Positions 1-64,000 of a DNA stretch of 64,000 nt are shown here, piece after piece (positions within the stretch are counted from its first letter, which is position 1; each line of letters begins with the position of its first letter). The notes under the pieces are model-generated. The model was not told where the DNA came from. It worked only from the letters and a program-made list of their open reading frames with translations, and made no database searches. Origin of the DNA: an uncultured bacterium (GTDB lineage Bacteria > Patescibacteriota > Saccharimonadia > Saccharimonadales > OFTM59); contig CBKXXB010000001.1 of assembly GCA_966685145.1 (NCBI GenBank), positions 633 through 64,632 of the forward strand. Reading direction: 5' to 3'. The translations under genes were made by a program, and so were the position numbers.

Positions 1-1434
1 GGCACTTGAAGAACTCGGGCTACATCACGTACAGCATTACGAGCAGCCATACGACCAAACGTAACTATATTGGCAACTCTGTCAGCTCCATACTTTTCAA
101 CGCAGTACCTAATAACCTCATCACGCCTAGTATCCTGAATATCGATATCTATATCGGGCATGCTTATTCTGTCAGGATTTAAGAATCGTTCGAACAGAAG
201 ATCATAAGCCAGCGGGTCTAATTCTGTAATTTTAAGACTATATGAAATAATTGATCCTGCTGCAGAACCTCGTCCAGGTCCGAAGACTATACCCTTGTCC
301 TTCCCCCAGTTAATAAAGTCAGCAATAATCAAAAAGTAACCGCAAAATCCCATTTGTTCGATTACTTTTAGCTCGTATGCTGCACGATCTCTAACATGCC
401 CGGGTAAACTTTTCTTGGCTTCTGTGAGCCCAAGTGTTTTACTGCTTTTTTCTGAAATGCCCCCGTAGCGCCATGCCAGACCCCTGTAAACCAGCTTCTC
501 AAGATAGGTAATTTCTGTCTCGCCTTCCGGCACTGGGAATTTTGGAATGAGGATCTTGCCCAGGTCTAACTTAACGTCACAAAGTTCAGCTATTTTTCTA
601 GTATTGGTTATAAGCTCCGGACGATCCTTGCCCCAACGTTCTATAATTTCCTTCGGGTCGGTTACGTGTAAATCAAAATCCTTCAGTGACATCCTTTTCT
701 CATCGCTCAGAAACGACCCTGTTTGCACACACAGCAGGATTTCGTGTGCTTCTTGGTCTTCATGGTTCAGGTAATGTGCGTCCGCCGTTACTACGCATGG
801 AATCCCCGACTCTCGGCTTATTTGCAATGTTAGCTTAGTTACCGCTGCCTGCACATCCCACTTTTGAGGATGCTCTTCGTGACCATGGTCTTGTACCTCC
901 AAATAGTATCTGTCGCCGAATACTTTCTTATACCAATTTGCCGCTTGTTTCGCCTGTTCATACTGGCCTTGGCGTAGCAAGTCGCCCACCTCTCCACCTA
1001 TACAGCCTGATAGCACAATCAAACCTTCGTTATACTGTTCTAGCAATTCACGATCTATTCTCGGTTTGTAATAGAACCCACTAAGGTTTGCAGTAGTCGA
1101 TAATAGCATCATGTTGCGATAGCCGGTATTGTTCATAGCAAGCAATGTAAGGTGATAGTAAACTTTGTCTTTGGTCGGGTCCTTATCAATATGTCGCCTT
1201 GGTGCAACATATGCTTCTATACCGATAATCGGTTTTATGCCTTTTGCAGTTGCCTCCTTGTAAAACTCAACAGCACCAGACAATGTCCCGTGATCAGTAA
1301 TGGCTATCGATTCCATGCCCAGTTGTTTGGTTCTTTCAATAAGCGCTGGTATTTTGGTCAAGCCATCTAGCAGACTGTACTGCGTATGGTTGTGCAGGTG
1401 GACAAAATCACTTGGCGAAAGGCTTGCTTTCACT
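1..1434 (-). CDS. dnaE: DNA polymerase III alpha subunit (DnaE), N-terminal part; the gene runs off the window edge
   Basis: The minus-strand translation from GTG at 1434 reads VKASLSPSDFVHLHNHTQYSLLDGLTKIPALIERTKQLGMESIAITDHGTLSGAVEFYKEA... This is the PHP-domain N-terminus of DnaE. An in-frame TAA lies immediately upstream of the GTG. The reading frame stays open to position 1. Confidence 0.8.
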
Positions 1435-1509
1435 ATTTTTTATACCCTCTTATTTATGCTCTATTTTATAAGACAGTTTGTATTCTTACGAAGCTTATAA
1501 TTACAACGT

Positions 1510-1773
1510 TTACCTTTTAGATTGTTCAACCGAGGAACGAATGTTATCAATGAGCGGTCCAATCAAAGGAATCTGGTCAAAAGGGGAAAGTGCCCAAACA
1601 AGGAGGCCCACGCCCAGGGTCGCTCCCACTGTTCCGCCAAGGCCAATAAGCACGCCTTTTACGAAGCTCATGATATAGAGCCTTTTTCTGCTCAGATATC
1701 CTGTGTCGTATACGGCTGCCAATAGGCGTCCGAAACTTTCTATTTCACTAGCTTTTTGCTTCTGGTTTGGCAT
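1510..1773 (-). CDS. Small membrane protein, hypothetical
   Basis: 87-aa ORF with a hydrophobic glycine-rich segment (GVLIGLGGTVGATLGVGLLVWAL). No recognisable catalytic motif. Confidence 0.4.
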   Translation of the reverse strand: MPNQKQKASEIESFGRLLAAVYDTGYLSRKRLYIMSFVKGVLIGLGGTVGATLGVGLLVWALSPFDQIPLIGPLIDNIRSSVEQSKR

Positions 1774-2179
1774 CTTTTTTTATAAATTTCTTAAGGTGCT
1801 CTGTGGCGTCTTTTACTTCCTTTATGGCTTTCTGGAGATCTTTGTCCTCAGCCTCACCTTCGTGTATTGCGCTCAGTAGCTGTCGTGTTTTATCTTTGGC
1901 TTTCTGGGCTTTATCAAGAGCACTATTCATGTCTGCCTTTGCCCGTTGGCCCAAATTCTTAGTTTGGCTTTTGCCTTTTACGATAAGCTCGTCAAGGTCA
2001 CTATGAAGCTTCTTCAACTTGGCCTCAGCGTCTTTTTTAGCCTTTAACGCTGCTCGCTGCAGGTCTCGTCTTGTTTCCCTTCCGCTCTTGGGCGCCGTTA
2101 GGACACCTGCCGCATAGCCAATTCCAGCCGCCACTAAAGCTCCCATGGCCAGTCGACTGCCCCTACGCTTTGCCATCAT
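1748..2179 (-). CDS. YtxH-like protein with an N-terminal membrane anchor and a coiled-coil
   Basis: Hydrophobic N-terminus GALVAAGIGYAAGVLTAPKSG, then a K/E/A-rich coiled-coil. This is typical of the YtxH family. It overlaps the DUF948-like ORF, as in ytxG/ytxH pairs. Confidence 0.5.
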   Translation of the reverse strand: MMAKRRGSRLAMGALVAAGIGYAAGVLTAPKSGRETRRDLQRAALKAKKDAEAKLKKLHSDLDELIVKGKSQTKNLGQRAKADMNSALDKAQKAKDKTRQLLSAIHEGEAEDKDLQKAIKEVKDATEHLKKFIKKDAKPEAKS

Positions 2180-2457
2180 TGCCCTCCTTTTGACTTACGT
2201 TTGGTCGGTCCTTCTTTGTTTGACATATTCCTTACCAGCCGCTTTATCATACGTCCAATAGCAAATGAACTAAGTGTTTTTTGGAGTGTTCCTGTGAATG
2301 ATTCAGCCGCTTCGGCAATATGTTCGGCTTTATCGGCTAATTTCTTCACTGTTCGTAAGATTTGGATCAGCTTTACGGTTGCTATGATTGCAAGTATCAA
2401 CAGAACAGCAAGTGCGGCTGCCAGTATTACGACTAAGGTTCTCTCCGCTGTATCCAT
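2176..2457 (-). CDS. DUF948-like membrane protein, partner of the YtxH-like gene
   Basis: N-terminal TM segment (LVVILAAALAVLLILAIIATV) followed by an amphipathic helix. Its start overlaps the downstream ORF's stop. Confidence 0.45.
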   Translation of the reverse strand: MDTAERTLVVILAAALAVLLILAIIATVKLIQILRTVKKLADKAEHIAEAAESFTGTLQKTLSSFAIGRMIKRLVRNMSNKEGPTKRKSKGGQ

Positions 2458-2499
2458 ACATTAAACAGTATACAGCATGTGGACAGTAGCAAATTATGA

Positions 2500-3393
2500 T
2501 CAACCTATCGTCTTGCGCAAGTAGGCCAAAAATTCATCTTTCACATCTTGGTGTTTGAGTGCGAAAGCAACCGTAGCCTTTAAGTAGTCTAGTTTGTTGC
2601 CAGTATCGTAGCGTGTGCTGTTTTTGATCTCACAACCAAAGAAGGCTTTGTGGTCAGCAAGCATAGGCTGTATCACGCTGTCAGTTAGATAAAATTCTTG
2701 ACCCGGTGACAATGACTGGTGCCCTGTTTCCAGGTAATCAAACACGTCAGGCGTAAGTAAGTAGCCGCCCACGGCACCGAAGTTAGAGGGGGCTTTTTTC
2801 TTGCCGGGCTTTTCGACAATCCCACTCATCTTAACCACGTCCGGCTTCAATAGTTCACCGCTAACCACACCGTAACGATCGTACTGTTCATCCTGCTCTA
2901 GTCTTATGCACGGGATTATCCCACCACCAAGTTCTTCATGAAGCGATATCATTTGTCTATAGCAGTTGGGCTCTGCTGCTATCAGGTCATCTGCAAAAAC
3001 ATAAATAAATGCTTCATCTCCGATCAGGTGACTAACGTTCACGATTGGCGTAGCGGTTCCATAAGGACCTTTTTGGCGCACATAGGAAAAATTAGCCAGA
3101 TCAGAAATCCTACTAACTTCCTCCAGAAGCTTAGCCTTGCCTCCCTGCTCCAAGTTGGTACGCAAGTCAGCGCTCATTTGATCGAAGTGATCTTCTATGG
3201 ACCTCTTGTGATAACCGGTGACAATAATAATATCTTCTATACCGGCATCAACCAGTTCCTCAACCACGTACTGGATAACTGGTTTATCTACAAGCGGCAG
3301 CATTTCTTTAGGCATCGCTTTTGTTTGTGGTAAAAAGCGCGTGCCAAAGCCTGCCGCTGCTATTACTGCTTTTCTAACTGTTTTATTTGACAT
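2500..3393 (-). CDS. galU: UTP--glucose-1-phosphate uridylyltransferase
   Basis: N-terminal VRKAVIAAAGFGTRFLPQTKAMPKEMLPLVDKPVIQYVVEE, the nucleotidyltransferase G-loop. The 297-aa length is typical of GalU. Confidence 0.85.
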   Translation of the reverse strand: MSNKTVRKAVIAAAGFGTRFLPQTKAMPKEMLPLVDKPVIQYVVEELVDAGIEDIIIVTGYHKRSIEDHFDQMSADLRTNLEQGGKAKLLEEVSRISDLANFSYVRQKGPYGTATPIVNVSHLIGDEAFIYVFADDLIAAEPNCYRQMISLHEELGGGIIPCIRLEQDEQYDRYGVVSGELLKPDVVKMSGIVEKPGKKKAPSNFGAVGGYLLTPDVFDYLETGHQSLSPGQEFYLTDSVIQPMLADHKAFFGCEIKNSTRYDTGNKLDYLKATVAFALKHQDVKDEFLAYLRKTIG

Positions 3394-3435
3394 CTTTCAT
3401 ATTCTATCATTGAAGACATCAAGAAGACCGAAGGC

Positions 3436-4917
3436 TTATATACCGAGCTCTTTTTTAATAAGTTCTTGTGCAAGTTTAGGATTAGCCTTGCCCTGTGAAT
3501 TCTTCATAATTTGACCGACTAAGAAGCCTATGGCTTTCATTTCACCGGCAGCCACGTCTTGAGCAGCTTGCGGATTCTCTTTTATTACCTTACTGACTAT
3601 CTTCGATATCTCGGCCTCATCTGATACCTGGATAAACCCCTGTTCTTCGGCGTATTTTTCTAAATCAGAGGGCTTGGCGCCGCTTTTTATCAATGTAGTT
3701 ATAAGAGCCTTTGCATTAGTAGAGCTCAGCTTGTTTCCCAGAATCAAGTCATAAACCGCTTGATAGATTTTAGCTCTCTCTTGATTAGTGGAGTCGTTAT
3801 TCAGCTTTTCTCCGCTCCTTCTTAACGGAATTTCTATGTTTACCAACCAATCGGCCAGTCGCTTGGCAAGCTCTTTATTGTCAAGATTCTGTTCAAGCAG
3901 GGCCAAGTAGTTGGTGTTTTCGTTATCAAGCTCGGCTTCTAACAGAACCTCGACTTGGTTTTTATCGAGGCCGAGTGAAGACATTTTCGCTCGCCAGCTA
4001 TCGGGTAGTGTCGGCACTGTTTCTCCGAGCTTATTAATGGCTTGGTCATCAAGTTCGATTGGGGGAATATCTGGGTCTGGAAAGTATCGATAGTCATGTG
4101 CTTCTTCCTTGCTGCGTTGGCTAAACGTTTTTTGTTTGGCGTCATCCCAGCCTCGTGTTTCTTGTGTAATCTGTTCGCCCTTTTCCAGTACTTCAATTTG
4201 TCGGTTAATTTCAAACTCCACCGCCTTTTCAACACTTCGAAAACTATTGAGATTTTTAGTTTCTGTTCTTGTCCCGAGCTTATCGGGATCCTTACTTACG
4301 CTGACATTCACGTCAAAGCGCATATTCCCATGATACATATCGGCGTCTGAAACGCCCGTATAACGAATCAATAGCCATAACTCTCTGGCATAAGCCTTGG
4401 CCGCTGCTGCAGAATGCATATCTGCTTCAGAAACAATCTCGAGTAATGGGGTACCTGCGCGGTTCAAGTCAACCAGGCTATAGTCTTTGCCCGCAGGGTG
4501 TGTACTTTTACCGGCATCCTCTTCTATTTGTACTCGGTTTATCCTTACGGTACTTATTTCACCGCCCACATCAATCTTGACTGTGCCGCCAACAATAATA
4601 GGCTGAGTGAGCTGTGTTATCTGATAGCCCTTAGGTAGATCAGGATAAAAATAATGTTTGCGCTCAAAGTAGCTGTGCTTCTGCGGCCTAGTGTTAAACG
4701 CAAACGCCACTTTCATGGCGTACTCAAGGGCCTTCTCATTGAGCACGGGTAGGGCGCCCGGCATGCCAAGACAAATATGACTAATAAGCATATTGGGTGC
4801 CGCCTCACGCGCATCGTTAGAAACGGCAGCAAATAACTTGGTCTTAGTCTTAAGCTGCACATGACACTCAATACCTATAGTTGCAGTATATAAGTCACGT
4901 ATCTCGGGGTTCACCAT
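3436..4917 (-). CDS. gatB: Asp-tRNA(Asn)/Glu-tRNA(Gln) amidotransferase subunit B
   Basis: 493 aa. The N-terminus TIGIECHVQL and the rest are GatB-like throughout, including a GatB/YqeY C-terminal domain. Confidence 0.9.
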   Translation of the reverse strand: MVNPEIRDLYTATIGIECHVQLKTKTKLFAAVSNDAREAAPNMLISHICLGMPGALPVLNEKALEYAMKVAFAFNTRPQKHSYFERKHYFYPDLPKGYQITQLTQPIIVGGTVKIDVGGEISTVRINRVQIEEDAGKSTHPAGKDYSLVDLNRAGTPLLEIVSEADMHSAAAAKAYARELWLLIRYTGVSDADMYHGNMRFDVNVSVSKDPDKLGTRTETKNLNSFRSVEKAVEFEINRQIEVLEKGEQITQETRGWDDAKQKTFSQRSKEEAHDYRYFPDPDIPPIELDDQAINKLGETVPTLPDSWRAKMSSLGLDKNQVEVLLEAELDNENTNYLALLEQNLDNKELAKRLADWLVNIEIPLRRSGEKLNNDSTNQERAKIYQAVYDLILGNKLSSTNAKALITTLIKSGAKPSDLEKYAEEQGFIQVSDEAEISKIVSKVIKENPQAAQDVAAGEMKAIGFLVGQIMKNSQGKANPKLAQELIKKELGI

Positions 4918-5326
4918 TCGGCAAAGCTCCTAGATCTCTTAATGCTTGACGAAACCCGATTAAAGCTGATTTCACATCCGCTTCTTTTAAACGAAATTCG
5001 GGATCAGCCAATATTTTCTTAGTCAGGCTGTGCGCAAACCACACTGCGTCATTATTAAGGAAAAGGCGCTGGGCCGACACCATGCGTTCACCCATAGTTT
5101 TGCCTTTGAACTTTCTTCTCTTAAGTGCATTGTCGAGCAAACGATCAGCGGCAATAAGCGCGTCAGGCCAGGTAACCTTGTCTTTACAGAACGCCTGAAG
5201 CTGTTTCCAGTTTTCATCGAACGCATCTTGTTTCAAGCGTTTAGGCAAATATTTGTAAATAATCGCCAACATAATAAGTCCGACGACAACGGCAAGACCG
5301 ATAAAAATCATTCTTTCAATACTCAT
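4895..5326 (-). CDS. Hypothetical membrane-anchored protein inserted between gatA and gatB
   Basis: 143 aa with one N-terminal TM (IFIGLAVVVGLIMLAIIY). Its start overlaps the gatA stop and its stop overlaps the gatB start by 23 nt. Confidence 0.5.
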   Translation of the reverse strand: MSIERMIFIGLAVVVGLIMLAIIYKYLPKRLKQDAFDENWKQLQAFCKDKVTWPDALIAADRLLDNALKRRKFKGKTMGERMVSAQRLFLNNDAVWFAHSLTKKILADPEFRLKEADVKSALIGFRQALRDLGALPNGEPRDT

Positions 5327-6759
5327 TGTACTAACTCCTCAAATTTGTAGGCTAATGCAAGTAATTCCTTATCCTTGCGCTGCGGGGCCATAAGTTGTAG
5401 ACCCACCGGAAGACCGCTCACAGTACCGGCAGGCACGCTAATTGCCGGAATGCCAACGAGACTGACTGCCACGGTCATCATATCCTGCAAATACATTTGC
5501 AATGGATCGGTACTGTTTTGACCAATTCTAAATGCAGTCGTAGGAGCTACTGGTCCTAATAGGAAGTTGTATTTATTAAATGCATTATCGAACTCCTGAA
5601 TGATTTTCGTTCTCAGTCGTTGTGCTTTGCGATAGTAGGCATCATAGTAACCACTGCTAAGCACATAAGTGCCGATCATTATTCGTCGCTTAGCCTCGCG
5701 ACCAAAACCCTCGCTTCTAGACCAGTTGTAGCTATCGTCAAGGCTAGTGGCCGTTGATTTCGAAAATCCGTAACGCTGCCCGTCGTAGCGACTTAAGTTG
5801 CTGCTAATTTCTGCTGGGACAATGATGTAGTAGGCCGCCAGTGCCAGTTCAAGCGAAGGCAAACTAATATCTTCAATTTGTATACCTGCAGTCTTTAGTT
5901 TTTCAGACGCCTCGTAAATTTTAGTGCGAACGGCTTTATCAGTACCTTCGCCCATATATTCTTTAATAACGCCGATCTTGATATGCTTAAACGATCTATC
6001 GGGTGCTGACGACAAATTATAGCCACCTTCTTGCCGCTCTATGGTTGTGCCATCAAGCTCATCCTTACCGGCAATAACATCCACAATAAGCGCCACATCT
6101 TCTACTGTTCTTGCAATAGGGCCAATCGTATCAGTGCTACTCGCCATCGCTACCACGCCACTACGTGACACCAGACCGTATGTAGGCCTTAACCCGACTG
6201 AACCCGTAAATGAGGCTGGTTGACGTATCGAGCCGCCAGTATCTGTAGCCAAAGCAAAAGGGACCATGTCAAGAATTACAGCAGCTGCCGGTCCACCCGA
6301 ACTACCGCCCGGTACGCGTGTTTTATCGTGAGGATTTTTTGTAATCATAAAATCGCTGTTTTCAGTACTGCCTCCATGACCGAATGCGTCCAGATTAGCC
6401 TTGGCTACGCAAATCGCTCCTTCCGCTTCGAGTCTTTCGACTGCGGTTGCTTGGTAGGGCGCTTCAAAGCCTTTCAAGATATTACTGGCAGCCGTGGTTT
6501 CACTGCCGAAAGTCAGAAAGTTGTCCTTAGCAATAAATGGCACACCCGCCAGACGACCAACTTGTTCACCGTTCTTAACTCGCGCATCTATTTCCTCGGC
6601 ACGAAGGCGGCTGCGTTCATGTATGGCTGAAATTACAGCGTTGTAGTCCTTTTTTTCATCTATAGTTTTAAGTGCGCTCTCAACTAACTCTACAGCCTTG
6701 GCGTCTCCCGATTGCACGCTTCTTGCGATTGCTGCAATGGCTGGCCATTGACTAGTCAT
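5323..6759 (-). CDS. gatA: Glutamyl-tRNA(Gln) amidotransferase subunit A
   Basis: 478 aa. Amidase signature region GGSSGGPAAAV with the Ser-cisSer-Lys family hallmarks. Confidence 0.9.
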   Translation of the reverse strand: MTSQWPAIAAIARSVQSGDAKAVELVESALKTIDEKKDYNAVISAIHERSRLRAEEIDARVKNGEQVGRLAGVPFIAKDNFLTFGSETTAASNILKGFEAPYQATAVERLEAEGAICVAKANLDAFGHGGSTENSDFMITKNPHDKTRVPGGSSGGPAAAVILDMVPFALATDTGGSIRQPASFTGSVGLRPTYGLVSRSGVVAMASSTDTIGPIARTVEDVALIVDVIAGKDELDGTTIERQEGGYNLSSAPDRSFKHIKIGVIKEYMGEGTDKAVRTKIYEASEKLKTAGIQIEDISLPSLELALAAYYIIVPAEISSNLSRYDGQRYGFSKSTATSLDDSYNWSRSEGFGREAKRRIMIGTYVLSSGYYDAYYRKAQRLRTKIIQEFDNAFNKYNFLLGPVAPTTAFRIGQNSTDPLQMYLQDMMTVAVSLVGIPAISVPAGTVSGLPVGLQLMAPQRKDKELLALAYKFEELVQ

Positions 6760-7049
6760 GATAACATCCGCCTTACCTTGATATGATCATCTTCCGTTGA
6801 TGGCACGTTTTTAAGTAGTTCTGCGGGCGTCATGCCATAGTTTTTCACTACATCGGTACGCGTAACGTTTTTAAGTCCTGTAACTTGGTATGTGGGCTCA
6901 ACCCCTTCAAGATCCACTGCCTGTAATTGCTCTACATACTGTAATATAGCACTGATCTCTTCTTCGAATTGCTCGACCTCGTCATCAGTAAGGTGGAGAC
7001 GGGCGAGCCGAGCCAATTTTAATACGTCATCTCGTGTCAACTTCGCCAT
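6756..7049 (-). CDS. gatC: Glutamyl-tRNA(Gln) amidotransferase subunit C
   Basis: 97 aa. MAKLTRDDVLKLARLARLHLTDDEVEQFEEEISAIL is the classic GatC sequence. It overlaps the gatA start by 4 nt. Confidence 0.85.
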   Translation of the reverse strand: MAKLTRDDVLKLARLARLHLTDDEVEQFEEEISAILQYVEQLQAVDLEGVEPTYQVTGLKNVTRTDVVKNYGMTPAELLKNVPSTEDDHIKVRRMLS

Positions 7050-7124
7050 ATATTCTCAGTATAACTGATTAGCTCGTGAGTATCCACCTACCTTGGTATC
7101 TTTAATGAACACTTAATCATCGCC

Positions 7125-9089
7125 TTACATTTTCTTCTTAATATCGGAGATTATATCTCTTAACTCTGCAGCTTTTTCAAATTCAAGATTAGCAGCTGCC
7201 AGCTCCATCTGCGCACTAAGATCGCGCAAAAGCGTACCATACTCATCCTTTGGTATTTTCTTGAGATCAAGTTTGGCCTTCTTGGCCTCCTCAGGCAAGT
7301 CGGGTCTCATGCCCTTTTCAACCGCCTTGGCGATACCCTTAGGTTTTATCTTGTGTCGTCTATTATAATCTTCCTGAATTGTTCGCCGTCTCGTGGTTTC
7401 ATCAATCGTTCTTTGCATGCTGCCGGTAATGCGGTCTGCATACATAACTACACGTCCTTCAATGTGACGTGCAGCACGGCCAACCGTCTGCACTAACGCT
7501 TGTTCACTGCGAAGAAACCCCTCCTTATCAGCATCAAGTATGGCCACTAAACTCACCTCAGGTAAGTCCAAGCCTTCGCGAAGCAGATTTATGCCTACAA
7601 CGACATCGTAAACGCCAAGCCTGAGATCGCGCAGTATGTCAGTCCGCTCCAGCGTCTCAACGTCACTGTGCAGATATGTGACCTTAACATCAATTTCTTG
7701 CAAGTACTCAGTCAAATCCTCGGCCATGCGTTTAGTCAAGGTAGTGACAAGCACACGTTGGCGCTTTGCAATTATTTTCCTAATTTCACTAAGTAGGTCG
7801 TCGATCTGCCCCTCAATCGGACGAACCTCAATTACCGGGTCGAGCAGCCCGGTTGGTCGTATAACTTGCTCAATAGGAGCAGGGCTGCGTGTGAGCTCAT
7901 ACTGCGCAGGAGTCGCACTTACATAAACAACCTGGTTTACGTGTTTTTCAAACTCTGTAAAAGTAAGCGGTCTATTGTCTAGTGCGCTGGGTAAGCGAAA
8001 GCCGTGCTCGACCAAAACTTCTTTGCGCGCCCTGTCGCCATTGTACATACCTCTTATCTGCGGTATGGTCATATGCGACTCGTCAATAAAGAGCATATAA
8101 TCGTCTGGAAAATAATCGAGCAGGGTTGCCGGTTGCTCCCCTGGTTCTCGATTAGTCAGATACCGGCTATAATTCTCGATTCCTTTTACGAAACCGGTTT
8201 CTTCCAGCATTTCCAAATCAAAACGTGTACGTTGTTCAAGTCGCTGAGCTTCAAGAAGCAGGCCCTTGCTTTTAAAATATTCCAGCCGTTCTGCCAATTC
8301 AGACTCAATACTAGTTAGAGCATGCTTTAACTTTTCGGCCGGAGTTACATAGTGGCTACTTGGGAAAATTCGTATTGAAGCAGGACGACGAATAACTTCG
8401 CCGGTTAGAGGCTCAATCTGGCTGATTCTCTCAACCTCATCGCCAAAAAATTCAACTCTATAGGCCACTTCTTCACCCGCAGGCAGTACGTCAACCACAT
8501 CACCTCTTACACGGAAAGTTCCTCTATGAAAGTCCACGTCATTGCGCTGGTACTGAATATCAGTTAAGCGACGTATGAATTTGTCACGGACTTTACGTTC
8601 TCCAACTTTTACGAACTCTGCCAGGTTACCGTAGTCCTCAACCGAACCTATGCCGTAGATGCAGCTTACGCTTGCAACAATAATGACGTCCCGCCTTGTA
8701 AGCAGCGCATCAGTCGCAGCATGGCGTAGACGATCGATTTCTTCGTTAATTTGGCTATCTTTTTCTATATAAGTATCCGAACGTGGGATGTATGCTTCCG
8801 GTTGATAATAATCAAAATAGCTCACAAAGTAGTGAACGGCGTTATCGGGGAAAAAGCCCTTAAACTCACTGTAGAGCTGCGCAGCAAGAGTTTTATTGTG
8901 CGAAAGCACCAGCGTAGGTCGCTGCAGGCGCTGTACCGCATTTGCCATCGTAAACGTCTTGCCTGAGCCCGTTACACCAAGCAGCACCTGTTCTTTAACA
9001 TTGCTTTCTATGCCCTTTACTAGCGCCTCAATCGCGTCCGGTTGATCGCCTTTTGGCTTATAGTTACTTTTAAGAGTGAACTTACTCAT
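7125..9089 (-). CDS. uvrB: Excinuclease ABC subunit B
   Basis: 654 aa. Walker A GVTGSGKT, helicase motifs, and a C-terminal UVR domain. Confidence 0.95.
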
Positions 9090-9125
9090 CTCCTCATTGT
9101 AACAATGTTATGCCGAAGAGTTTAC

Positions 9126-9401
9126 TTACGGCCGGATAAGCTTGTCCGGGTCAACGTCAGTATTGGTATAGGTGCGGCCTTGAAAAATGCACTGTTCTGG
9201 ATAGCTTTCTAAGATGGGCTGACCAGCATCTTTACATTCCTGAAAAGTATTAATGCTCCTACCTTGTGAGAATATAAAAATAGCCACAAGTAGCAAACCA
9301 CCAAAGAGCACTACTAATATCGGCCATTTTCTGTGCTGCATCGCCAAATCATCATACAAGTTACTCATATAAATCCTTGTATTTAACAACCTCCAGGTCA
9401 A
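9126..9401 (-). CDS. Small membrane protein, hypothetical
   Basis: 91 aa with a single TM (WPILVVLFGGLLLVAIFIF). Confidence 0.4.
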   Translation of the reverse strand: MTWRLLNTRIYMSNLYDDLAMQHRKWPILVVLFGGLLLVAIFIFSQGRSINTFQECKDAGQPILESYPEQCIFQGRTYTNTDVDPDKLIRP

Positions 9402-9924
9402 GCAGTGCAGTCAGCTTGGCCAACAACTCGTCGGCATCACTGCTAAAGACCACATTTCGGCTACGGCGCTCGCCGGCTGCGTGTAATATATCCATGATTT
9501 CGGTACTGATGCCGCCAGCGCCTTGTAAAAAGCCAATCGGCGTGTCCGTTTCCATTGCAATAGTAAATTCGTGAAGGGTACCTAGCCGTCCTCCAATACT
9601 AATAACAGCGTCACTAGACGTTATAAGCAAGTTATCACGCCCAACATAGTTAAGGCCGCTATAGATGATAGTGTCATATGCCTTTACGGGAAGCCTATAT
9701 TTGGCTACATGCTCTATCTTCGAGGTGGCCGGGCTTATACCGACGCTCATTTTCCCCCCGAATTTTTTGTACGCCTGCGCAGCATAATCAGGCAGTCCAA
9801 TCGTTGCACCTGACATAAGACAGTGCCCGGCTTTAGCAATTGCCCGGCCTGCGGCTTGCGCCAGCACTTTGCCTTCTTCTACGCTTTTGCCTTTTGCGGC
9901 GCCAGAAATACATATTTGATACAT
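9361..9924 (-). CDS. TIGR00725/LOG-like Rossmann-fold protein (SLOG superfamily)
   Basis: 187 aa. Gly-rich Rossmann segments (ISGAAKG, MSGATIGLP, GGRLGTLHEF) as in the TIGR00725/lysine-decarboxylase-like family. Confidence 0.5.
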   Translation of the reverse strand: MYQICISGAAKGKSVEEGKVLAQAAGRAIAKAGHCLMSGATIGLPDYAAQAYKKFGGKMSVGISPATSKIEHVAKYRLPVKAYDTIIYSGLNYVGRDNLLITSSDAVISIGGRLGTLHEFTIAMETDTPIGFLQGAGGISTEIMDILHAAGERRSRNVVFSSDADELLAKLTALLDLEVVKYKDLYE

Positions 9925-11195
9925 CAGCGTATTCCCCCGCCACGTAGTACCAACGCTTCTGGAGCAATCATCTCATTATCCAGCTGCTTTAGTACTTGCC
10001 CCTCCAGTGTCTTCTGGCCGAGGTAACGAATAAATATCTCATTCCAAAGCGACTCCCTAAAATGATATACAGCCCGGTGTTCATAAGGCAGATTATTTAC
10101 ATAGCTGATTGCGATGTCCATTAAATTAAACGTAACCGGGCGGTCACCATACATCAACCCAACATAATCCAGGTCATACCAAAAATGTAGTGCCGGCTCC
10201 AAGCGATATAACGCTTCCTCTGCCTTGCGCCAGTGCAAATCCTCCGGCTGTACATGCGGCTCGAACATTTCCGGGTGGTACTCGTTTTCAAGCTTACCGA
10301 AGTAACGCTGAATAACCCGCCAGTGGATAGCTTGACCGGCCATAATGGCATGCTGACCAGGATCGGCTATAAGTGTTTCTACTAAGATAGCTCCGAAATT
10401 TGGTTTAACCTGCTGGAGTTTGAAATACGCACTGTAAAGGCGCAGCTCATTTAGGTAGTGCAGCAAAAGAGGGAGAGCAGTAATAGTGATTCCCTGCATG
10501 TGCTTAATAGGCATCGGCAGCATAACTATTACGCCCAATTCTTTTAAATGTGTTAGATTGTGGCGCTTCTTGTGTACAAATTCGTGAGTCAGATTTCCCC
10601 ACTTAGCCTTATCCATAAGTATAATATCAATGTCTCGGCTTTCGAAGTCGCTAGGTCGCAACCTCTTATATTTTTGCAAGAAATTATTAAGCCAAACGGG
10701 GTCTTCAGCAAATCGTAGACTAGCAAAGAGTTCGGCCACTGGCTCGCGCTTTATCATTGAGTCCACGGATTTATAACCTAAATGTTTCATAACCGTTTTA
10801 GGCGGCATGCTTTTTATTAGCCGGCGGGCTACGCTCGTCTTCAGTACCCAAACTTTCTTGGGCATGTGCAGCTCTTCGACCGTTTGCTTTATCTTCGGCA
10901 ATAGGTCTTGGACATCTGTGGGGTCAGTGCCTCCAATTTTTTTAGCCAAAAACTCATCGTGCTTTTTAACGAGAGCCAGTAAGGCTTGATAGAGTTCTTT
11001 TCCTGTCGTATCCTTCGGATCGAGCCCAAGCTCTCGCATCTTAAGGTGAGCTTTCCCGAGAATTTCAGCCGTGAGTCTGACATCTGTGCTTTGGTCACCG
11101 GTAGCTTGCTCTAGCTGTTTTAGAGCTATCCCAAACATCGGCTCAACCGCACCCAATAGCTCAGACAAATACTTCGACATAATTAGCACAAGCAT
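9924..11195 (-). CDS. Hypothetical protein (423 aa), no recognisable family
   Basis: Long ORF with uniform coding character and no motif I can assign. Its stop overlaps the upstream gene start. Confidence 0.5.
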   Translation of the reverse strand: MLVLIMSKYLSELLGAVEPMFGIALKQLEQATGDQSTDVRLTAEILGKAHLKMRELGLDPKDTTGKELYQALLALVKKHDEFLAKKIGGTDPTDVQDLLPKIKQTVEELHMPKKVWVLKTSVARRLIKSMPPKTVMKHLGYKSVDSMIKREPVAELFASLRFAEDPVWLNNFLQKYKRLRPSDFESRDIDIILMDKAKWGNLTHEFVHKKRHNLTHLKELGVIVMLPMPIKHMQGITITALPLLLHYLNELRLYSAYFKLQQVKPNFGAILVETLIADPGQHAIMAGQAIHWRVIQRYFGKLENEYHPEMFEPHVQPEDLHWRKAEEALYRLEPALHFWYDLDYVGLMYGDRPVTFNLMDIAISYVNNLPYEHRAVYHFRESLWNEIFIRYLGQKTLEGQVLKQLDNEMIAPEALVLRGGGIR

Positions 11196-11240
11196 AACAC
11201 TTCTGAAAGCTCTTCGTCCAGACGCTTAAGCTTGTTTTAC

Positions 11241-12242
11241 TTAGAAACGCTCGGGTTTATACCAGTCCGGCGCGCGTTGCAGCAATTCTTCGGTCTGCGC
11301 TTCTGTCAGAAGGCCGGCTTGGGCGCCGACATGTTGCACTACATTCATAGAATTAATAGGTGCTAACTGCAGGGCTCCTTCTACATTATTGCCTTTTATA
11401 AGAGCTGCCACAAAAGCCGAGGAGAAGGCATCACCCGCACCTGTACGCTCGTACGGAGGCGCTGGATCGGGGTATGGCGGCATTTTAAAGCGATTGGCCC
11501 CATCGCTCGCATAAGCGCCGCTCGGACCATCGGTAATAACCACCACTTGTGGGCCAAGCCCGTGCAGACGATTAAACAAGTCATGCAAATCGTCATAGTT
11601 ACCGCCGGAAACCATTACAGCTTCCTCGCGGTTTAGAAGTAACACATTAGTGCGTCGGTACAGAGCGCTTAGCCTCTCTACACCGGCTTCAAGCTGGTAT
11701 GTTCCTGGTTGAAAAGCGAACCGTACTTCGGGATGTTTTTCCAGCCAGTTCGTAACATAGTCATGGTACGTCTCCAGCGCATTTTTACTGATGGAGCTAA
11801 AGTAAATCCACTTCGGAACATCTTCTTTGTGAAAGCGCGGCCATTGATAATCATATTCTTCGTGCTTTATAAGAATCGTTCTCTCTTCTTTATACCAAAG
11901 CACATAGTGGAAATTACTGACTTTGCCCGTATTGATATGCACGAATCGAGTGTCGACTTTTGCTTTGTGTAACGCTTCTATAATGTCCCGGCCGTGCTTA
12001 TCACCGCCAACGTTTGATATGAGACCACTGTTAAGTCCCAGCTTGGCAAAGCTTACGGCAGCATTAGCTGCATTCCCGACCCCTTCTACAACCTCAGCAC
12101 GCTCAAAGGGTATCTTAGTAGCAAAGGGCATAGCCAACCACTGGCCCTGCTCGTTTTTATATGTCGTAGCCCTATCGTCTAGCAGTTTTATGAATGCATC
12201 CGTTACGACATCTCCGATACTCAGTACGTCAATCTGACTCAT
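11241..12242 (-). CDS. PfkB-family carbohydrate kinase (ribokinase-like; fructose/tagatose-6-P or sugar kinase)
   Basis: 333 aa. N-terminal GxVxxD start (IGDVVTD) and C-terminal GAGDAF anion-hole motif (TGAGDAFSSAFVAAL). Confidence 0.8.
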   Translation of the reverse strand: MSQIDVLSIGDVVTDAFIKLLDDRATTYKNEQGQWLAMPFATKIPFERAEVVEGVGNAANAAVSFAKLGLNSGLISNVGGDKHGRDIIEALHKAKVDTRFVHINTGKVSNFHYVLWYKEERTILIKHEEYDYQWPRFHKEDVPKWIYFSSISKNALETYHDYVTNWLEKHPEVRFAFQPGTYQLEAGVERLSALYRRTNVLLLNREEAVMVSGGNYDDLHDLFNRLHGLGPQVVVITDGPSGAYASDGANRFKMPPYPDPAPPYERTGAGDAFSSAFVAALIKGNNVEGALQLAPINSMNVVQHVGAQAGLLTEAQTEELLQRAPDWYKPERF

Positions 12243-12305
12243 CCCACCCCCATCATCTAAAATTGTTTGGAAAGTAACTTTTTATTAAGCCGGAAAACCA
12301 TAAGC

Positions 12306-13220
12306 CTAGTCTACCACAGCCTTACCGGCGGCGTTGAACATATCAATTTTCTCTTCCACGACTGTTTGTACCGCACCAATAACCTCGTCCATTAGCTTAA
12401 CGACGGCATACTCGTCCGGGTTCTCGTCCAACACTTGCTCAAGCTTCTTTCGATAAGCTACTCGCATATCAGAATTGATATTTACCTTGGAAACCCCGAC
12501 CTTCACAGCGTCAGTAAAGTAGTGGCCTGGCGTCCCACTGCCTCCATGCAGGCTTATATTGCAGTCAATTGCCGCACGTATTTCCTTAAGTAAATCTATA
12601 TCCAACTTCTTGGGCACAGGATATTTGCCGTGCAGATTGCCAATAGCCGCGGCATAAGTATCAATGCCAGTAGCTTCAACGAAAGCTCTTGCGCCTTCTG
12701 GCGTACTAAAGGTCTTCCTGATTTCTTCATAGTCAATTGCCTCGGTGTGAAGATTAGAAGATCCGCCGAAATAATGGGGTTCACTCTCTACCAGCGCGCC
12801 AGTCAAGCGGGCATAATCCACGACTTGCCTTGTTTCTGTAATAATCTCATCCAGAGAAGCATTGCGGCGAGCCTGGCTTATATCGATATGGATAAATTCA
12901 TAGCCAGCCTCTATGGCTTCAATTGCGGCGGCAATAGTCGGGCTATGGTCCAGGTTGATATACATTTCTATGCCGTACTCTTCCTTGTAGTTGTCGACCA
13001 TGTCGCGGACATTATCGATTCCTAGCGCCTCAACTTCACCTTGGCTTAACTCCACCATTACGGGTGCTTGTTTGGCTTTCGCTGCCCTGGACACGGCAAT
13101 CAAGGTTTCCTGGTTATCCAGATTAAAAGCACCAAGTGCAAAATGTTGTGCTCGCGCTCGTGCCATAGCACCTCGTGCCCTCTGGCAGTTCTCTCTTATT
13201 TGTCTAAGTGTTAATGACAT
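12306..13220 (-). CDS. fba: Class II fructose/tagatose-bisphosphate aldolase
   Basis: 304 aa. GAFN motif (ALGAFNLDN) and LHGGSG (ISLHGGSGTPG), characteristic of class II aldolases. Confidence 0.85.
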   Translation of the reverse strand: MSLTLRQIRENCQRARGAMARARAQHFALGAFNLDNQETLIAVSRAAKAKQAPVMVELSQGEVEALGIDNVRDMVDNYKEEYGIEMYINLDHSPTIAAAIEAIEAGYEFIHIDISQARRNASLDEIITETRQVVDYARLTGALVESEPHYFGGSSNLHTEAIDYEEIRKTFSTPEGARAFVEATGIDTYAAAIGNLHGKYPVPKKLDIDLLKEIRAAIDCNISLHGGSGTPGHYFTDAVKVGVSKVNINSDMRVAYRKKLEQVLDENPDEYAVVKLMDEVIGAVQTVVEEKIDMFNAAGKAVVD

Positions 13221-13230
13221 TGCCCCACCT

Positions 13231-14211
13231 TTACTTGTCTACCTTTTTCCCTAGCATTTCATGAGCCGCTAACGCTATGTGTTTGGCGGTTAAGCCGAAG
13301 TGCTCAAGGAGTTCGTCTGGTTTACCTGATTCACCAAATCGGTCATGCATACCCACGCGCTTTATCGGCACGGGGCATTCTTCACCGAGCAATTCGGATA
13401 TAGCACCACCGAGTCCGCCGTTTATCTGCGCTTCCTCAGCTGTTATCACATGTTTTGTCTTTTGAACGCTTTGCAGGATTTTTACCCTGTCCAACGGCTT
13501 TATCGTTGGCACATGCACTACTTCGGCGTCGATTCCATCCTTGAACAGCATTTCCGCAGCTACGAGCGCCTGATAGGTCATTGTCCCAGTAGCCACTAAT
13601 GTTATGTCGGTTCCATGAGCTAATATGTACGCTTTACCAAGCTCAAAAGGAGTTTGCGGCGTCGTAATAATCGGCGTCGCTTCACGCGCTAGTCGAAGGT
13701 AAGCTGGTCGCTTGTCCTGCGCAAGTGCAATGGTAGCCTTTTCCGCTTCGAGACTATCGGCCGGCGACACTACAACCATATTGGGCAAGACCCTCATAAG
13801 TGCTATATCTTCCAGCATTTGATGCGTTGCCCCATCCGGACCGACGGACACACCGGCATGTGAGCCAACGATCTTTACCGGCATGTCATTCAGGCAAATT
13901 GTAGTCCTGATTTGTTCCCAGTTACGCCCGGGACTAAAAGCTGCATAGCTGCTTACGAAAGGTATTTTGCCCATGGCCGCCAAACCTGACCCGACCGTAA
14001 CCAAGTTTTGCTCCGCCACTCCGATTTCTACGAATCTTTCTGGAAAAGCTTCTTTGAAAAGGTGCATTTGCGTTGACTCAGTCAGGTCTGCACAGGCAGC
14101 TACTACCTGCTCGTTTTGCTCACCTGCCGCTTTAAGCCCGCGGCCAAATCCTTTTCTAATAGGCTCTTTCTGGAGTTCCCCATTTATATCTACAAGATGT
14201 GAGCCGCTCAT
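13231..14211 (-). CDS. Transketolase, C-terminal subunit
   Basis: 326 aa. FVEIGVAEQNLVTVGSGLA and the Pyr plus C-terminal domains. It pairs with the upstream N-terminal subunit as a split transketolase. Confidence 0.85.
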   Translation of the reverse strand: MSGSHLVDINGELQKEPIRKGFGRGLKAAGEQNEQVVAACADLTESTQMHLFKEAFPERFVEIGVAEQNLVTVGSGLAAMGKIPFVSSYAAFSPGRNWEQIRTTICLNDMPVKIVGSHAGVSVGPDGATHQMLEDIALMRVLPNMVVVSPADSLEAEKATIALAQDKRPAYLRLAREATPIITTPQTPFELGKAYILAHGTDITLVATGTMTYQALVAAEMLFKDGIDAEVVHVPTIKPLDRVKILQSVQKTKHVITAEEAQINGGLGGAISELLGEECPVPIKRVGMHDRFGESGKPDELLEHFGLTAKHIALAAHEMLGKKVDK

Positions 14212-15062
14212 TCGTGCTCACTCCTTATCTTCCCCTTTAGTGTGCGTAGTTCTTTGAGAGCCTCTACAGCCTGATCATGATTAGGTGGCGCTCCGTGCCA
14301 ATGAAAGTCATACTCCATAAAGTCCACACCTTTTCCCGGTATGGTATGAGCAATAATCATAACTGGCTGTTCGACTATGGCGCGGCCCATGGCGCAGGCA
14401 TCAATGACAGCTTCTATATTGTTGCCGTCTATTTCAATGACATGCCAGCCGAAGGCTTCCCATTTGGCCCTTAGGTCTTCCAGAGGCATAACCGTCTCAG
14501 TCGGGCCGTCAATTTGAATATTGTTACGGTCAATTATCCCAATAATGTTATTCAGTTTATATTTTGAAGCAAGCATGGCAGCTTCCCAGACGTTACCTTC
14601 ATCAAGTTCACCATCTCCCAAAACTGTATAAATCCAGCGGTGATGGTCCTTATTCATGCGCATGGCAAGTGCCATACCGCATGCTTGACTCAAGCCGCAG
14701 CCAAGAGGACCGCTGGTATTCTCGAGGCCGGGTAGTTTTGTACGCTCGGGGTGCCCCTGCAAGCGAGATCCAAACTGCCTGAGGGTCATAAGCTCTTTTT
14801 TTTCAAAGTATCCAACGTGAGCCATAGTTACGTAACGGACAGGGGTACAGTGACCATTGCTGAGCAGCAAAATATCACGCTGGTCCCATTCAGGATGCTT
14901 TGGGTCGTGTTTTAAAATATCGAAATAAAGCGCTGCAAAAATGTCAGCTAGGCCCAAAGGGCCGGCACTGTGACCACTGCCGGCATGCTCAAGCATCCGG
15001 ATAATGTCTTGCCGGATATCATTTGCCTTTACATCAAGCTCTTCTAGTGTCAGTTTTTGCAT
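14208..15062 (-). CDS. Transketolase, N-terminal (TPP-binding) subunit
   Basis: 284 aa. GHSAGPLGLADI and GDGELDEGNVWEA (the TPP-binding GDG motif). Its stop overlaps the start of the C-terminal subunit. Confidence 0.85.
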   Translation of the reverse strand: MQKLTLEELDVKANDIRQDIIRMLEHAGSGHSAGPLGLADIFAALYFDILKHDPKHPEWDQRDILLLSNGHCTPVRYVTMAHVGYFEKKELMTLRQFGSRLQGHPERTKLPGLENTSGPLGCGLSQACGMALAMRMNKDHHRWIYTVLGDGELDEGNVWEAAMLASKYKLNNIIGIIDRNNIQIDGPTETVMPLEDLRAKWEAFGWHVIEIDGNNIEAVIDACAMGRAIVEQPVMIIAHTIPGKGVDFMEYDFHWHGAPPNHDQAVEALKELRTLKGKIRSEHE

Positions 15063-15706
15063 TATGTGGCTTTTCCCGCTATTGCTTCCAGTTTAGCATA
15101 AGCGAGAGCCGGATTGTCGCTTTGCTGTATGAAACCGCCAACATTCAATACGTCAACACCACCATCGACAAGTTTCGGTGCGTTTACGGCATTAATGCCG
15201 CCGTCCCAAGCCACTTCAACCTTGCTGTTCACTTTTTTTACTTCGTTGACCTTACTAAGCAAACCCAAATTGGCTTTACCGCCAAAATGCCCAAGGTCAC
15301 CTGAAAAAATCAAAACATGATCAATCCAATCCAAGGCAGGCGCTATAGTGCTGACAGGCGTGTCTTGAAGAAGCGAAACCCCGATTCTACTGCCGATCGC
15401 ATGCACAAAATTAGCAATGTGTTCGAAATTTCCCTTGGATTCCGCTTGGACAATTACAAGACCGGGCTTAAGCCGTACGATATGATCCAATGATAAGTCC
15501 GGCCGCATAAACATAAGATGGAGATCCCACTGTATCCTTCTATCTTCTGGAATCCATACCTCATCAAGTGCTATAGATTGATTTTGAGTAAACAAGCCGT
15601 CCATGAAGTCAAGGTGAATTCGTTTAGCAAACGGCACTATGCGCTCAATCTGCTCTCTGAAATGAGACTGATTCTCGGCTGTGACTGTCGGACAGATAAT
15701 TGCCAT
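15062..15706 (-). CDS. rpe: Ribulose-phosphate 3-epimerase
   Basis: 214 aa. HLDFMDG motif and C-terminal GGI/GG segments. Confidence 0.8.
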   Translation of the reverse strand: MAIICPTVTAENQSHFREQIERIVPFAKRIHLDFMDGLFTQNQSIALDEVWIPEDRRIQWDLHLMFMRPDLSLDHIVRLKPGLVIVQAESKGNFEHIANFVHAIGSRIGVSLLQDTPVSTIAPALDWIDHVLIFSGDLGHFGGKANLGLLSKVNEVKKVNSKVEVAWDGGINAVNAPKLVDGGVDVLNVGGFIQQSDNPALAYAKLEAIAGKAT

Positions 15707-15734
15707 ACCGGCTTAATTATAGCGTAAGCATTGC

Positions 15735-16631
15735 TTAGCGGGCAGCAGCAATTAAAGGTTCGAACATTGTCTTTGTTAAGTCCACCATGCGCTTCGTGCC
15801 CGCGTTACGGGTCAACAGGGTTACGGCCACTTGCCGGCCATTGGGCAATGTAACAATGCCTACGTCGTGGTACTCAACAAGCTCCCGAAAACCTACTTTA
15901 TCCATAACTTCCAGTTCAGGCAGGGCTACAGGCAAAACGTCACGGTAAATGTTCTCTTTCATCGACTTTAGAAATAGCTCGGTGTGGGCGTCATTCAAAT
16001 CCTTCCGTTCGTATAACCGGCGCAAAATTATATCAATATCTTGAGCTGTTGTAGTCAAACCCTCCATATTGGTATGGAGTAAACCCAGATCTTTCAGGCG
16101 CTCTGTAGACCTGGTTTTGCCCTGCTCCGCCCACAGCTTCTCAGCGCAGGGGCTATGAGATTCGCGGATCATTTTGTCCAAACAGTCTTTGCGGCTCCAG
16201 CTTCCTAGAAACGGCTGCTCAAGACTGTGCTTGCCGTTCTGAATATCAATGTAGCCCAGATATGCGACGTAGATTTTATATAAGCTGGCCGCAAAATACT
16301 CTCTGTCTACTTTGAAGGCTCCTAATTCTTGCCCCGTGGCCAAGTCGGTCACTACCACGCCGTAATCACCTTGGCTGCTGGTTATAAAGTCCTCGACAAC
16401 TTGCTGTACTGCCGGCAACGGCTCCGGTTCTGGCGATGCAGGCTGAGCTCGGTTTTGTTCATTTGCAACAGCTGCTTCGTTGCCATTTGATTGAGATGGA
16501 TTACCTTGACGGCTAAGTATAATAAATAGCCCAAAAGCTATGAGCAGCAAGCCAAGAATCAGCTTGAGGATGGATTGCTTACGTCGGACATTTGACTGGT
16601 TGCTGCCCGGCCGATAGCTATACACATGCAT
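15735..16631 (-). CDS. Membrane-anchored serine hydrolase, class A beta-lactamase/PBP-like
   Basis: 298 aa. N-terminal TM, a low-complexity Pro/Glu linker, and an SxxK motif (FAASLYK). It sits inside the pentose-phosphate gene cluster. Confidence 0.45.
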   Translation of the reverse strand: MHVYSYRPGSNQSNVRRKQSILKLILGLLLIAFGLFIILSRQGNPSQSNGNEAAVANEQNRAQPASPEPEPLPAVQQVVEDFITSSQGDYGVVVTDLATGQELGAFKVDREYFAASLYKIYVAYLGYIDIQNGKHSLEQPFLGSWSRKDCLDKMIRESHSPCAEKLWAEQGKTRSTERLKDLGLLHTNMEGLTTTAQDIDIILRRLYERKDLNDAHTELFLKSMKENIYRDVLPVALPELEVMDKVGFRELVEYHDVGIVTLPNGRQVAVTLLTRNAGTKRMVDLTKTMFEPLIAAAR

Positions 16632-16635
16632 ACAT

Positions 16636-17082
16636 CTAGTTTAACTCATCAATTGATTTTAGACGCCTCGTAAACCTGGCAGCTCCGGCAAACGGCGTTT
16701 TAAGCCATGTTTCAATAATTAAGTTTGCCTCATCTTTCTCAAGAATTCTAGCCGGCAAACAAGCAACGTTGCTATTATCGTCATTGCGGGACGACCGGGC
16801 AGATTCATAATCATAAAGTAACGCCGCGCGGACACCTTTAAACCGATTGGCCGCCATACACATGCCTTGTCCGCTACCACACAGTAATATGCCGCGTGGA
16901 TCAGGATCATCACTGGCAAGAAGTCGCGTAACGACCTTTTGTGCAAAAACCGGAAAGTCGTCGTTAGGATCTAAGCGCTTATCCCCCTCATCATCCACAT
17001 CATAGCCAGCTTTTTTCAGATACTTAACAAGTGCTTCGCGGAGATGAAAGCCATTATGATCAGCGCCAATATATATTTTCAT
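16636..17082 (-). CDS. rpiB: Ribose-5-phosphate isomerase B
   Basis: 148 aa. MKIYIGADHNGFHLRE and GILLCGSGQGMCMAANR are RpiB/LacAB hallmarks. Confidence 0.85.
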   Translation of the reverse strand: MKIYIGADHNGFHLREALVKYLKKAGYDVDDEGDKRLDPNDDFPVFAQKVVTRLLASDDPDPRGILLCGSGQGMCMAANRFKGVRAALLYDYESARSSRNDDNSNVACLPARILEKDEANLIIETWLKTPFAGAARFTRRLKSIDELN

Positions 17083-17097
17083 TGCACTCAGCCAGTA

Positions 17098-18114
17098 CTA
17101 TGTCTTATGCAACTGCTTGCCGACATCAGCGACAACTTCCACAAGACGGTTACTGTAGCCCCATTCATTGTCGTACCAGGCTACTACTTTAAGCATATTC
17201 TCACCAACCACCGCAGTTAGCTTGAGATCAACAATAGCAGAATGACTGTTGCCTATAAAATCGCTTGAAACCAGCTCTTCCTCGGTAACTTCAAGAATGC
17301 CTTGATAGTATGGCTCTTTAGCTGCTTTCTTGAAGGCTTCATTTACCTCTTCAACCGTAACAGAGCGCTTGGTAATAATTACGAAATCACTGAGAGAAAC
17401 TACAGGAGTCGGGACTCGAACCGACATGCCCCCGAAAATGCCTTGCAGAGCTGGCAGAGCCTGGCCGGCAGCAATAGACGCACCGGTGGTAGTAGGTACA
17501 ATATTCTCGGCCGCGTTTCTGGCTTCGCGTAAATCTTTGGCCGGCGCATCTTGCAGACGCTGGCTGGCCGTATAGCTGTGTACGGTTGTCATCATAGCCT
17601 TTTCAATGCCGAAATTGCTCTCAATAACCGCCGCTACTGGTGTTATACAGTTGGTAGTACATGAAGCGTTACTTATAATATTCTCGGCAGTTTCAAGCTG
17701 GTCTTCATTAACGCCCAAAACTATAGTAGTCGCTCCCTCACCTTTGGCTGGAGCCGAGATTACGACTTTCTTAGCCCCTGCATCAATGTGTGCCTTGGAT
17801 AGTTCTGGCTTTACAAAAAATCCAGTAGATTCAATGACCACATCCACTTCGTGTTTGTCCCAAGGCAAACTGGCTGGCTCTTTTTCAGCTATTACTGCCA
17901 CGTGCTTGCCATTTACAGTGATGCCCGCTTCATCGTAGCCAACTTCATGTTGATACGTACCGTAATTGCTGTCATGTTTTAGCAAATGAGCCAGAGTTTT
18001 TGTATCGGTAAGATCATTAATGGCCACAATCTCCATGTCTGATCTCTCAAACGCTACTTTGAATGCATTTCGTCCAATACGGCCAAATCCATTAATCGCC
18101 ACGCGCGTTTTCAT
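17098..18114 (-). CDS. gap: Glyceraldehyde-3-phosphate dehydrogenase (type I)
   Basis: 338 aa. INGFGRIGR NAD-binding start and the active-site ASCTTNC. Confidence 0.9.
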   Translation of the reverse strand: MKTRVAINGFGRIGRNAFKVAFERSDMEIVAINDLTDTKTLAHLLKHDSNYGTYQHEVGYDEAGITVNGKHVAVIAEKEPASLPWDKHEVDVVIESTGFFVKPELSKAHIDAGAKKVVISAPAKGEGATTIVLGVNEDQLETAENIISNASCTTNCITPVAAVIESNFGIEKAMMTTVHSYTASQRLQDAPAKDLREARNAAENIVPTTTGASIAAGQALPALQGIFGGMSVRVPTPVVSLSDFVIITKRSVTVEEVNEAFKKAAKEPYYQGILEVTEEELVSSDFIGNSHSAIVDLKLTAVVGENMLKVVAWYDNEWGYSNRLVEVVADVGKQLHKT

Positions 18115-18170
18115 ATTTGTCCCACTCCTCTATTTCTAAGCATTACCGTTATTGTATAGGCTTGAGTCGA

Positions 18171-18602
18171 TCAGCTCAATAGATTGTTGGTCCTAATGTA
18201 CTCAAGAAGCTTGATGTGAAGGTCATATTCCAGCTCATTAATTGCCTTCTCAAGTGGAGCCCATTGAAACTTATCGTGCTCAAAACTCAAAACTACGTCG
18301 CCTGACTTTGTTGAAGCTTTATAAAAAATAAATGTCACGCTATCAGTATGCCCTCCTTCATGATCTTTCCATGCTCTGACCTCAGTGGTAGCGTAGATAG
18401 GCAATAGATCGGTCACATCAAGCCCTGACTCTTCTTTCACCTCTCGCCGCACGCTCTGTGCCAAATCTTCTTTAAGCTCAAGCATGCCTCCTGGCAAATC
18501 CCACTGGAGAGGCCGACGCACATCAGTTTTGCTTCGTCGCAACAGTAATATGTTACCTTCGACATTTACTACCACTGCCTTTTGGACAACTATAGATCTC
18601 AT
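18171..18602 (-). CDS. NUDIX hydrolase
   Basis: 143 aa. Nudix box GGMLELKEDLAQSVRREVKEESGLDV. Confidence 0.8.
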   Translation of the reverse strand: MRSIVVQKAVVVNVEGNILLLRRSKTDVRRPLQWDLPGGMLELKEDLAQSVRREVKEESGLDVTDLLPIYATTEVRAWKDHEGGHTDSVTFIFYKASTKSGDVVLSFEHDKFQWAPLEKAINELEYDLHIKLLEYIRTNNLLS

Positions 18603-18642
18603 CGCGTGCTATTCCTTATTCCGGGCAATAATTTAACTACAC

Positions 18643-19119
18643 CTAGTTTGCTTGTTTGAATTGCTTGATGGACTGAACTACTTGTCCATCTTCCTTAAGA
18701 TTTTCTACGAACACTACTTTGTTTTTAAGGATATACATAAAATCTTCGGGGCCATGCAGCTCGTTACCAAGTTTTACAAGACTGATATCGTTACCGCTAG
18801 CTGTGTCAATGTTTATTTTGCCGTTTTCTCTTAGATAATAAACATCGGTCAGCGAAAAGTAACTGCCGCTTGTTTCAGTCAGCTTGCCAAAATAAACCTG
18901 TCCATTATCAAGAAAAACGGCTTGATAACCACCTTCCTTAATCTTATCTTGAATTTCTTTGGGTGCTTCTTGCTGCGTAGATTCGACAAGTTCACCCACC
19001 TGGGCCGAAATATCATCGTTACTTTTACTTAGTTTTTCTAAACTAATTACGCCGAATATAGTTGCAAGGGTTAACACAATGACGCCGGCAGCCAGTACTA
19101 TGGATACTATGCGATTCAT
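18643..19119 (-). CDS. Membrane-anchored hypothetical protein
   Basis: 158 aa. N-terminal TM, then a soluble domain with no assignable motif. Confidence 0.45.
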   Translation of the reverse strand: MNRIVSIVLAAGVIVLTLATIFGVISLEKLSKSNDDISAQVGELVESTQQEAPKEIQDKIKEGGYQAVFLDNGQVYFGKLTETSGSYFSLTDVYYLRENGKINIDTASGNDISLVKLGNELHGPEDFMYILKNKVVFVENLKEDGQVVQSIKQFKQAN

Positions 19120-19121
19120 GG

Positions 19122-19649
19122 TCAGCCTTTCTGTGCTTTAGCTATAGAATCTTCGATAACTTTTCGCGCTGCCTCGGCATCGCCCCATCCTTTGAGCTCG
19201 GCACTTACACCTTGCCAGTTTTTCTTCCAGTCTTTGTAGTGGCTATAGAAATGCTCAATATTCTTCTTAAATGCCTCACCCAAGTCACTAAGCGACTGTA
19301 TGTGATCTTTACTGATGTCATCAGCCGGAACACAAATGAGCTTCTCGTCCATTTCGCCATCATCCTCAAAATAGAGCACTCCGACAGCGCGTGCTGGCAC
19401 AACCACACCATGCGGCAATGGCTCATCAATAACCACCAAAGCATCCAGTGGATCACCATCATCACACAGAGTTTCAGGAATATAGCCGTAGTCAGCAGGG
19501 TAGCCGAGTAGTGTGCCGTTAACACGATCCAGGAATAAGCGGCCGGTCTTTTTGTCTACCTCTATCTTGTTTCTGCTGCCGCGCTGGATCTCAATAATTA
19601 CATTCACAACATTTGGCGCATCGTCGCCGTAGCTTACATCTGCTGACAT
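19122..19649 (-). CDS. ppa: Inorganic pyrophosphatase (family I)
   Basis: 175 aa. DGDPLDALV and other family I PPase signature segments. Confidence 0.9.
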   Translation of the reverse strand: MSADVSYGDDAPNVVNVIIEIQRGSRNKIEVDKKTGRLFLDRVNGTLLGYPADYGYIPETLCDDGDPLDALVVIDEPLPHGVVVPARAVGVLYFEDDGEMDEKLICVPADDISKDHIQSLSDLGEAFKKNIEHFYSHYKDWKKNWQGVSAELKGWGDAEAARKVIEDSIAKAQKG

Positions 19650-19704
19650 ATAGGCCTCCTTAGATTAACTAATATTGTACAGCAACACATCGCCGTAATT
19701 CAGC

Positions 19705-20223
19705 TTAAGTCCTAAGCAGCCAAAGATTCAGCATTGACCAGGCGCTGACAATTGCCGCTACTAAGTACTGTGCAGATGTGAAGCTGTCTACCGTAAAACA
19801 AAACAGGCCCGCGATAAAGTTAAGAGCCGCGGCAAACCAGTACCATGTAGAAGGCTTATCTACTAGCCCGTTTAAAAAATACCCGGCAGCCATCACCATT
19901 AACCAAAAAGCGCCAAGATTTGCTATAAGGGCGGCGGCAAGACTGGATGAAAATCGAAAAACGAAGCCCGAAACCGCTAAGCCTACTACTATCGGAATCA
20001 GCCATGCTAGAAATATATTGCGCATTTGTTTGATACGAAGTGGCATAACTCTATACATATATCCTAAGCCTACGAGAGATATGAGGAACCATAGGCCGTT
20101 TATCTGTTGTCGTTGATAAAAGTGCGTCACTATAAATCCGCCAGCAGCCAAGACAGCCCACAATAGGTACACGCGCGCTCTGGTATCAGAGAATAGAAAG
20201 TCCCAGTCGATTTTGGAGTTCAT
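19705..20223 (-). CDS. Polytopic membrane protein, hypothetical
   Basis: 172 aa with 4-5 predicted TM helices and no motif. Confidence 0.45.
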   Translation of the reverse strand: MNSKIDWDFLFSDTRARVYLLWAVLAAGGFIVTHFYQRQQINGLWFLISLVGLGYMYRVMPLRIKQMRNIFLAWLIPIVVGLAVSGFVFRFSSSLAAALIANLGAFWLMVMAAGYFLNGLVDKPSTWYWFAAALNFIAGLFCFTVDSFTSAQYLVAAIVSAWSMLNLWLLRT

Positions 20224-20281
20224 GACTAGATGGTAACAAAAAAACTATCTATAATGAATCAGACACTAGTCGGGAAATTCT

Positions 20282-20986
20282 ATGCAAGTAAAATTTGATC
20301 ACACTGAGAACGTTGCCAAAAATATAGTTAGCTTTTGGTTTACTACGGACTCTATGCCTCACCATACCGCTGGTCAATTTACAGAATTGCGCATACCCCA
20401 CAATCAGGTTGATAAGCGCGGAGACAAACGTTGGTTTACGATTTCGTCCTCTCCTACAGAGAAGCAGTTGGCCATAACTACTAAGTTTGCTGCTGAAAAC
20501 GGAAGCAGTTTTAAAAACGCTTTACGCGGCTTGCAGCCCGGAAGTGAGCTTAACATGGCTCAGCCAATGGGCGACTTTGTCCTTCCTAAGGACCCGTCCA
20601 TACCTCTCGTGTTCGTTGCTGGTGGCATAGGCGTCACACCTATGCGCAGCATGGTTAAGTATCTGCTTGATAGCGGTGAAAAGCGTGACATACACCTCAT
20701 TTACGGTATACGTAGCCTGGAAGAAGTTGCGTTCCGCGACTTGTTTGAACAGTACGGGTTAAAGCTCACTTTAGTTGTCAGCCAACCGTCAGGCAATTGG
20801 GATGGAGAAGCTGGCCAGCTTTCAGCCGATCGCATACAGTCATTAGCCGGCGGTCTTAATAACAAGCTGATTTATCTTTCGGGTCCAGAACCAATGACGG
20901 AAGCCCTATTCAAAGACCTGAAGAAACTTGGCATCAACAAAAAGCACATTGTAACTGACTACTTCCCCGGCTACACCGCAGTTTAG
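20282..20986 (+). CDS. FNR-family FAD/NAD(P)-binding oxidoreductase (ferredoxin-reductase-like)
   Basis: 234 aa. RWFTISSSP (the RxYS-type FAD motif) and GGIGVTP (NAD(P) motif). There is no C-terminal Fe-S cysteine cluster, so it is not a PyrK-type subunit. Confidence 0.65.
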   Translation: MQVKFDHTENVAKNIVSFWFTTDSMPHHTAGQFTELRIPHNQVDKRGDKRWFTISSSPTEKQLAITTKFAAENGSSFKNALRGLQPGSELNMAQPMGDFVLPKDPSIPLVFVAGGIGVTPMRSMVKYLLDSGEKRDIHLIYGIRSLEEVAFRDLFEQYGLKLTLVVSQPSGNWDGEAGQLSADRIQSLAGGLNNKLIYLSGPEPMTEALFKDLKKLGINKKHIVTDYFPGYTAV

Positions 20987-20994
20987 GTTTCTTT

Positions 20995-21468
20995 CTAATC
21001 CGTAACTATAACCGTACCTTTCATTGATGGGTGTGGCTGGCAATAATAGTTATACGTACCAACCGCCGTAAAGGTATGGCTGTAACTCTCTCCTTGGCCT
21101 AGTAAAGGGCCGTTGGGGCTGTCGCTGTCTTTAGTGTCGCTATGTACATTATGCTCGACACTATCTTTGTTTGTCCAAGTAACTGTAGTACCCTTTTTAA
21201 CAGTAATAGTCTTGGGGCTAAAGGCAAAATTAGCAATATCAACTTGATTGGTGCTCGCTGTCTCGTCCTGCTGCGTATTGTTTGATTGATCCGGTGAAGT
21301 TTGCTGTGCGGTTTGGTTATTGTGGCCATTTTGTTGAGCTGGTTGTTCACTAGTCTGCGTAGAGGCAGATTCTTGACTACCAGGGCGATTGGCCAACACC
21401 ACACCTACAATTGCCCCGATTGCTACTACAGCTACGAGTATACCGGCAAATGATTTCTTCACGTCCAT
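20995..21468 (-). CDS. Cupredoxin (plastocyanin/pseudoazurin-like blue copper protein) with signal anchor and a Q/T/N-rich linker
   Basis: 157 aa. Type-1 copper ligand pattern H...YNYYCQPHPSMKG (Cys-x2-His-x2-Met). A low-complexity linker lies between the N-terminal hydrophobic segment and the cupredoxin domain. Confidence 0.7.
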   Translation of the reverse strand: MDVKKSFAGILVAVVAIGAIVGVVLANRPGSQESASTQTSEQPAQQNGHNNQTAQQTSPDQSNNTQQDETASTNQVDIANFAFSPKTITVKKGTTVTWTNKDSVEHNVHSDTKDSDSPNGPLLGQGESYSHTFTAVGTYNYYCQPHPSMKGTVIVTD

Positions 21469-21474
21469 ACCCCC

Positions 21475-21921
21475 TTACTCGATTATTGTATCATCGTCAG
21501 ACGGTAAAATGGTCTCCGGTTTAGTGATACGGCGCAGCATATCAATGTAAGCGACTCTGATATCACCTGGGAATAGTAAGCCGAGCGAGGCTTCTAATTC
21601 CTGATTAGCCGCATTGAGCATGTCCTCGCCCTTTGCCGTAAGCAGCGCGTGCCGGCTACGACGATCTTTTCGCTGTGTTTTTAGTTTAACCAGCCGCCTC
21701 TTAGATAAGTCAGATAATAAGGCCGTTACTTGAGGCAAGGTTATGCCCATACCTTCTGCAATATCTGTCATACTAAGGCCTTGTTTAGGAGCGGTTTGTA
21801 CTACACCCAAAAGCAACCACTGCATCATTGTCAATTGTGTGGATTCTAACTGCTCAGCGACGATAGTTCGTAAAATTCGGTCTGCTTTTGAATGTATTAG
21901 GCACAGCTCATAAATCGTCAT
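21475..21921 (-). CDS. MarR-family transcriptional regulator
   Basis: 148 aa. The winged-helix region (LSMTDIAEGMGITLPQVTALLSDLSKRRLV) is typical of MarR. It lies immediately upstream of the cupredoxin gene on the same strand. Confidence 0.75.
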   Translation of the reverse strand: MTIYELCLIHSKADRILRTIVAEQLESTQLTMMQWLLLGVVQTAPKQGLSMTDIAEGMGITLPQVTALLSDLSKRRLVKLKTQRKDRRSRHALLTAKGEDMLNAANQELEASLGLLFPGDIRVAYIDMLRRITKPETILPSDDDTIIE

Positions 21922-22052
21922 GCTAAGTAACTCCCCAATGAATCAGAATTAAGTGTACGTCGACTTTTTTACTATTGTAAATGAAATATCTTGCTCATGC
22001 GGATATAAAATATAGCAATTTACATCAGAGGTAATGCCGTTACCTTTATCTA

Positions 22053-22991
22053 TTAACTATGTGGTTCGAGATATTTACGTATCATTAGGGCTGCTGTTGC
22101 GCCCTCGCCAGTCGCACTGGCAATCTGCATCGTTGCTCCTGAGCGTACATCGCCTGCAGCAAAAATGCCGGGTATCGTAGTTTCAAGGTTAGGATTCGTC
22201 TTCACCATACCAATGTCATCCAGCTCTACACCAGAGCCTTCAAGAAATGACGTATTAGGCTTCAAGCCGATGAATACAAAAACACCATCAGTTATGAATT
22301 CAACTTGTTTATTTAGTTTCGTGTCTGTACCGATTACCTTGGTAACCTTGCCGTCCTCTCCATCGATTCTGTCCGTCGCAGTATTGAAGTAAACGCTTAT
22401 GGTGTCTCTATGCTTCTTGAGTTCTTGCTGTAACACATCAGACGCTCTGAATTTATCGCTTCGCACCAGAAGGTCAATATGTGTAGCAAATCTGGTTAGA
22501 AAAATGGATTCCTGAACCGCCGAGTTACCGCCGCCTATCACGACAAGTTTCTTGTCGCGGTAAAAAGCACCGTCACAAGTAGCGCAGTAGTGAACACCAC
22601 GGGCATAGTACTCCTGCTCTCCAGGTATACCGAGTTTTTTATAATCACTGCCGGTAGCAATCAAAACTGCTTTGGCGTACATAGTTCCGTCAGTCGTTTC
22701 CAGACGTTTGAGTTTGCCCTCATCAATAATCTTCAGGACTTCGCCAAGTCGTATATCGGCTCCGAAGCGCTCAGCCTGTTGTCTTAGGTTTTCAGCAAGG
22801 TCCAGCCCGGCCAGTCCCTGAGGAAACCCAGGATAGTTGTCAACCCAGTCAGTTACGGCAGCCAGGCCACCGATAACGCCCTTTTCAAATAGTACCGTGT
22901 CGATGTCTTCACGCGTAGTATATAGAGCTGCCGCAAGTGCCGCAGGGCCAGCGCCCACCATTACTACATCATGAACCTCTGGATTCGCCAT
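22053..22991 (-). CDS. trxB: Thioredoxin-disulfide reductase
   Basis: 312 aa. FAD motif VVMVGAGPAALAAALY, redox-active CATCDG, and NADPH motif VIGGGNSA. Confidence 0.9.
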   Translation of the reverse strand: MANPEVHDVVMVGAGPAALAAALYTTREDIDTVLFEKGVIGGLAAVTDWVDNYPGFPQGLAGLDLAENLRQQAERFGADIRLGEVLKIIDEGKLKRLETTDGTMYAKAVLIATGSDYKKLGIPGEQEYYARGVHYCATCDGAFYRDKKLVVIGGGNSAVQESIFLTRFATHIDLLVRSDKFRASDVLQQELKKHRDTISVYFNTATDRIDGEDGKVTKVIGTDTKLNKQVEFITDGVFVFIGLKPNTSFLEGSGVELDDIGMVKTNPNLETTIPGIFAAGDVRSGATMQIASATGEGATAALMIRKYLEPHS

Positions 22992-23103
22992 TTATCATTT
23001 CCCAATTTTCAATTATTTATTCATTTTACATTTACCGGATTGCTTTGGCCAATGATAAACGGTCATTAATTGGCAAATGTGAATTAGATAAATGGTAAAT
23101 TGT

Positions 23104-23352
23104 TTAGCTTACAGCCGGAGCAAGCTTGGCTAAGTTGTAGCCCACTACAACTTCTTTACTGTTATCTTGTTTAGTTACCACGGTAATAGGTACTGATAGT
23201 TGACCGCTCAAAGCAAAAGCTTCTTGCTGACGAGCCGGATCAGCGTCAAGGTTAATTTCTTCGTACGAGTGCCCTTTAGCCTGCAACCATCTTTTGACCA
23301 TAACACAGTACCCGCAGGTGTTAGTAGTAAAAATAGTGATGTTTTTCGGCAT
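23104..23352 (-). CDS. Glutaredoxin-like protein (NrdH-redoxin family)
   Basis: 82 aa. CGYC redox motif near the N-terminus (IFTTNTCGYCVMVKRWL). Confidence 0.7.
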   Translation of the reverse strand: MPKNITIFTTNTCGYCVMVKRWLQAKGHSYEEINLDADPARQQEAFALSGQLSVPITVVTKQDNSKEVVVGYNLAKLAPAVS

Positions 23353-23463
23353 TTTCTTGCTCCTTTTAGTTTATTTTTTAGTTGCTCTTATTATTATATA
23401 TAGCGCCTATACGCTTATGCAATACCATATATGTTGTGTTTTTTTCTTTATTTCTCCTTTTGT

Positions 23464-24018
23464 TTACTGCTGTACTGATACTACTTCTATATCAAACACT
23501 AAATCAGAGTTAGCCGGGATACCTGGCTGCTCTTGCGGCCCGTATGCCATTGCGGCGGGAATAATAAGTCGGCGCTTACCGCCCACTTTCATACCGGGGA
23601 CACCTTCAGTCCAGCCTTTTATGACTTCATTTAAACTAAACGGAATAGGCTGACCAAAATCATGCGAACTTTGGAAAATAGTGCCGTCTTTAGCCAATGC
23701 GCCGGTATAGTGCGCTGTTACGGTTGCGCCTGGCTGAACAACTTCGCCGGTGCCTTCTTGCAAATCAACAGTCTGGAGCTCACCGACAGATGTAACGGGA
23801 GTAAAGCCTTCTAATTTCGTACCTTGTAATTGTGCCACTGGTTCGTCCTCCTGCTCATTTGGTGTTATAGACTCTGCGGCCTCACGGTCAGGAGTGGGCT
23901 GAGAAACTTCGCTCTCTCGACGCATTTCAAGCAAAACAACTGCTGTAAAAGCAATCGTTGTACCTAAGAACAGTAAAGCTGCTACTAAAGCACCGGCTCG
24001 TTGAAACGGCTTAGGCAT
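23464..24018 (-). CDS. FKBP-type peptidyl-prolyl cis-trans isomerase, membrane-anchored
   Basis: 184 aa. N-terminal TM. The FKBP domain (HYTGALAKDGTIFQSSHDFGQPIPFSL...GWTEGVPGMKVGGKRRLIIP) has the conserved FKBP residues. Confidence 0.8.
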   Translation of the reverse strand: MPKPFQRAGALVAALLFLGTTIAFTAVVLLEMRRESEVSQPTPDREAAESITPNEQEDEPVAQLQGTKLEGFTPVTSVGELQTVDLQEGTGEVVQPGATVTAHYTGALAKDGTIFQSSHDFGQPIPFSLNEVIKGWTEGVPGMKVGGKRRLIIPAAMAYGPQEQPGIPANSDLVFDIEVVSVQQ

Positions 24019-24104
24019 TCCTCCTCCTTCTTCTAACCGCTAGTATACCCGTTCAGTCATAAATTTTCCAAGCATTTTCCGACACATAATTAATAGCAAG
24101 CGAC

Positions 24105-25877
24105 TTACTCTTCAATTTCGAACTCCTGCAGCTTCTTCTTTACTTTTTCCGTCTTCTTTTCGCGCTGTAAGCTTAGAAGTTGATCATAAATACCGCCGCT
24201 ATGAGACAACTGTGTCGGGCTGCCTACTTCATCAATGCTGCCGCCCCTGAGCGTAATAATCTGATCAACGTTGCGGATAGTGCTTAAACGATGAGCGATG
24301 ATAATCGTGGTTTTATTTTTCATCAGCCGTTCAAGCGCTTCTTGAACAAGTGATTCAGATTTACTGTCCAGGCTGCTCGTTGCCTCATCCAGGACAAGTA
24401 TTGGCGCATCCTTAAGCAGCGCTCGGGCAATCGCAATCCGTTGCTTTTGTCCGCCTGACAATTTTAACCCGCGCTCCCCAATTTCGGTATCGTAGCCTTT
24501 ATCAAGCTTTTCTATGAATTCATGAGCGTTTGCTGCTCGTGCGGCTGCTACAACTTCTTCATCAGATGCACGTGTTTTCCCATAGGCAATGTTTTCCTTG
24601 ATTGTGCCGCTAAACAGCGCGGGATCTTGGAAGACTACTCCTATATTCTCGCGAAGGCTCGCTTGTGTTACGGTACTGATATCCTGCCCATCAATGGCAA
24701 TTTTGCCCTCCTGCGGCTCATACAGTCTGAGCAGCAGGCTAGTGAGAGTAGTTTTGCCCTCGCCGCTCTCTCCTACCAAGGCTATTTTAGTACCAGGTTT
24801 AATTACAAGCTCTATGTTTTTCAGAACCGGTATATGGTCGTAGGAAAAAGACACATTATCAAATACGATTTCACCGCGTTCTATATTTAAATCTTTTGCA
24901 TCCGGTTTATCTGCTATCTCAGGTCTAATGTCCATAACCTCAAAGTAGTCTTTGCTGTCAGCTATAGTTCTTTGGGTATTTTCAACTAGGAAGCTAATTG
25001 TAAAAATGGGAATCCTAATTTGCTGCGCCAGCAATATCAAGGCTACAGCCACCCCGGGCGTATAGTCGCCCCAAGCTGCCTGTAAAAATATAAACATATA
25101 GACGAATAAGAAAATTATATTAAGAACCAATCGTCGACGCACATCACGGACATGCCAAAACTTGGATTGTGGCTTATTAGTATTGACTACGGTAAGCAGC
25201 CTTTTGTTAAAGAACCTCAGCTCGCCTTTTTCCTGCATGAAACTTTTGACCACCTTGATCTGCCCGATAGCTTCGGCGAACCGTCCGCTCGCAATATCGG
25301 CATGCAAGTTCTTCTTAGCCTGATACTCTTGCCATTTATTGCTACTTCTAACGGTAAGCCATATGTAGATTGGATACAATGTGAATAAAAGCAGCGCAAC
25401 TGACCAGCTGTAATAGGCAACTACTACCAATGAGAAAACGGTAGTTAAGATGAATTGCAAAAAGTTATTGCTCATCATCTGCATAAAATTTGCGATTTGG
25501 GTAATTGACCTGTTAAGCCGGCTAATAATTTTGCCGGAAAGCTCTGTATCAAAATAGCGCTGTGGCAATGTCAATAGATGTTCATAGTAGCGCAGGCTTA
25601 ATATCCGCTTCAGCTTTTCGGACATCTGGTCGCCCAAGTACCCCCCGATGTTATTAAGAAACGTACCAACAACATCGAGCAGGAAGATTGCTATAGCTAA
25701 AGATGCCAGGTAGCCTAGATTCGCAGCCGTACCCTTACGTATCTCGTCAATCGCCCAACCACTGATAATCGGATGGAGTAAGGCGCTCAGGCTGACTACT
25801 ATCATTATGATACTTATTGCGAGATAGTAGCGCTTCAGCTCACTTGCTGACTGCAGAATTCTCAGGACGTGTTTCAT
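24105..25877 (-). CDS. ABC transporter, fused permease/ATP-binding protein (MsbA-like exporter)
   Basis: 590 aa. Six N-terminal TM helices. Walker A GESGEGKTT, ABC signature LSGGQKQRIAIARAL, and Walker B ILVLDEATS. Confidence 0.85.
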   Translation of the reverse strand: MKHVLRILQSASELKRYYLAISIIMIVVSLSALLHPIISGWAIDEIRKGTAANLGYLASLAIAIFLLDVVGTFLNNIGGYLGDQMSEKLKRILSLRYYEHLLTLPQRYFDTELSGKIISRLNRSITQIANFMQMMSNNFLQFILTTVFSLVVVAYYSWSVALLLFTLYPIYIWLTVRSSNKWQEYQAKKNLHADIASGRFAEAIGQIKVVKSFMQEKGELRFFNKRLLTVVNTNKPQSKFWHVRDVRRRLVLNIIFLFVYMFIFLQAAWGDYTPGVAVALILLAQQIRIPIFTISFLVENTQRTIADSKDYFEVMDIRPEIADKPDAKDLNIERGEIVFDNVSFSYDHIPVLKNIELVIKPGTKIALVGESGEGKTTLTSLLLRLYEPQEGKIAIDGQDISTVTQASLRENIGVVFQDPALFSGTIKENIAYGKTRASDEEVVAAARAANAHEFIEKLDKGYDTEIGERGLKLSGGQKQRIAIARALLKDAPILVLDEATSSLDSKSESLVQEALERLMKNKTTIIIAHRLSTIRNVDQIITLRGGSIDEVGSPTQLSHSGGIYDQLLSLQREKKTEKVKKKLQEFEIEE

Positions 25878-25907
25878 TTGTATGCCCTTGTCATACTATG
25901 TTCACTT

Positions 25908-26633
25908 TCAACTCTGGCCGCGCCGTAAGCTTGCACCTATAGCTGAGATTACTTCCTTACGGCTATCTCCATTAAAATTGTGGTCGGCACCTGGAATTGT
26001 CACCACGGTAATGGCAGAATGTCTTCTCAGTACTTCATACTCTTTGAGCGGCAGTATCTCGTCCCTGCCTGCTATATACAATACGTAAGGCTTCACACCC
26101 GCAAAGTTTATAAGAACATCTGCTGCGTTCGTAGACTCAAATTCATCAAATAAGGAACTCGGTACAAGACTGTATGTTCCGTCCTGTCTAGGAATGGTCC
26201 AAATTCCATTCTTCTCTGTGGCTCCCGGCTTGGAGGTAAAGTATTCTTTCGTTTTTTTGCCTATACTCGCAGGAGAAGCCAAAAAGGCGACCCGACCATC
26301 AATTACCGGCCTTGCCAATGCGGCTACGATACAGCCAATAGAGTGGGCCACTAAGTGCACTTTAACGACCCCCGGCTGTTTCTGAGCCCAATCAATTACT
26401 TGCCGTAAACGTTTAGTTTGCTCTGTAAAGTCGGTCAACACTACTGTAGCTAATGCGTCATTATAGTCATAATAATCAAATAGCACGTAGCCTAAGCCCG
26501 AAGGCAGGCATTCTGTTATATCAGTAAAAAGCCCCCGGTTGTCGCGCCCCACTCCAAAACCATGACTAAACACTACAACTTCAGTTGCAAGCTTATATTC
26601 AAAGCCGAAATTAAAAGGAGTAAGAACACTCAT
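25908..26633 (-). CDS. Alpha/beta-fold hydrolase
   Basis: 241 aa. Nucleophile elbow AHSIGC (GxSxG) and a C-terminal GADH catalytic His region. Confidence 0.6.
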   Translation of the reverse strand: MSVLTPFNFGFEYKLATEVVVFSHGFGVGRDNRGLFTDITECLPSGLGYVLFDYYDYNDALATVVLTDFTEQTKRLRQVIDWAQKQPGVVKVHLVAHSIGCIVAALARPVIDGRVAFLASPASIGKKTKEYFTSKPGATEKNGIWTIPRQDGTYSLVPSSLFDEFESTNAADVLINFAGVKPYVLYIAGRDEILPLKEYEVLRRHSAITVVTIPGADHNFNGDSRKEVISAIGASLRRGQS

Positions 26634-26679
26634 AAATCACTCTTGCTCACATGCTCTAATACAACTTTGGGGTGGATGT

Positions 26680-29280
26680 TCATAACCTTTCGGCACCAAA
26701 CGTTTGTTTGGCTGCCCTTGCCACATCATTAAGAAGGGTGTTTACCTCTTGATCGGTAAGCGTTCGTTCATAGGAGGCAATCGTAAGCCGGATAGTTACC
26801 TGTTTGCGGTTCTGGTCGTCTTCGCGCTGATATATATCTAGTGCTCGCAAATTAGTGATGGTTTTGTTGGGCTGAAGCTCTTGTATGGCACTCTCGATAC
26901 AGCTTAATAGTTGACCGTAAGTAACTTCGACAGGAAGCCTCAACGAAATGTCCTGCTCAACTTTCGGGAATCGGGGCAGAGGTACATACGATGTTTGATC
27001 ACTGGATTGCAGCATTAGTGCCGGGTCAATTTCAAAACCAGCCGTAAACTTGGGCAATTTCAGACTCCGAACAACCGAGTCCCTAAACTCTCCGACCACT
27101 CCCCAAATCAACTCCTGGTTATCTCGAAGCACGGCACTGCGCATAGGTTCATACGGAGCGGTCATTTGCTCAAGCCATGGGTTCTGATACAAATCAGCGC
27201 CGTCAAGAAGTTCATAGCTAAGCCCGGAGACACCGAACTTTTGTAGCAGATGATCCACGTAAAGCCGTGCTTGATAATACGGAGCGCCCGAAAGTACTGA
27301 AGCCGCTTTCTCATCCGCGGCAAAGACAAGGCTAAGCGCGTTGGCTTCTTTAGGCACTTCTGTCTCCTCAGGATCCGGCTCGCCTTTGACGTGTACCTTG
27401 CCGATTTCAAAAATAGCAAACTTACCGTGGCCTGCCTTTATGTTGGTATGGACTTTTTCGAGCAGACTCGGAGTTAAGCTTAAACGATAGTACTGGAGCT
27501 CCGGACTGAGCGCATTAGCAATCTGAAAGGCCATTTCTTTGTCTTGGCCTACTTTGTCCAACAAATTACCATGTACAAAGCTATATGCCAACAGTTCAGT
27601 CGCCCCAGCCGAGCTAAGTACGTTACGAACTTGGTTCTTTAGTTCAAGTACCGTGTTTCTGGGGGCTGGCTTCAGATCGCGCAGTGGCAGCTGAAGGGGT
27701 AGGTGATCGTATCCATATAGGCGCCCCACTTCCTCAACAACATCCTCCGGAATCTCGATATCCGTCCTCCAAAAAGGAGGACTAATTACCAAGGCTTGAC
27801 CATCGGTCTCTACATTGAACTCAACGTTAGTAAGCAGTTGGGCTATTTCCTCACTAGCAAGACTAAGCCCCAAGCGCGCATTTATAAATTCGGCCGAGAC
27901 CTGCACTGGGGCTTGTGGCTGAATGTTCCCCTTAATGTCAATTAAAGTGTCAGAAGGCATACCCGCGGCATAGCAAATTACATCGCCGACCGATGCGGTC
28001 AAAACTTTATCGTTTTGCAGGGGCGACTGACCCTTCGTAAAGCGCGTAACTGCGTCGGTAAAAAGTCCGTGCTCCATTGCTGTCCGCCGTATTGAGTACA
28101 TGTCGAAGTTGGCACATTCTAAGACTATATTCTTAGTAGTTGCATCTACTTCCGTATCAGCACCACCCATGACGCCTCCGATACCAATAGCTTCCTTATC
28201 AGTAGCTATCATGATAGCTTCTGGGCGTGGCTCAATAACTTTACCCCCCAGTATGGTAATTTTTTCGCCTTGATGCGGATGACGGACCACGAGAGTAGGC
28301 TTACTATCACTTTTGGCTTTTACTTTGTCGTAGTCGTAAGCGTGCAAGGGTTGGCCCGTAAGTATCATTTGATAGTTGGTTATATCAACGATATTGTTAA
28401 TTGGGCGAACCCCAAGCCTTGACAGGTACGACTGAACTATCAACGGTGACGGTCTAATCTCAACATCCGTAACTACTTGGGCTAAAAATCTTGGAACAAG
28501 CTCAGGTAACTCATTGCGAACCTCCAGCTTCTCGGCATCTTTGCCAGGTACGCCGGTTGTAGGCTCTGCCAAATACCATTTTGGCGAAGTAAACTGCCGC
28601 CCTGTAATACCAGCAATTTCACGAGCAACACCTAAGATACCAAAGCAGTCCGGGCGATGTGTGAACATCTTGTTCTCGATATCAATGATGAAATCGTCAA
28701 GTTTGTATATCTTAGCGAAGTCATCACCCGGCCTAACCTTAGCAACATACTCCATATTGCTCATTGCCGCTACATGGTCATTGACATCAACTCCGGGGCT
28801 CTTTTTTACAATCTCACGCTCGGCATTGAGCTCTAAGATGCCGTTATGGTCATCATTGATAGCCAGTTCTTTGCCGCTAGCTAGCATGCCGTTACTAACA
28901 ACGCCCCGGATTTCCCTGGGCTCAAGCGTGAGCGGTTCCTTGTCGTACGTGCTGGGCACCGTTGTGCTCGGAGGCAACCATGCAACCAGCATGCCTTCTT
29001 TAACATTTGGCGCACCGCAAACAACTTCAATAAATCCCTGGTCATTTCTTTGGACATCAGTCGTAACGCCGCCATCATCAATACTACATACTTTGAGCTT
29101 GTCTGCATTCGGATGAGGTACGCATGTTACAACTCTCGCCACGACAATACCTTGATATTTTTTGCCCAAGTCGATGACTTCTTCGACGGCTCCAAGCTGC
29201 GCTCCGATTTTCTCTACCAACTCATCAACAGATAAGTCAATCTGCGTATATTCTTTTATCCAGTTAAGGCTAATCTTCAT
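26680..29280 (-). CDS. pheT: Phenylalanine--tRNA ligase beta subunit
   Basis: 866 aa. N-terminal tRNA-binding fold, then the B3/4, B5 and FDX-ACB domains. Sits next to pheS. Confidence 0.9.
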   Translation of the reverse strand: MKISLNWIKEYTQIDLSVDELVEKIGAQLGAVEEVIDLGKKYQGIVVARVVTCVPHPNADKLKVCSIDDGGVTTDVQRNDQGFIEVVCGAPNVKEGMLVAWLPPSTTVPSTYDKEPLTLEPREIRGVVSNGMLASGKELAINDDHNGILELNAEREIVKKSPGVDVNDHVAAMSNMEYVAKVRPGDDFAKIYKLDDFIIDIENKMFTHRPDCFGILGVAREIAGITGRQFTSPKWYLAEPTTGVPGKDAEKLEVRNELPELVPRFLAQVVTDVEIRPSPLIVQSYLSRLGVRPINNIVDITNYQMILTGQPLHAYDYDKVKAKSDSKPTLVVRHPHQGEKITILGGKVIEPRPEAIMIATDKEAIGIGGVMGGADTEVDATTKNIVLECANFDMYSIRRTAMEHGLFTDAVTRFTKGQSPLQNDKVLTASVGDVICYAAGMPSDTLIDIKGNIQPQAPVQVSAEFINARLGLSLASEEIAQLLTNVEFNVETDGQALVISPPFWRTDIEIPEDVVEEVGRLYGYDHLPLQLPLRDLKPAPRNTVLELKNQVRNVLSSAGATELLAYSFVHGNLLDKVGQDKEMAFQIANALSPELQYYRLSLTPSLLEKVHTNIKAGHGKFAIFEIGKVHVKGEPDPEETEVPKEANALSLVFAADEKAASVLSGAPYYQARLYVDHLLQKFGVSGLSYELLDGADLYQNPWLEQMTAPYEPMRSAVLRDNQELIWGVVGEFRDSVVRSLKLPKFTAGFEIDPALMLQSSDQTSYVPLPRFPKVEQDISLRLPVEVTYGQLLSCIESAIQELQPNKTITNLRALDIYQREDDQNRKQVTIRLTIASYERTLTDQEVNTLLNDVARAAKQTFGAERL

Positions 29281-29437
29281 GGGCAGCCTGTCCTTTCTGG
29301 CTTTCTATGGAGTACTGAGTGATTTCTAAGTTACAGGCATTGTGTTCTGTGCAGTACTGCCTGCATTCATCGGCCAATCCCTCTGAAGGATAATGGAGCT
29401 TGCAAACCGGGCATTGATACAGATTGCTCGTTTTCAT
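29270..29437 (-). CDS. Cys-rich micro-ORF (55 aa) filling the pheS-pheT spacer; possible zinc-ribbon micro-protein
   Basis: Not in the ORF track because it is under 60 aa. The translation MKTSNLYQCPVCKLHYPSEGLADECRQYCTEHNACNLEITQYSIESQKGQAAHED was read directly from the minus strand. Its ATG overlaps the pheS stop (ATGA-type coupling) and its stop overlaps the pheT start by 11 nt. Cysteine spacing is CxxC...Cx3Cx5C. Confidence 0.35.
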   Translation of the reverse strand: MKTSNLYQCPVCKLHYPSEGLADECRQYCTEHNACNLEITQYSIESQKGQAAHED

Positions 29438-30474
29438 TTGAATTGTCCCAAAAAGTCCAGCTTGCCGGAGTTGAAGTGGCGGATATCCTCAATGCCGTAC
29501 TTGATCATGATGGGACGTTCTACACCAAATCCCCAAGCAAATCCTGTATAAACAGCCGGATCAATCCCCGCCATCCTGAGTACGTTAGGATGGATCATGC
29601 CGCAACCGCCAAGCTCAATCCAGCCCGAATAGCTACAAACGTTACAACCCTTCCTGTCGCAGAACACGCAGGTAGAAGCAAACTCAAACGACGGCTCCGT
29701 AAAAGGAAAGTAGAATGGCTGGGTTTTTACCTCTAATTCCTTTTGGTAATACTCCTGGAAAAAGGTTTTAAGAGTGGCAATTAGCATGCCGGCGTGTACG
29801 TTTTTGTCGACATAAAGTCCTTCATGCTGGTAAAAAGTGTGTTCATGCCGGGCATCCAGATCCTCATTACGAAATACGCGATCAGGAATAAGCACAGCAA
29901 TGGGGGCACCCTTATCAAGGTTGGGCTTGTATTTCTTAAGCATACGGTTTTGCATAGTACTGGTGTGTGCAGGCGCGATAAAACCTTCTTGCGTCACGAA
30001 ACTATCATAATCATCGCGTGCCGGGTGACCGGGAGGAAAGTTAAGACTATCAAACATGTGGTACTCATCATCAATCAGCCTGGATGACTCCACCATAAAG
30101 CCCATCCGGTAAAAGATATCAGCCACAATCTCTATCTCTTTCATAATCGGGTGCCTGCTGCCTGCATCGCTGGTTAACAATCGAGGCCTTTTGTCTTCCG
30201 GTGTATTAATATCGAACGGCGCCGTAACATCTATCGAAGCTAGTTTGACCGTGTCTCCAGAACCTTGGCTTTCGGCAAGCTCCTGAAGTTCCATTTTTAA
30301 GGCATTTACCTCTTTGCCAAAGCTTGCCCTTTGTTCGGGTGGCAGCATTTTTATTTCATCGTATAGAGCCTTAAGTTCAGTGGCCTTCAATACATCGGCT
30401 TTGTTTTCAAGCTCGTCAATGCGCCTTTTCAGTAGCTCTGCAACTTCGGCAATCTCAGGAATTTGATAGCCCAT
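29434..30474 (-). CDS. pheS: Phenylalanine--tRNA ligase alpha subunit
   Basis: 346 aa. Class II aaRS motifs, for example FRNEDLDARHEHTFYQHEG and GWIELGGCGMIHPNVL. Confidence 0.9.
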   Translation of the reverse strand: MGYQIPEIAEVAELLKRRIDELENKADVLKATELKALYDEIKMLPPEQRASFGKEVNALKMELQELAESQGSGDTVKLASIDVTAPFDINTPEDKRPRLLTSDAGSRHPIMKEIEIVADIFYRMGFMVESSRLIDDEYHMFDSLNFPPGHPARDDYDSFVTQEGFIAPAHTSTMQNRMLKKYKPNLDKGAPIAVLIPDRVFRNEDLDARHEHTFYQHEGLYVDKNVHAGMLIATLKTFFQEYYQKELEVKTQPFYFPFTEPSFEFASTCVFCDRKGCNVCSYSGWIELGGCGMIHPNVLRMAGIDPAVYTGFAWGFGVERPIMIKYGIEDIRHFNSGKLDFLGQFK

Positions 30475-30510
30475 ATCTGAACGTTAAGTATACTTGAACA
30501 AAAGAGGTTT

Positions 30511-31098
30511 TTACACCCCGCTCCCGAACTTTTTAAGGTTTAAAACTCCCGATTCGCGTACTTGCTTTAGGGCTTTTGCGTACTCCAGCAGGACTTTCAG
30601 TGAGTAATCAGCACGCTCGCGTACCCCGTTAACCACAATTTCGCCGTCAATCAGCACTTCCTTGACTTTGCTTATGCGCAAGTTCTCCGGCGAAACGACA
30701 AAGTGAGTATTTTTCTGACCCATTGCCTTAAGTTGCGCCAGTGGATAGGCGCCGCCAAGTCCATCACTCACGCCGACAAGCATTACCGGTTTATGAGCCA
30801 GGAAATGCTTATCGGTGCAGTAATGAAACATGTTATGCAGACCCACACTGAACATGCCATCCCATTCCGGCGTAACAAACACAAACCCATCACTGCTGCT
30901 TAATTCACTCTCGATTGGCGTCCACACTTCTTGCCATGGCCCCGTTTCCGTATCGTCATACAAGGGCAATCGCTGAGTGTTTAAGTCGACCAGGGCAGTG
31001 GACACGCCTAACCCGTCAAGCTTTTCTTGTAGATAGTGAGCAACACTAAGACTTTGCGAATTGGACCGGGTACTTCCTGACACCACAGTAATCTTCAT
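30511..31098 (-). CDS. NAD(P)H-dependent FMN reductase (flavodoxin-like fold)
   Basis: 195 aa. MKITVVSGSTRSNSQS N-terminus, typical of the SsuE/ArsH-like FMN_red family. Confidence 0.7.
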   Translation of the reverse strand: MKITVVSGSTRSNSQSLSVAHYLQEKLDGLGVSTALVDLNTQRLPLYDDTETGPWQEVWTPIESELSSSDGFVFVTPEWDGMFSVGLHNMFHYCTDKHFLAHKPVMLVGVSDGLGGAYPLAQLKAMGQKNTHFVVSPENLRISKVKEVLIDGEIVVNGVRERADYSLKVLLEYAKALKQVRESGVLNLKKFGSGV

Positions 31099-31121
31099 GA
31101 ACTGTAGTATACAATAAAGAT

Positions 31122-31619
31122 ATGGGTCAATTTTCTTTTGATATAGTAAGTGATTACGACAAGGCCGAGATGAATAACGTATTCGACCAGGTTCAGCGCG
31201 AGTTGGATAACCGGTATGATTTCAAAGGTACTCAGGCAGCAGTAGAATGGCTGAACGGAGAAAAAGCAGGCCTTAAAATTACCGGCGACAGCGATTACCA
31301 AATCGACGCAGTTTTGGACATTGTCAGGAAGAAATTGGGCGCACGCAACCAGAGCCAGAAAGTTCTCGACGTTTCTAGAGGATCTTCAACTAGCAACCTG
31401 AAAACTACTAAAGATGTACCGTTCAAACAGGGCCTTGATCAAGACAAGGCCAAGAAGATTACAACTCTTATTCGGGATAATTACCCAAAAGTTAAGACAC
31501 AGATACAAGGTGATGAGGTTCGCGTTACGAGCGGAAGCAAGGATGATCTACAAGCAACAATGCAGCTGCTACGTAATCAAGAATTCGATTTCCCTATCAA
31601 TTTTGTGAATTTCCGCTAA
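31122..31619 (+). CDS. yajQ: YajQ-family (UPF0234) nucleotide/c-di-GMP-binding protein
   Basis: 165 aa. MGQFSFDIVSDYDKAEMNNVFDQVQRELDNRYDFKGT closely matches the YajQ N-terminus. Confidence 0.8.
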   Translation: MGQFSFDIVSDYDKAEMNNVFDQVQRELDNRYDFKGTQAAVEWLNGEKAGLKITGDSDYQIDAVLDIVRKKLGARNQSQKVLDVSRGSSTSNLKTTKDVPFKQGLDQDKAKKITTLIRDNYPKVKTQIQGDEVRVTSGSKDDLQATMQLLRNQEFDFPINFVNFR

Positions 31620-32403
31620 GTAACTGGTTGGCCAGCCGTTCTGCCCGACTAGCCATTTCCGATATAGTGGGTGCTTGATGTATAACCGAGCCTGCAACCG
31701 CTTGCCAACCATCCCCTAAATGAAATTGCATTTCTTCAATAGGTTGCCAGCCGTCTTCTATGGAAAGCTGCGCATCCTCGGTGGCGGCTGCTTTACCAAG
31801 TTTTGCTACTAGGAAGGAGTAATTTCCTCTGCCCAATTGTCTATCCAAAAGGTTACGGTAGGCCGGCACTCTTTCGGGTTTGCCAGCAGCTCGAACCCAA
31901 AAGTCCCGCACACCACCATCTATAGCCGTGGTAACAATACTTTTAAGCAGCCTGTCTGGTGTATATCCTCCTTCGGCGGGCACATGGCGCCAAGACGTCG
32001 GTTCAATGCCCATAACTGCCCTTACACCTCTGCGGTGTACGGCGCTTAACCAGTACTTTACCTGCTCCGTACTCCCTTCATGCATCATCGGTGGGTAAAC
32101 AAGCACGGCTGCTATACCGGCATCACCGACCCATTCGGCAAATTCATCCGCCGTTTCGCGACCTCCGGAGCCTGCTCGTTTGTGGTTATAAAATACGTTC
32201 TTGTCGGGTACAACTTCCGCTAATTGACGGTTAGCTTCCTTGAGACTAAGATCTCCCAGTACTTTAGCGCTAAAGACACAAGACGGGACGCCTTCAATGC
32301 CGCTGATTGCTTCAGCAAAGTCAGCTAGCCGCTCTCCGGCAATGTCGGCAGCTGCGCAAAGGCCGGTTTCTGGTGGAATGAATGGAGCAACATCTTTACT
32401 CAT
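31597..32403 (-). CDS. Hypothetical protein (268 aa)
   Basis: Long ORF convergent with yajQ, overlapping it by 23 nt. No motif I can assign. Slightly GC-richer by eye than its neighbours. Confidence 0.45.
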   Translation of the reverse strand: MSKDVAPFIPPETGLCAAADIAGERLADFAEAISGIEGVPSCVFSAKVLGDLSLKEANRQLAEVVPDKNVFYNHKRAGSGGRETADEFAEWVGDAGIAAVLVYPPMMHEGSTEQVKYWLSAVHRRGVRAVMGIEPTSWRHVPAEGGYTPDRLLKSIVTTAIDGGVRDFWVRAAGKPERVPAYRNLLDRQLGRGNYSFLVAKLGKAAATEDAQLSIEDGWQPIEEMQFHLGDGWQAVAGSVIHQAPTISEMASRAERLANQLLSGNSQN

Positions 32404-32566
32404 AAGCTTTCCCAGTTACTTTCTTTACATATATTACCATGTATTCCAGATATATTGTCAACCAAGACAGAGAAGGCTATTGCTGTTAAACAAGGAATAA
32501 AATTATACAGAAATCGGAGCTGCATATGACCTCAGCATGTAGGCGTAATAAAGCTATAATATTCAT

Positions 32567-33469
32567 ATGCAGATAAACGTACCTACAAATGTTGCTGGTA
32601 TAAGATTTCAAAACCTCATGATGAATGGCGCCTACATACACAGCAAAACCGTCAGTGACGTTAAAAAACTTGCCCAATCATCAAGTGGGGCCGTAGTTGT
32701 CGGTTCAATTTCGGCTAAACCCCGCAAAGCTAACCCCAGCCAAGGTTACTGGTCTCATAAGGAACGGTTCTTTTCACTTAACTCCTATGGTTTACCAAAT
32801 GGCGGGATAGCATACTTCAAAGATGCACTGCCTAAAATGGTTGATCTAACGCACAGGGCTGGTAAACCACTTATAGCAAACGTGGTTGGATTTTCTAACG
32901 AAGAGTTTTCGGATCTTATTAAGCTTTCAAGAAAAGCCGGTGTTGATATGGTTGAACTAAATTTTGGCTGCCCGAACGTCTGGGAAAAAGGATCTCAAAA
33001 ACAAATACTCTCGTATCATCCAGGACAGGTTGAAAGCACTCTTCGGTACATTGCTGCGCAAAGGCCACAAGTTCCATTGTGCATCAAACTCTCGCCTCTG
33101 CCCCCCGATCTTTTACGAGAGGTGGCGCAGGTCATTTCTGGTTTTGAAATTGTACGCGCAGTAACTGCAACCAATAGCTATCCAAATTCCTCAATAACAA
33201 GCGGCGCTAAAAGTGGGGACGATTCTAGTGATATTCTGGCCGGTTTAGCAGGACGAGCTCTCAAACCGATTAGCGTTGGGGTAGTAAAACAACTCCGACA
33301 AGTTTTGCCAAAAGATATAGCTATTTTCGGCTGCGGCGGAATCAGTTCGATACGCGACGTGCAAGACTATATTGAGGCAGGCGTTCAAGCCATCCAAATA
33401 GCTACTGCATTATGTGATGAAGGTACGTCAGTTTTTGATAAAATCATCTTTCAGTCATCACACAGTTAA
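32567..33469 (+). CDS. Dihydroorotate dehydrogenase-family (class 1 PyrD/DHPD-like) FMN TIM-barrel oxidoreductase
   Basis: 300 aa. NFGCPN active-site motif and C-terminal FMN phosphate-binding GCGGISS. Confidence 0.65.
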   Translation: MQINVPTNVAGIRFQNLMMNGAYIHSKTVSDVKKLAQSSSGAVVVGSISAKPRKANPSQGYWSHKERFFSLNSYGLPNGGIAYFKDALPKMVDLTHRAGKPLIANVVGFSNEEFSDLIKLSRKAGVDMVELNFGCPNVWEKGSQKQILSYHPGQVESTLRYIAAQRPQVPLCIKLSPLPPDLLREVAQVISGFEIVRAVTATNSYPNSSITSGAKSGDDSSDILAGLAGRALKPISVGVVKQLRQVLPKDIAIFGCGGISSIRDVQDYIEAGVQAIQIATALCDEGTSVFDKIIFQSSHS

Positions 33470-33520
33470 GCGAGTATCATCTTATCTATGATATAATGTT
33501 GCAATAATTAATATCTTATT

Positions 33521-34522
33521 ATGTACTCAATGTCTACTCGTTTAAGTTGGCAAAACCCAGAAGTTTTTGATTCTTATAGATCTGGCCGCGATATGACCGG
33601 AGGTGTCGTGGCTCATCAAATCGGTCAAGTTGTGCTTACTGAATTGAACCCCGGTATGCGCGTTTTAGAGATGGGCGCCGGTGACGGCTACTTACGAGAA
33701 TGCGTAAGGAATAATTTACTTGACTCAGTAGTCTGGGTAGAGACTGATCAATCTGAAAGATACTTAGGGCTTTCAGCTTCAAGGAGAGAAACCAGGGTTG
33801 TTTCCGAGTTCCCAGTCACTCCATTCGCAGATGAAACGTTTGACGCCGTTATAGCCTTATCTGCATTCGATACATTACCCACCGACAGATTAACGGCCAG
33901 CCTGGAAGAGTGCACGCGAATCCTGAAGCTAGGCGGTACAGTACTACATATCCTCGACATGGCGGCCAATACTGACGACATATACAGTGAGGCACGGTCC
34001 CAGGGGCTACTGCCATTCCCAGCCATCATGCGCCGTGATGATGGCGAGGAAGTCTCCGGGGTGCACTATGTGCGCAAGATAAGTCTCCCGGAAGCCATCT
34101 CTAAAATGGACCAACCTGACAGTATCAAAGCCGTATTAATGCGTTTTGTCAGCAACTTTGAAGCAACCCAAGCATACGTTGGTCTAAACTATCCAGAGAT
34201 ATTTGATTATGTTGCCAGGATACTACTCAGAGAAGGTTTGGTTGAGAAAAGCTCAACCTCTTGGGAAAACTTTACGGATAAATTAGTAGCTTCGGCCTGT
34301 AAGGCTGGATTGGCGATGGTTCGCAACGAAGTTATAGAAGCGACAGCAAATGTCAGACGTCGAGATATCCCCAAACAAGTTAGAAATAAGGCGATTAGTG
34401 TTAAGCGTCGCTTTGGCGTTAGCAGCATTGACGAAGTAGAACCAAATGACCCGCGCCTAGGACCAAGGCTTAAGGTCAAATCTAATGTTTTAGTGCATAC
34501 GCTAAGAAAGTCGACGGGTTAG
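33521..34522 (+). CDS. Class I SAM-dependent methyltransferase
   Basis: 333 aa. Motif I VLEMGAGDGYL and a downstream acidic residue (motif II). Target unknown. Confidence 0.55.
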   Translation: MYSMSTRLSWQNPEVFDSYRSGRDMTGGVVAHQIGQVVLTELNPGMRVLEMGAGDGYLRECVRNNLLDSVVWVETDQSERYLGLSASRRETRVVSEFPVTPFADETFDAVIALSAFDTLPTDRLTASLEECTRILKLGGTVLHILDMAANTDDIYSEARSQGLLPFPAIMRRDDGEEVSGVHYVRKISLPEAISKMDQPDSIKAVLMRFVSNFEATQAYVGLNYPEIFDYVARILLREGLVEKSSTSWENFTDKLVASACKAGLAMVRNEVIEATANVRRRDIPKQVRNKAISVKRRFGVSSIDEVEPNDPRLGPRLKVKSNVLVHTLRKSTG

Positions 34523-34579
34523 TTAGAGCATCAGCCTTTAGACACAAGCATTATTAAGTGCGATATACTACGTAGTAAT

Positions 34580-35905
34580 ATGAGCACTACCTCCGATCTT
34601 ATAGAAAGTGCCAAAGCTGTTTTAAAGCTGAACGATCAGGGCTCTTACACTGTCCCAGCCGAAGGTTTATATCCCCACCAATGGTTATGGGATAGCTGTT
34701 TTATAGCCATCGGCCAAAGACATTACGATATTGACCGTGCACAGACTGAAATACTGCATTTGCTTAGCGGTCAGTGGAGCAATGGTATGGTCCCGAATAT
34801 TATATTTTCTGCGCATCATTATGCGCGCGATAGTAGAATGTGGCGTAGCTGGCTGAATCCGCATGCACCCGACCAGACGATAACAAGCGGTATTACTCAG
34901 CCTCCAATGTTAGCCGAAGCTATTTACCGCATAGGGCAAATGCTATCCTTGCCCGAGAGGCGTAGCTGGTACAAGAAAACCTATCCTGCTCTTCTTGACT
35001 ACCATAAATGGCTGCACACCGAGCGGGATCCGCATGGTGAGGGACTGGCACTGCAAATTCACCCCTGGGAAACCGGACTTGATAATACCCCGCCTTGGAT
35101 GCGTGAGCTCAAGGATCATCAAATGCCGCTTTGGATTCGCACGGTCGAAAAACTACACTTTGACAAGATCATCAGCCTCTTCCGACGCGATACGCATCGT
35201 ATACCGGCGGAGCAGCGACTGTCTACGGTTGAAGCGCTGGTTTTTTACAGTACCTTGAGACGACTGAGACGCAAATCATACGATCTTAGCCGGATTCTTA
35301 CGCACTCCTTGTTCGCGATTGAAGACCTAAGTTTTAATTGCATACTTATACGCGGCGATCAAATACTTTGCGACATAGCCAAAACCATACGCCACGAAAT
35401 CCCCAATGACTTGAAGGCATTAATGCAGAAGACCGAATCCGCACTTGATCAGCTGTGGGATCCGTACAGTAACCAGTATTATTCACGCAATTTCGTCACA
35501 CACAAGCTATTAAAAGAGTCGAGTATCGCCACCTTGATGCCGCTCTACGCAGGATGCATCACTAAGGAAAGAGCAGCCGTACTGGTCAAGCAGCTTGAGA
35601 ATAAGCATTTGTTCGGTCCGGCATATCCCGTTCCTAGCGTGCCCGTTAATTCAAGCTGGTTCAGTGAGGTAGGTTATTGGCAGGGTCCTTCTTGGGTTAA
35701 TACCAATTGGCTTATTATCGAGGGTTTGCTGCGATACGGATTCAAAGATCATGCAGAAGCCTTAATTGAGTCCACCATTGAGATGGTAGAAAAGGGTGGC
35801 TTCTATGAGTATTTCAGTCCGCTCACCGGTCAGCCGGAAGGAGCAAAGAATTTTTCATGGACTGCGGCCCTCGCAATCGATTTGTGCAATAAGAAAAGGC
35901 TCTGA
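34580..35905 (+). CDS. Six-hairpin glycoside hydrolase, GH63/MGH1-like (glucosyl-/mannosyl-glycerate hydrolase family)
   Basis: 441 aa. YPHQWLWDSCF and HPWETGLDNTPPW resemble conserved segments of GH63/GDE_C-type (alpha/alpha)6 hydrolases. Confidence 0.5.
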   Translation: MSTTSDLIESAKAVLKLNDQGSYTVPAEGLYPHQWLWDSCFIAIGQRHYDIDRAQTEILHLLSGQWSNGMVPNIIFSAHHYARDSRMWRSWLNPHAPDQTITSGITQPPMLAEAIYRIGQMLSLPERRSWYKKTYPALLDYHKWLHTERDPHGEGLALQIHPWETGLDNTPPWMRELKDHQMPLWIRTVEKLHFDKIISLFRRDTHRIPAEQRLSTVEALVFYSTLRRLRRKSYDLSRILTHSLFAIEDLSFNCILIRGDQILCDIAKTIRHEIPNDLKALMQKTESALDQLWDPYSNQYYSRNFVTHKLLKESSIATLMPLYAGCITKERAAVLVKQLENKHLFGPAYPVPSVPVNSSWFSEVGYWQGPSWVNTNWLIIEGLLRYGFKDHAEALIESTIEMVEKGGFYEYFSPLTGQPEGAKNFSWTAALAIDLCNKKRL

Positions 35906-35921
35906 ACTGGGCCTCTGTTTT

Positions 35922-37082
35922 TCAAAACCGAGCTAATTTATTACCTTTGCGCCAGGTTTTTACCGCCTCTTTGTATGGTTTGAAGTTCCGATAAATAGCA
36001 AGGTCGGCACGCCGTCGTACCAGCCAAGCACGGCGACCGCTCATCACACGTCTTGACGTTTGAAGAATTGCCCAGTTAGGGCCAATGGGCACAGCATAAA
36101 CTGGTATCTGCGCACGGTACCAAAATAGCGTTTTACCGCCTAGCTCTCGTATGAGGTTTCGAGCTACGAATTTGGCATCATGCAGCGCCGTTTGAGCCAT
36201 CCCCGCATAAGGCGTTGCCGCATTGTCCCCTATTACATATATACTTTCCTGCCCTGCGGCTTTTAGGTATTGGTCAACTTTTACTCGCCCTCGCTCCAGC
36301 TTAAAAACATTCGGATGGTCCGCGTAGAACCCTGGCGCTCGGCTGCCAGCTGTCCAAATAATCAAATCCGCAGACAAGTCGCCGCCGTCTAGACACACCT
36401 TGCCCGGTTCGCATGAGTTTAGCTGCGTATTCAGCATAACTTTAACGCCCAGCCGCTCCAGACGTCTTAGAGCCTTATACGAAGCAGCCGGTTTCAAACC
36501 AGGGAGAACCCTATTCGCACCTTCTATTATCACCACTTTCAGCCGTTTGGGTTGCAGTTTGTACTTTTCAGCCACAATTTGTGCAAAGTGCTGCAGCTCA
36601 CCAGCCAATTCGACACCCGCCGGCCCTGCACCCGCCACAACTATATGAAGAACCGGCTTGCTTGATTTAAAAAGCTCAACCAACTGATGGCGCAGAGCGA
36701 TCGTGCTAGATATCGTATCCAGACTCATGGTGGTCTCGTCCATGCCGGCGATACCGAAGTAGTTAACCACGTTACCAAGAGCCAGAATGAGCTTGTCATA
36801 TGAATATACATTACCCGTCTCGCTAACTACGCGTTGCTTGCCGGCATCAATACCGACAATTCTGTCTTGTGCGAACGTGATATTACGTACACCTTTCAGA
36901 ATATCTCTTAACGGCATAACTACTTCTAGCGGTGAGCGTCCAGTGCCAGAGCGATAGAGCGCTCCATGATATTCGAAGTTCGGTCTCTCGGATATCAGCG
37001 TAATCTCAAACCCGGGATTATTGGCCAGCTCAAGAGCAGTCTTAAGGCCTCCGAAGCCCCCACCGACAATAACGACTTTCAC
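35922..37082 (-). CDS. FAD-dependent pyridine-nucleotide oxidoreductase, type II NADH dehydrogenase (NDH-2)-like
   Basis: 386 aa. Two dinucleotide-binding motifs (VVIVGGGFGG and HIVVAGAGPAGVELAGEL), as in NDH-2. Confidence 0.7.
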   Translation of the reverse strand: MKVVIVGGGFGGLKTALELANNPGFEITLISERPNFEYHGALYRSGTGRSPLEVVMPLRDILKGVRNITFAQDRIVGIDAGKQRVVSETGNVYSYDKLILALGNVVNYFGIAGMDETTMSLDTISSTIALRHQLVELFKSSKPVLHIVVAGAGPAGVELAGELQHFAQIVAEKYKLQPKRLKVVIIEGANRVLPGLKPAASYKALRRLERLGVKVMLNTQLNSCEPGKVCLDGGDLSADLIIWTAGSRAPGFYADHPNVFKLERGRVKVDQYLKAAGQESIYVIGDNAATPYAGMAQTALHDAKFVARNLIRELGGKTLFWYRAQIPVYAVPIGPNWAILQTSRRVMSGRRAWLVRRRADLAIYRNFKPYKEAVKTWRKGNKLARF

Positions 37083-37084
37083 AC

Positions 37085-38146
37085 CTAATCATCTCCATTT
37101 GTCGGACGATCTAGTAGTAGCGCTTCTACTTCGGGGCTCTCACCGGCAATCTTATAAATGTCTGTGTCAACTTTTTTAAACTCTTTGCTGGCGCTATTGT
37201 AATGGTTGATTGTCGTACCCAGTGAGTTGCCCAGCTTTTCCATATAGATCTTATAGCTGCCGAGGTGCCGGCCTAACTTGCCGACATTGGTCTGGATATC
37301 CTTAGCCGTCTCCTCTATCTGAAGAGCGCGCAGGCCTTGGAGGACAGTTTGTAGATATGCCATAAAGGTAGTTGGGCTAACGATAATTACGCATTTCTCG
37401 CGGAACGCATACTCAAGCAGATCGCGCGCACTGGTACCGCTTGCGCCTACCTTATTAATAAGCAAGTCATAATATATCGCTTCTGAAGGAATGAACATAA
37501 ACGCATAATCCATAGTCCCTTCATTCGGCCTTATATACTTAGCCGTTTCATCGATTCTGTTTTTCAGGTCAGCCTTGAAGGCCCTTATATGCGCATCCTT
37601 GCGTTCTTTATTTCCTTCTGCTATCACGCGGTTGTAGTTTTCCAGACTAAACTTGCTGTCTACCGGCAAGACTTTGCCGTCCAGCTTGATTACCGCGTCC
37701 ACAATCTCACCGTCCTTAAAGCGATACTGCATCTGGTAACGATCAGGCGGTAAGACATTCTTGAGCACCTGGTCCAGATAATACTCGCCTAGTACCCCGC
37801 GCTGCTTGGGGTTTGACAGGACGGTTTGCAGCACTTTTAACTCACCTGCAATATCACCAACCTGCTGATTAGTCTTTTCAAGAGTAGTCAGTTTCTCGGT
37901 GACATCTTTAATAATCCCCGCGCTCTGCGCAAACTGTTTTAGCATCTGCGCATTGTTTTTATCCAGCCGCTCATTTAACTGTTGCTGCAGCCCGTCCTTA
38001 AGTTTAGTGACACTTTCGGTCAGATTAGTCAGGTCTTGCTTGATAAGAAGCGCCGAGCTGCTGTCCTGTGGTTGATTTTGTTTTCTCAGAAATAAATACA
38101 GCAAAACAGCATTAAGTAACCCGAGAATAATTACCGCCACAATCAT
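37085..38146 (-). CDS. rmuC: DNA recombination protein RmuC
   Basis: 353 aa. N-terminal TM, coiled-coil, and a C-terminal RmuC nuclease-like domain (RGVLGEYYLDQVL...VDSKF). Confidence 0.75.
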   Translation of the reverse strand: MIVAVIILGLLNAVLLYLFLRKQNQPQDSSSALLIKQDLTNLTESVTKLKDGLQQQLNERLDKNNAQMLKQFAQSAGIIKDVTEKLTTLEKTNQQVGDIAGELKVLQTVLSNPKQRGVLGEYYLDQVLKNVLPPDRYQMQYRFKDGEIVDAVIKLDGKVLPVDSKFSLENYNRVIAEGNKERKDAHIRAFKADLKNRIDETAKYIRPNEGTMDYAFMFIPSEAIYYDLLINKVGASGTSARDLLEYAFREKCVIIVSPTTFMAYLQTVLQGLRALQIEETAKDIQTNVGKLGRHLGSYKIYMEKLGNSLGTTINHYNSASKEFKKVDTDIYKIAGESPEVEALLLDRPTNGDD

Positions 38147-38178
38147 AGCTTGATTGTACTGTAAACCAGAGGTAAATG

Positions 38179-39000
38179 CTAATGCTCGTCTGATTCGGAG
38201 TTGTCATGCTTCAAGCTGTCGTTCGTCCCTGGAGAATGTTCCGTATCAATGTATTCGTGCGCGATTTCAGTAACACCGCCGACAACCAATATACCAAGTA
38301 TAAGTAACACTGCCGCCAAGGTTGCGAAACGCTCTTTAGCCCGCTCATGTATGGCTGGGATCAGATCACTAGCCGCAATGTAAATAAACAAACCGGCCGT
38401 GAGAGCTAGAAGCTCGCCCAGAGGCAAGCCCGCCTTAGTTCCGAGCCAGAATGTAAGCAGGCCTCCTACAAGCGTCGCTATCGCACTCAGGAAGTTGGCC
38501 AGCAGAACGTGCCTGCGCCGAAAGCCGGCCTTTAGAAGTAGACCAAAGTCGCCAATCTCTTGGGGAATCTCATGAGCTGCCACAGCCAGCGCCGTGACAA
38601 TACCAGTAGGAACACTAATAAGAAGCGCCGCACCTATAGCAACGCCGTCAATAAAGTTATGAATGGTATCGCTGATTATAATAAGCGGCGCCGCAGATTT
38701 AGCGTGCTCATGTTCTTTTAGATCATGATGATGGAACCAGTGCAGAAAATGCTCCAACAAGAAAAAAAGCACGATACCGGCTAGCACCCAGCGCGAAGCG
38801 GCACCCTGAGCGGTTAATTCGAACGAAGCAGGCATGAGATCGAAAAAGGCTGCAGCCAACAGAGCACCGGCGGCAAATGGTGTTGCGTAAGTGGCGAGCA
38901 TCAAGCTAGCGTGCTTGCCGCTGAGTAAAATAATCCCCCCAGCGAGTGAAAATACTCCGCCGAGCAACGAAAAAAGTATAACGTGTCCGTAATTTGCCAT
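38179..39000 (-). CDS. zupT: ZIP-family divalent metal (zinc) transporter
   Basis: 273 aa. HNFIDGVAIG and HEIPQEIGDFGLL are ZIP signature segments. His-rich loop HWFHHHDLKEHEH. Confidence 0.8.
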   Translation of the reverse strand: MANYGHVILFSLLGGVFSLAGGIILLSGKHASLMLATYATPFAAGALLAAAFFDLMPASFELTAQGAASRWVLAGIVLFFLLEHFLHWFHHHDLKEHEHAKSAAPLIIISDTIHNFIDGVAIGAALLISVPTGIVTALAVAAHEIPQEIGDFGLLLKAGFRRRHVLLANFLSAIATLVGGLLTFWLGTKAGLPLGELLALTAGLFIYIAASDLIPAIHERAKERFATLAAVLLILGILVVGGVTEIAHEYIDTEHSPGTNDSLKHDNSESDEH

Positions 39001-39064
39001 ATGGTTACTTGTTGCTGCTTTTAGATTAATTATCTGCCCTACCAGTGTATGCGTCTTTCATAGT

Positions 39065-39087
39065 AAATTGCAAAATTTTCGCAATTT
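39065..39087. promoter_or_regulatory. Candidate Fur/Zur-type operator in the zupT-zur divergent intergenic region
   Basis: AAATTGCAAAATTTTCGCAATTT is an AT-rich imperfect inverted repeat (AAATTGCaAAA / TTTTcGCAATTT). It lies between the divergently transcribed ZIP transporter and Fur-family regulator genes. Confidence 0.35.
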
Positions 39088-39103
39088 GGAGTAAGATTGC
39101 AGT

Positions 39104-39520
39104 ATGTCTGTTGAGGTTAAGCGGTTCAGAGAATTACTTACGGCAAATGGTTATTTTGTAACCCTGCCGCGAGTACGTTTATTCAAAATACTTCAAGCTC
39201 ACAATGAGTTGACAATACCGCAGCTGATTACCCTGCTAGACCTGCACGATCAAGCTACCGTTTATAGGAACATCAAGCTATTTGAGAATTTGGGAATAGT
39301 CAGCCGCCTGAGACTTGGCTGGCATTCTAAATTGGAGCTAAGCGACATCTTCCGGCATCATCACCATCACATGACTTGTCTTACGTGCGGCAAGGTCGTC
39401 ATCCTCAAAGACAACAGAGCCATTGAGCAGCAGATTGAACGCGTCAGCCATGCACTGAAGTTCAAATCAGTTGACCATCAATTGGAAATTCGTGGCTACT
39501 GCCACAAGTGTCAAAAATAG
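39104..39520 (+). CDS. zur: Fur-family metalloregulator, likely zinc uptake regulator
   Basis: 138 aa. Winged-helix N-terminus, an HHHH cluster, and two CxxC pairs (CLTCGK, CHKCQ). It is divergent from zupT. Confidence 0.75.
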   Translation: MSVEVKRFRELLTANGYFVTLPRVRLFKILQAHNELTIPQLITLLDLHDQATVYRNIKLFENLGIVSRLRLGWHSKLELSDIFRHHHHHMTCLTCGKVVILKDNRAIEQQIERVSHALKFKSVDHQLEIRGYCHKCQK

Positions 39521-39595
39521 ACCCTAGGCTACTAGCCCAGGGTCGTTGGAAGCCTCACACTTCCACCATAAGCATAATACCGGCAGACACGAGAT

Positions 39596-40300
39596 TCAAG
39601 CCCTTTCTTTTCTCCTGATGTCGCTTAAGCGAACGAAGCGAAATACCGCTACCGAAGCCCATCCCAATGCAAAACCGCCCAGTATGTCAATCGGTGCATG
39701 TACGCCTAGAAATACCCTTGATACGCCTACGCCAACGATGACTGCCGGGCCAATCCATTTATGTTTTTTAGGCAGAACATGCCAAAAAACCAATCCGATC
39801 GCCGTAGCCATGGCCATATGTCCTGACGGAAAACCGGGTCCGCGAATTAGCTGGTCTCGGTAAACAAGATCAGTAAAAAATTCATGCGGCCGCCCCCTGC
39901 CGTACAGGTCCTTCGCCACACCAGCTGCCAGATATGCCAAAAGCCCACTCATAAGCAGGCGAATCACTACGGAATAATGTTTGATTACTAAACAAAGGAG
40001 CGAAAGTGCGAAGAGCATCATAATGCCGCCGAGCTGTGTTATTGCCAAGAAAAAGGGTGTAAAGAACTCCGGTAAATCATAGATGGCTTTAAACAACCAC
40101 TTCTCCCATCCCGCCATGGTTCCGTCACGAACCATGATAACCGAAGCCCAAAATAACGCCACCGCTAATACCAGCTGCACTTCAGGGCGCCTTAATTTTT
40201 TTGTAAGCTTTGGTTTTTCTACTTGTTTCTTAGCCATGAGCGTCTTTACGACTAGTTTATATCGAAGCCTTCCTGGATACAAATCTGTTCCCGTCAACAT
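39596..40300 (-). CDS. PAP2-family membrane phosphatase
   Basis: 234 aa. PAP2 motifs KDLYGRGRP, PSGH, and SRVFLGVHAPID. Confidence 0.7.
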   Translation of the reverse strand: MLTGTDLYPGRLRYKLVVKTLMAKKQVEKPKLTKKLRRPEVQLVLAVALFWASVIMVRDGTMAGWEKWLFKAIYDLPEFFTPFFLAITQLGGIMMLFALSLLCLVIKHYSVVIRLLMSGLLAYLAAGVAKDLYGRGRPHEFFTDLVYRDQLIRGPGFPSGHMAMATAIGLVFWHVLPKKHKWIGPAVIVGVGVSRVFLGVHAPIDILGGFALGWASVAVFRFVRLSDIRRKERA

Positions 40301-40826
40301 AAAAGCGCCAAGGCTGATCTGCCGCCTTAGTGATACCTATGCGCGTAGCCTGGGTAATATGCCCAGGCTTAAAGCCTGGTTCGAGTCTTAGCGTGCTTTT
40401 ATTAATTGTCGCGCCACTGAGAGACCTAGTGATTCCCATGGCCTGTACAAGCTTGGCTGGACCATTTGTCAGTTGCTCTATGTTGCTTATTCCGCGCCTT
40501 TCAATCATTAGGCTGACGCCTTCAACCGGCTCAAGCGCCCTTATAAGCACCCCTTCACCTCTTCCGGCTCCCCCGGCAACCAAATTAACGCAGTAATGCA
40601 TACCGTAAGTAAAGTACACGTAAATAGTGCCGGCTTCTCGGAACATCGGCAGATTACGGACTCGGGGGCCGCCATAAGCATGGCTGGCCGGGTCGTCCTC
40701 GTTATAGGCTTCCGCTTCTACTATGTAGCCTGAAGTCCTGCCCTCTGGCGTTTCATGCACAAGCTTCCAGCCCAGTACATTCCGGGCGCCGTTTAAAGCA
40801 TCCGGCAGCAAAGCAGCAATTGTCAT
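40257..40826 (-). CDS. mpg: DNA-3-methyladenine glycosylase (AAG/Mpg family)
   Basis: 189 aa. LGWKLVHE, YIVEAEAYNEDDPASHAY and IYVYFTYGMHYCVNLV are typical of Mpg. Confidence 0.8.
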   Translation of the reverse strand: MTIAALLPDALNGARNVLGWKLVHETPEGRTSGYIVEAEAYNEDDPASHAYGGPRVRNLPMFREAGTIYVYFTYGMHYCVNLVAGGAGRGEGVLIRALEPVEGVSLMIERRGISNIEQLTNGPAKLVQAMGITRSLSGATINKSTLRLEPGFKPGHITQATRIGITKAADQPWRFYVDGNRFVSRKASI

Positions 40827-40923
40827 AAATCCCCCACTTTTGCAACTAGGTACTCTGTTAGGCGTGCGTGAAGCTCACAGCCTTGCTGTAAATCACGGAC
40901 ATATGGCGGTACGAGCGCGGAGG

Positions 40924-42810
40924 TCACCAACCGCCGCCTCCGCCGCCTCCGCCGCCGCCACCCGATGAGCCACCGCTAAATCCGCTTGATCCCGAGCTAC
41001 TCGGAGCAGTGAACGAGCTTGTACTTGCATTAGTAAATCCACCTAGTGATGAGGCAAGATGCACCGAATTAAAGGCCCGCCAATTGCCACTGTACCAGTC
41101 TGGTGGTGCTGTATAGAGATGCTCGAATTGCTTAGCCCAATCCTTCTCAATTCCGAACAGCATTGCATAAGGAAGCAGTTTCTCGAACAACTTTACTTGG
41201 CTTTTCGGGTTATTAGGATCAATATCTTTTGGCAGTTTTTCTGCACCTTCGGGGCTTTGAAGTATCTTGAGGCGTTCGGTTTCCGCTAATTTCATATAAT
41301 CTTTGAGCCCCAATAGATATTCTTTAGTAGCAACACCTAGTTGACTGCGTGCCGGCATCTTACCGGACACCAGTATAGTGAGAAAGCCACTTAGTCCTAG
41401 ACCAAACGCAAACGGTATCGTTACTACAGCAAAACCAATAACGAACGCGATAACTAACATTACAATGCCCGCCACGATGTATCTTTGGCGTGTTTTATGG
41501 GGATCATTCTTAAAATAACCCTGTTCATAAAGTTTTCTTGTCACAGACTCGTCAAGACTTTGAATATTAGTATGTAGTTTATTCTTGAGCGAAGAAAGTT
41601 TTACCTTACCGCCAACAACTACTCCGTCGGAAAAGAACATTCTTAGAGCCGCCATTTCATCGTTCCCTAATTCGCTGGGGTCTTTGACAATCTCAAGCTC
41701 ATAATCCGTCTTACCGAGAAGTCCTTCCTTTGGTACTTCATATATGTGCAGGTATTTCTTCACCGCCAGCTCAACGATCAGCGCCGACACGGACTTACTC
41801 TCCAGGCGTTCGTTCAAAACGATACTGCTGCTTAGCGCATTCAATTCTTTTGGCGGCAGATACTCCGGCACAATGACGCCACGGCCCGATGGATCCTTGC
41901 CGTCACGATACCAGCGCCTATATAGAGTTGTGGCGGTTATCGCTACAGGAAGTATTAAGCTGGCTGCGGCGGCAATCATCAGCAGTTTTTGTCGTCGCTC
42001 CTCAGCTTCTATTTCCGGACCTAGAACAAATGTACCCTTGTCGAATCCAAGCACAACGGTTAGCGTTTGGCTCGGACCCAGGTTAGTAACCGAAGATGTC
42101 AGCACTGTCACGTCGTCAGTCTCTAGACGGTTTATTGTACAGCCGCCCTGTTCATTGAATCCATAAGAACCGGCAAAACACAGATAGTTGTCCTGTAAAT
42201 GGTCTCTGATGTTCTTAGATACATGTATACGTGCCGTGACCAGACCGAAGTTCTGAGACCACTGGTCGCCATTGATATCCCAGTAGAATTCGTCATGGGA
42301 GTCCTCAAAACTCACCACGTTCTTCATGCGGTAATTAATATGGTACGTTTGCAGATTATGTACGTACTTGTCTGCATCGCCGATCTTAACTACAAGATTA
42401 TCATTCTCTGTATAGGTGGTGTACGGCCATGGTTTAGCGTTATGATCGGTCACGCTTTCTACCTCAAGGCTTAACGTGCGGCCTTTATATGTCTTTGGGA
42501 TCGCGCGCAGGATACCGTGATTTTGATCAAAATCCGGAAATATAACTTGTATATTCTCGCGCACGGTAAGCGTGGCCGTGTTGAGCTCGTTGCGATCCAA
42601 ATAATAGTCGGCCTCAAATGACTCTATCGTAAAATCGTTCACATCTGCTTTGACAACAGTAGAAGAATAAAGGCTAAATAAAAACCCGAATACAATAACA
42701 AACAAGAAACGTAACCAGATACGAATATTTGTTGGCATCGTGCTAGCCGCCGTTATTTTCCAGTTCATAGATGCGACCATGATCGAGCCCAAAGTAATGC
42801 GCCACTTCAT
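40924..42810 (-). CDS. DUF2207-family membrane protein with a C-terminal Gly/Ser-rich tail
   Basis: 628 aa. N-terminal signal/TM, a large extracytoplasmic domain, and TM helices mid-protein. The C-terminus is SSGSSGFSGGSSGGGGGGGGGGGW, encoded by a (GGC/GGA)n tract at 40927-40975. Confidence 0.6.
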   Translation of the reverse strand: MKWRITLGSIMVASMNWKITAASTMPTNIRIWLRFLFVIVFGFLFSLYSSTVVKADVNDFTIESFEADYYLDRNELNTATLTVRENIQVIFPDFDQNHGILRAIPKTYKGRTLSLEVESVTDHNAKPWPYTTYTENDNLVVKIGDADKYVHNLQTYHINYRMKNVVSFEDSHDEFYWDINGDQWSQNFGLVTARIHVSKNIRDHLQDNYLCFAGSYGFNEQGGCTINRLETDDVTVLTSSVTNLGPSQTLTVVLGFDKGTFVLGPEIEAEERRQKLLMIAAAASLILPVAITATTLYRRWYRDGKDPSGRGVIVPEYLPPKELNALSSSIVLNERLESKSVSALIVELAVKKYLHIYEVPKEGLLGKTDYELEIVKDPSELGNDEMAALRMFFSDGVVVGGKVKLSSLKNKLHTNIQSLDESVTRKLYEQGYFKNDPHKTRQRYIVAGIVMLVIAFVIGFAVVTIPFAFGLGLSGFLTILVSGKMPARSQLGVATKEYLLGLKDYMKLAETERLKILQSPEGAEKLPKDIDPNNPKSQVKLFEKLLPYAMLFGIEKDWAKQFEHLYTAPPDWYSGNWRAFNSVHLASSLGGFTNASTSSFTAPSSSGSSGFSGGSSGGGGGGGGGGGW

Positions 42811-43129
42811 GCCATACGGTATGCCGTATGTTCATTTCAAGCTCTTCAAGGTCATGAGCCTGACTTAGTGCCGGGTTCTTAAATATAGTGATTTTGTCAG
42901 GCAACACCCCGCTATAGCTGGTCCCTCTCTTAGTAAGCGGCAACCCCTCGTAAAGGCCGAATAAGGTTTGTCCATGATGGAGTTTGAGCCGGCGTCTTTG
43001 CTCTTCGGTAGGATCGTTTTCAATTACAAATGCCAGATTTTCTATGCGCGTAGCGTACTGGTCAGGAATCGCGTCAAGCGCAGTCTTAACTATCGTTTCA
43101 AATTCGTGGTCAGATATATCAACAGCCAT
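42743..43129 (-). CDS. Small zincin-like metallopeptidase-family protein (HExxH)
   Basis: 128 aa with HEVAH (WHEVAHYFG). It overlaps the DUF2207 start. Confidence 0.55.
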   Translation of the reverse strand: MAVDISDHEFETIVKTALDAIPDQYATRIENLAFVIENDPTEEQRRRLKLHHGQTLFGLYEGLPLTKRGTSYSGVLPDKITIFKNPALSQAHDLEELEMNIRHTVWHEVAHYFGLDHGRIYELENNGG

Positions 43130-43165
43130 GGTTTGTTATTTCCCTAAATCTAATTATACTCAAGC

Positions 43166-43630
43166 TTGTCCGCTATGAGTAAAAAACTGCTTATCATTTT
43201 GATTATCCTAAGCCTTATCCTTGCTGGGCTCGGGTATATACTACTGCGGCCAGAAACTGACTCGTCCCCTTCCGTAGCCGCTCCCATCAATGAATCGGTT
43301 GGAGTATTGAGTTCTGGCAATAAGGGTTCCTACGTTGAATATTCGAGTGACATCATAGAAAAGACTTCAGGTCAGAAAGTTCTGTTCTTCCATGCCCCGT
43401 GGTGCCCGCAGTGCCGCTCCATCGAGCAGGGTATTGAAGATCAAGGCGTGCCGGATGGTGTGACCGTAATCAAGGTCGACTACGACAGCAACCAGGCGCT
43501 TCGCAAGAAGTATGGCGTTACATTGCAAACAACTTTTGTAAAAGTTGATGACCGCGCTAACTTGGTAGATAAGTATGTAGCCTACAATGAACCGACTTTC
43601 GACGCGGTCAAACGTAACTTTTTAAAGTGA
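43166..43630 (+). CDS. Membrane-anchored thioredoxin-like protein (TlpA/ResA-like)
   Basis: 154 aa. N-terminal TM and WCPQC active site (FFHAPWCPQCRS). Confidence 0.65.
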   Translation: MSAMSKKLLIILIILSLILAGLGYILLRPETDSSPSVAAPINESVGVLSSGNKGSYVEYSSDIIEKTSGQKVLFFHAPWCPQCRSIEQGIEDQGVPDGVTVIKVDYDSNQALRKKYGVTLQTTFVKVDDRANLVDKYVAYNEPTFDAVKRNFLK

Positions 43631-44370
43631 TGGAACTATTCGTTATATCCTTTCTCGCCGGCGTCCTCACCGTAGCAGCACCTTGCATACTGCCACTTCT
43701 ACCTGTTATTGTCGGCGGCTCAATTGCCAGAACCGGTGATACCAAGGATCAACAGAAAAATTGGTATAGACCTCTTATAGTTGCCCTCAGCTTAGCCGTT
43801 TCCGTCATTATATTCACGCTGCTCCTAAAGGCCACCACGACGTTCCTCGGCGTTCCACAAACGGTTTGGCAAGTTATTGCCGGAATAATCGTAGCCGGGC
43901 TAGGGATTAATTTTGTATGGCCGGAGCTCTGGGAAAAAATTGCTCTTAAGACGGGGCTTCATATGGGGGCTAACAAATTCTTAGGCAAAAACGTCACAAA
44001 GAGAGGTCTAGGCGGCGATGTAATTACCGGCTTTGCTCTTGGTCCAGTCTTTAATAGCTGTAGCCCGACCTATGCATTGATAGTCGTTACTGTACTGCCC
44101 GCTTCGTTTATTACAGGCCTTTCGTACTTAGTCGCATATGCGGCTGGTCTTGCTGGCATGCTTTTGCTGGTGACGTATCTCGGGCAATCTGTCGCAGCCA
44201 AGCTTGGCTGGCTTGCAAACCCTACTGGCTGGTTTCGCCGCACAGCCGGACTACTTTTTATTATTGTCGGAATATCTGTAGTAGCAGGACTGGATAAAAA
44301 AGTTCAGACGTATGTGCTTGAGCGCGGCTGGTATGATCCGGTTTCGCGTCTCGAGCAATCTTTAGATTAG
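43627..44370 (+). CDS. ccdA: Cytochrome c-type biogenesis protein CcdA (DsbD transmembrane-domain family)
   Basis: 247 aa, polytopic. Conserved Cys in TM1 (AAPCILPLLPV) and a second Cys (FNSCSPTY). It overlaps the thioredoxin-like gene's stop. Confidence 0.7.
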   Translation: MMELFVISFLAGVLTVAAPCILPLLPVIVGGSIARTGDTKDQQKNWYRPLIVALSLAVSVIIFTLLLKATTTFLGVPQTVWQVIAGIIVAGLGINFVWPELWEKIALKTGLHMGANKFLGKNVTKRGLGGDVITGFALGPVFNSCSPTYALIVVTVLPASFITGLSYLVAYAAGLAGMLLLVTYLGQSVAAKLGWLANPTGWFRRTAGLLFIIVGISVVAGLDKKVQTYVLERGWYDPVSRLEQSLD

Positions 44371-44451
44371 CGATCAATATTGAGATAAAATACAGCATCA
44401 TTACACCCCCGGTGTTCACTACGGCGTATGGTTGTGTTTAAATGAGGATTA

Positions 44452-44973
44452 ATGAGACGTCCGATTGCTATGATTGCGGCAGCTGGGATTTCTCTTGGAG
44501 CAGCAACGCCACTTGCTGACGGAGAAAGAGTGCTGGGTGGCCCTGCAGAAGCCGAGCCAACGGTTGAGCTGCTTTACAGAGAGGTTCAGCAAGACATCTT
44601 GCCGCGCCTTGGGACCGCAGGCCTAAAATTAGTAGAGCTGGTGCGCGATGATACTATTGGCCATGTAGCGCTCTTGCTAACATTTGATTCTTATTGCGGT
44701 ACGCAATTTTCATTCGAGACGGACGACTATACTCCCGAGCGTGATGCATCTGTAGGCTTTACGCTATACGGTCGATTAGCAGATCTACAGGACAGGTCCA
44801 AGATAAACGGCCATGCTATGTGGGACGGAACCATCGGACACGGCGATAATGTGGCGCATACTCCTTTTATATACCAGCCAGGCAACAATGAAAATGCAGA
44901 TCAGGTGGTAGAGCACATGAGGCATAACTCAGCCTTAGCCTGCGCTCAATTTCCGGACACCCCCAACCTTTAA
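44452..44973 (+). CDS. Hypothetical secreted protein (ORFan)
   Basis: 173 aa with a signal-peptide-like N-terminus (IAMIAAAGISLGAATPLA). No motif. Confidence 0.45.
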   Translation: MRRPIAMIAAAGISLGAATPLADGERVLGGPAEAEPTVELLYREVQQDILPRLGTAGLKLVELVRDDTIGHVALLLTFDSYCGTQFSFETDDYTPERDASVGFTLYGRLADLQDRSKINGHAMWDGTIGHGDNVAHTPFIYQPGNNENADQVVEHMRHNSALACAQFPDTPNL

Positions 44974-45018
44974 TCCTTACTAGTATTATGTACGTTTTTA
45001 TGTTATAATAGCGCTCCT

Positions 45019-46194
45019 ATGGATTTTGGAGCTTTTGAGCGCAATGTGTATGAACTGGCTGCCAATCTACGGGCAACACCAGTCGGCGAGAGCATTGATG
45101 ATTATCAAAAGTACCTGGGTCATCAGATAGCCCAGGCTATCAACACGAACCGCGATGAGCTTAGGGCCGAGTATCGGCTTGAGCCCAGCACAGATCTTGT
45201 CGACCGCCTGCAGCAACGGCTTGGAACCATTGCCGTACAATCCGATGAGGACACACGCGAGGGTTTGAGCGCTCTGGAGTGGGCACTAAGAGAAGATATC
45301 GAACATCGTCGTAAAATTGCCGAGTGGCTTGTGTCGGTCATCCCGAAAATGGAAAAGACGCAGACAAATTACCGGCGCGTAATTAAGTCTCTTCTTAATA
45401 AGCACGATCTTGTATATACAGAAGATGACATGCAGACAGCTGAAGAGGTTATGAACCCGCCCCGCCACGCTCACCTTGAGAGGGAAATAAAGAAAACGAG
45501 CGTTGACGAACTCGAAGACTATGAGTTAACCATAGTAGCTGAGGGGTTACTTAAAATCCTGGCCAAATTTGCACGACAAGGGCAACGGGTAAGGCAAGTT
45601 GACATGTATTCTCAACCAGACTTTATAAAGGTCGTGAGGTTAGTGAGCCCGGATGTGCCCGTTCGTCAAGCGCTTCACACAGCTTGGGGCATACTTACGG
45701 CATTCTTTGAGGACGAAGACCCTGACTACCAGCTATTCTCTGTAGAGGGCAAAGGTTTCAGCGGCAACTATATACTCAACGATCCGGATCTTGTCGAGGG
45801 AATCTGGGGCACAGAAGACGACACCGCCGAACAGCAGCCTGCAGATGCCGAGGAAGAGACCGAACGCGTCCGTCCATACCAAGGCCGCATAGTACGCATC
45901 ACCCGCAATAAATTGATACTGGATTCCGGTGATTACATACCACTCGAAGACGATGTACAGAGAGCAGCCGCACAACGGCTTTTAGACCGTGGGGCAGACT
46001 TTATCAGCACTGGCAGGCTCAGCCAGGAGATTTCAGAAGAGCTTCGTCAACCGCGCAGCGCCGTTGAGGAAAAGGCCCGCGAACTATTAAAATCGCTTGG
46101 GCCTAATTATCTCGAACGTCGCCTGAACCGCAAGAAAAACAAGGCTCTAGTTCGAATTCGTCCTAATGCCCGCGGTGTCATCCAGCCGAGATAG
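45019..46194 (+). CDS. Hypothetical protein (391 aa, ORFan)
   Basis: Long ORF with no assignable motif. It is convergent with the next gene, with only 1 nt between the two stop codons. Confidence 0.45.
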   Translation: MDFGAFERNVYELAANLRATPVGESIDDYQKYLGHQIAQAINTNRDELRAEYRLEPSTDLVDRLQQRLGTIAVQSDEDTREGLSALEWALREDIEHRRKIAEWLVSVIPKMEKTQTNYRRVIKSLLNKHDLVYTEDDMQTAEEVMNPPRHAHLEREIKKTSVDELEDYELTIVAEGLLKILAKFARQGQRVRQVDMYSQPDFIKVVRLVSPDVPVRQALHTAWGILTAFFEDEDPDYQLFSVEGKGFSGNYILNDPDLVEGIWGTEDDTAEQQPADAEEETERVRPYQGRIVRITRNKLILDSGDYIPLEDDVQRAAAQRLLDRGADFISTGRLSQEISEELRQPRSAVEEKARELLKSLGPNYLERRLNRKKNKALVRIRPNARGVIQPR

Positions 46195-46195
46195 A

Positions 46196-47140
46196 TTAGT
46201 CAGACAACTCGTACACGTCGGTGCCGAGAAAGAGATCTTCTCTTTCAGCTATATCAATGGCCCAGTTCCACAGCCTATTAATGGCCGATGTCCCGTTAAG
46301 CTTTGCCATGGCCGGGCAGCCCTGAGTTTCGAATGTTACGGCCGCTGACCCTACTGTCCTTGCTGAAGACGTGGATGGTGATTGTATTTGTACGATGGGC
46401 TGTTTGAAATCAACATACTCAGTACCGTCGCCTCTGGTTCTTAATTGAAGTGCTTGGACGTCTATAACAAACTGGGGGTCCAATGTCTCGCCGGCTAACT
46501 GCATCAATAATCCCGCAGCAGGCAGATGCTGGACATTTACAGCAGCCGCACGATTGATAAGAATGCTGCTTTGCCTGGCTATCTTAGCTATATCTTGCGA
46601 TTCAGCAGCCGGCAATTCGTTATTTGTGCGGTGGTTTCTTACAATACGGCTTACAGCCCGCAGAGCAGTTGTGGTTTCCTTTGCTGCAGTGCCTATACCT
46701 GATCGGATTAATTTTTCGGGTGACTCGTACCTGGCTCCTTCATAAGTTGAATTAAACACACTACAGACGTAACCCAGCCTTTGGTGTAGCGGAGTGGCTT
46801 CTTCTTCGTGCTTAGTAAGTACTTTTGCTGTCGCTGCACCTAGGGTAGGTCTGAGGAATTCATCCAATTCATAAAAGTCCCGCAGAGATGCCACGCGCTC
46901 CTCGCCCCAGTCAATGAGCCCGTAAGGCGGGAACTCCTGCTTGCCTTCAAGAGCCACGTCTAAAACCTCGTCTATAACGACTGCCAGTAAAGCGTATAAT
47001 TCAGGCCGCATTTCTTTGGCTCTGGCTACATTTTCCTGAAGATTCACTTCTTCGGGCATTAGGCCAATGTCGGGGACAGGCTCTATCAATGCTGGATCGG
47101 CTTTGTAGTCTTTAGCCATACTGACATAGGACGCACTCAT
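46196..47140 (-). CDS. Hypothetical protein (314 aa, ORFan)
   Basis: Long ORF with no assignable motif. Confidence 0.45.
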   Translation of the reverse strand: MSASYVSMAKDYKADPALIEPVPDIGLMPEEVNLQENVARAKEMRPELYALLAVVIDEVLDVALEGKQEFPPYGLIDWGEERVASLRDFYELDEFLRPTLGAATAKVLTKHEEEATPLHQRLGYVCSVFNSTYEGARYESPEKLIRSGIGTAAKETTTALRAVSRIVRNHRTNNELPAAESQDIAKIARQSSILINRAAAVNVQHLPAAGLLMQLAGETLDPQFVIDVQALQLRTRGDGTEYVDFKQPIVQIQSPSTSSARTVGSAAVTFETQGCPAMAKLNGTSAINRLWNWAIDIAEREDLFLGTDVYELSD

Positions 47141-47205
47141 AATTCAATATTCTACCACTTTTATATACTTTTAGCAAGTTTGTCGTCAAAGAGGATGAAG
47201 ATGAT

Positions 47206-47448
47206 GTGCCGGAAATTTGCCTCACGGTATCACACCCTGCAGTCGAAAGAGAGCACCGGATATATGATGACCGCGGCAAGGTTGTTAGCCGCCTAGTTCT
47301 TCAGGAACTATACGAGGCTCTCACCATAATTGTGACGTATGCGAACTCAGAGAGTGCCGGCAACATTCCACCCATAGATAGCAGCGACTTCCCCATTCCT
47401 GTTATTGACGCAGAGTTTCAAGCGTTGGCTTTGCGGCTCCAAAGTTAA
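47206..47448 (+). CDS. Small hypothetical protein (80 aa)
   Basis: Short ORF in the gap between two minus-strand genes. Coding status uncertain. Confidence 0.3.
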   Translation: MPEICLTVSHPAVEREHRIYDDRGKVVSRLVLQELYEALTIIVTYANSESAGNIPPIDSSDFPIPVIDAEFQALALRLQS

Positions 47449-47463
47449 ACGATTAGTTTGATA

Positions 47464-47976
47464 TCACGAAGTTTCCACAGCTACAGTTGGGTCTTTATCT
47501 AAGCTCACATAGTAAGCCGCGTCGCCATAAACTTCATACTCCAACCTAAGATATTCCTTATCCTCCGTTACGTCGGTACTGAACACTATGGGAGCACGGT
47601 CATCATTGGGTGGTACGATAACCGCCAGCTCATCGAACACGAGCTGATGTAACGGCGGCAATGAGAGCTCGGTTGCTTCATCATCGACCGCACTAGCTCT
47701 TATTCGCGTGTATGGTAATGGTTGAGCATTTGTAAAAGGATTTCTATAAACAAATACTATACCTCTTGTTGGTCGGAAAACTCCATCGTATCTAACCCTC
47801 CCGCCACTACGTCTAAGGTCAGGATTAGCCGCGACCTGATCAATGACATGTTGGGATAAGGTCACAAACGCACCAAGGGCTCTTGCTGTTTCTCTGTAAT
47901 GAGCGTAAATACCCGGGTCGGTATCAGGAGTTAGCAAGCGCCCCGGTGAGTAAGGTATAGGCTCTAGAGATCTCAT
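47464..47976 (-). CDS. Hypothetical protein (170 aa, ORFan)
   Basis: ORF with no motif. Part of a same-strand run of ORFans. Confidence 0.4.
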   Translation of the reverse strand: MRSLEPIPYSPGRLLTPDTDPGIYAHYRETARALGAFVTLSQHVIDQVAANPDLRRSGGRVRYDGVFRPTRGIVFVYRNPFTNAQPLPYTRIRASAVDDEATELSLPPLHQLVFDELAVIVPPNDDRAPIVFSTDVTEDKEYLRLEYEVYGDAAYYVSLDKDPTVAVETS

Positions 47977-48013
47977 TCGTAATTACTCCGCTTGGATTAT
48001 TTGCACTTACTGA

Positions 48014-48457
48014 TTAGGATGATGGGCCCAATATTTCAAGGCGCACGGTCCATTGATCACGGCCCCATTGGTTGTTTTGGTCTTGTGTAGTTTCGATGGC
48101 AGTATCATATCTGTCCCTGCCAGCAGCTTCGGCTACGACTTGCATAGCTGCTAGTGAACCTACTGCCCATGACTCATTCATAACTGTCCATGTGACGCTA
48201 GGTACCGTTGCTTCACGGTGACATCCAAGCAACACGCCGCCTATTTTCCGACCTTTAGCTTGCATGAATTCAGGTACAACAGCCCTGGCATAATCCAGTG
48301 CCGCCTCCGGATCAATGACGCCAACAGTTCCGCGTAACTGCGCAGCGGCCTCGGTTACTCTTTCGGCGTCCAAGGTTGCTGCTGCTTCGGGATAATCTTC
48401 AGAAGTAGGCCTCACCGGAAGCTTGGACCTAACTATAGGATCATTCATCAGACTCAT
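48014..48457 (-). CDS. Hypothetical protein (147 aa, ORFan)
   Basis: ORF with no motif. Confidence 0.4.
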   Translation of the reverse strand: MSLMNDPIVRSKLPVRPTSEDYPEAAATLDAERVTEAAAQLRGTVGVIDPEAALDYARAVVPEFMQAKGRKIGGVLLGCHREATVPSVTWTVMNESWAVGSLAAMQVVAEAAGRDRYDTAIETTQDQNNQWGRDQWTVRLEILGPSS

Positions 48458-48594
48458 AGTATCCCCTGTTTCTCCATACAGGTATACGCTTTAATCCTTA
48501 GTCAAGCAAGCATAAGTAGCTTCGGTTTTTTAGCCACTGTCGAGTAGGGTCGATTAAAATGTGCACATTACCGAGTTATGATAAGAAACTGTGA

Positions 48595-49434
48595 TTAACT
48601 GTGCAACGCAGAAGCTGCGCGGTCGTACAGTGGCTGCGATAAGACCGGATAAGGAATTGTAGCTCCGTGCGCAGCCGGTTCGCGCAAACTTCGACCCTCT
48701 ACGCGGGGAGTATAAGCCCCATAACCTGCACCAATAAAAGCAATGTCGCCTAGGATGCCCGCGGAATTACAGGCAGCTTCTTTACGCCTGTTATAGTCAA
48801 GAGGCGGATCGCTAGGATCAAATTCACTATCTACGACAGACATGTCCATCGCCTGGCAATATTCAACGCCAGCATCTCGTATCATGGTCTCTGGTTCTTG
48901 CGAAATTGCTCCGATTGCAGCAGTAATCCTTAAATCTTGTGTAAGGAACATTCTGGTGACAGAACCGGATGAATTGCCCACTACCGGCGCAGAACGGACA
49001 TCCGAGTCCTTCGCTACATATGTCATAGCAATGACGGCATCCGGACTAGGCATTGATAACCTGATCTGCTTGGTTACTCCATTGACTGTAGTAGTTATTG
49101 GTTCACTCTCTGCGAGTAATGTCATCAGTTTAAAGCCTATGTTGTGTTGCAGAGCCGCAACTCTAGAATCAGCGCCTCCCAGAATACCTATCCAAGTACC
49201 TTCAGTTGTTTGTCTGTAGCCTGATTCCCTCAGTGATTGTCTTAACTGTTCATTCGCTTCGGCATCATTAGTGGGAGCAGAAGCATTAGGTGCTTGCCAG
49301 GTAGTGGTAGGTCTTGATTCTACTTCAGGGGTTTCGCCCCCGCCACAGCCAGCAAGGACTCCTGTCATCAAAGTCGCCGCGACAAATTTTCTTCCTCTCA
49401 TATACGCTCTTTTTACCCTTATCGACTTGGACAT
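48595..49434 (-). CDS. Putative lipoprotein (279 aa, ORFan)
   Basis: N-terminal basic stretch and hydrophobic segment ending LAGCGGG, a lipobox-like L-A-G-C. Confidence 0.5.
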   Translation of the reverse strand: MSKSIRVKRAYMRGRKFVAATLMTGVLAGCGGGETPEVESRPTTTWQAPNASAPTNDAEANEQLRQSLRESGYRQTTEGTWIGILGGADSRVAALQHNIGFKLMTLLAESEPITTTVNGVTKQIRLSMPSPDAVIAMTYVAKDSDVRSAPVVGNSSGSVTRMFLTQDLRITAAIGAISQEPETMIRDAGVEYCQAMDMSVVDSEFDPSDPPLDYNRRKEAACNSAGILGDIAFIGAGYGAYTPRVEGRSLREPAAHGATIPYPVLSQPLYDRAASALHS

Positions 49435-49472
49435 TATGCGCCGTGTATGTTTATTTGTCCAAAAAGTTCAGG

Positions 49473-50747
49473 CTATGTAGCATTTATGTTTAAGCTCGCT
49501 TGATGAGTACCTTGAGCTTCGATTTCCTTGGTGTACTGTGCGATACGTGCACCTATTTCCCTGTCAAAATATTCAAAACCTGGCTGCAGGGCAGCTGCGT
49601 ATGCCAGCTTGTCGACTTTAGATACAGGACCAGACTTTCCCTTACCGAAGGGATGAACGATGAAGTAACGCTCCATTATGTTGCCGTAGGTCGTGATAAG
49701 GCGTGTGCCTAGACGCTGGCGCGAACCGACAGTTATTACACACTTTTCCGCTCGCTCCATCCCCAAGTGTCGTGGGGAAACCAAAACCACATGCGGACTG
49801 TACTGAGCATACATGCCTTGGTCCACGTAGTTTTTAACCTGAACTGGAATAATTTCATTTCTGCCAGGGATCATAGAACATAGCAGAATATCCGCACGAA
49901 AGCTTGGTTCTGAAGGATCGCGTAATCGGCCCCGCTCGAAGTCATCTGGAGCGGCAATAGGAAGATACGGCAGGTTCCGGGCCATCACCCATTCCTGTAA
50001 GACCAAGAGTGCCTCTGCTTCGGTTATTGCTGAGCACAAAAGGCCTAAGTGATCGCCCCATTCGTCGGCATGGTGCATCCAATTTGGCGTGTGCCTATCA
50101 TGAGGACGAGTTACCTTTACGCGCATATCTACTACATCCTCCAACTGCAGCTTCCCGGTCGAGTCATAATCGTTTTCAATGGCAATTACGCCGCGGTAAC
50201 CATTTAGCGCGTTGCCCAATATGCGTCGCTCATTCGTTGTGACGTCTTTTATTTCTCTTGCGACTTTCTCATCAGTAAGCGGCCCCTTTGCCGCTCGTCG
50301 ATTAATTTTGCTAATGGCTGAATTGACGAGTTTCCATGAATAGCCGACAAGATTAAAGTGAATAGTGTTTTTATCAATTTCTGAAATGTCGGACAGGGCT
50401 TTTTCCGGCAGTGTATGCGTCTCATCAACAGGACGCCTTGGTAGAGACCTAGCGCCGGGCGGCGGCATCGAGCTTCGTAGGTTAGCAGTCTCTTGCCTAT
50501 GGTTATGTCGGAACCGCCTCACCGATTCCGCCATATCAAGCAGCGCTCCATCTGCCGTAACAACGACTGGAGAAGGCGGACGGTCTGCCAAACTGTCGAT
50601 GTGGCCGTCAAGATATAGGGCCACAACCATATCTGCCAGACCGTTATTTATAACTTCATTAACCTTTTGCTGCGCAATCATTTCTTCGACTGTGTAGTCT
50701 GGGTGCTCAGGCAGTCTAAAGGCTGATACGTACTCATGTCCGTCCAT
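49473..50747 (-). CDS. Hypothetical protein (424 aa, ORFan) with a His/Asp-rich segment
   Basis: Largest ORF of the block, with no family assignable. It contains HDRHTPNWMHHADEWGDH, a possible metal-binding patch. Confidence 0.5.
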   Translation of the reverse strand: MDGHEYVSAFRLPEHPDYTVEEMIAQQKVNEVINNGLADMVVALYLDGHIDSLADRPPSPVVVTADGALLDMAESVRRFRHNHRQETANLRSSMPPPGARSLPRRPVDETHTLPEKALSDISEIDKNTIHFNLVGYSWKLVNSAISKINRRAAKGPLTDEKVAREIKDVTTNERRILGNALNGYRGVIAIENDYDSTGKLQLEDVVDMRVKVTRPHDRHTPNWMHHADEWGDHLGLLCSAITEAEALLVLQEWVMARNLPYLPIAAPDDFERGRLRDPSEPSFRADILLCSMIPGRNEIIPVQVKNYVDQGMYAQYSPHVVLVSPRHLGMERAEKCVITVGSRQRLGTRLITTYGNIMERYFIVHPFGKGKSGPVSKVDKLAYAAALQPGFEYFDREIGARIAQYTKEIEAQGTHQASLNINAT

Positions 50748-50868
50748 TAGATACTTATTCTATAATATTTCCTTGCATTTGCAACCATAAGGTGCTGCTA
50801 TTCTAGCTGCCGCCCAGCGGGTTGGGTGGAGCCCCTTAGCGTTAGTGTGTATTTCTGCCCCTGAAAAC

Positions 50869-51003
50869 CTAAATTTTGAAGAGGCCCTTGATGGCACGTT
50901 TGCGTGCAGTTGTTAGTTTTCGCTTGCCTTTTGTAACCGGAGAATACTTTTGCTTAATGGCCCTCTTTACAGCGCCTTTCTTAGAATACTTGAATAGTCC
51001 CAT
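50869..51003 (-). CDS. Basic micro-protein (44 aa) downstream of the E1-like gene
   Basis: Not in the ORF track. Translation MGLFKYSKKGAVKRAIKQKYSPVTKGKRKLTTARKRAIKGLFKI, about one third Lys/Arg. A strong SD (AGGAGGGG) lies 5 nt upstream of the ATG. Confidence 0.4.
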   Translation of the reverse strand: MGLFKYSKKGAVKRAIKQKYSPVTKGKRKLTTARKRAIKGLFKI

Positions 51004-51062
51004 ATCCCCTCCTCATTATTTAGCTTAAGCATATCATCTCTGCTCTGTTTTTGAATGGCTGG

Positions 51063-51872
51063 TTAGGTTAGCCATTTGTGACAATAGGGGCAAGGAGCAG
51101 TGTCTTTTTTGCTACTCCTAAGCGAGTTTAGGTCAGCCCTGTAAACCAGATGTTTGGCTGGAGCCGCCAAGCCGGTTATGAGTTTCACGGCTTCAGTAAT
51201 GGCCAAGGAGGCAACTGCACCGTTTAGACTAACTACCGAAGGACCACTCTTTTTTAAATCCTTAGCATCAACTCCGTAGATTTTGGCCTGTGTTTCTAGC
51301 TCAGCATTATTCATCCGATGAACCCTTATGTCCTGTTGGCTTAGCTCATCAAGGCAATACAAACAGCCAAGGCTGGTACCGGCAATTACTACACGACCAC
51401 CGTACGCAGCAGGTAAGTTTTCATCAGTTTGTACATCAGTTGCTACATCTATATACACTTTCCTTAACTCAGCAGCAGTTTGAGTTGCAAGTAACCGGGC
51501 ATAATCATTGTCTAATCCGCCCATGATTACATCCACGTCTGCTAATGTGGCTCGTAAATCGATGTCTTGTAAATAGTTATCAACTGTGGCAACGTCAGCT
51601 TTTGGTTGGATATTATGAATCAGACGTGCCGCAACTTCTACCTTCAGCCGCCCGATGTCTTCGGCTGTTGCACCGACCAAGCGGTTGAGATTTTTATTCT
51701 CTACTTTATCTCCATCGACCAATATAAATGTGCGAGCACCGAGATAGGCGAATTGCTGCGCAAAATGAGATCCAAGCCCGCCTAGGCCAAGTAGCGCAAA
51801 CTTTGTGCGTTCGATTTTCTTTTGGCCTTTTTTGCCGAAGAGTTCAGTTTGTCGAATATAACGGTCACTCAT
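51063..51872 (-). CDS. ThiF/MoeB-family E1-like adenylyltransferase
   Basis: Likely start MSDRYIRQTELFG at 51872. An alternative ATG at 51932 would overlap the JAB gene. Nucleotide-binding motif LLGLGGLGSHFAQQFAYLG. Two CxxC pairs (GCLYC, CPYC) consistent with the structural zinc site of MoeB/ThiF-type E1s. No other cysteine. The ATG overlaps the JAB stop region (ATGAGTGA). Confidence 0.75.
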   Translation of the reverse strand: MSDRYIRQTELFGKKGQKKIERTKFALLGLGGLGSHFAQQFAYLGARTFILVDGDKVENKNLNRLVGATAEDIGRLKVEVAARLIHNIQPKADVATVDNYLQDIDLRATLADVDVIMGGLDNDYARLLATQTAAELRKVYIDVATDVQTDENLPAAYGGRVVIAGTSLGCLYCLDELSQQDIRVHRMNNAELETQAKIYGVDAKDLKKSGPSVVSLNGAVASLAITEAVKLITGLAAPAKHLVYRADLNSLRSSKKDTAPCPYCHKWLT

Positions 51873-52374
51873 ATGCACCTTTTTGGATAGCGGACAGGCT
51901 GAGACCTGTTGGCCGAGTCGAATTGTCTTCAACGCGCAAACCAGAAAGCGTCTCCGGCTTATCCACTATGTGCCAGACGAGTGCGTCAAAGTCGTTTTCA
52001 GTAAAAACTAGCGCAACATATGGCCGACCTTTAAGCCGCCAGAGCATATGAGGAACCAACTCGGCTAGCCCGTCCATATCTGTCAGACTAAACTGAGCAG
52101 ACCATCCAAATCCATTATGAGCGTGCGCTTCGATCACCACGTAATTATTGGCATGCGCGTGTTTAATAATTTCAGGCCGCACATGATCTGCTAAGCCGAG
52201 ACCATTCCAGTTATGATGCGCGTAATCCTTTTCAGTCAGAAGCTTAACTTCCTTGACCATAAGCCTTTGCCCTGAGTCATCCATCAACGCAAACAAGAAG
52301 GCAATTTCCTCCGATTGACTAGCCAGGTAATCCTTCATCACTCTATAATCAGCGCGGGGAATCTGTAGGTCCAT
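51865..52374 (-). CDS. JAB/MPN (JAMM) metallopeptidase
   Basis: 169 aa. Upstream Glu (SEEIAFLFAL), then IEAHAHNGFGWSAQFSLTD. The ExnHxHx7-10Sx2-5D arrangement is characteristic of JAMM isopeptidases. Its start is 1 nt after the E2-like gene's stop. Confidence 0.7.
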   Translation of the reverse strand: MDLQIPRADYRVMKDYLASQSEEIAFLFALMDDSGQRLMVKEVKLLTEKDYAHHNWNGLGLADHVRPEIIKHAHANNYVVIEAHAHNGFGWSAQFSLTDMDGLAELVPHMLWRLKGRPYVALVFTENDFDALVWHIVDKPETLSGLRVEDNSTRPTGLSLSAIQKGAYE

Positions 52375-52375
52375 A

Positions 52376-52762
52376 CTAATTAATCTCCGCTAAACGATGT
52401 TTGAATGAGTGGGCAAAATGGAGCATACCCATGCCCTCACCCGGCACGCTACCGGGTTGCCAGTTTTCTAACTCCCAAGAAAATTTAAGCCACTGTCCAT
52501 CTCTGGGAACATCGCTGGAATACTCACTATTGCTTGGTTTATCACCGTTTGCCAGCTGCAAACCATCCCGTACCCAAAATGCATATGGCCTTTCTCCCGG
52601 AAAACCTGCCGGGATCTGAAATGCAATCTCGGCAGACTGCCGCCCCCAACCTATCGGCAGCAGGTAATTCTTGATGATTATCCAGTTCCCTTCCGCAACA
52701 TGCACAAGGTCTGGCCAGCGACTCCTGAGTGTCGCCAGTGAATGCTCAATCCACTCTTGCAT
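52376..52762 (-). CDS. E2/UEV-like (UBC-fold-like) protein lacking cysteine
   Basis: 128 aa. IAFQIPAGFPGERPYAFWV resembles the UBC/UEV 'FxIxFPxxYPxxPPxVxF' beta-hairpin signature. The protein has no Cys at all. It lies 5 nt downstream of the Ubl gene and abuts the JAB gene. Confidence 0.45.
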   Translation of the reverse strand: MQEWIEHSLATLRSRWPDLVHVAEGNWIIIKNYLLPIGWGRQSAEIAFQIPAGFPGERPYAFWVRDGLQLANGDKPSNSEYSSDVPRDGQWLKFSWELENWQPGSVPGEGMGMLHFAHSFKHRLAEIN

Positions 52763-52767
52763 AGCAG

Positions 52768-53016
52768 CTAGCCCCGCTTAAAGCCAATCTTTCGACTGAA
52801 ACCGTTCCCGGGCTTTACATCTACGGCTTCATTCTCGCGTAGCTCCCGCTCACTATTGTCCTTGAAGTCAATGATGAGTATTGGCTGATTATCGGTTATA
52901 CCAACTAACGTGCGAATTTCCGGCGGCGTAATTGTATCCTTATGCCAGTCATAATCTGTGCCTTCAAAGTTAATAGTATGCTTTGGCTTTTTCTCGTTAT
53001 TCTTCTCATTACCCAT
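52768..53016 (-). CDS. Small ubiquitin-like (beta-grasp, multiubiquitin-domain-like) protein with C-terminal Gly
   Basis: 82 aa: MGNEKNNEKKPKHTINFEGTDYDWHKDTITPPEIRTLVGITDNQPILIIDFKDNSERELRENEAVDVKPGNGFSRKIGFKRG. It ends ...KRG followed directly by the stop codon, so a terminal Gly is available for adenylation. Strong SD (AAGAGGAGAG) 6 nt upstream. It is the first gene of a four-gene block with E2-like, JAB and E1-like partners. Confidence 0.5.
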   Translation of the reverse strand: MGNEKNNEKKPKHTINFEGTDYDWHKDTITPPEIRTLVGITDNQPILIIDFKDNSERELRENEAVDVKPGNGFSRKIGFKRG

Positions 53017-53095
53017 TCTAACTCTCCTCTTTTATTAGATGTTTTTGCTTTCCTCACACCTGGCCTCGGTGCGCCTCAAGACAATTTAATAGTAG

Positions 53096-53109
53096 CGCTA
53101 CATGTAGCG
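53096..53109. promoter_or_regulatory. Perfect 14-bp palindrome in the leader of the Ubl operon
   Basis: CGCTACATGTAGCG reads identically on both strands. It lies about 80 bp upstream of the Ubl start codon in a 424-bp non-coding spacer. Confidence 0.3.
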
Positions 53110-53397
53110 TTTAGCAATAGCATTTAGGCACAATATGTAGTTTTATTTGCAATGACTTTTGCCAGTTTCCAACTACTTTCCACCGCTTTTGAATGGTTGG
53201 ATTCATTCGTCCAGGCACTGATAAGTCCTGATGAGTGAATGTCAAAAGCACAATTGATAGCGGAGGATTTGTTTGAGTCCGAAGGACGAGTTGTCCGAAG
53301 CATTGTGGCTTCTGCCGGTGAAATCATAAAGAGCCGGCAGTCGCCTGTCGTTTCTTTGGATGCTTTCTTTGTCAATACAAGAAAGTATCTTGCGCCA

Positions 53398-53430
53398 GCA
53401 ATGAAACGGCGGCAATGAAACGGCGGCAAT
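53398..53430. repeat. Tandem direct repeat (14-bp unit, about 2.4 copies)
   Basis: GCAATGAAACGGCG GCAATGAAACGGCG GCAAT, read directly from the sequence. It sits at the distal end of the Ubl-operon leader, directly downstream of the 90-aa acidic ORF. Confidence 0.6.
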
Positions 53431-53440
53431 ACTATTACCT

Positions 53441-53713
53441 CTACGTATCTGTGTATTTCGGATGTTGCGGTTCCGGATAGGCTTCCAGGCCAAGAGCCTG
53501 TGCCTCGTGTATGATTTCGTTAGCCGCGGCTTCGGCTGACAGCTCAGAAGAATCCTCCACTCTCAGCCTGACCTGTACACCCCCACCATCTACAGGAACC
53601 ATGCTATCCAGAAGCGCGCTCATCAGTTCGTGAAAATCCAGACCGCCTTCTTCAGCTCTAACCACAAAATCAGGATCAGCACCAGCTTTTATCTCAGGGT
53701 TTCCATCGCTCAT
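53441..53713 (-). CDS. Small acidic hypothetical protein (90 aa)
   Basis: MSDGNPEIKAGADPDFVVRAEEGG... is Asp/Glu-rich with no Cys. It lies 23 bp downstream of the tRNA gene on the same strand. Confidence 0.4.
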   Translation of the reverse strand: MSDGNPEIKAGADPDFVVRAEEGGLDFHELMSALLDSMVPVDGGGVQVRLRVEDSSELSAEAAANEIIHEAQALGLEAYPEPQHPKYTDT

Positions 53714-53736
53714 AGATGACCTTATCTTACATTATA

Positions 53737-53809
53737 TGCCCCTGGCAGGATTCGAACCCGCGACCAACTCCTGCGAAGGAGACGCTCTAATCCGCTGAGC
53801 TACAGGGGC
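53737..53809 (-). tRNA. tRNA gene (isotype uncertain; anticodon arm irregular)
   Basis: Minus-strand sequence GCCCCTGTAGCTCAGCGGATTAGAGCGTCTCCTTCGCAGGAGTTGGTCGCGGGTTCGAATCCTGCCAGGGGCA. The 7-bp acceptor stem (GCCCCTG/CAGGGGC), D arm (GCTC...GAGC) and T arm (GCGGG-TTCGAAT-CCTGC) are canonical. No CCA is encoded. The anticodon arm folds only as a 4-bp stem with a 6-nt loop (TCTCC/TTCGCA/GGAGT), or as a 7-nt loop TTCGCAG (anticodon CGC) with a poorly paired stem. Confidence 0.6.
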
Positions 53810-53909
53810 GACTTCTCAATTATACATTTTTGTATCTATTTACTCTTTAGAAGCCCGTCTGCTATAGGTTATTGACTTTTTAGGGATTTTAGGGTAGAAT
53901 ATTCATAAT

Positions 53910-55142
53910 ATGACCGGTGGAAATGTGGAATTACCTTTCGGCGGTGAAATGGAGCCGACCGATTCAGCAGCACCATTATTGCAGGGTGTCGCCTTTGATG
54001 TAATACGAGTTCCTGAACGTCAGGATGCAATAGACGATATTCTCTCCCATCGACGCTGGAGCCCCGAGCGTCGCGTCAAAGAACTGAATACCAAAATCAA
54101 TGACGAATGGGACGACGAGCTGGGTATATCTTACACAGGAATTGAAGGCGAGGAGTTACCAGGCCTTACCATCCATGGCGTAGCCGAAAAGCTGGCATTG
54201 TCAGCTTGCGATGTGACAGATGGGAACTTCGAGGGTGCCAACTTAAACGCCGCCGTGATGACTGCCGTTGCTTTCCGCAGACTGCGAGCCCGCCATGCCA
54301 ATATGGATCATACCGTTTCTCCCCTGTCTTCTTTTGAAGGTGCTGATCTGGAAGACGTCACAGCCATCGAAGGTAATTTTGTCTTCGGAGACCTTAGTGA
54401 CGTCAAGGCGCGCGGTCTGACACTCACGAGCGGTTATCTATTCGGTACGAAAGGTTTGGAAAGAATCATCGAAGATGTGGCCGATATCCGTACTGCCCGG
54501 GTACTGCTGCAGGCAGCCGGCGTCACTGATCCATCCGAAACTCTGAGGGAAGCCTTGGCTGATCGCTTTATGGGCGTACCTGCCGCCCACATAGAGCGAC
54601 AGGTATCCCCTGTCCGCGTCATTCGGCAGGTTAACGCAGCCAACACCTTGCCCGACGAAAAGCGATTGGCTGGCGCAGTGCTTGATGACGTCATCCTAGC
54701 CGGGGCAGGTTTGCACGCCCGGATTATGACCGGCAGCATCTGGCACAAGGTACGGGCACGCGGTTTGGAATTCAGGGGCTCACGGGCAGCCGGATCAGTC
54801 GTACTTGATTCAGACTTGCAGAACATTGATGCAACCGGTCTATGGGTACCTGGCATGTTCGCAGCTAACACGAGCTTCAGGAACAGCGACATGACACGCG
54901 GCAACATGGCTGGTGCTGTTTTTTATAACTGCGATATGACGAATGTCGATACCGAGCGGACGAATGTCGATGGTATCGTCGTCATTGGAGGCCGACCGCC
55001 AGAGTTTGATGAAGAAACCATGAAGCGACTAAAGATTCTCGAGCTTGGCGACCTCCCTACCGCAGTTGCAGAGATAGTCTCGCGTATGGGCGCTTTGTCA
55101 ATTAGCGGACGCTCTACGGCTAACCGCGAGCTCGAACAATAG
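53910..55142 (+). CDS. Pentapeptide-repeat protein
   Basis: 410 aa. Multiple A(D/N)LxX-type pentapeptide units (GANLNAAVMTAV..., FEGADLEDVTAIEGNFVFGDLSDV..., FRNSDMTRGNMAGAVFYNCDMTNVD). Confidence 0.65.
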   Translation: MTGGNVELPFGGEMEPTDSAAPLLQGVAFDVIRVPERQDAIDDILSHRRWSPERRVKELNTKINDEWDDELGISYTGIEGEELPGLTIHGVAEKLALSACDVTDGNFEGANLNAAVMTAVAFRRLRARHANMDHTVSPLSSFEGADLEDVTAIEGNFVFGDLSDVKARGLTLTSGYLFGTKGLERIIEDVADIRTARVLLQAAGVTDPSETLREALADRFMGVPAAHIERQVSPVRVIRQVNAANTLPDEKRLAGAVLDDVILAGAGLHARIMTGSIWHKVRARGLEFRGSRAAGSVVLDSDLQNIDATGLWVPGMFAANTSFRNSDMTRGNMAGAVFYNCDMTNVDTERTNVDGIVVIGGRPPEFDEETMKRLKILELGDLPTAVAEIVSRMGALSISGRSTANRELEQ

Positions 55143-55161
55143 TTGCTCGAGAAGGATTTTT

Positions 55162-55794
55162 ATGCGTGAGCCGCTGTTTACACCCCGCAATCAGCCAGCA
55201 CGCGGTTTAATTATTGAAGGTGATCCTGAGTCGCGCCAAAAAGCACGCCTGTCCGCGGCTCTGCACCGCGCCATAAACCTCGCAATTGAAAGCGCATTTA
55301 GATATGGCGTTGATTTGCCTGTCGGTGCTGTAGCGCTGCAGAGTGAGGAAATTATAGGGCGAGGATTTGCTGGTGATATGCGATTCGGGCAACCACCGCT
55401 TCATGCCGAAATCATGGCACTACTGGACACACGATTTGATGTACAAGGAGGCAAGCCGGATACTGTGGTCGTGTCGACCGAGCCCTGCGTAAGATGCCAG
55501 GATAATCTGGCAGGAGAATCAAGTCTGAAACGTGTAGCGTTTGGTCTTAGTCGCAAGGATTTATCGGACAAAGGATTAATCAGACCCCATGGCGAAGACA
55601 TATTTGAGAGAGCAGAACGAGTCGGACTGCCATATGAGATTACAAGAATTGAAGACAACGACCTAAGGCTTGCGGGACTTACTATCTTTGATCATGTCAC
55701 CCGCGATCCCGGCACAGGGCTTGTAGAGGTTAATTCCGAAACTCTTAACGAGGCTCTTATGAGCTTAAATGAACATGGCCCTTCCGGCTCCTGA
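55162..55794 (+). CDS. CDA-fold zinc deaminase, TadA-like (tRNA adenosine deaminase family) with N- and C-terminal extensions
   Basis: 210 aa. VGAVALQSEEIIGRGFA ... PLHAEIMAL ... TEPCVRCQDNL ... RVAFG. The HAE and PCxxC zinc motifs closely resemble TadA. It carries extra N-terminal (about 40 aa) and C-terminal (about 60 aa) sequence. Confidence 0.65.
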   Translation: MREPLFTPRNQPARGLIIEGDPESRQKARLSAALHRAINLAIESAFRYGVDLPVGAVALQSEEIIGRGFAGDMRFGQPPLHAEIMALLDTRFDVQGGKPDTVVVSTEPCVRCQDNLAGESSLKRVAFGLSRKDLSDKGLIRPHGEDIFERAERVGLPYEITRIEDNDLRLAGLTIFDHVTRDPGTGLVEVNSETLNEALMSLNEHGPSGS

Positions 55795-55933
55795 TAACTG
55801 AATATTAAAAACACGGGCCAGGGCTTGCTTGTGCTTCTTGAGTGCGACTAATTGCCAGCGCAATCTGTTTCTGATTAGCGTACAGGTAGATTATGTTGTA
55901 TTATGATGAACAAAGTAAGCGCAGGAACAAAGC

Positions 55934-56149
55934 ATGAGGGAATTAATGCAACCAAAAATAGATGCCGTTGAAACAGGTGAAATGGCAAAGATTGAAGTAG
56001 CTCTTAGGCTTGTTGACGGCGGCCTTGTAGCGCTCGTCCACAGGGAGCTGGTATCTACGAGTGAAGTTTCCGACTTGCTTCTGGACCTGCGATCGGTGCT
56101 TGACCCGCAACCTCAGGAACCAGAAGCCGTTTCAGCTGCCCAGCAGTAA
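55934..56149 (+). CDS. Small hypothetical protein (71 aa)
   Basis: Short ORF. Coding status uncertain. Confidence 0.3.
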   Translation: MRELMQPKIDAVETGEMAKIEVALRLVDGGLVALVHRELVSTSEVSDLLLDLRSVLDPQPQEPEAVSAAQQ

Positions 56150-56219
56150 GACTTGGGCTAGCGAATACCACAACAATAATTACTTGCTAATGGTTAAATA
56201 TTAACGCTACAATTAGCGT

Positions 56220-56780
56220 ATGGGTAAAATGTTAGCACCCACTGCCGAAGCTATAGAAACACAAGGAGCGGTTCAAGACCGCTCCTTTTTCTTTTCTGTA
56301 GACGAAAAACCATCCTGGGGGCCTTGCGCAAATTCGCGCGTCGAAACCAACCGCGCTCGTAAAGTATGGAATCGCCACGAGAAGCTGCTGGCCGCCAATT
56401 CCGGACGTCTTATGTTAGCCGCCTGCTCGGAAAACGGCGAGTTAAGCCCCGTTACCGATCCAATGACTCAGGACACAGTTAGTTTGCACTTAGAAGCCAA
56501 AGATTACAGAGAGAAACACGAATACACATGGACAATTACCATTGGCAACCCGGCGCTTTGGACAATCCATACTCTACGCACCACGCCCGACTTCTTCCAG
56601 ACCACCTATAGGCAAGTCGACTCAGGCGGGCAAATACTCAAAGCAAGCAGTCATGTCAGTAGCCTGGCCTTGGCCAACAGCATCGGGATACTACTGTCGT
56701 ACGCCGACTCTGAGCAGCAAGTCCAAGCCGCAAGAGAGAGCACCTCAACCAATAGCCCCCAGCTAGAGATAGTAAAGTAA
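56220..56780 (+). CDS. Hypothetical protein (186 aa)
   Basis: ORF with no motif. Confidence 0.4.
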   Translation: MGKMLAPTAEAIETQGAVQDRSFFFSVDEKPSWGPCANSRVETNRARKVWNRHEKLLAANSGRLMLAACSENGELSPVTDPMTQDTVSLHLEAKDYREKHEYTWTITIGNPALWTIHTLRTTPDFFQTTYRQVDSGGQILKASSHVSSLALANSIGILLSYADSEQQVQAARESTSTNSPQLEIVK

Positions 56781-56796
56781 GTTTTATCAATCCGTT

Positions 56797-57399
56797 CTAA
56801 AGAAGCGGAACGAAAATGAAGCCCGAATGGGTTTGCGTATCGTACTGATCCTCGTATGACTTGGTAACCTCAAGAATGTCGTAACCGACCGGAACAACAA
56901 TTTTGCCACCTTCTTTCAGCTGATCTAGCAGCTCTGCAGGAAATCGCACTGCACTGGCGCTGACTAAGATCCGGTCGTATGGTGCGTGCTCAGGCAAGCC
57001 CAGTTCATCCTTTGCCTGATAAAACTCTGCATTCTTTACTCCGGCACGTTTGGCGTTTTCCCTGCCAAACTTAACGAGCTCGGGCACTTTTTCAACTGCA
57101 TAAACGCGACCTTTAGGCCCTACAATGTGCGAAAGCAGCGCCGTCGTCCAACCGGAACCGGAACCAACATCAAGCACATGGTCGCCTTCCTTCATGTCAA
57201 GCCACTCGAGCATCATACGTACCGTCGTAGGCTGTGAAATTGTTTGCCCGTGTCCAATTGGCAGAGCCATATCCGCGTCCGCCAAACCTACTGTTTCGGG
57301 CGGCAAAAAATATGCTCGATTTACCGCTTTAAATGCCTCGCTCACTCTATCCATACTACTTATTTTAAACCTCTTCTCTAGTGGGGCATTGCTTAACAT
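56797..57399 (-). CDS. pcm: Protein-L-isoaspartate O-methyltransferase
   Basis: 200 aa. SAM motif I VLDVGSGSGWTTALL and the conserved post-I and II regions of PCMT. Confidence 0.85.
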   Translation of the reverse strand: MLSNAPLEKRFKISSMDRVSEAFKAVNRAYFLPPETVGLADADMALPIGHGQTISQPTTVRMMLEWLDMKEGDHVLDVGSGSGWTTALLSHIVGPKGRVYAVEKVPELVKFGRENAKRAGVKNAEFYQAKDELGLPEHAPYDRILVSASAVRFPAELLDQLKEGGKIVVPVGYDILEVTKSYEDQYDTQTHSGFIFVPLL

Positions 57400-57541
57400 T
57401 TCAAAACTTACAAAACCGCCAACCGGCCCACACCTGATATGACATAATGTTAAGCTTAATAATGTGTCAGTAAGAAAACTAACACCGCGCAGGTGCGCTT
57501 ACCTATAAAATATGAAGTTTGTAATTCAGGAGTAGACAGAC

Positions 57542-59383
57542 ATGAAGCAGCTTGCCTTTTATACATCCAGAAACCGAGCCAGTCGGCTTCTGAACATAGG
57601 AATCGCAATATTAATGTTAATGATAGTGGCCTTAACAAGTCTGTGGTCTCCAAACCAAGCCGAAGCGGTCACTATTGTCCCGGGCGATACGGGCATAGCG
57701 CAGGGTGCATTAGTCGATAGATCTCCTGACTATCAGAATAAAGTTCTTGATGCCACAGTTGCCAGCGGCGCCAAATGGATCAGATTAGATCTATGGTGGT
57801 TCCGTGTCGAAGAAACTAAGGGGACCTACAACTGGTCTCAGTTTGATGACTTGTACGGCGCCGCCAAAGCCAAGGGTTTAAACGTTCTCCCGGTAGTCCA
57901 TACAGCGCCTGCCTGGGCCAGCGGCTGTGCCAGCGTGCATTGCCCGCCTACCGAAGCTAACGTCCAGTACTGGAAGAATTTTTTAACTGCTGCCGCTACC
58001 CGCTACAGTGCTAGTACCTACGGCATCAGTACTTATGAAATATGGAATGAACCGAACATAAGCCGGTTTTACGAGGTACCTAACGCCACTACATACGTCA
58101 ACCAGGTGCTGAAGCCGTCTTACGAAGCTATCACCGCCGCTCTGCCAGGCGCCACAGTCTTAACAGGCGGTACCGCGCCAGCCGAGTCTGATCATACCGT
58201 CAATATTTCCCCATGGGAATTTGTGCGCGACATTTACCGCGCAGGCGGACAAAACTATTTTCATCATATCGCCCATCATCCCTATACCTGGCCGTACGAT
58301 CCTACTGAGGGTCATGTGGGATGGAACTCGTTCAAGCAAATGTATGAAAATCCGCCGGCAACTGCAGATGATCCCAGCCCCAAGAGTATCCGTGGATACA
58401 TGCTGCAATATGGTGACAGCGGCAAAAAAATCTGGGCCACGGAAGTTGGTTATCCGACTAATCCGGCTAAGGGCAAGTGCGCGGGCTGTGTAACGGAAGC
58501 CGAGCAGAAAACCAAGCTAACCAAGGTTTACAACGAATGGTCTAAAAAGGACTGGTCAGGAAAAATTTTCTGGTATGCGATGATTAACGAAGATCCAAGC
58601 ATTGTTGCAAAGAGTGATCCGGAGGCAAACTTCGGACTAAAAAGAGCTGATAATACAGCCAAGCCTGCATACGACCCATTCGCTAAAATAGTATCCGACA
58701 GATACGCTTCTATTGTAAAAGCCGACGGACCAAGGCATTACTGGAAAATGGGCGAACTATCACATACTCAACCTATGAAAAATGAGATGTGGTCGGGCGC
58801 AGACGGGTATTATATATCCAGCAGCACACAGATGGGTACAGATGGCACGGTCGTTGGTACACCGGCTCCTACGTTCCTTGAAACAGCCAACAATCGAGCC
58901 GAGGTTACTTACAACTCTGAATCGATTAGATTGGGCGGTTCAGCTTGGACGGTAGAATTCAGCGCCCGCCGCGTTGGCGGCACGGCTCGCTGGCCAGGGC
59001 TGATGGGGCGCGGTGACTCGAAAACTGCCAACGGCTGGGAAATAATGATCAACCACGATCAGGGTGACTTCATATCCTTCAAGCGAAACAACCTGGAGTG
59101 TGCAACTGCCGTTACATATTTTGCAGATGGCAAATCACACCACGTTGCCTTGACTCACAATAACGGCACGACCCTGTGGTATATCGACGGTGTACGAGCG
59201 AACAGACAGGGCTACTGTAACGTAACTTACCCCACACCCTCTACCGACAGCTTATACCTTTGGGTTGGAGCCAGCCCGAGTTCGCCAGGTAACAACGCTA
59301 TAGGCCATTTAGCCATTTACAACAAAGCCCTGACTGCAGAGCAGGTAGCGGCACATGCTGCTGCTGCCGTCCGCTTGCCTTAA
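57542..59383 (+). CDS. Secreted GH5-family glycoside hydrolase fused to a C-terminal ConA-like/LamG lectin domain
   Basis: 613 aa. N-terminal signal/anchor. YEIWNEPN is the GH5 acid/base NEP motif. The C-terminal roughly 200 aa form a beta-sandwich-like region (WEIMINHDQGDFISF, LWYIDG). Confidence 0.6.
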   Translation: MKQLAFYTSRNRASRLLNIGIAILMLMIVALTSLWSPNQAEAVTIVPGDTGIAQGALVDRSPDYQNKVLDATVASGAKWIRLDLWWFRVEETKGTYNWSQFDDLYGAAKAKGLNVLPVVHTAPAWASGCASVHCPPTEANVQYWKNFLTAAATRYSASTYGISTYEIWNEPNISRFYEVPNATTYVNQVLKPSYEAITAALPGATVLTGGTAPAESDHTVNISPWEFVRDIYRAGGQNYFHHIAHHPYTWPYDPTEGHVGWNSFKQMYENPPATADDPSPKSIRGYMLQYGDSGKKIWATEVGYPTNPAKGKCAGCVTEAEQKTKLTKVYNEWSKKDWSGKIFWYAMINEDPSIVAKSDPEANFGLKRADNTAKPAYDPFAKIVSDRYASIVKADGPRHYWKMGELSHTQPMKNEMWSGADGYYISSSTQMGTDGTVVGTPAPTFLETANNRAEVTYNSESIRLGGSAWTVEFSARRVGGTARWPGLMGRGDSKTANGWEIMINHDQGDFISFKRNNLECATAVTYFADGKSHHVALTHNNGTTLWYIDGVRANRQGYCNVTYPTPSTDSLYLWVGASPSSPGNNAIGHLAIYNKALTAEQVAAHAAAAVRLP

Positions 59384-59453
59384 CTGTGTCTCGCGCTAGT
59401 TAAGTAGTAAGCTCATACCGTAGTTTTGTGCGCGTACGCTATATACTAATGAT

Positions 59454-60635
59454 ATGGAGACGCGACCGCTCGCAGAGCGTATGAGGCCCAACAACCTGAC
59501 TGACGTAGTAGGCCAGAGCCATTTGTTGGATACGGGACAGATAATCAGGCGCATAGTCGAGGAGAAATTACCTACCAGCCTAATATTATGGGGACCGCCG
59601 GGCAGCGGCAAAACTACGCTTGCCAGAATCATAGCCCGTGAAACACAGTCTGAATTTGTTGAACTGAGCGCCGTTACCGCAAGCAAAGCAGATGTTAGGC
59701 GCGTCATCGAACTGGCCGAACAGAACCAAAGGCTCGGTATGCGAACTATTCTCTTTGTTGATGAGATTCATCGTTTTAATAAGGCGCAGCAGGATACTTT
59801 CCTGCCCCATGTGGAAGCAGGCACAATCATTCTGATCGGTGCTACGACCGAAAACCCAAGCTTCGAGATCATCAACCCACTGCTCAGCCGCAGCCGCGTC
59901 GTAGTGTTGGAGCCTCTAAGCAAGGCCGACGTCACTACTATATTGAAACGTGCTGCCAAAGCAGAGAGATTAACCGCAAAGCAACTTCCGGCTCAAAGTC
60001 TGGATTTGATTGCAGAATTGTCCGGTGGTGATGCCCGCGTAGCGCTCGGCAACCTTGAGCTGGCTATTCAGCTGGCCAAGAAGGATAAAATTACGCCGGA
60101 GGTCGTTGAAGCCGCAGCCCAGAAACGCGTGCCGGGTTATGACAAGGCTGGAGAAATGCATTACAACGTCATTAGCGCTTTCATAAAAAGCCTCAGAGGG
60201 TCAGATGCTAATGCTGCCTTGTACTACTTGGCCCGCATGCTGCAGGCTGGCGAAGATCCCAAGTTTATTGCCAGGCGAATGGTCATATTTGCCAGCGAGG
60301 ACGTGGGAATTGCTGCTTCGCCTGCACTGAACCTGGCTGTCGCCACATTCCAAGCAGTTGAGCGCATAGGCATGCCGGAGTGCCAATACAACCTTTTCCA
60401 CTGCGCCACAGTACTTGCGAAATGCCAGAAATCACGTACGGTAGCAAACGCTATGAACAAAGCACAACGCGCCGCATCGGATTATCCTGACCTGGCAGTG
60501 CCACTGCATCTGAGAAACGCCCCTACCCAACTTATGAAAGACCTAGGCTATCAAAAGGGAACGAAATGGGAGGCCGGGTTCAAACATCCCGAAGGTTTCC
60601 TCCCCGAAGAACTCAGCCACCTTAACTTGTTTTAG
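59454..60635 (+). CDS. rarA: Replication-associated recombination protein A (AAA+ ATPase)
   Basis: 393 aa. Walker [13 protein letters not shown], Walker [12 protein letters not shown], and the MgsA C-terminal domain. Confidence 0.9.
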
Positions 60636-60719
60636 AGTAGTTACTACTCGCTGTGGATAAGCGCTTTACAATTGTCGCGCTTGGCGTGATACTCACTGTA
60701 AAGGTATTATCAAAAAGCA

Positions 60720-61493
60720 GTGAGCACAGAGAACACCCCCTCTACACCCGGCAAGCGATTCAATGTATCGCTTGATTATCGTTTCGTGATTGGACTGTTG
60801 CTAGCTGTTATCGCCGTCATGCTTATCATCTGGAAGCCATGGGCAACTGCAAAATTGGACGATAGCCGCACCATTGAGGTAACAGGCGAGGCTACACTTA
60901 AAGCAGAACCGGACGAATATATGTTCACGCCAGCGTACGAATTTAAAAACGCTGATCAGGAGGTAGCGCTGGCTGCCCTGACCAAAAAGAGTGAGGAAGT
61001 TATCGCAGGATTAAAAAATCTCGGAGTAGCAGATAATAAAATCAAGACAAACTCCACCGGCAATAACTTTTACCCCTACTACTATGACGAAGGCACCAAG
61101 ACCAATAACTATACTCTACAGATAACCGCCACCGTAGATAACCGTGAGCTGGCACAAAAAGTACAGGATTATTTGCTCACTACAACACCGACGGGTGCCG
61201 TTTCACCGCAGTTCACCTTTAGCGATGCCAAGCAAAAAGAGCTTGAGAGCAGAGCCCGTGACGAAGCGACTAAGGATGCCCGCGCCAAAGCCGAACAATC
61301 AGCCAATAACCTGGGCTTTAAGTTAGGTAAGGTCAAGGCCGTAACCGATGGTGCGGGCTTCGGACCTATACATCCGGGCTTTAGCCGCGGTGCTGAAGCA
61401 ACTACTATGATAGCCGAGGATCAAAAGCTGGCAGTACAGCCAGGTGAAAACGAACTTAGCTACTCAGTAACAGTCACTTATTATTTGCGCTAG
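60720..61493 (+). CDS. SIMPL-domain (DUF541) protein, membrane-anchored
   Basis: 257 aa. N-terminal TM, then RTIEVTGEATLKAEPD, a typical SIMPL start, and a C-terminal beta-rich region. Confidence 0.55.
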   Translation: MSTENTPSTPGKRFNVSLDYRFVIGLLLAVIAVMLIIWKPWATAKLDDSRTIEVTGEATLKAEPDEYMFTPAYEFKNADQEVALAALTKKSEEVIAGLKNLGVADNKIKTNSTGNNFYPYYYDEGTKTNNYTLQITATVDNRELAQKVQDYLLTTTPTGAVSPQFTFSDAKQKELESRARDEATKDARAKAEQSANNLGFKLGKVKAVTDGAGFGPIHPGFSRGAEATTMIAEDQKLAVQPGENELSYSVTVTYYLR

Positions 61494-62646
61494 CAGCTAA
61501 TGCGGTTTGCGGCCTGGAGCGTGCTCGTTTTAACTTGATCTCTTCCCACGGCAAACTCGGCTTGCCGAAGTGACCATAGGCTGCGGTCTGCAAATATATA
61601 GGCCGTCTGAGATTAAGCTGTTCAACTATACCTTGTACCGAAACGTCCAGCAGCGAGTCAGCAAAGCGCTGGATTCGTTCCGACGAGACTTTCTCTGTTC
61701 CGAAGGTATCTATGCCGAAATGAACCGGCCGTTTAGCGCCGATATAATAAGCAAGACTGACTTCCGCTCTTTTAGCTAGACTGTTCGCCACTATGTTCTT
61801 CGCCAAGTACCTTGCAGCATAGGCACCTGAGCGGTCGACTTTGCTTGGATCTTTTCCGCTAAACGCACCGCCGCCGACACGGGCATAGCCACCATAAGTA
61901 TCAACCACAATCTTGCGTCCGGTCAGACCGGCATCGGCCGCCGGTCCTGGATGATGCCAGACACCGGTACCGTTAACAACCAAGTCCTGCCTGGTTATGC
62001 TGAAGCCATAGTCATTCAGGACGGGCGCAACGATGCAGTTAAATATATCTTCTCTTACCCGCTCCAAACTAATCTTTTCATGGTGCGGAACCGCGAGGGT
62101 GACATGCTCGACGGCCACAGGCGCGTCGTTTTCATAGCGCACAACCACCTGGGCTTTGCCGTCCGGGCGTAAATGCGGCAACTTACCACCCTCCCGAGCC
62201 TCATCAATTGAACGGGTTAACCGATGAGCCAGGACAATCGGCAACGGCAGAAGCTCCGGTGTTTCATCGCAAGCATAACCGAACATTAGCCCCTGATCCC
62301 CGGCACCGAAGTCATCTACACCAACTGATATCTCGGGCGATTGTTCATGCACATAACACTCGATCGGCGAAGCATCACTGAAACCCCAGTCCGGCTCGAC
62401 ATAGCCAAGCCGCCTGATTTGCTTACGGGCAATGGACACGAAATCTACCTTTGCCTTGGTCTTAACTTCGCCGGCCAAAATCAGCCTGTTGTTGCAGGCC
62501 AGCGTTTCGACAGCAACTCGCCCAAGCGGATCATCCGCCAGCACCGCGTCAACTATAGCGTCACTGATAGCATCGCAAACTTTGTCCGGATGGCCGGCAC
62601 AGACGCTTTCGGAGGCGAACCTCCTTACCTTGTTTTGATGGGACAT
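61474..62646 (-). CDS. metK: S-adenosylmethionine synthase
   Basis: 390 aa. ESVCAGHPDKVCD, GAGDQGLMFGYA, and the C-terminal GGGAFSGKDPSKVDRSGAY glycine loop. Confidence 0.95.
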   Translation of the reverse strand: MSHQNKVRRFASESVCAGHPDKVCDAISDAIVDAVLADDPLGRVAVETLACNNRLILAGEVKTKAKVDFVSIARKQIRRLGYVEPDWGFSDASPIECYVHEQSPEISVGVDDFGAGDQGLMFGYACDETPELLPLPIVLAHRLTRSIDEAREGGKLPHLRPDGKAQVVVRYENDAPVAVEHVTLAVPHHEKISLERVREDIFNCIVAPVLNDYGFSITRQDLVVNGTGVWHHPGPAADAGLTGRKIVVDTYGGYARVGGGAFSGKDPSKVDRSGAYAARYLAKNIVANSLAKRAEVSLAYYIGAKRPVHFGIDTFGTEKVSSERIQRFADSLLDVSVQGIVEQLNLRRPIYLQTAAYGHFGKPSLPWEEIKLKRARSRPQTALAASANNK

Positions 62647-62810
62647 AAAAATATCCTTTCTGCCATGTCAGACGAGAAAGGACTGGTTCACGAATTTCTC
62701 CGCAAAAACATCTTCCCCGCTACTGGCGGGCTAGATGGAGCACCTTACAGAATCTGTAGGTTGCCGGCAGGTCGTCAAGCTAGATCTCTCGCTGCGCTCT
62801 TTATACTTTT
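62647..62810 (-). promoter_or_regulatory. Candidate SAM-I (S-box) riboswitch with terminator / RBS-sequestering hairpin in the metK leader
   Basis: The minus-strand leader reads ...UAUAAAGAGCGCAGCGAGAGAUCUAGCUUGACGACCUGCCGGCAACCUACAGAUUCUGUAAGGUGCUCCAUCUAGCCCGCCAGUAGCGGGGAAGAUG... It parallels S-box conserved blocks: AAGAG, GAGGGA-like, GAyGA, GGCAACC, AAGGUGCU..UCC, a P4-like hairpin, and GAAGAUG. A hairpin UCCUUUCU(n13)AGAAAGGA follows. Its 3' arm contains the SD, and it is followed by UAUUUUU and the AUG. Confidence 0.4.
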
Positions 62811-62868
62811 ACGTTGTTAAAGTAAAGGTATTGTACCATACGGTTTATTGTGCCGTTTGTGATATATG

Positions 62869-63798
62869 TCACAGCCAGCGTTTTTTGCGGAAAACGTACA
62901 CTATAGCAAGGGACGACAACAAAACCAGCAACAGCACTATTGAAAAGGCCTGCGCATTACCAGCCAGGGGCAGATCCACATTCATTCCGTATAGGCCCGA
63001 AAAAACCGTAGGAATCATGAGAAAAATCGAGATAGACGTAAGCCGCTTGAATGTGCGGTTCAGCTCGTTCGCGGCCAATGCGTCATATGCTTCACGAATA
63101 TTGACAATGGTTTTCAGCCGTGACTTCACCAGCTCGATAAGCTCTGCGGTGCCGAGCGAGAGGTCTTCAACCAGGTCTTTGTCCTCTTCATATAGTCTAA
63201 TATATTTGCCTCCCAGTAGATTACGCAGCATTGCCGACTGCGGCTGCAAGGCACTCAGGAATTCGTTTAGGTCATCTTCAGTCTCAATGAAACCGAGCAG
63301 TGTTTCATTGGAAATATCAGTCCGATGCAGTTGTGATCTGACGCTGAATATGCGCCGAGTTACCTGGGTAACATAACCTTGATATGAGCTATTAACTGCT
63401 TCTAATATCTGCAAGAGCGTCTTGGTCTTCTGTGTCGTAACCACCGGCTCCTTGCTATGAATCAGCGGGGACAAAATCGGGCTGTCGACTCGCAGAATCG
63501 TCACGATGCAATTAGGTTTATAAATAATAAGCATCGGCTCCGTGGCATTGATAACACCATTATCAGGATGATAGTAGCGCGTATAGACATACACAGTACC
63601 GTCGTCACGTTCAACGCGCGGTGATTCATAAAGGTCAATGGCGTCTTTCAGTAGGTCAATTTCAAGACCGTGATCTTTGGCCAGCGCTTCAAGTTCTTTC
63701 TCGTCAGGTGCCACAACATGAACCCATGCGCCAGCGCGCACTGCGTCAACTTTCTCTAGGCCCGCTGAGCGGGCCGTACTGTAGTAAACAGTCGTCAT
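62869..63798 (-). CDS. corA: CorA-family Mg2+/Co2+ transporter
   Basis: 309 aa. YGMNV (GMN motif) immediately before two C-terminal TM helices. N-terminal cytoplasmic domain. Confidence 0.75.
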   Translation of the reverse strand: MTTVYYSTARSAGLEKVDAVRAGAWVHVVAPDEKELEALAKDHGLEIDLLKDAIDLYESPRVERDDGTVYVYTRYYHPDNGVINATEPMLIIYKPNCIVTILRVDSPILSPLIHSKEPVVTTQKTKTLLQILEAVNSSYQGYVTQVTRRIFSVRSQLHRTDISNETLLGFIETEDDLNEFLSALQPQSAMLRNLLGGKYIRLYEEDKDLVEDLSLGTAELIELVKSRLKTIVNIREAYDALAANELNRTFKRLTSISIFLMIPTVFSGLYGMNVDLPLAGNAQAFSIVLLLVLLSSLAIVYVFRKKRWL

Positions 63799-64000
63799 GC
63801 TTATATTGTACCCTTAACTGAGTTGAAATACCTACTCTGATCTGGATTAAAACACCTCTGTCTTGTATAATCCTCCCTGTTCTACTCCTCTTTGGTTTTA
63901 CTGCCCAATTTTCTAAACCAAGACTCGTCTGTTTAGAAAATTGAGAGGAGGCGGCTTAATCAGTTTATGAGAGTTGGTAGGAAATTTATTTTGCTACCGA

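What the first reader, a model, noticed from the sequence alone, without database searches (positions are those of the whole stretch)
44452..53809. tRNA-adjacent block of about nine ORFans with slightly elevated GC: candidate acquired island carrying the Ubl module
From 44452 to the tRNA at 53737-53809 essentially every ORF (173, 391, 314, 80, 170, 147, 279, 424, 44 and 90 aa) lacks any recognisable motif. By eye the region is GC-richer (low 50s %) than the flanking housekeeping DNA (mid/high 40s %).

The run ends at a tRNA gene, a classic integration hotspot. The Ubl-E2-JAB-E1 module and a basic micro-protein sit at its tRNA-proximal end.

Two convergent ORFans (45019-46194 and 46196-47140) have stop codons 1 nt apart, leaving no room for terminators.

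I found no integrase/recombinase and no direct repeat of the tRNA 3' end at the distal boundary. If this is an island, it is degraded or integrated by another route.
Basis: partly seen in the sequence, partly recalled or inferred. Interest (0 to 1): 0.6.

Follow-up and report, generated by a model that had tools for sequence, protein, structure and literature searches.

The report
Lineage-specific 15-kb insertion in Saccharibacteria
The block of unannotatable genes is the larger part of a roughly 15-kb segment that this Saccharibacteria lineage has between two housekeeping genes (ccdA and mgsA) that sit side by side in its nearest relatives, so it is probably an acquired accessory island, but an ordinary one, and it was not integrated at the tRNA.

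Summary
The window is a Saccharibacteria (CPR) genome. The listed ORFs, the tRNA, the Ubl-E2-JAB-E1 module and the 1-nt stop spacing are all real. The claimed GC contrast is not: the block is 48.3% GC, the left flank 46.4% and the right flank about 50%, and codon usage is not shifted. Only the GC-normalised tetranucleotide signature dips, at 45-52.5 kb (z -2.4 and -3.0).

The decisive evidence is synteny. In the two closest genomes found, ccdA is followed directly by mgsA (22-34 nt). Here they are 15,083 bp apart. A closer relative (MgsA 88%) carries different cargo upstream of mgsA, including an IS1595 transposase and a homolog of the 424-aa ORF.

So the island is about 44371-59428. The tRNA lies inside it, and pcm and the LamG gene are cargo too. 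No integrase, att repeat or phage or plasmid homolog was found.

The "ORFans" belong to small uncharacterised families, about 40 clusters for the 314-aa protein. Their homologs occur singly elsewhere, so the block is not a co-travelling module.

The Ubl cassette is Bub/6E-like: its E2 has no cysteine but keeps the catalytic Ser, and there is no BubE. The tRNA is Arg-type with a 6-nt anticodon loop.

The parts
44371..59428 (.). Lineage-specific inserted segment (about 15.06 kb) between the ccdA stop and the conserved mgsA upstream element
   Evidence: ccdA and mgsA are adjacent (22-34 nt) in L011 and L014 but 15,083 bp apart here. A conserved CGCTATA(T)ACTAA element just upstream of the mgsA ATG marks the right junction.
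43627..44370 (+). ccdA (DsbD_TM family), the left flank
   Evidence: Pfam hit. Trx-ccdA is conserved in 73-82 related loci.
44452..44973 (+). 173-aa exported protein with a signal peptide, a conserved Cys pair and a WDGTIGHGDNVA motif
   Evidence: Family of about 6 clusters; alignment A4. One homolog (P0021) has a lipobox.
45019..46194 (+). 391-aa protein of unknown function, a small family (about 11 clusters)
   Evidence: Homologs in L178 and L180 occur without the other block genes.
46196..47140 (-). 314-aa protein with an invariant Cys275 in a TxGCPA motif; family of about 40 clusters that includes bacteria with a fuller metabolic repertoire
   Evidence: AF2 model pLDDT 92. Only weak cytochrome P450 fold matches.
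47206..47448 (+). 80-aa ORF, doubtful gene
   Evidence: Called in only some of the assemblies of near-identical DNA. No family hits.
47464..47976 (-). 170-aa protein, essentially an orphan
   Evidence: One weak relative (27% identity, E 1e-4) in 1.84 billion representatives.
48014..48457 (-). 147-aa protein, tiny family
   Evidence: Two related clusters, 42% and 34% identity.
48595..49434 (-). 279-aa predicted lipoprotein (lipobox LAGC)
   Evidence: Read from the sequence. No family hits. No large-database homolog search was run.
49473..50747 (-). 424-aa protein with a PD-(D/E)xK-like core (E245, D286, Q303-x-K305 on an alpha-beta-beta-beta-alpha-beta segment); candidate nuclease
   Evidence: Five homologous clusters; invariant residues; AF2 secondary-structure order. 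A homolog lies between R-M systems in L010 and upstream of mgsA in L009. Foldseek against PDB found nothing.
50869..51003 (-). 44-aa very basic, Lys-rich micro-protein downstream of E1
   Evidence: ORF called in all assemblies. No family hits.
51063..51872 (-). E1 (ThiF-type single adenylation domain; 269 aa from the ATG, 289 aa from an upstream TTG)
   Evidence: Pfam ThiF 1.8e-39. The NLNR arginine, two CxxC motifs, a crossover region with a Tyr and no Cys. 34% identical to the Tenderia plasmid E1.
51865..52374 (-). JAB/JAMM peptidase; its last 8 nt overlap the E1 start
   Evidence: HAHx9SxxD motif. 41% identical to the Tenderia JAB.
52376..52762 (-). Cysteine-free E2 (Prok-E2_E); Ser95 aligns with the BubB catalytic Ser
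   Evidence: Pfam 28.8 bits. Alignment with Tenderia, Bradyrhizobium and C. koseri E2 domains; zero Cys.
52768..53016 (-). 82-aa Ubl (single multiubiquitin-type beta-grasp) ending ...FKRG
   Evidence: Multi_ubiq 21.6 bits. 42% identical to the third Ubl domain of the Tenderia fusion, which has FKRG at the Ubl/E2 junction.
53017..53440 (-). Non-coding leader of the Ubl operon: 14-nt unit ATTGCCGCCGTTTC in 2.3 copies (53398-53430) and the 14-nt palindrome CGCTACATGTAGCG (53096-53109)
   Evidence: Read from the sequence and repeat D1. The ORF in this gap has aberrant codon bias (B=0.59).
53441..53713 (-). 90-aa acidic ORF starting 23 nt downstream of the tRNA
   Evidence: No family hits.
53737..53809 (-). 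Arg-type tRNA-like gene with a 6-nt anticodon loop (UUCGCA)
   Evidence: ARAGORN 'tRNA-??? (cg)'. Infernal alignment shows a 1-nt loop deletion and a U.U mismatch. Identical in 5 assemblies. Closest to Saccharibacteria tRNA-Arg(GCG/CCG).
53910..55142 (+). 410-aa pentapeptide-repeat protein (island cargo)
   Evidence: Pfam. Absent from all related loci.
55162..55794 (+). 210-aa CDA-fold deaminase, weakly TadA-like (island cargo)
   Evidence: Pfam dCMP_cyt_deam_1 1.3e-10. NCBIfam TadA 38 bits, far below the cut-off.
55934..56780 (+). 71-aa and 186-aa ORFs of unknown function (island cargo)
56797..57399 (-). pcm (protein-L-isoaspartate O-methyltransferase), inside the inserted segment
   Evidence: Pfam PCMT 9.8e-51. 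Not found near ccdA or mgsA in any relative.
57542..59383 (+). 613-aa Laminin_G_3 protein, inside the inserted segment
   Evidence: Precomputed Pfam. No relatives in the fetched loci.
59454..60635 (+). mgsA/rarA, the right flank
   Evidence: 84%, 81% and 88% identical to L011, L014 and L009.

Best explanation
The block is the left two-thirds of a roughly 15-kb accessory segment (about 44371-59428). It occupies the short ccdA-mgsA spacer, which is a local hotspot of gene gain and turnover in this Saccharibacteria clade.

The cargo is a mosaic, not one mobile element:
- a self-contained four-gene Ubl conjugation cassette of the Bub/6E kind, lacking BubE;
- a solitary 424-aa candidate PD-(D/E)xK nuclease that in relatives sits at the same hotspot or among restriction-modification systems;
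- exported or surface proteins (173 aa, 279-aa lipoprotein, LamG);
- four small cytosolic families of unknown function;
- a decayed or atypical Arg-type tRNA;
- a pentapeptide-repeat protein, a CDA-fold deaminase and pcm.

Shown: the segment is absent from the equivalent site in relatives; the cargo differs in a closer relative; the segment is present in every assembly of this population; its genes occur singly elsewhere.

Inferred:
- The DNA was gained by HGT, probably from other Patescibacteria given the near-native GC and codon usage.
- It entered without a site-specific integrase, for example by recombination after DNA uptake or by IS-mediated events. It may have arrived in more than one step, because only 45-52.5 kb is atypical in oligonucleotide signature.
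- The Ubl cassette would work like Bub: E1 adenylates the Ubl C-terminal Gly82, transfer goes through a crossover-loop Tyr and E2 Ser95 oxyesters to a target lysine, and JAB reverses or processes the conjugates. The role is in defence or stress.
For: Synteny:
- L011 is colinear with the window over 10 kb (w34580 ... Zincin1-Trx-ccdA), and mgsA then starts 22-34 nt after ccdA. L014 shows the same ccdA-mgsA junction, preceded by Zincin1-Trx-ccdA, on a 6-kb contig.
- L012 has ccdA next to metK. L100 and L102 have Zincin1 within 0.7-3 kb of mgsA-metK.
- The same TATACTAA-type element precedes the mgsA ATG in the window, L011 and L009.

Hotspot: L009 (MgsA 88%, metK 81%) has Pup ligase, Pup, a 680-aa gene, a 56% homolog of the 424-aa ORF, a 277-aa gene, an IS1595 transposase and Replic_Relax upstream of mgsA.

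Absence elsewhere: no island gene appears in about 160 ccdA- or mgsA-anchored loci.

Not a module: homologs of the 391, 314, 173 and 424-aa proteins each occur alone within +-10 kb, and the neighbours of the 424-aa homologs are unrelated to one another.

Composition: the tetranucleotide dip has z -2.4 and -3.0 at 45-52.5 kb.

Fixation: all 7 contigs that carry the identical MgsA also carry island genes upstream of it.

Mobility of the cassette type: its closest annotated relative is on a mobilizable Ca. Tenderia plasmid next to a tyrosine recombinase.

Background: genomic islands are reported as frequent in Patescibacteria, mostly exchanged within the phylum (PMC12455944).
Against: - There is no GC or codon-usage shift.
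- There is no integrase, transposase, relaxase, att repeat or target-site duplication at either junction.
- There are no relatives on viral contigs, phages or plasmids for the 424, 314 and 391-aa proteins.
- Polarity (gain here or loss in relatives) rests on a few genomes ranked only by MgsA identity, not on a phylogeny.
- The best relatives are only 62-88% identical in flanking proteins, and gene order in this clade decays fast.
- L011 and L014 come from one MAG that looks like a mixed bin.
Confidence: 0.6

Rival explanations
1. The segment is ancestral and vertically inherited, and it was deleted in the lineages of L011, L014, L012, L100 and L102 during CPR genome reduction. Its genes look orphan because they evolve fast.
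For: - GC, GC3 and codon bias are native.
- There are no mobility genes or repeats.
- The 424-aa gene is shared with L009 in the same neighbourhood at 56% identity, while the flanking genes are 70-88% identical. This fits a fast-evolving resident gene.
- The segment is present in every assembly of this population.
Against: - It needs several independent losses that each leave a clean ccdA-mgsA or ccdA-metK junction.
- Apart from the 424-aa homolog, the cargo of L009 is entirely different and includes an IS1595 transposase and Replic_Relax.
- The tetranucleotide signature is atypical at 45-52.5 kb.
- The closest annotated relatives of the Ubl cassette are on proteobacterial plasmids.
Confidence: 0.2
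2. This is the first reader's model: a degraded integrative element that inserted at the 3' end of the tRNA (53737) and extends to ccdA, having lost its integrase and distal att repeat.
For: - The tRNA 3' end faces the block.
- The compositional anomaly is confined to the ccdA-to-E1 part, whereas 52.5-60 kb is typical.
- The tRNA is damaged, as a relic might be.
- Bub operons in E. coli and Citrobacter lie in elements inserted at tRNA genes (PMC11601596).
Against: - No integrase or integrase remnant was found, and the non-coding gaps are too short to hide one.
- There is no partial copy of the tRNA 3' end anywhere in the window at up to 3 mismatches in 20 or 29 nt.
- The empty site in relatives has no tRNA between ccdA and mgsA, so the tRNA is itself imported or relocated.
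- The block genes do not co-occur elsewhere.
Confidence: 0.1
3. The block is a single functional unit, for example a multi-gene defence system, in which the Ubl cassette works with the downstream same-strand genes (44, 424, 279, 147, 170, 314 aa).
For: - The genes run in the same orientation with short gaps from the Ubl gene to the 170-aa ORF.
- The 424-aa family lies next to R-M systems in L010.
- A Lys-rich micro-protein sits directly after E1.
Against: - The closest cassette (Tenderia) has none of these partners.
- Homologs of the 424, 314, 391 and 173-aa proteins occur without a Ubl cassette and without one another.
- No PADLOC model matches beyond the generic E1.
Confidence: 0.08

Closest known systems
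Genomic islands and variable hotspots in Patescibacteria/CPR genomes (PMC12455944)
   Same: Lineage-specific multi-gene segment at a fixed chromosomal site. The site is empty in relatives and holds different cargo in a sister lineage. The content is mostly hypothetical, defence-like and surface proteins.
   Different: No integrase, no att repeats, no GC shift. The site lies between two protein genes, not at a tRNA. The tRNA is cargo.
Type I Bub (6E.1) bacterial ubiquitination-like operons (PMC11601596)
   Same: Gene order Ubl-E2-JAB-E1. Multiubiquitin-type Ubl ending in Gly. Cysteine-free E2 whose Ser95 aligns with the catalytic Ser. Single-domain ThiF-type E1 with a Tyr and no Cys in the crossover region. 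JAMM peptidase.
   Different: Four separate genes instead of the BubAB and BubCD fusions. No DUF6527/BubE. The E2 His and Asp that accompany the Ser are replaced by Glu and Tyr. One Ubl domain. The host is a CPR bacterium.
Ubl-E2 / JAB / E1 cassette on the Ca. Tenderia electrophaga plasmid CP013100.1
   Same: Closest annotated relative: Ubl 42%, E2 31%, JAB 41%, E1 34% identity. Separate, overlapping JAB and E1 genes. FKRG at the Ubl C-terminus. SW(D/E) in the E2. No DUF6527 within about 5 kb.
   Different: In Tenderia three Ubl domains are fused to the E2. The cassette is on a mobilizable plasmid beside a tyrosine recombinase and KfrA.
Bil (bacterial ISG15-like) defence systems
   Same: Same four roles in the same order (Ubl, E2, JAB, E1).
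   Different: The Bil E2 has a catalytic Cys, and the Bil E1 is a large IAD-AAD-CYS protein. Here the E2 has no Cys, the E1 is a single domain of 269 aa, and the PADLOC BilD match is weak and limited to the adenylation domain.

Membership tests
tRNA-targeted integrative genomic island | Tyrosine or serine recombinase (integrase) at one end | tested here: not met
   No Phage_integrase or recombinase hit in any ORF of 44-59.4 kb (precomputed Pfam). The non-coding gaps are 424 nt or shorter.
tRNA-targeted integrative genomic island | Direct repeat of the tRNA 3' end (attL/attR) at the distal boundary | tested here: not met
   The 20-mer and 29-mer of the tRNA 3' end occur only once at up to 3 mismatches. 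No shared words of 8 nt or more between the junctions.
tRNA-targeted integrative genomic island | The same tRNA is present at the empty site in relatives | tested here: not met
   L011 and L014 have ccdA and mgsA 22-34 nt apart with no tRNA. No Arg tRNA follows ccdA in 76 loci.
Genomic island in the broad sense (lineage-specific acquired segment) | Absent from the orthologous site in related genomes | tested here: met
   (L011, L014, L012, L100, L102). No island gene lies in about 160 anchored loci.
Genomic island in the broad sense (lineage-specific acquired segment) | Atypical composition | tested here: inconclusive
   GC, GC3 and codon bias are not shifted. The normalised tetranucleotide correlation is the lowest in the window at 45-52.5 kb, z -2.4 and -3.0.
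Genomic island in the broad sense (lineage-specific acquired segment) | Polarity: gained here, not lost in relatives | not testable with these tools
   This needs a species phylogeny from whole genomes. Only the ranking by MgsA identity is available (L009 88 > L011 84 > L014 81 > L100 76%).
Bub (6E/DUF6527) operon | E2 without a catalytic Cys but with the invariant Ser | tested here: met
   The E2 has 0 Cys. Ser95 (FSWE) aligns with the Ser of SRH in the C. koseri BubAB and of SWH in Bradyrhizobium. Prok-E2_E scores 28.8 bits.
Bub (6E/DUF6527) operon | Type I accompanying residues His (+2) and Asp near the E2 Ser | tested here: not met
   The window has Glu at +2 and Tyr at the Asp column. Tenderia has Asp at +2 and Tyr.
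Bub (6E/DUF6527) operon | E1 crossover loop with an invariant Tyr and no Cys | tested here: inconclusive
   A single Tyr (KIYGVD) and no Cys lie in the region between CLYC and SGPSVV. It is conserved in Tenderia (KVYGVD) and falls within 2 alignment columns of a C. koseri Tyr. No structural check was made.
Bub (6E/DUF6527) operon | BubE serine protease (DUF6527/PF20137) in the operon | tested here: not met
   No DUF6527 hit in any ORF of the island at E<=0.05. It is present in the Bradyrhizobium and C. koseri operons and absent near the Tenderia cassette.
Bub (6E/DUF6527) operon | Multiubiquitin-type Ubl with a C-terminal Gly | tested here: met
   Multi_ubiq 21.6 bits, just below the cut-off. 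42% identical to a Tenderia Multi_ubiq domain. The protein ends in FKRG.
Bil system | E2 with a catalytic Cys and an E1 with IAD-AAD-CYS architecture | tested here: not met
   The E2 has no Cys. The E1 is 269-289 aa with a single ThiF domain. The PADLOC BilD hit (1.3e-7) covers only the adenylation core.
Prophage or phage-derived island | Phage structural, replication or lysis genes, or relatives on viral contigs | tested here: not met
   No PHROGs hit. No relatives in IMG/VR for the 424, 314, 391-aa and JAB proteins or in INPHARED. The BFVD fold search on the 314-aa model found nothing.
PD-(D/E)xK nuclease (424-aa protein) | alpha-beta-beta-beta-alpha-beta core with E...D...(D/E/Q)xK | tested here: inconclusive
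   Invariant E245, D286, Q303 and K305 fall on H231-257, E287-291 and E299-304 of the AF2 model. The model has only pLDDT 67, and Foldseek against PDB and the PDB profile search gave nothing.

The most novel reading that the evidence does not exclude
The BubE-less, unfused Ubl-E2-JAB-E1 cassette (Ser-Glu E2), shared so far only with a Tenderia plasmid, would be a distinct third type of oxyester-based bacterial ubiquitination-like system working in an ultra-small episymbiont. Its local partners would be the Lys-rich 44-aa micro-protein as acceptor or adaptor and the 424-aa PD-(D/E)xK-like protein as effector. The neighbouring Arg-type tRNA with a 6-nt anticodon loop and the TadA-like deaminase could be functional accessories rather than debris.
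Probability: 0.1. Interest if true: 0.7.

Novelty: new member of a known kind. Interest (0 to 1): 0.35.

Why it matters
It gives a clean case of a gene-gain hotspot (the ccdA|mgsA spacer) in a Saccharibacteria clade, with an empty site and alternative cargo. This shows how genomes of about 1 Mb still turn over accessory and defence-like genes without recognisable integrases.

It also places a Bub-like ubiquitination cassette in the CPR and defines a BubE-less subtype.

It supplies several compact uncharacterised families for follow-up. One of them, the 314-aa family, has a very confident structure model and an invariant cysteine.

As an island, however, it is ordinary.

Tried and rejected
- A concatenated-ORF query to the search for homologous proteins returned nothing, not even the self matches. 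That search was wasted. The same trick worked with the exhaustive phmmer search.
- ccdA-anchored (80 loci) and mgsA-anchored (80 loci) relatives were mostly too diverged for boundary mapping. Only re-screening with all window proteins revealed L011, L014 and L012.
- Family alignments A2 and A3 were too diverse for the search for related loci. The narrower A5 and A6, and A1, found no viral relatives.
- Foldseek against PDB on the 424-aa model gave nothing. On the 314-aa model it gave only weak P450 hits (E>=0.045, TM about 0.2), which I do not accept as an assignment.
- PDB profile searches for the three families gave no credible hit.
- Pfam on all 35 members of the 314-aa family gave nothing.
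- I rejected a conserved two-gene module around the 424-aa gene, because its neighbours are unrelated across loci.
- I rejected a presence/absence polymorphism in this population.
- I rejected a Bil assignment (see the membership test).

Full report
**Organism and observation**

The window is from a Saccharibacteria (TM7, Patescibacteria) genome. The best GTDB matches to its CcdA are Saccharibacteria MAGs, at 66% identity or less. The 424-aa protein occurs on a 926-kb contig.

The 173, 391, 314, 80, 170, 147, 279, 424, 44 and 90-aa ORFs have no credible match in Pfam, PADLOC or PHROGs (the 44-aa ORF was not scanned there). The four that I scanned against NCBIfam also gave nothing credible.

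The Ubl module is real. It has a ThiF E1, a Prok-E2_E E2 above the cut-off and a Multi_ubiq Ubl just below it. The 169-aa protein carries the JAMM motif HAHx9SxxD. The stops of the convergent 391-aa and 314-aa ORFs are indeed 1 nt apart.

**Composition**

- The block is 48.3% GC. The left flank is 46.4% and the right flank 49.9-50%. 19% of equal-sized windows are at least as GC-rich.
- GC3 is 0.447 in the block against 0.469 elsewhere (p=0.13). Karlin codon bias is 0.35 against 0.31 (p=0.25).
- One signal remains. The GC-normalised tetranucleotide usage of the 5-kb windows at 45-50 kb and 47.5-52.5 kb correlates least with the rest of the window. The r values are 0.753 and 0.733, against a mean of 0.825 (sd 0.031), giving z -2.4 and -3.0. 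The stretch from 52.5 to 60 kb is typical.

**Mobility hallmarks**

No integrase, transposase or relaxase was found in 44-59.4 kb. The tRNA 3' end has no second copy at up to 3 mismatches. No direct or inverted repeats flank the block or the larger segment. There are no PHROGs hits. No relatives turned up on IMG/VR contigs, GenBank phages or PLSDB plasmids for the 424-aa (all three collections), 314-aa and 391-aa proteins (IMG/VR and PLSDB).

**Synteny, the decisive evidence**

Most ccdA- or mgsA-anchored relatives are too rearranged to be informative. Screening all window proteins against the fetched loci changed that.
- L011 is colinear with the window for 10 kb up to Zincin1-Trx-ccdA. Its mgsA then starts immediately after ccdA.
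- L014 shows the same ccdA-mgsA junction on a 6-kb contig. The spacers in the two loci are 22-34 nt.
- L012 has ccdA next to metK.
- L100 and L102 have Zincin1 0.7-3 kb from mgsA-metK.

In the window the ccdA stop (44370) and the mgsA start (59454) are 15,083 bp apart. A TATACTAA-type element just upstream of the mgsA ATG is shared by the window, L011 and L009. This places the right junction at about 59428.

The closest relative is L009 (MgsA 88%, metK 81%, SIMPL 70%). It has entirely different genes upstream of mgsA: Pup ligase, Pup, a 680-aa protein, a 56% homolog of the 424-aa ORF, a 277-aa protein, an IS1595 transposase and a Replic_Relax protein. Its contig then ends.

None of the genes between ccdA and mgsA occurs in any other anchored locus. 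That includes pcm, the LamG protein, the pentapeptide protein and the deaminase. All seven contigs that carry the identical MgsA also carry island genes upstream of it, so the segment looks fixed in this population.

My conclusion is that the lineage-specific segment is about 44371-59428. The site behaves as a hotspot: it is empty in some relatives and holds alternative, MGE-bearing cargo in another.

**Are the genes orphans, and do they travel together?**

An exhaustive phmmer search of 1.84 billion representatives used the five ORFs concatenated. It found these numbers of related clusters:
- about 40 for the 314-aa protein;
- about 11 for the 391-aa protein;
- about 6 for the 173-aa protein;
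- 2 for the 147-aa protein;
- one weak hit for the 170-aa protein.

The 424-aa protein has five related clusters. I inspected the contexts of these homologs:
- L009, L010, L091 and L092 for the 424-aa protein;
- L094 and L096 for the 314-aa protein;
- L178 and L180 for the 391-aa protein;
- L179 for the 173-aa protein.

No second block gene lies within +-10 kb in any of them. The neighbours of the 424-aa homologs are unrelated to each other. The block is therefore a mosaic, not a co-inherited module.

**What the individual genes look like**

- *173 aa.* It has a signal peptide, two invariant cysteines and a WDGTIGHGDNVA motif.
- *279 aa.* It has a lipobox.
- *424 aa.* The family has invariant E245, D286, Q303 and K305. 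These fall on an alpha-beta-beta-beta-alpha-beta segment of a medium-confidence AF2 model (pLDDT 67). That is the layout of a PD-(D/E)xK nuclease, but Foldseek and PDB profile searches gave nothing. In L010 its homolog lies between a Dam-type methylase with a small putative endonuclease and a type I R-M system.
- *314 aa.* The family gives a very confident model (pLDDT 92.4). It has an invariant Cys in TxGCPA. Its best PDB and BFVD matches are all cytochromes P450, but they are weak (E>=0.045, TM about 0.2). I treat this as a lead only.

**The Ubl cassette**

The four genes are translationally packed: gaps of 5 nt and 1 nt, then an 8-nt overlap.
- The E2 has no cysteine. Its Ser95 (FSWE) aligns with the catalytic Ser of the SRH motif in the C. 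koseri BubAB and of SWH in Bradyrhizobium. The accompanying His and Asp are Glu and Tyr here (residue roles from PMC11601596).
- The E1 keeps the NLNR arginine. It has a Tyr and no Cys in the crossover region.
- The Ubl ends in FKRG. The same sequence sits at the Ubl/E2 junction of the Tenderia fusion protein.
- The closest annotated relative is on a mobilizable Ca. Tenderia electrophaga plasmid: a [3xUbl-E2] fusion, then JAB, then E1, followed by a tyrosine recombinase and KfrA. Identities are 31-42%.
- Neither that cassette nor this one has DUF6527/BubE. The Bradyrhizobium and C. koseri operons do have it.

I therefore file the cassette as working like a type I Bub system, but not as a full member, because two defining features are not met. 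It is not a Bil system.

**The tRNA**

It has an Arg-type body and is closest to Saccharibacteria tRNA-Arg(GCG/CCG). Its anticodon loop has 6 nt (UUCGCA), and there is a U.U mismatch at the top of the anticodon stem. It is identical in five independent assemblies, so this is not an assembly error. Whether it is a pseudogene or functional cannot be decided from this window.

**Verdict**

The interpretation as an acquired island is partly supported. It fails on the boundaries, the tRNA-integration idea and the GC argument. Genomic islands are already reported as common in Patescibacteria (PMC12455944). This is a new member of a known kind and of moderate-to-low interest. The BubE-less Bub-like cassette and the odd tRNA are the more interesting by-products.

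Noticed in passing
window 53737-53809 (-): Arg-type tRNA gene with a 6-nt anticodon loop (UUCGCA) and a U.U pair at the top of the anticodon stem. It is identical in five independent assemblies. It could be a pseudogene, island cargo or an unusual functional tRNA.
   Followed up: partly
window 55162-55794 (+): CDA-fold deaminase whose best NCBIfam similarity is to tRNA adenosine-34 deaminase TadA (38 bits, far below the cut-off). It lies 1.35 kb from the aberrant Arg-type tRNA.
   Followed up: no
window 46196-47140 (-): The 314-aa family (about 40 clusters, also in bacteria with a fuller metabolic repertoire) gives an AF2 model with pLDDT 92. Its top PDB and BFVD fold hits are all cytochromes P450 but weak. 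It has an invariant Cys275 in TxGCPA and a GxGTAxxET stretch in a long helix.
   Followed up: partly
window 49473-50747 (-); L010 9303-20457: The 424-aa family carries a PD-(D/E)xK-like E...D...QxK signature. In L010 its homolog is sandwiched between a Dam-type methylase with a 189-aa putative endonuclease and a complete type I R-M system.
   Followed up: partly
L009 6008-7705; L179 14364-14576: Saccharibacteria relatives encode a Pup ligase and Pup (ending in GGQ). In L009 these sit upstream of mgsA, at the site where the window has its Ubl cassette, so two different protein-tagging systems occupy one hotspot.
   Followed up: no
window 53096-53109 and 53398-53430: The 424-nt leader upstream of the Ubl gene holds a perfect 14-nt palindrome (CGCTACATGTAGCG) and 2.3 tandem copies of ATTGCCGCCGTTTC. 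These may be operator or regulatory sites. No regulator gene is evident.
   Followed up: no
window about 50750-50870; L004 and L184: In the highest-coverage sample (ERZ27337290) the assembly breaks between the 44-aa and 424-aa genes. This may reflect strain heterogeneity at that point.
   Followed up: no
window 40257-42810: The Pur_DNA_glyco and DUF2207 genes are absent from the otherwise colinear L011 between the w39596 homolog and Zincin1. This is a second, smaller indel close to the island.
   Followed up: no
L011 and L014: MAG OFTM277 holds two diverged copies (ccdA 66% and 62%, MgsA 84% and 81% to the window) of Zincin1-Trx-ccdA-mgsA on different contigs, so the bin probably mixes two related genomes.
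   Followed up: no
window 44452-44973 (+): An exported protein with a conserved cysteine pair lies directly downstream of the thioredoxin-CcdA disulfide-reductant pair. Its homologs elsewhere are not next to Trx-CcdA.
   Followed up: partly
window 62705-62809 (-): SAM-I riboswitch upstream of metK. This is ordinary.
   Followed up: no

What the first reader, a model, noticed from the sequence alone, without database searches (positions are those of the whole stretch)
51063..53016. Compact four-gene ubiquitin-like conjugation module: Ubl, E2/UEV-like, JAB/MPN and ThiF/E1-like
Four minus-strand genes are packed with 1-5 nt spacers or overlaps, so they are almost certainly one transcription/translation unit.

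(1) An 82-aa protein whose ORF ends ...GFKRG directly before the stop codon. A free C-terminal Gly is what an E1 adenylates. Its pattern is reminiscent of beta-grasp 'multiubiquitin'-type domains.

(2) A 128-aa protein with the UBC/UEV-like hairpin signature IAFQIPAGFPGERPYAFWV.

(3) A JAMM/MPN metallopeptidase (E...HAH...S..D).

(4) A ThiF/MoeB-type adenylase with GLGGLGS and a CxxC/CxxC zinc site.

This gene quartet is the architecture of prokaryotic Ub-like conjugation operons. Some of these have been linked to antiphage defence in recent literature. Here it sits in a tRNA-adjacent block of ORFans in what looks like a reduced genome. Such an organism would not be expected to carry elaborate protein-conjugation machinery.
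Basis: partly seen in the sequence, partly recalled or inferred. Interest (0 to 1): 0.85.

Follow-up and report, generated by a model that had tools for sequence, protein, structure and literature searches.

The report
Cysteine-free bacterial ubiquitin-like conjugation operon
Four tightly packed genes encode a bacterial ubiquitin-like tagging system related to the recently described cysteine-free "Bub" pathway, in a stripped-down form that lacks that pathway's extra protease and gene fusions.

Summary
Four minus-strand genes (window 51063-53016) encode a single-domain Ubl ending in Arg-Gly, a cysteine-free E2, a JAMM peptidase and a minimal ThiF-type E1. They are separated by 5 nt and 1 nt, and the last two overlap by 8 nt.

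All four have their closest solved relatives in the Citrobacter Bub system. This is the "6e"/DUF6527 class predicted in 2006 and shown in 2024-26 to conjugate through Tyr and Ser oxyesters instead of thioesters. The E1 keeps the invariant crossover-loop Tyr (Y199). Its only cysteines are the four zinc ligands. The E2 keeps the invariant Ser (S95).

The cassette fits neither published Bub type. Nothing is fused and there is no BubE/DUF6527 protease. The E2 has Tyr60 in place of the Type I Asp, and it lacks the Type I His.

Ten related loci share this architecture. Nine of them also carry an adjacent HTH + M78 peptidase regulator pair, which the window lacks. The Asp/His E2s form a separate clade.

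The host is an uncultured bacterium. Its own contigs and those of its relatives reach about 0.9-1.2 Mb.

I rate it a new variant of a known kind, of moderate interest. The oxyester chemistry and a defence role are inferred, not shown.

The parts
52768..53016 (-). Ubl gene. It encodes an 82-aa single beta-grasp (multiubiquitin-type) protein with a Lys-rich disordered N-terminal tail and a free C-terminal Arg81-Gly82.
   Evidence: The ORF and the stop codon directly after Gly are read from the sequence. Pfam Multi_ubiq scores 21.6 bits, below the 24.5 gathering score, but 9 of 12 homologues match with best E 3e-7. R81-G82 is invariant and terminal in all standalone homologues. In Ubl-E2 fusions it sits exactly at the domain junction. 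The AF2 model has pLDDT 83.3 with a beta-beta-alpha-beta-beta-beta order. Its top nine PDB matches are bacterial multi-ubiquitin proteins, including BubA(155-229) at rmsd 2.1 A.
52376..52762 (-). E2-like gene. It encodes a 128-aa Prok-E2_E family protein with no cysteine. The predicted acceptor is Ser95 in the FSW motif. Tyr60 (PYxF) stands where Type I Bub has Asp, and Glu97 where Type I Bub has His.
   Evidence: Pfam PF14462 scores 28.8 bits against a gathering score of 25. Matches to PDB Citrobacter BubB have E 0.0015 for the single sequence and 4.9e-7 for the family profile. The register against BubB S333 was set using relatives with FSWH...WNP.
51865..52374 (-). JAB/JAMM zinc metallopeptidase gene (169 aa), with an intact E22, H84-x-H86, S96-x-x-D99 active site.
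   Evidence: These residues are invariant in 9- and 60-sequence alignments at about 30% identity. Seven of nine homologues match Pfam Prok-JAB weakly, although the window protein itself has no Pfam hit. The AF2 model has pLDDT 94.7. The Foldseek top hit is Citrobacter BubCD 9ea4 at E 2.5e-10 and TM 0.75, followed by PfJAMM1, Rpn11 and Cap3.
51063..51872 (-). E1 gene. It encodes a 269-aa single-domain ThiF/MoeB-type adenylyltransferase with the GxGGxG nucleotide loop, an NR motif and an invariant crossover-loop Tyr199 (IYGV). Its only four cysteines are the CxxC...CxxC zinc ligands.
   Evidence: Pfam ThiF scores 135.8 bits. Invariant residues come from a nine-sequence alignment. The family profile matches BubCD at E 2.8e-25 and places Y199 on BubCD chain residue 372, which is native Y370. 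The cysteine count is read from the translation. The ATG start overlaps the JAB stop by 8 nt.
53017..53440 (-). A 424-nt non-coding leader upstream of the Ubl gene, presumably holding the promoter. It contains a perfect 14-nt palindrome CGCTACATGTAGCG (53096-53109) about 80 nt before the start codon, which may be an operator.
   Evidence: The sequence is and the palindrome. Only weak sigma-70-like matches were found, no more than expected from shuffles. Assigning this region to the module is inference.

Best explanation
This is a complete, probably functional ubiquitin-like protein-conjugation operon of the 6e/Bub lineage. It is in a minimal, unfused form without BubE.

Proposed mechanism:
1. 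The E1, presumably a ThiF-like homodimer stabilised by a Cys4 zinc site, adenylates the exposed C-terminal Gly82 of the Ubl.
2. Tyr199 in the E1 crossover loop attacks the adenylate and forms a Ubl~Tyr oxyester.
3. The Ubl passes to Ser95 of the cysteine-free E2 as a Ubl~Ser oxyester.
4. The Ubl is then transferred to lysines of target proteins.
5. The JAMM peptidase is translationally coupled to the E1 and likely docked on it. It removes the Ubl from targets. In relatives where Ubl and E2 are fused, it would also cut the two apart.

By analogy with relatives that sit in defence islands or mobile elements under HTH + M78-peptidase regulators (the domain pair of the DNA-damage-responsive CapH/CapP regulators), the likely role is a response to phage or stress. 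In this window no such regulator is present.

What is shown here: the gene structure, the four folds and families, the conservation of catalytic residues, and the conserved four-gene architecture.

What is inferred: the oxyester chemistry (from Citrobacter and E. coli Bub biochemistry), the peptidase's role, and the biological function.
For: **Family and fold of all four proteins.** The closest solved relative of each is a component of Citrobacter Bub.

**Thioester chemistry is hard to sustain.** The E2 has no cysteine. The E1 has only the four zinc-site cysteines (translations).

**Bub catalytic residues are kept.**
- E1 Y199 is invariant in nine homologues and aligns with BubCD Y370.
- E2 S95 is invariant or nearly so in alignments not selected on that motif.
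- S95 corresponds to BubB S333 once the register is fixed with FSWH...WNP relatives.

**Adenylation and JAMM residues are intact**.

**The Ubl ends in invariant Arg-Gly.** This dipeptide sits at the junction in fused relatives.

**Published biochemistry.** Cysteine-free Bub E1 and E2 do conjugate. Y370F and S333A/H335A abolish conjugation (10.1101/2024.11.21.623953).

**Conserved architecture.** The same Ubl(-)E2, JAB, E1 cassette occurs in ten independent loci:
- L007-L011 and L013-L015.
- L019, a Ca. Tenderia plasmid.
- L101, a metagenome contig encoding a JAB protein that NCBI lists for Nitrospira moscoviensis.

**Regulators and context in relatives.**
- Seven of these loci carry both an HTH and a Peptidase_M78 domain next to the cassette.
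- L008 has an HTH plus an unannotated 295-aa protein.
- L014 has an M78 plus an unannotated protein.
- L019 is annotated only as hypothetical proteins.
- Nearby genes include type I R-M, integrases, recombinases, transposases and a Cap17-like gene.
Against: No biochemistry exists for this subfamily.

The residues thought to activate the E2 serine in published Bub are absent. Those are Asp+His in Type I and Lys+His in Type II. Here position 60 is Tyr and position 97 is Glu in the window and variable across the family. The E2 could therefore be slower, use a different nucleophile, or be non-catalytic.

The window E2 is the only one of 218 with Gly at position 112, where 197 have Asn.

Bub itself has not been shown to protect against phage.

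The window lacks the HTH/M78 regulators found in relatives. It shows no compositional sign of being a mobile island, and no integrase domain (Pfam or NCBIfam) in the ORFs scanned between 44.4 and 56.8 kb. A defence role in this host is therefore only an analogy.

PADLOC recognises only the E1, and only generically.
Confidence: 0.72

Rival explanations
1. The E2-like protein is a catalytically dead UEV/RWD-like adaptor, as Iyer et al. proposed for 6e in 2006. On this view the module does not run an E1-to-E2-to-target relay. The E1 would modify targets directly from the adenylate or Tyr ester, or would only activate the Ubl for another fate. The E2 would serve as a scaffold or substrate receptor.
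For: - The E2 has no cysteine.
- It lacks the Asp/His (Type I) or Lys/His (Type II) helpers described for active Bub E2s.
- The window protein uniquely lacks Asn112.
- The 2006 analysis called these domains inactive.
Against: - Ser95, Trp96, Tyr60, Trp91 and Trp101 are essentially invariant across about 200 sequences at 30-45% identity. This points to a conserved active site and not only a scaffold.
- The homologous Ser is catalytic in both published Bub types.
Confidence: 0.15
2. The cassette is a decaying or silent remnant in this small genome. It is inherited but no longer regulated or used.
For: - No HTH/M78 regulator is present, unlike nine of the ten relatives.
- The E2 carries an unusual Asn112Gly change.
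- The nearest E2 relative is only 44% identical.
- The surrounding genes are ORFans.
Against: - All four ORFs are intact and keep every catalytic residue.
- The junctions remain tight, including an 8-nt JAB/E1 overlap.
- Identical proteins are found in at least six independent assemblies.
- A 99%-identical strain carries the cassette on a 926-kb contig.
- Small genomes tend to lose unused genes quickly (general knowledge).
Confidence: 0.08
3. The module is a classical thioester system (Bil-type or Cap2/Cap3-type), or a ThiS/MoaD sulfur-carrier pathway.
For: - The gene order Ubl-E2-JAB-E1 is the same as BilABCD.
- The E1 gives generic PADLOC E1-E2 and BilD hits and NCBIfam ThiF/MoeB hits, all far below their cutoffs.
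Against: - **Bil:** it needs catalytic cysteines in the E2 and in a CYS domain of a two-domain E1. Here the E2 has no cysteine and the E1 is a single 269-aa domain.
- **CBASS:** no CD-NTase is present and there is no E2-E1 fusion.
- **Sulfur carrier:** no MoaE, ThiG, ThiH or rhodanese was found among the neighbours scanned at 44.4-56.8 kb. The E2 and JAB partners argue against that pathway too.
Confidence: 0.03

Closest known systems
Type I Bub operons (6e.1/DUF6527; Citrobacter BubAB-BubCD-BubE; Ye, Gong, Chambers & Corbett, bioRxiv 10.1101/2024.11.21.623953; PDB 9ea4, 9ea8, 9eae, 9eav)
   Same: - The same four domain families: multiubiquitin beta-grasp Ubl with a C-terminal Gly, cysteine-free Prok-E2_E E2 with an invariant Ser, JAMM peptidase, and ThiF-type E1 with an invariant crossover-loop Tyr and no catalytic Cys.
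- The same domain order (Ubl, E2, JAB, E1).
- The closest solved structure or sequence for the Ubl, E2 and JAB; for the E1, BubCD ranks second, just behind MoeB.
- In relatives, the same CapH/CapP-type regulators.
   Different: - All four domains are separate genes here. Type I has Ubl-E2 and JAB-E1 fusions.
- There is no BubE/DUF6527 serine protease here or in ten related loci.
- The E2 has Tyr60 where Type I has Asp299, and it lacks His335. The Asp/His sequences form a separate clade.
- The E1 keeps a Cys4 zinc site that Citrobacter BubCD lacks.
- The Ubl has one beta-grasp domain, against three in Citrobacter.
Type II Bub operons (6e.2; E. coli ZDHYS365 BubA-BubBD-BubE)
   Same: A separate Ubl gene. 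Cysteine-free E1 and E2 with a crossover-loop Tyr and an E2 Ser. Oxyester chemistry has been demonstrated.
   Different: In Type II the E2 is fused to the E1, there is usually no JAB, and BubE is present. Its E2 serine is accompanied by invariant Lys and His, which are not seen here.
The '6e' gene neighbourhood of Iyer, Burroughs & Aravind 2006 (Genome Biol 7:R60), and the Pfam families Multi_ubiq (PF14452) and Prok-E2_E (PF14462)
   Same: The same protein families. The same prediction of an Ubl + cysteine-less E2-fold + JAB + E1 module, sporadically distributed across bacteria.
   Different: 6e was defined with a polyUbl, a JAB-E1 fusion and a fourth 'metal-binding protein Y'. The window has a solo Ubl, separate JAB and E1 genes, and no protein Y.
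BilABCD (Type I/II Bil; Millman 2022, Chambers 2024, Hor 2024)
   Same: Four separate genes in the order Ubl-E2-JAB-E1. Bil has a proven antiphage role.
   Different: Bil uses Cys thioesters. Its E1 has IAD + AAD + CYS domains and its E2 belongs to a different family (CEHH and relatives). The window proteins have neither feature.

Membership tests
Bub / 6e lineage (broad sense) | E2-fold protein of the Prok-E2_E family that lacks a catalytic Cys and carries an invariant Ser at the catalytic position | tested here: met
   PF14462 scores 28.8 bits against a gathering score of 25. The family profile matches BubB at E 4.9e-7. The E2 has no Cys. S95 is conserved and is matched to BubB S333 through FSWH...WNP relatives. 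Structural equivalence was not checked on a model.
Bub / 6e lineage (broad sense) | ThiF-type E1 without a crossover-loop Cys but with an invariant crossover-loop Tyr | tested here: met
   Y199 is invariant in nine homologues. No Cys lies between the two CxxC pairs. The profile alignment places Y199 on BubCD Y370.
Bub / 6e lineage (broad sense) | Multiubiquitin-type beta-grasp Ubl with a C-terminal Gly available for adenylation | tested here: met
Bub / 6e lineage (broad sense) | Conjugation through Ubl~Tyr and Ubl~Ser oxyester intermediates | not testable with these tools
   This needs biochemistry. It is inferred from residue conservation and the absence of free cysteines.
Bub as catalogued (Type I and Type II) | BubE (DUF6527/PF20137 serine protease) encoded in the operon; 'all Bub operons encode BubE' | tested here: not met
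   No Pfam DUF6527 hit for any scanned ORF of at least 44 aa between 44.4 and 56.8 kb. None in ten related loci. Two plasmid loci with Asp/His-type E2s do carry DUF6527. The published catalogue was seeded on DUF6527 operons.
Type I Bub | Ubl-E2 fusion (BubAB) and JAB-E1 fusion (BubCD) | tested here: not met
   The window has four separate ORFs. Some relatives fuse Ubl to E2, but JAB and E1 are separate in all ten.
Type I Bub | Invariant Asp (D299) and His (H335) accompanying the E2 serine | tested here: not met
   The window has Tyr60 and Glu97. Among 218 E2 relatives, 191 are Tyr/non-His and 24 are Asp/His. The Asp/His group is monophyletic and excludes the window.
Type II Bub | E2-E1 fusion (BubBD), no JAB, and invariant Lys + His near the E2 serine | tested here: not met
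   The E2 and E1 are separate, with a JAB between them. No invariant Lys or His appears in the E2 alignment.
BilABCD | Catalytic Cys in the E2, and an E1 with IAD-AAD plus a mobile CYS domain | tested here: not met
   The E2 has no Cys. The E1 is a single 269-aa adenylation domain whose only Cys residues are zinc ligands. Only a weak PADLOC BilD hit on the adenylation core.
MoaD/ThiS sulfur-carrier pathways | ThiF/MoeB equivalog score, and MoaE/ThiG/ThiH/rhodanese partners nearby | tested here: not met
   NCBIfam ThiF and MoeB equivalogs score 65-90 bits against cutoffs of 150-650. No such partners were found among the neighbours scanned at 44.4-56.8 kb.
JAB/JAMM metallopeptidases | E...HxH...SxxD zinc site on an MPN fold | tested here: met
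   E22, H84, H86, S96 and D99 are invariant. The fold matches BubC, JAMM1, Rpn11 and Cap3.

The most novel reading that the evidence does not exclude
The cassette may represent an unrecognised third Bub type ('minimal Bub'), with four proposed properties:
- The E2 active site is built on an invariant Tyr60/Ser95 pair instead of Ser+His+Asp or Ser+Lys+His. Tyr may be a second oxyester acceptor or a general base.
- The JAMM peptidase has taken over the deconjugating role of the missing BubE.
- The E1 keeps the ancestral zinc site.
- In this roughly 1-Mb-genome uncultured bacterium it has lost its DNA-damage regulators. It would then run constitutively, possibly as a housekeeping or host-interaction protein-tagging system and not as an inducible defence.
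Probability: 0.3. Interest if true: 0.65.

Novelty: new variant of a known kind. Interest (0 to 1): 0.45.

Why it matters
Bub is the only known ubiquitin-type cascade that works without cysteines, and its biological role is still unknown.

This cassette and its several hundred metagenomic relatives would widen that picture in three ways:
- The published catalogue was seeded on DUF6527, so it misses a sizeable sister clade.
- BubE is dispensable for the core machinery.
- The residues thought to activate the E2 serine are not universal, which gives a natural experiment on how an oxyester relay is made reactive.

The system is also convenient for biochemistry. It has four small unfused proteins and a Ubl that needs no processing. 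Homologues occur in tractable settings, such as a locus whose JAB protein NCBI lists for Nitrospira moscoviensis and a Ca. Tenderia plasmid.

Its presence in an apparently small genome is a curiosity. It hints that the module is either cheap to keep or useful beyond phage defence.

Tried and rejected
- **GTDB genome scan with the E1:** found only two distant ThiF loci at 25-26% identity. The host species is apparently not among the representatives, so it could not be named.
- **Metagenome scan with the neighbouring pentapeptide-repeat protein:** found nothing.
- **Metagenome scan with RarA:**
  - Found relatives at 70-78% identity, two of them on 1.13-1.18 Mb contigs.
  - Synteny is too poor to show a clean insertion, and none carries the cassette within 10 kb.
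  - In L023 the zincin-rarA interval is about 3 kb, against about 16 kb in the window. This is only a weak hint that the region is variable.
- **Attachment-site search:** no second copy of the tRNA 3' end was found in the window.
- **Composition:** the cassette is not anomalous in GC or GC3.
- **PADLOC:** no system-level hit.
- **NCBIfam:** only sub-threshold ThiF/MoeB hits.
- **Phage collection:** no E2 homologue.
- **PDB search with the C-terminal half of the E1 alone:** only spurious GMP-synthetase hits. The full family profile was needed.
- **Profile alignment of the E2 family to BubB:**
  - It places the family's Ser-Trp on BubB S337-W338 and not on S333.
  - I judged this a register slip caused by a repeated 'SW'.
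  - The reason is that Asp/His-type relatives read FSWH-xxx-WNP, against WSRH-xx-WNP in BubB.
  - This remains an inference.
- **tblastn of relatives' HTH and M78 proteins against the window:** no remnant found.
Full report
**1. The observation**

- Ubl: 52768-53016, 82 aa, ending GFKRG then stop.
- E2-like: 52376-52762, 128 aa.
- JAB: 51865-52374, 169 aa.
- E1: an ORF running 51063-51932 from a TTG.

The E1 almost certainly starts at the ATG at 51872, giving 269 aa. That ATG is preceded by AAGGTG. Gene callers chose it in six independent assemblies that encode identical proteins.

The junctions are 5 nt, 1 nt and an 8-nt overlap. This fits one translationally coupled unit. Relatives show the same JAB/E1 overlap of 4-17 nt.

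**2. What the four proteins are**

*Ubl*
- Pfam Multi_ubiq scores 21.6 bits, just under the 24.5 gathering score. Nine of 12 homologues match it, best E 3e-7.
- Every standalone homologue ends in Arg-Gly then stop. In Ubl-E2 fusions that Arg-Gly sits exactly at the domain boundary.
- An AF2 model (pLDDT 83.3, shallow alignment) has a beta-grasp strand and helix order.
- Its nine best PDB matches are all bacterial multi-ubiquitin proteins. They include BubA(155-229) in complex with BubCD, at rmsd 2.1 A.

*E2*
- Pfam Prok-E2_E scores 28.8 bits against a gathering score of 25.
- The only significant PDB sequence match is Citrobacter BubB, at E 0.0015 for the single sequence and 4.9e-7 for the family profile.
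- The protein contains no cysteine.

*JAB*
- The window protein has no Pfam hit. Seven of nine homologues match Prok-JAB weakly.
- E22, H84, H86, S96 and D99 are invariant across 60 sequences at about 30% identity.
- The AF2 model (pLDDT 94.7) matches the peptidase domain of Citrobacter BubCD best (E 2.5e-10, TM 0.75).
- The next matches are P. furiosus JAMM1, Rpn11, Cap3, BRCC36 and CSN5.

*E1*
- Pfam ThiF scores 135.8 bits.
- A nine-sequence family profile matches MoeB (1.6e-26) and BubCD (2.8e-25) best.
- Nucleotide-binding and adenylation residues are conserved.
- The protein has exactly four cysteines, all in the CxxC...CxxC zinc site.

**3. Placement in the literature**

The combination of Ubl, Cys-less E2 fold, JAB and E1 is the '6e' neighbourhood of Iyer, Burroughs and Aravind (2006). 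They thought the E2 was inactive.

The Corbett laboratory renamed it Bub and worked out its chemistry.
- Type I is BubAB (Ubl-E2 fusion) + BubCD (JAB-E1 fusion) + BubE (DUF6527 serine protease).
- Type II is BubA + BubBD + BubE.
- The E1 uses a crossover-loop tyrosine (Y370 or Y342).
- The E2 uses a serine, helped by His+Asp in Type I or Lys+His in Type II.
- Intermediates are therefore oxyesters.
- No phage protection has been shown.
- Many operons carry CapW, CapH+CapP or CapK+CapS regulators.
- The Bub catalogue was built from DUF6527-containing operons.

**4. Tests of the Bub features here**

*E1 tyrosine.* Y199 (IYGV) is invariant in nine homologues. There is no cysteine in the crossover loop. 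The profile alignment puts Y199 on BubCD chain residue 372, which is native Y370 after a two-residue tag offset.

*E2 serine.*
- S95-W96 is invariant or nearly so in alignments not chosen on that motif.
- The HMM alignment to BubB pairs it with S337-W338.
- Relatives of the Asp/His kind read PDxF...FSWH-xxx-WNP, and BubB reads LDMF...WSRH-xx-WNP.
- The natural register is therefore S95 = S333, position 97 = H335 and position 60 = D299.

*Helper residues.*
- On that register the window has Tyr60 and Glu97.
- In a 218-sequence alignment the 60/97 pair is Tyr/non-His in 191, Asp/His in 24 and Tyr/His in 2.
- The 24 Asp/His sequences form one clade in a neighbour-joining tree, and the window lies outside it.
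- In that set S95 and W91 are fixed by my selection pattern, so their invariance there carries no weight.
- The window E2 is also the only sequence with Gly at position 112, where 197 have Asn.

*BubE.*
- No scanned ORF of 44 aa or more between 44.4 and 56.8 kb matches DUF6527 or any other informative family.

**5. Related loci**

Ten independent loci carry the same cassette. It consists of a Ubl of 79-90 aa (or a Ubl-E2 fusion), an E2 of about 130 aa, a JAB of 170-181 aa and a ThiF of 270-295 aa. None has DUF6527.
- L007-L011 and L013-L015.
- L019, a mobilizable Ca. Tenderia electrophaga plasmid.
- L101, a metagenome contig whose JAB protein NCBI lists for Nitrospira moscoviensis.

Regulators next to the cassette:
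- Seven loci carry both an HTH and a Peptidase_M78 domain, fused into one protein in two of them.
- L008 has an HTH plus an unannotated 295-aa protein.
- L014 has an M78 plus an unannotated protein, on the same strand as the cassette.
- L019 is annotated only as hypothetical proteins.

This is the CapH/CapP arrangement already linked to 6e systems.

Neighbouring genes include type I R-M, a DEAD/MZB helicase, integrases, recombinases, transposases, HerA plus a methylase, and a Cap17-like protein.

By contrast, two plasmid loci with Asp/His-type E2s (Bradyrhizobium L018, Rhizobium L020) have a JAB-E1 fusion, a 'phosphotransferase' and a DUF6527 protein.

The Tyr-type E2 therefore travels with separate JAB and E1 genes and no BubE. 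The family is not rare. The E2 search gave 324 representative clusters, the profile search 409 E2 proteins, and the JAB search 505 proteins.

**6. The window's own context**

The window is chromosomal. It encodes UvrB, PheT, GatA, GatB and an ABC exporter, and MetK behind a SAM riboswitch.

The same proteins, or 99%-identical ones, occur on a 926-kb JGI contig. RarA relatives at 70-78% identity sit on 1.13 and 1.18 Mb contigs. A small genome is plausible, but the organism could not be named.

Upstream of the Ubl gene lie, in order:
- a 424-nt leader;
- a 90-aa acidic ORF;
- a tRNA-like gene;
- divergent pentapeptide-repeat and deaminase genes.

Downstream lie a 44-aa basic ORF and seven ORFans.

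There is no HTH/M78 regulator or remnant of one. No integrase domain was found in the ORFs scanned between 44.4 and 56.8 kb, and there is no repeat of the tRNA end. GC and GC3 are not anomalous: 0.470/0.454 for the cassette against 0.478±0.027/0.467±0.045 for the window. The closest E2 elsewhere is only 44% identical.

The cassette therefore looks like a long-resident, regulator-less copy and not a fresh island.

**7. Mechanism and verdict**

The best-supported reading is a working Ubl conjugation relay of the Bub kind.
1. The E1 adenylates Gly82.
2. Tyr199 takes the Ubl as an oxyester.
3. Ser95 of the E2 receives it.
4. Target lysines are modified.
5. The JAMM peptidase reverses the modification. 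In fused relatives it also separates Ubl from E2.

The lack of any non-zinc cysteine in the E1 and E2 is read directly from the sequence. It makes thioester chemistry very unlikely. The rest of the chemistry is inferred from homology. A defence or stress role rests only on the contexts of relatives.

Rival readings cannot be excluded without experiments. They are a non-catalytic E2, or a silent remnant.

However, the system belongs to a lineage predicted in 2006 and characterised in 2024-26. It is best described as a new variant of a known kind (unfused, without BubE, with a Tyr-type E2). Interest is moderate.

Noticed in passing
window 53737-53809 (-): A tRNA-like gene (Rfam tRNA, 56 bits) has a 6-nt anticodon loop, UUCGCA, instead of the usual 7 nt. 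ARAGORN therefore cannot name an anticodon. The same sequence occurs in six independent assemblies, so it is not an assembly error. It lies 720 nt upstream of the Ubl gene. It could be a pseudo-tRNA, a relic attachment site or an unusual decoder.
   Followed up: partly
window 53096-53109: A perfect 14-nt palindrome, CGCTACATGTAGCG, lies about 80 nt upstream of the Ubl start codon, inside a 424-nt non-coding leader. It may be an operator for a regulator encoded elsewhere, since the HTH/M78 pair seen in relatives is missing here. By my estimate such a palindrome is expected about 0.03 times in a leader this long.
   Followed up: partly
window 53393-53420: A tandem duplication of a 14-nt unit (CGCCAGCAATGAAA / CGGCGGCAATGAAA) sits at the far end of the operon leader, next to two short inverted repeats (53307-53345 and 53359-53389).
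   Followed up: no
window 50869-51003 (-): A 44-aa ORF very rich in Lys and Arg (MGLFKYSKKGAVKRAIKQKYSPVTKGKRKLTTARKRAIKGLFKI) lies 59 nt downstream of the E1 and has a strong GGAGG ribosome-binding site. It is called as a gene in the six assemblies of this locus shown. It has no Pfam hit and is not conserved next to the cassette in relatives. Whether it is linked to the Ubl system, for example as a lysine-rich substrate, is pure speculation.
   Followed up: partly
window 49473-50747 (-) and 44452-49434: A run of seven ORFans has no Pfam, NCBIfam or PADLOC assignment. The 424-aa one ends with a D...QVK pattern reminiscent of PD-(D/E)xK nucleases and gives a very weak PADLOC PDC-M45A hit (E 0.012). 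The 279-aa one looks like a lipoprotein. None has a match in the loci of RarA relatives.
   Followed up: partly
window 62705-62809 (-): A SAM riboswitch (S-box, 50.7 bits) lies directly upstream of the metK gene (61474-62646).
   Followed up: no
window 53910-55794 (+): Divergent from the tRNA is a gene pair: a 410-aa pentapeptide-repeat protein followed by a 210-aa cytidine/deoxycytidylate-type deaminase (TadA-like, well below the equivalog cutoff). A metagenome scan found no relative of the pentapeptide protein.
   Followed up: partly
L018 (Bradyrhizobium plasmid) and L020 (Rhizobium plasmid): These are Bub-like operons with unfused Ubl and E2, a JAB-E1 fusion, a DUF6527 protein and an extra 'phosphotransferase' gene between the E1 and DUF6527. 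This architecture matches neither published Type I nor Type II.
   Followed up: no

Follow-up and report, generated by a model that had tools for sequence, protein, structure and literature searches.

A four-gene operon of a Saccharibacteria genome resembles Bub ubiquitination-like systems and is predicted to act through tyrosine and serine oxyesters

Bacterial Bub systems act through tyrosine and serine oxyesters (Ye, Gong, Chambers & Corbett, bioRxiv 10.1101/2024.11.21.623953). In Bub E1s the crossover-loop cysteine is absent and a tyrosine (Y370) is invariant, and in BubB a serine (Ser333) occupies the position of the E2 catalytic cysteine. Both Y370F and S333A/H335A abolish Bub conjugation (bioRxiv 10.1101/2024.11.21.623953). 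Since the published E2 mutant is a Ser/His double mutant, the effect of the BubB serine alone was not isolated. The published 2024 Bub work states that BubE (DUF6527) is present in all Bub operons, and the Bub catalogue was itself seeded from operons containing DUF6527. The reference for Type I Bub (6E.1) is the BubAB/BubCD/BubE system of Citrobacter sp. RHBSTW-00271 (PDB 9EA4, 9EA5, 9EA8, 9EAE, 9EAV). Our search of the literature outside subscription journals for “Type III Bub” or for PF14462/PF14452 returned nothing beyond the two 2024 preprints.

Here, we describe a chromosomal operon from a Candidatus Saccharibacteria metagenome-assembled genome, located in a stretch of 64,000 nucleotides (hereafter, the window). 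The operon encodes a ubiquitin-like protein (Ubl), an E2, a JAB/JAMM metallopeptidase and an E1, in this order. Domain identities, residue conservation, operon architecture and purifying selection were observed directly in the sequences. We consider it likely that the operon encodes an entire Bub-type (formerly “6E”) ubiquitination-like system, probably a functional one, with a Tyr/Ser oxyester route.

Operon layout and cysteine content

Each of the four proteins has its own ORF, set off from the others by stop codons (Table 1); neither a Ubl-E2, a JAB-E1 nor an E2-E1 fusion exists in the window. Gene starts within the operon overlap or abut the preceding stops, with an overlap of 8 nt between the E1 ATG and the JAB stop, and a Shine-Dalgarno-like AGAGGAG lies upstream of the Ubl gene. 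Scanning the surroundings of the operon for promoters and terminators yielded nothing usefully above shuffled expectation. The window Ubl, E2 and JAB proteins were not recognized by PADLOC v2 or NCBIfam. No CapH/CapP-type regulator adjoins the operon, and no Pfam match to DUF6527 (PF20137)/BubE was found in the tested window ORFs at ~45–57 kb, using a PF20137 model that had no positive control.

Table 1. Coordinates of the operon genes and of the E1 crossover loop in the window
Feature	Position	Strand	Description
Ubl gene (BubA-like)	52768..53016	minus	82 aa, single Multi_ubiq beta-grasp domain
E2 gene (BubB-like, Prok-E2_E)	52376..52762	minus	128 aa, 0 Cys
JAB/JAMM metallopeptidase gene (BubC-like)	51865..52374	minus	169 aa, 0 Cys
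E1 gene (BubD-like, ThiF-type adenylating enzyme)	51063..51872	minus	ATG 51872, 269 aa
E1 crossover loop, residues 174-209 (LDELSQQDIRVHRMNNAELETQAKIYGVDAKDLKKS)	51246..51353	minus	Cys-free; holds Tyr199

The first-pass annotation had noted that the E2-like ORF contains no cysteine, and that the E1, when read from MSDRY, has exactly four, arranged as CxxC...CxxC. Both statements were borne out by the translations: the E2 has none, and the four of the E1 are C170-x-x-C173 and C261-x-x-C264. The Ubl protein, like the JAB protein, is also free of cysteine. An alternative start that would restore a cysteine to the E2 is excluded because its reading frame is closed by a stop 5 codons before the ATG. 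For the E1, a longer ORF starting from TTG 51932 would gain one N-terminal cysteine and share 68 nt with the JAB gene; the homologues begin level with MSDRY, and public gene calls give the 269-aa form. Sequencing error does not account for the pattern either, as these proteins recur on at least 24 contigs and a ~99% identical strain (L001) has the same cysteines.

The window ORFs are poor in cysteine in general (0.60% of residues), and among the 52 ORFs that reach 150 aa, 12 are free of it, so that a protein of 128 aa would lack cysteine by chance with P = 0.46. Thus, the absence of cysteine from the E2 alone is not significant, and the evidential weight of the missing cysteine, as judged from the alignments, is that of a family-level pattern rather than of a single protein. 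Among about 200 E2 homologues there is no conserved cysteine column, and the highest cysteine share in any column of an E2 alignment was 14–24%. Similarly, the crossover loop was free of cysteine in 126 of 129 E1 homologues. The catalytic cysteines that define canonical thioester cascades (eukaryotic Ub/Ubl, bacterial Bil, Cap2), on the E2 and on the crossover loop or CYS domain of the E1, are therefore absent from the window proteins and not conserved in their families, and the notion that a family cysteine was lost in the window copy alone tested negative.

These data bear on whether the operon is a decaying, non-functional remnant whose catalytic cysteines were lost in the window lineage alone. 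The window proteins are the most divergent of their families (the E2 has at most 44% identity to any homologue), the E1 lacks three cysteines that are 84–99% conserved in the other homologues, and regulator genes are not adjacent, all of which speaks for a remnant. However, the families have no shared catalytic cysteine that could have been lost; the four ORFs are intact, with starts that overlap or abut the preceding stops; and all motif residues are retained, namely the JAMM residues, Gly82 of the Ubl, Ser95 of the E2, and Tyr199, the Zn site, R64, K77 and D121 of the E1. When the four genes were compared with those of L001, 13 synonymous and 6 non-synonymous codon changes were found (roughly dN/dS 0.15), none of them at a catalytic residue. 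Together with the recurrence of the operon on many contigs, these findings already largely refute decay, which we regard as very improbable. That purifying selection has kept the operon in the ultra-small (~0.9 Mb) genome of an episymbiotic CPR bacterium suggests that it contributes to fitness.

Candidate nucleophiles of the E2 and E1

The E2 matched Pfam Prok-E2_E (PF14462) with 28.8 bits, over a cut-off of 25. Its AF2 model had a pLDDT of 96.5, and the best and sole significant match of this model in a Foldseek search of the PDB was BubB (9eae_C, TM 0.65). Citrobacter BubB was also the sole significant match in a PDB sequence search, and a weak match to gp128 of phage phi92 was seen (E=0.13). 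A word-indexed search with the single E2 returned only the same protein at 99% identity; the wider family was collected by an exhaustive representative search. Since a single-E2 scan of GTDB species genomes matched no relative, the operon is in no species-representative genome at the pattern level.

We aligned the homologues at the UBC active-site position, a check proposed in the first-pass annotation, and found a near-invariant serine there. Ser95 (codon 52478-52480) is conserved in 95% of 151 E2 homologues and in 100% of each of two E2 subfamilies (156 and 42 sequences), within a conserved F-S-W motif. An HMM of the D-S-x-H subfamily aligned D299, S333 and H335 of BubB to positions 60, 95 and 97 with 58.6 bits, placing Ser95 opposite the catalytic Ser333 of Citrobacter BubB. 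A mixed profile dominated by Tyr-type sequences had set Ser95 opposite BubB S337 (HMMER, 28.9 bits); that alignment was rejected in favor of the higher-scoring one. The window protein thus combines the BubB/Prok-E2_E fold with an invariant serine in place of the catalytic cysteine, and Ser95 is the most likely candidate for the E2 nucleophile, as judged from its place in the alignment. At R4, E8 and N112, the window E2 departs from the subfamily consensus, which has Trp, Ser and Gly, respectively.

The residues that accompany the serine differ from those of the described Bub E2s. The window E2 has neither the His+Asp partners of Type I nor the Lys+His partners of Type II. Position 60 is Tyr (codon 52583-52585) in all members of the 156-member subfamily, replacing the Asp that is found there in 100% of the other subfamily, and position 97, which is Glu in the window, is freely variable in the Tyr60 subfamily. 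It is the alignment to the Asp299 position of BubB that would place Tyr60 close to Ser95. A tyrosine so strictly conserved might itself be the nucleophile or an obligatory relay, rather than Ser95 alone, so that the Ubl would be handed from Tyr to Tyr or from Tyr to Ser. Tyrosine already serves as the nucleophile on the E1 side of the pathway, and the variability of position 97 means that any substitute for the His must lie elsewhere. Yet Ser95 shows the same invariance and is the one that corresponds by homology to the E2 active-site position; for a Tyr where BubB has Asp299, a role as hydrogen-bond partner or general base is the simpler explanation. We consider a nucleophilic Tyr60 unlikely and retain Ser95 as the candidate.

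The E1 matched Pfam ThiF with an E-value of 1.4e-39. In a Foldseek search, the Citrobacter BubCD structures came first (TM 0.75–0.78), followed by ThiF, MoeB and UBA5. The AF2 model had a pLDDT of 82.6, with residues 194-212 below 50, as expected of a mobile loop. This region includes Tyr199 (codon 51276-51278), which was conserved in 129 of 129 E1 homologues, next to Gly200 (128/129). By way of a JAB-E1 fusion among the relatives (L011), Tyr199 was aligned to Y370 of BubCD (“...ERGY...”); a PDB search with the crossover segment alone gave noise, matching GMP synthetase. The E1 is thus of ThiF type, with an invariant crossover-loop tyrosine and no cysteine in the loop, and the most likely candidate for its nucleophile would be Tyr199. 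The adenylation residues R64, K77 and D121 are all present. The four cysteines are 99–100% conserved among the 129 homologues and align to the Zn cysteines of ThiF, which fits the first-pass view that they form the structural, non-catalytic Zn site of MoeB/ThiF-type enzymes. Many otherwise conserved positions of the window E1 differ from the consensus, and the window copy therefore represents a divergent lineage.

The Ubl, the peptidase and the proposed route of conjugation

The Ubl ends in ...GFKRG, and the stop follows immediately after Gly82 (codon 52771-52773). Its own match to Pfam Multi_ubiq, at 21.6 bits, lies under the 24.5 cut-off. A profile of 10 operon-linked Ubls matched PDB 9d59, a “Multi-ubiquitin domain-containing protein” (5e-9) and, weakly, Citrobacter BubA. 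All 10 of these Ubls share R81 and G82 and end in R-G-stop. The protein is accordingly assigned to the Multi_ubiq-type beta-grasp Ubls, and its C-terminal Gly appears available for adenylation.

The JAB protein alone had no match in Pfam or the PDB. Its motif residues, Glu22, His84-x-His86, Ser96 and Asp99, are invariant in 9 homologues; 6 of the 9 family members matched Prok-JAB, and the sole PDB match of the family profile was the peptidase domain of Citrobacter BubCD (1.6e-7), with E28, H91, H93 and D104 aligned. Since the Ubl requires no C-terminal processing and BubE is absent, the JAB protein most likely reverses conjugation and so acts as a negative regulator. The peptidase would additionally process the Ubl in those relatives that have it fused to the E2.

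The following route can be proposed for the operon, with homology as the basis for every chemical step of this ATP-dependent, oxyester-mediated conjugation. The ThiF-type E1 would bind the Ubl and adenylate its already exposed Gly82. Tyr199, in the mobile, cysteine-free crossover loop, would then attack the adenylate and form a Ubl~Tyr oxyester. The Ubl would be handed to Ser95 of the E2, forming a Ubl~Ser oxyester, and the E2 would finally pass it to a lysine of a target.

Three options had been put forward in the first-pass annotation: a non-catalytic UEV-type adaptor, transfer directly from the E1 acyl-adenylate, and a non-cysteine nucleophile such as a Ser/Thr oxyester. The invariant Ser95 and Tyr199 speak for the last and, because of this invariance, the first two are disfavored. 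A Ser/Thr nucleophile agrees with Ser95 in the E2, but in the E1 a Tyr is more likely, given the conservation of Tyr199 and its alignment to Y370. All three options had been called mechanistically unusual; unusual the mechanism is, but it is not new, having been published in 2024. Cysteine-free Ubl conjugation appears real here, yet it is already explained by the 2024 Bub work, and the question is not newly opened.

The adaptor explanation deserves a closer look; in it, the E2-like protein supplies only target or E1 binding, and targets receive the Ubl straight from the E1, either off the acyl-adenylate or off a Ubl~Tyr199 ester. The E2 has no cysteine and none of the His/Asp or Lys/His partners of the Bub E2 serines, and an oxyester on an unactivated serine is a poor leaving group; moreover, an adduct between Citrobacter BubA and BubCD arose without E2. 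That adduct, however, remained in Y370F and was judged off-pathway, and the S333A/H335A mutant of the Citrobacter E2 lost all conjugates both in vitro and in cells. Moreover, Ser95, homologous to the catalytic S333, is present in 100% of the sequences of either E2 subfamily, although a pure adaptor would have no need for it. An adaptor role of the E2 therefore seems improbable to us, and the two-step oxyester route through Tyr199 and Ser95 is preferred.

Related operons and comparison with known systems

The same four-gene order recurs in 10 operons from unrelated metagenomes (L002, L004, L006, L007, L009, L010, L013, L094, L095 and L096), with a Ubl-E2 fusion in L006 and a JAB-E1 fusion in L094. 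No DUF6527 was found in these 10 operons by precomputed Pfam and further scans, again with a PF20137 model that had no positive control. Most of them carry CapH/CapP-like HTH and M78 regulators, and most neighbor defense genes (McrBC, AbiGi, GmrSD, Cas3). By association with these relatives, the operon probably serves in stress response or antiphage defense. Of the 214 E2 sequences collected, at least 156 belong to the group without BubE, which also takes in over 2,300 E1 clusters at E<1e-40. Operons with DUF6527 were the source of the published Bub catalogue, which therefore appears to have missed this large sister group. The altered E2 site of the group (Tyr for Asp, and no His) provides a natural experiment on serine oxyester reactivity, and the window version is minimal: its Ubl is pre-matured and has one domain, its enzymes are small and unfused, and cysteines are almost absent, so that it would suit biochemical reconstitution.

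A possible but tentative reading is that these operons form a third, uncatalogued class of cysteine-free Ubl systems, with a Ser95/Tyr60 pair in the E2 and JAB as the sole peptidase, lacking DUF6527/BubE. If so, Tyr60 would activate Ser95 or would itself carry the Ubl in a Tyr-to-Tyr/Ser oxyester relay, and the class may be abundant in metagenomes and extend to the reduced genomes of Saccharibacteria.

Among more distant systems, UEV proteins of the Mms2/Uev1/TSG101 type share with the window E2 a UBC-like fold without a catalytic cysteine. UEVs lack a conserved active-site nucleophile, whereas the window E2 has the invariant Ser95, whose homologous residue in BubB is required for conjugation. 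Bil (bacterial ISG15-like) systems of Types I and II also have separate Ubl, E2, JAB and E1 genes and lie in defense islands. However, the Bil E2 has a catalytic cysteine and thioester chemistry, while the window E2 has no cysteine; the window E1 is a single-domain ThiF-type protein, which the PADLOC BilD model matched weakly (1e-7) over the Rossmann core.

ThiF and MoeB resemble the window E1 in fold, in being minimal, homodimer-type E1s and in the CxxC...CxxC Zn site. These likenesses, the strong sequence match of the E1 to both ThiF and MoeB, and a JGI annotation as molybdopterin-synthase adenylyltransferase would be consistent with a sulfur-carrier or biosynthetic module of the ThiF/MoeB-ThiS/MoaD type, not serving protein conjugation. 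ThiF employs a crossover-loop cysteine (C184 in E. coli), though, and the window E1 has neither a loop cysteine nor a rhodanese domain. It fell under every ThiF/MoeB cut-off of NCBIfam (best TIGR02356, 90 bits vs 275), and its best structural match is BubCD. Furthermore, ThiF/MoeB with ThiS/MoaD have neither E2 nor JAB, while the conserved partners here are an E2, a JAB peptidase and a Multi_ubiq Ubl. A sulfur-carrier module is thus highly unlikely.

Type II Bub (6E.2), represented by BubA/BubBD/BubE of E. coli ZDHYS365, shares with the window a cysteine-free route via an E1 Tyr (Y342) and an E2 Ser (S106), as well as a separate Ubl gene. It differs in its E2-E1 fusion, in BubE, which is always present, and in a Ser partnered by Lys and His, none of which is found in the window, and JAB is usually absent from it.

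The likeness to Type I Bub extends to four matching modules: a Multi_ubiq Ubl ending in Gly, a Ser-type Prok-E2_E, a JAMM peptidase and a Tyr-loop ThiF-type E1. The best PDB match of each window protein is a Bub protein or its family, and CapH/CapP-like regulators are a feature that relatives of the window operon have in common with Type I. Type I Bub fuses Ubl to E2 (BubAB) and JAB to E1 (BubCD) and has DUF6527/BubE, whereas in the window all four proteins are unfused and DUF6527/BubE is lacking. Its E2 has Asp299 and His335 where the window E2 has Tyr60 and a Glu97 at a variable position. The window E1 retains the CxxC...CxxC Zn site, whereas no first CxxC can be seen in the aligned BubCD sequence, and the window Ubl has one domain and is pre-matured, with the stop directly after Gly. 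The host, a CPR bacterium, is likewise unlike that of the Type I reference. In conclusion, the window operon is an undescribed-looking variant of the published Bub systems.

Layout and cysteine content of the operon

Four tightly packed genes occupy the minus strand from 51063 to 53016, and the first-pass annotation, whose interval spans the E2, 169-aa and E1 genes, had left the 169-aa and 82-aa genes unmentioned. The ATG of the E2 gene lies 5 nt past the stop of the ubiquitin-like (Ubl) gene, the ATG of the 169-aa gene follows the E2 stop by 1 nt, and the E1 ATG overlaps the stop of the 169-aa gene (ATGAGTGA). An E1 read from the upstream TTG runs into the preceding gene, while the starts of E1 homologues are level with MSDRY, the 269-aa form in public gene calls.

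Coordinates of the operon and of features in its surroundings
Feature	Position	Strand	Remarks
Ubl gene	52768-53016	-	82 aa
E2-like gene	52376-52762	-	128 aa
Third gene (JAB)	51865-52374	-	169 aa
ThiF-type E1 gene	51063-51872	-	from ATG; to 51932 from upstream TTG
tRNA gene	53737-53809	-	immediately upstream of operon; Rfam 56.2 bits; 8980-9052 in second strain, L001
metK	61474-62646	-	
SAM-I riboswitch	62705-62809	-	Rfam 50.7 bits; directly upstream of metK
ORFs, mostly unmatched, around operon			391, 314, 170, 147, 424 aa; lipoprotein-like, 279 aa
Pentapeptide-repeat protein and CDA-type deaminase			410 aa and 210 aa; other side of operon

An E2-like protein devoid of cysteine and an E1 with only four, arranged as CxxC...CxxC, had been reported, and translation confirmed both (C170, C173, C261 and C264 in the E1 read from MSDRY). 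Cysteine is likewise missing from the Ubl and from the 169-aa protein. An alternative start restoring a cysteine in the E2 is ruled out by an in-frame stop five codons upstream; the E1 gains one cysteine from the TTG start, at its extreme N-terminus. Sequencing error is excluded, since at least 24 contigs, up to 926 kb long, encode these proteins with 99% or full identity. In this genome the bare absence of cysteine is statistically unremarkable: cysteine makes up 0.60% of residues in 52 ORFs of the window (those of at least 150 aa), 12 of which lack it, and the probability of finding none in 128 aa is 0.46. The absence therefore becomes significant only through the identities of the proteins, and has to be tested at the level of the family. 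Residues 119, 133 and 162 of the E1 are Gly, Ala and Val, at positions where its family has cysteine in 99%, 92% and 84% of members. The lack of these non-loop cysteines is consistent with divergence of the E1 and with a cysteine-poor proteome, and this Saccharibacteria lineage may avoid cysteine genome-wide.

Protein identities and conserved residues

Bub pathways, formerly known as '6E' or 'DUF6527' operons, were described by Ye, Gong, Chambers & Corbett (bioRxiv 10.1101/2024.11.21.623953). According to that work, the E1 lacks a crossover-loop cysteine and has one invariant loop tyrosine (Y370 in Citrobacter BubCD, Y342 in E. coli BubBD), while the E2 has an invariant serine (S333 or S106) at the structural site of the catalytic cysteine, partnered by His and Asp in Type I and by Lys and His in Type II. 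The changes Y370F and S333A/H335A abolished conjugation in vitro and in cells, and the authors concluded that the pathway proceeds through oxyester intermediates throughout (bioRxiv 10.1101/2024.11.21.623953).

All four products have counterparts in these pathways. The Ubl matches Pfam Multi_ubiq weakly (21.6 bits), and its profile matches the solved multi-ubiquitin domain protein 9d59 (5e-9) and, weakly, BubA; in every operon the Ubl ends in R-G, followed by a stop or, where the two are fused, by the E2. The E2 exceeds the Prok-E2_E cut-off (28.8 bits against 25), and its only sequence match in the PDB is Citrobacter BubB. This protein (9eae_C) was also the single significant Foldseek match to the AF2 model of the E2 (pLDDT 96.5; TM 0.65, probability 1.0), with classical E2s far behind. 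The E1 matches Pfam ThiF (1.4e-39), and its model (core pLDDT above 90, mean 82.6) is closest in structure to BubCD (TM 0.75-0.78), followed by ThiF, MoeB and UBA5. The 169-aa protein itself has no Pfam match. Its family, six of nine members of which match Prok-JAB, has an invariant JAMM motif, E...HxH...S..D (E22, H84, H86, S96, D99), and the family profile retrieves from the PDB only the peptidase domain of Citrobacter BubCD (1.6e-7), aligned with E28/H91/H93/D104.

Searched exhaustively with HMMER, 1.84 billion cluster representatives yielded 324 relatives of the E2 at E<1e-3, 98 of them at E<1e-10. When the best 150 of the 324 were aligned with the window protein, no column was rich in cysteine (maximum 14%), 57 of 152 proteins had no cysteine anywhere in the E2 domain, and Ser95, inside an F-S-W...W motif, was 95% conserved. 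The possibility that a family cysteine was lost in this copy only, which the first-pass annotation had named as a refutation, is thus rejected. The family falls into two clean groups, one of 42 sequences with Asp60, Ser95 and His97 (each 100%) and one of 156, including the window protein, with Tyr60 and Ser95 (each 100%). Residue 97 varies freely in the Tyr-type group (S, Q and A are commonest) and is Glu in the window protein. The HMM built from the Asp/His group scores 58.6 bits against the BubB fragment of Citrobacter and places D299, S333 and H335 exactly at positions 60, 95 and 97, whereas the Tyr-group HMM scores just 28.9 bits, with a shifted alignment. This alignment, together with the split, identifies Ser95 as the homologue of the published catalytic serine, and places the window E2 in a sister subfamily with an invariant Tyr for Asp and no His. 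Within its subfamily the window protein is atypical at R4 (Trp) and E8 (Ser), both on the N-terminal helix, and at N112 (Gly).

In a profile search for the E1, 8,000 candidates were scored, and more than 2,332 clusters among them had E<1e-40. Across 129 E1s (those of seven related operons and 120 further proteins from the search), the four cysteines are 99-100% conserved and align with the Zn-site cysteines of ThiF, in keeping with their earlier reading as a structural Zn site. The stretch from the first CxxC to the GPS motif is cysteine-free in 126 of the 129; Tyr199 is present in all 129 and Gly200 in 128. Tyr199 lies within a segment of pLDDT below 50 (residues 194-212) that, in the model, mirrors the BubCD crossover loop, which is disordered and mobile. 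In L011, an Asp/His-type operon, the JAB-E1 fusion has a loop tyrosine that aligns both with Tyr199 and with the tyrosine in the '...ERGY' of BubCD; the chain index of the latter residue, 372, corresponds to Y370, the same 2-residue offset as for E28.

Related operons and genomic surroundings

Ten further operons, from metagenomes of soil, freshwater and other sources, share the order Ubl-E2-JAB-E1 and a Tyr-type E2; L006 has a Ubl-E2 fusion and L094 a JAB-E1 fusion. Nine of the ten adjoin an HTH gene and a Peptidase_M78-like gene or fused domain of the CapH/CapP type (the M78 match is sub-threshold in three of the nine), and L013 has the HTH gene only; no regulators of this type accompany the window operon. 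Defence genes (McrBC, AbiGi, GmrSD, Cas3) are frequent beside the related operons. Precomputed Pfam annotation and our own scans found no DUF6527 gene in the ten. The Asp/Ser/His-type E2 of L011 (1210-3258), which resembles Type I Bub, has its own gene beside a separate Ubl and the JAB-E1 fusion, with no DUF6527 gene within 1.7 kb downstream on this short contig; the Type I-like subfamily may also have BubE-less, partly unfused versions. One of the ten, a complete Tyr-type operon (M78 peptidase, Ubl, E2, JAB, E1), lies at 2703-5870 of L096 (IMG/VR UViG_3300044960_000921), a 143-kb contig classed as viral, with a dCTP-deaminase-like gene after it, and the system may be carried by phage or prophage.

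In the window, the operon is surrounded by approximately 12 kb of ORFs (45019-51028, 53441-56780), mostly without a Pfam, PADLOC or NCBIfam match, and this region may be an acquired island beside a tRNA. Around it are housekeeping genes (pheT, uvrB, mgsA, and metK with its SAM riboswitch, an ordinary arrangement). The UvrB encoded there shares 80% identity with that of Candidatus Saccharibacteria/Saccharimonadales MAGs. A deaminase-domain gene also lies 2 kb upstream of the related operon in L010. ARAGORN assigned no anticodon to the tRNA, whose anticodon arm is one base short (T-CTCC-TTCGCA-GGAG-T), with a 6-nt loop. The gene is identical in the second strain, which rules out a read error as the cause of the short arm; the gene may encode an unusual tRNA, be a pseudo-tRNA or mark an integration site. 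The spacer between a 90-aa ORF and the Ubl gene holds a direct tandem duplication at ~53400-53430 (TTGCCGCCGTTTCA, two copies), where the blastn alignment with L001 breaks, suggesting copy-number variation. Relative to window 46195-46202, 5 kb from the operon, L001 has an extra ~1.2 kb (16562-17796), a strain-level indel; it carries a gene for a 341-aa FAD/pyridine-nucleotide oxidoreductase, flanked by the hypothetical genes of 314 and 391 aa.

Proposed mechanism and comparison with Bub pathways

All motifs are intact in the window operon. Its four genes differ from those of L001 by 13 synonymous and six non-synonymous codons (dN/dS roughly 0.15, from few sites), none at catalytic positions, which argues for purifying selection rather than decay. 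In the proposed mechanism, every chemical step of which is drawn from homology, the E1 would adenylate Gly82 of the pre-matured Ubl, Tyr199 would accept the Ubl as an oxyester, and the Ubl would be handed to Ser95 of the E2 for transfer to a target lysine. The four E1 cysteines would hold structural Zn. The JAB peptidase would undo conjugation and, in fused relatives, would also mature the precursor; it is the sole peptidase available in this operon, BubE being absent. Ser95 has neither His/Asp nor Lys/His helpers, and Tyr60, at the position of Asp299, is an obvious candidate for its partner, or even for a relay nucleophile. Of the three readings offered at first, a non-cysteine nucleophile forming an oxyester is favoured, and a UEV-type adaptor and direct transfer from the E1 acyl-adenylate are disfavoured.

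The description of the system as mechanistically unusual holds for its chemistry; it does not hold as novelty, since the mechanism had already been worked out in 2024 and its structures became available in 2025, and cysteine-free chemistry is already familiar to specialists. Of more interest here are the BubE-less Tyr-Ser class and its occurrence in a CPR genome. BubE, a DUF6527 Ser-His protease, is stated to be present in every Bub operon (bioRxiv 10.1101/2024.11.21.623953), and the companion paper shows that the operon catalogue was built from operons with DUF6527. The window operon shares its four catalytic modules with Bub and would work alike, but differs from the published Type I and Type II systems in BubE, fusion architecture and the helper residues of the serine, and is for these three reasons assigned to neither type. 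In conclusion, it is a variant of Bub outside Type I and Type II, with a mechanism that is not new.
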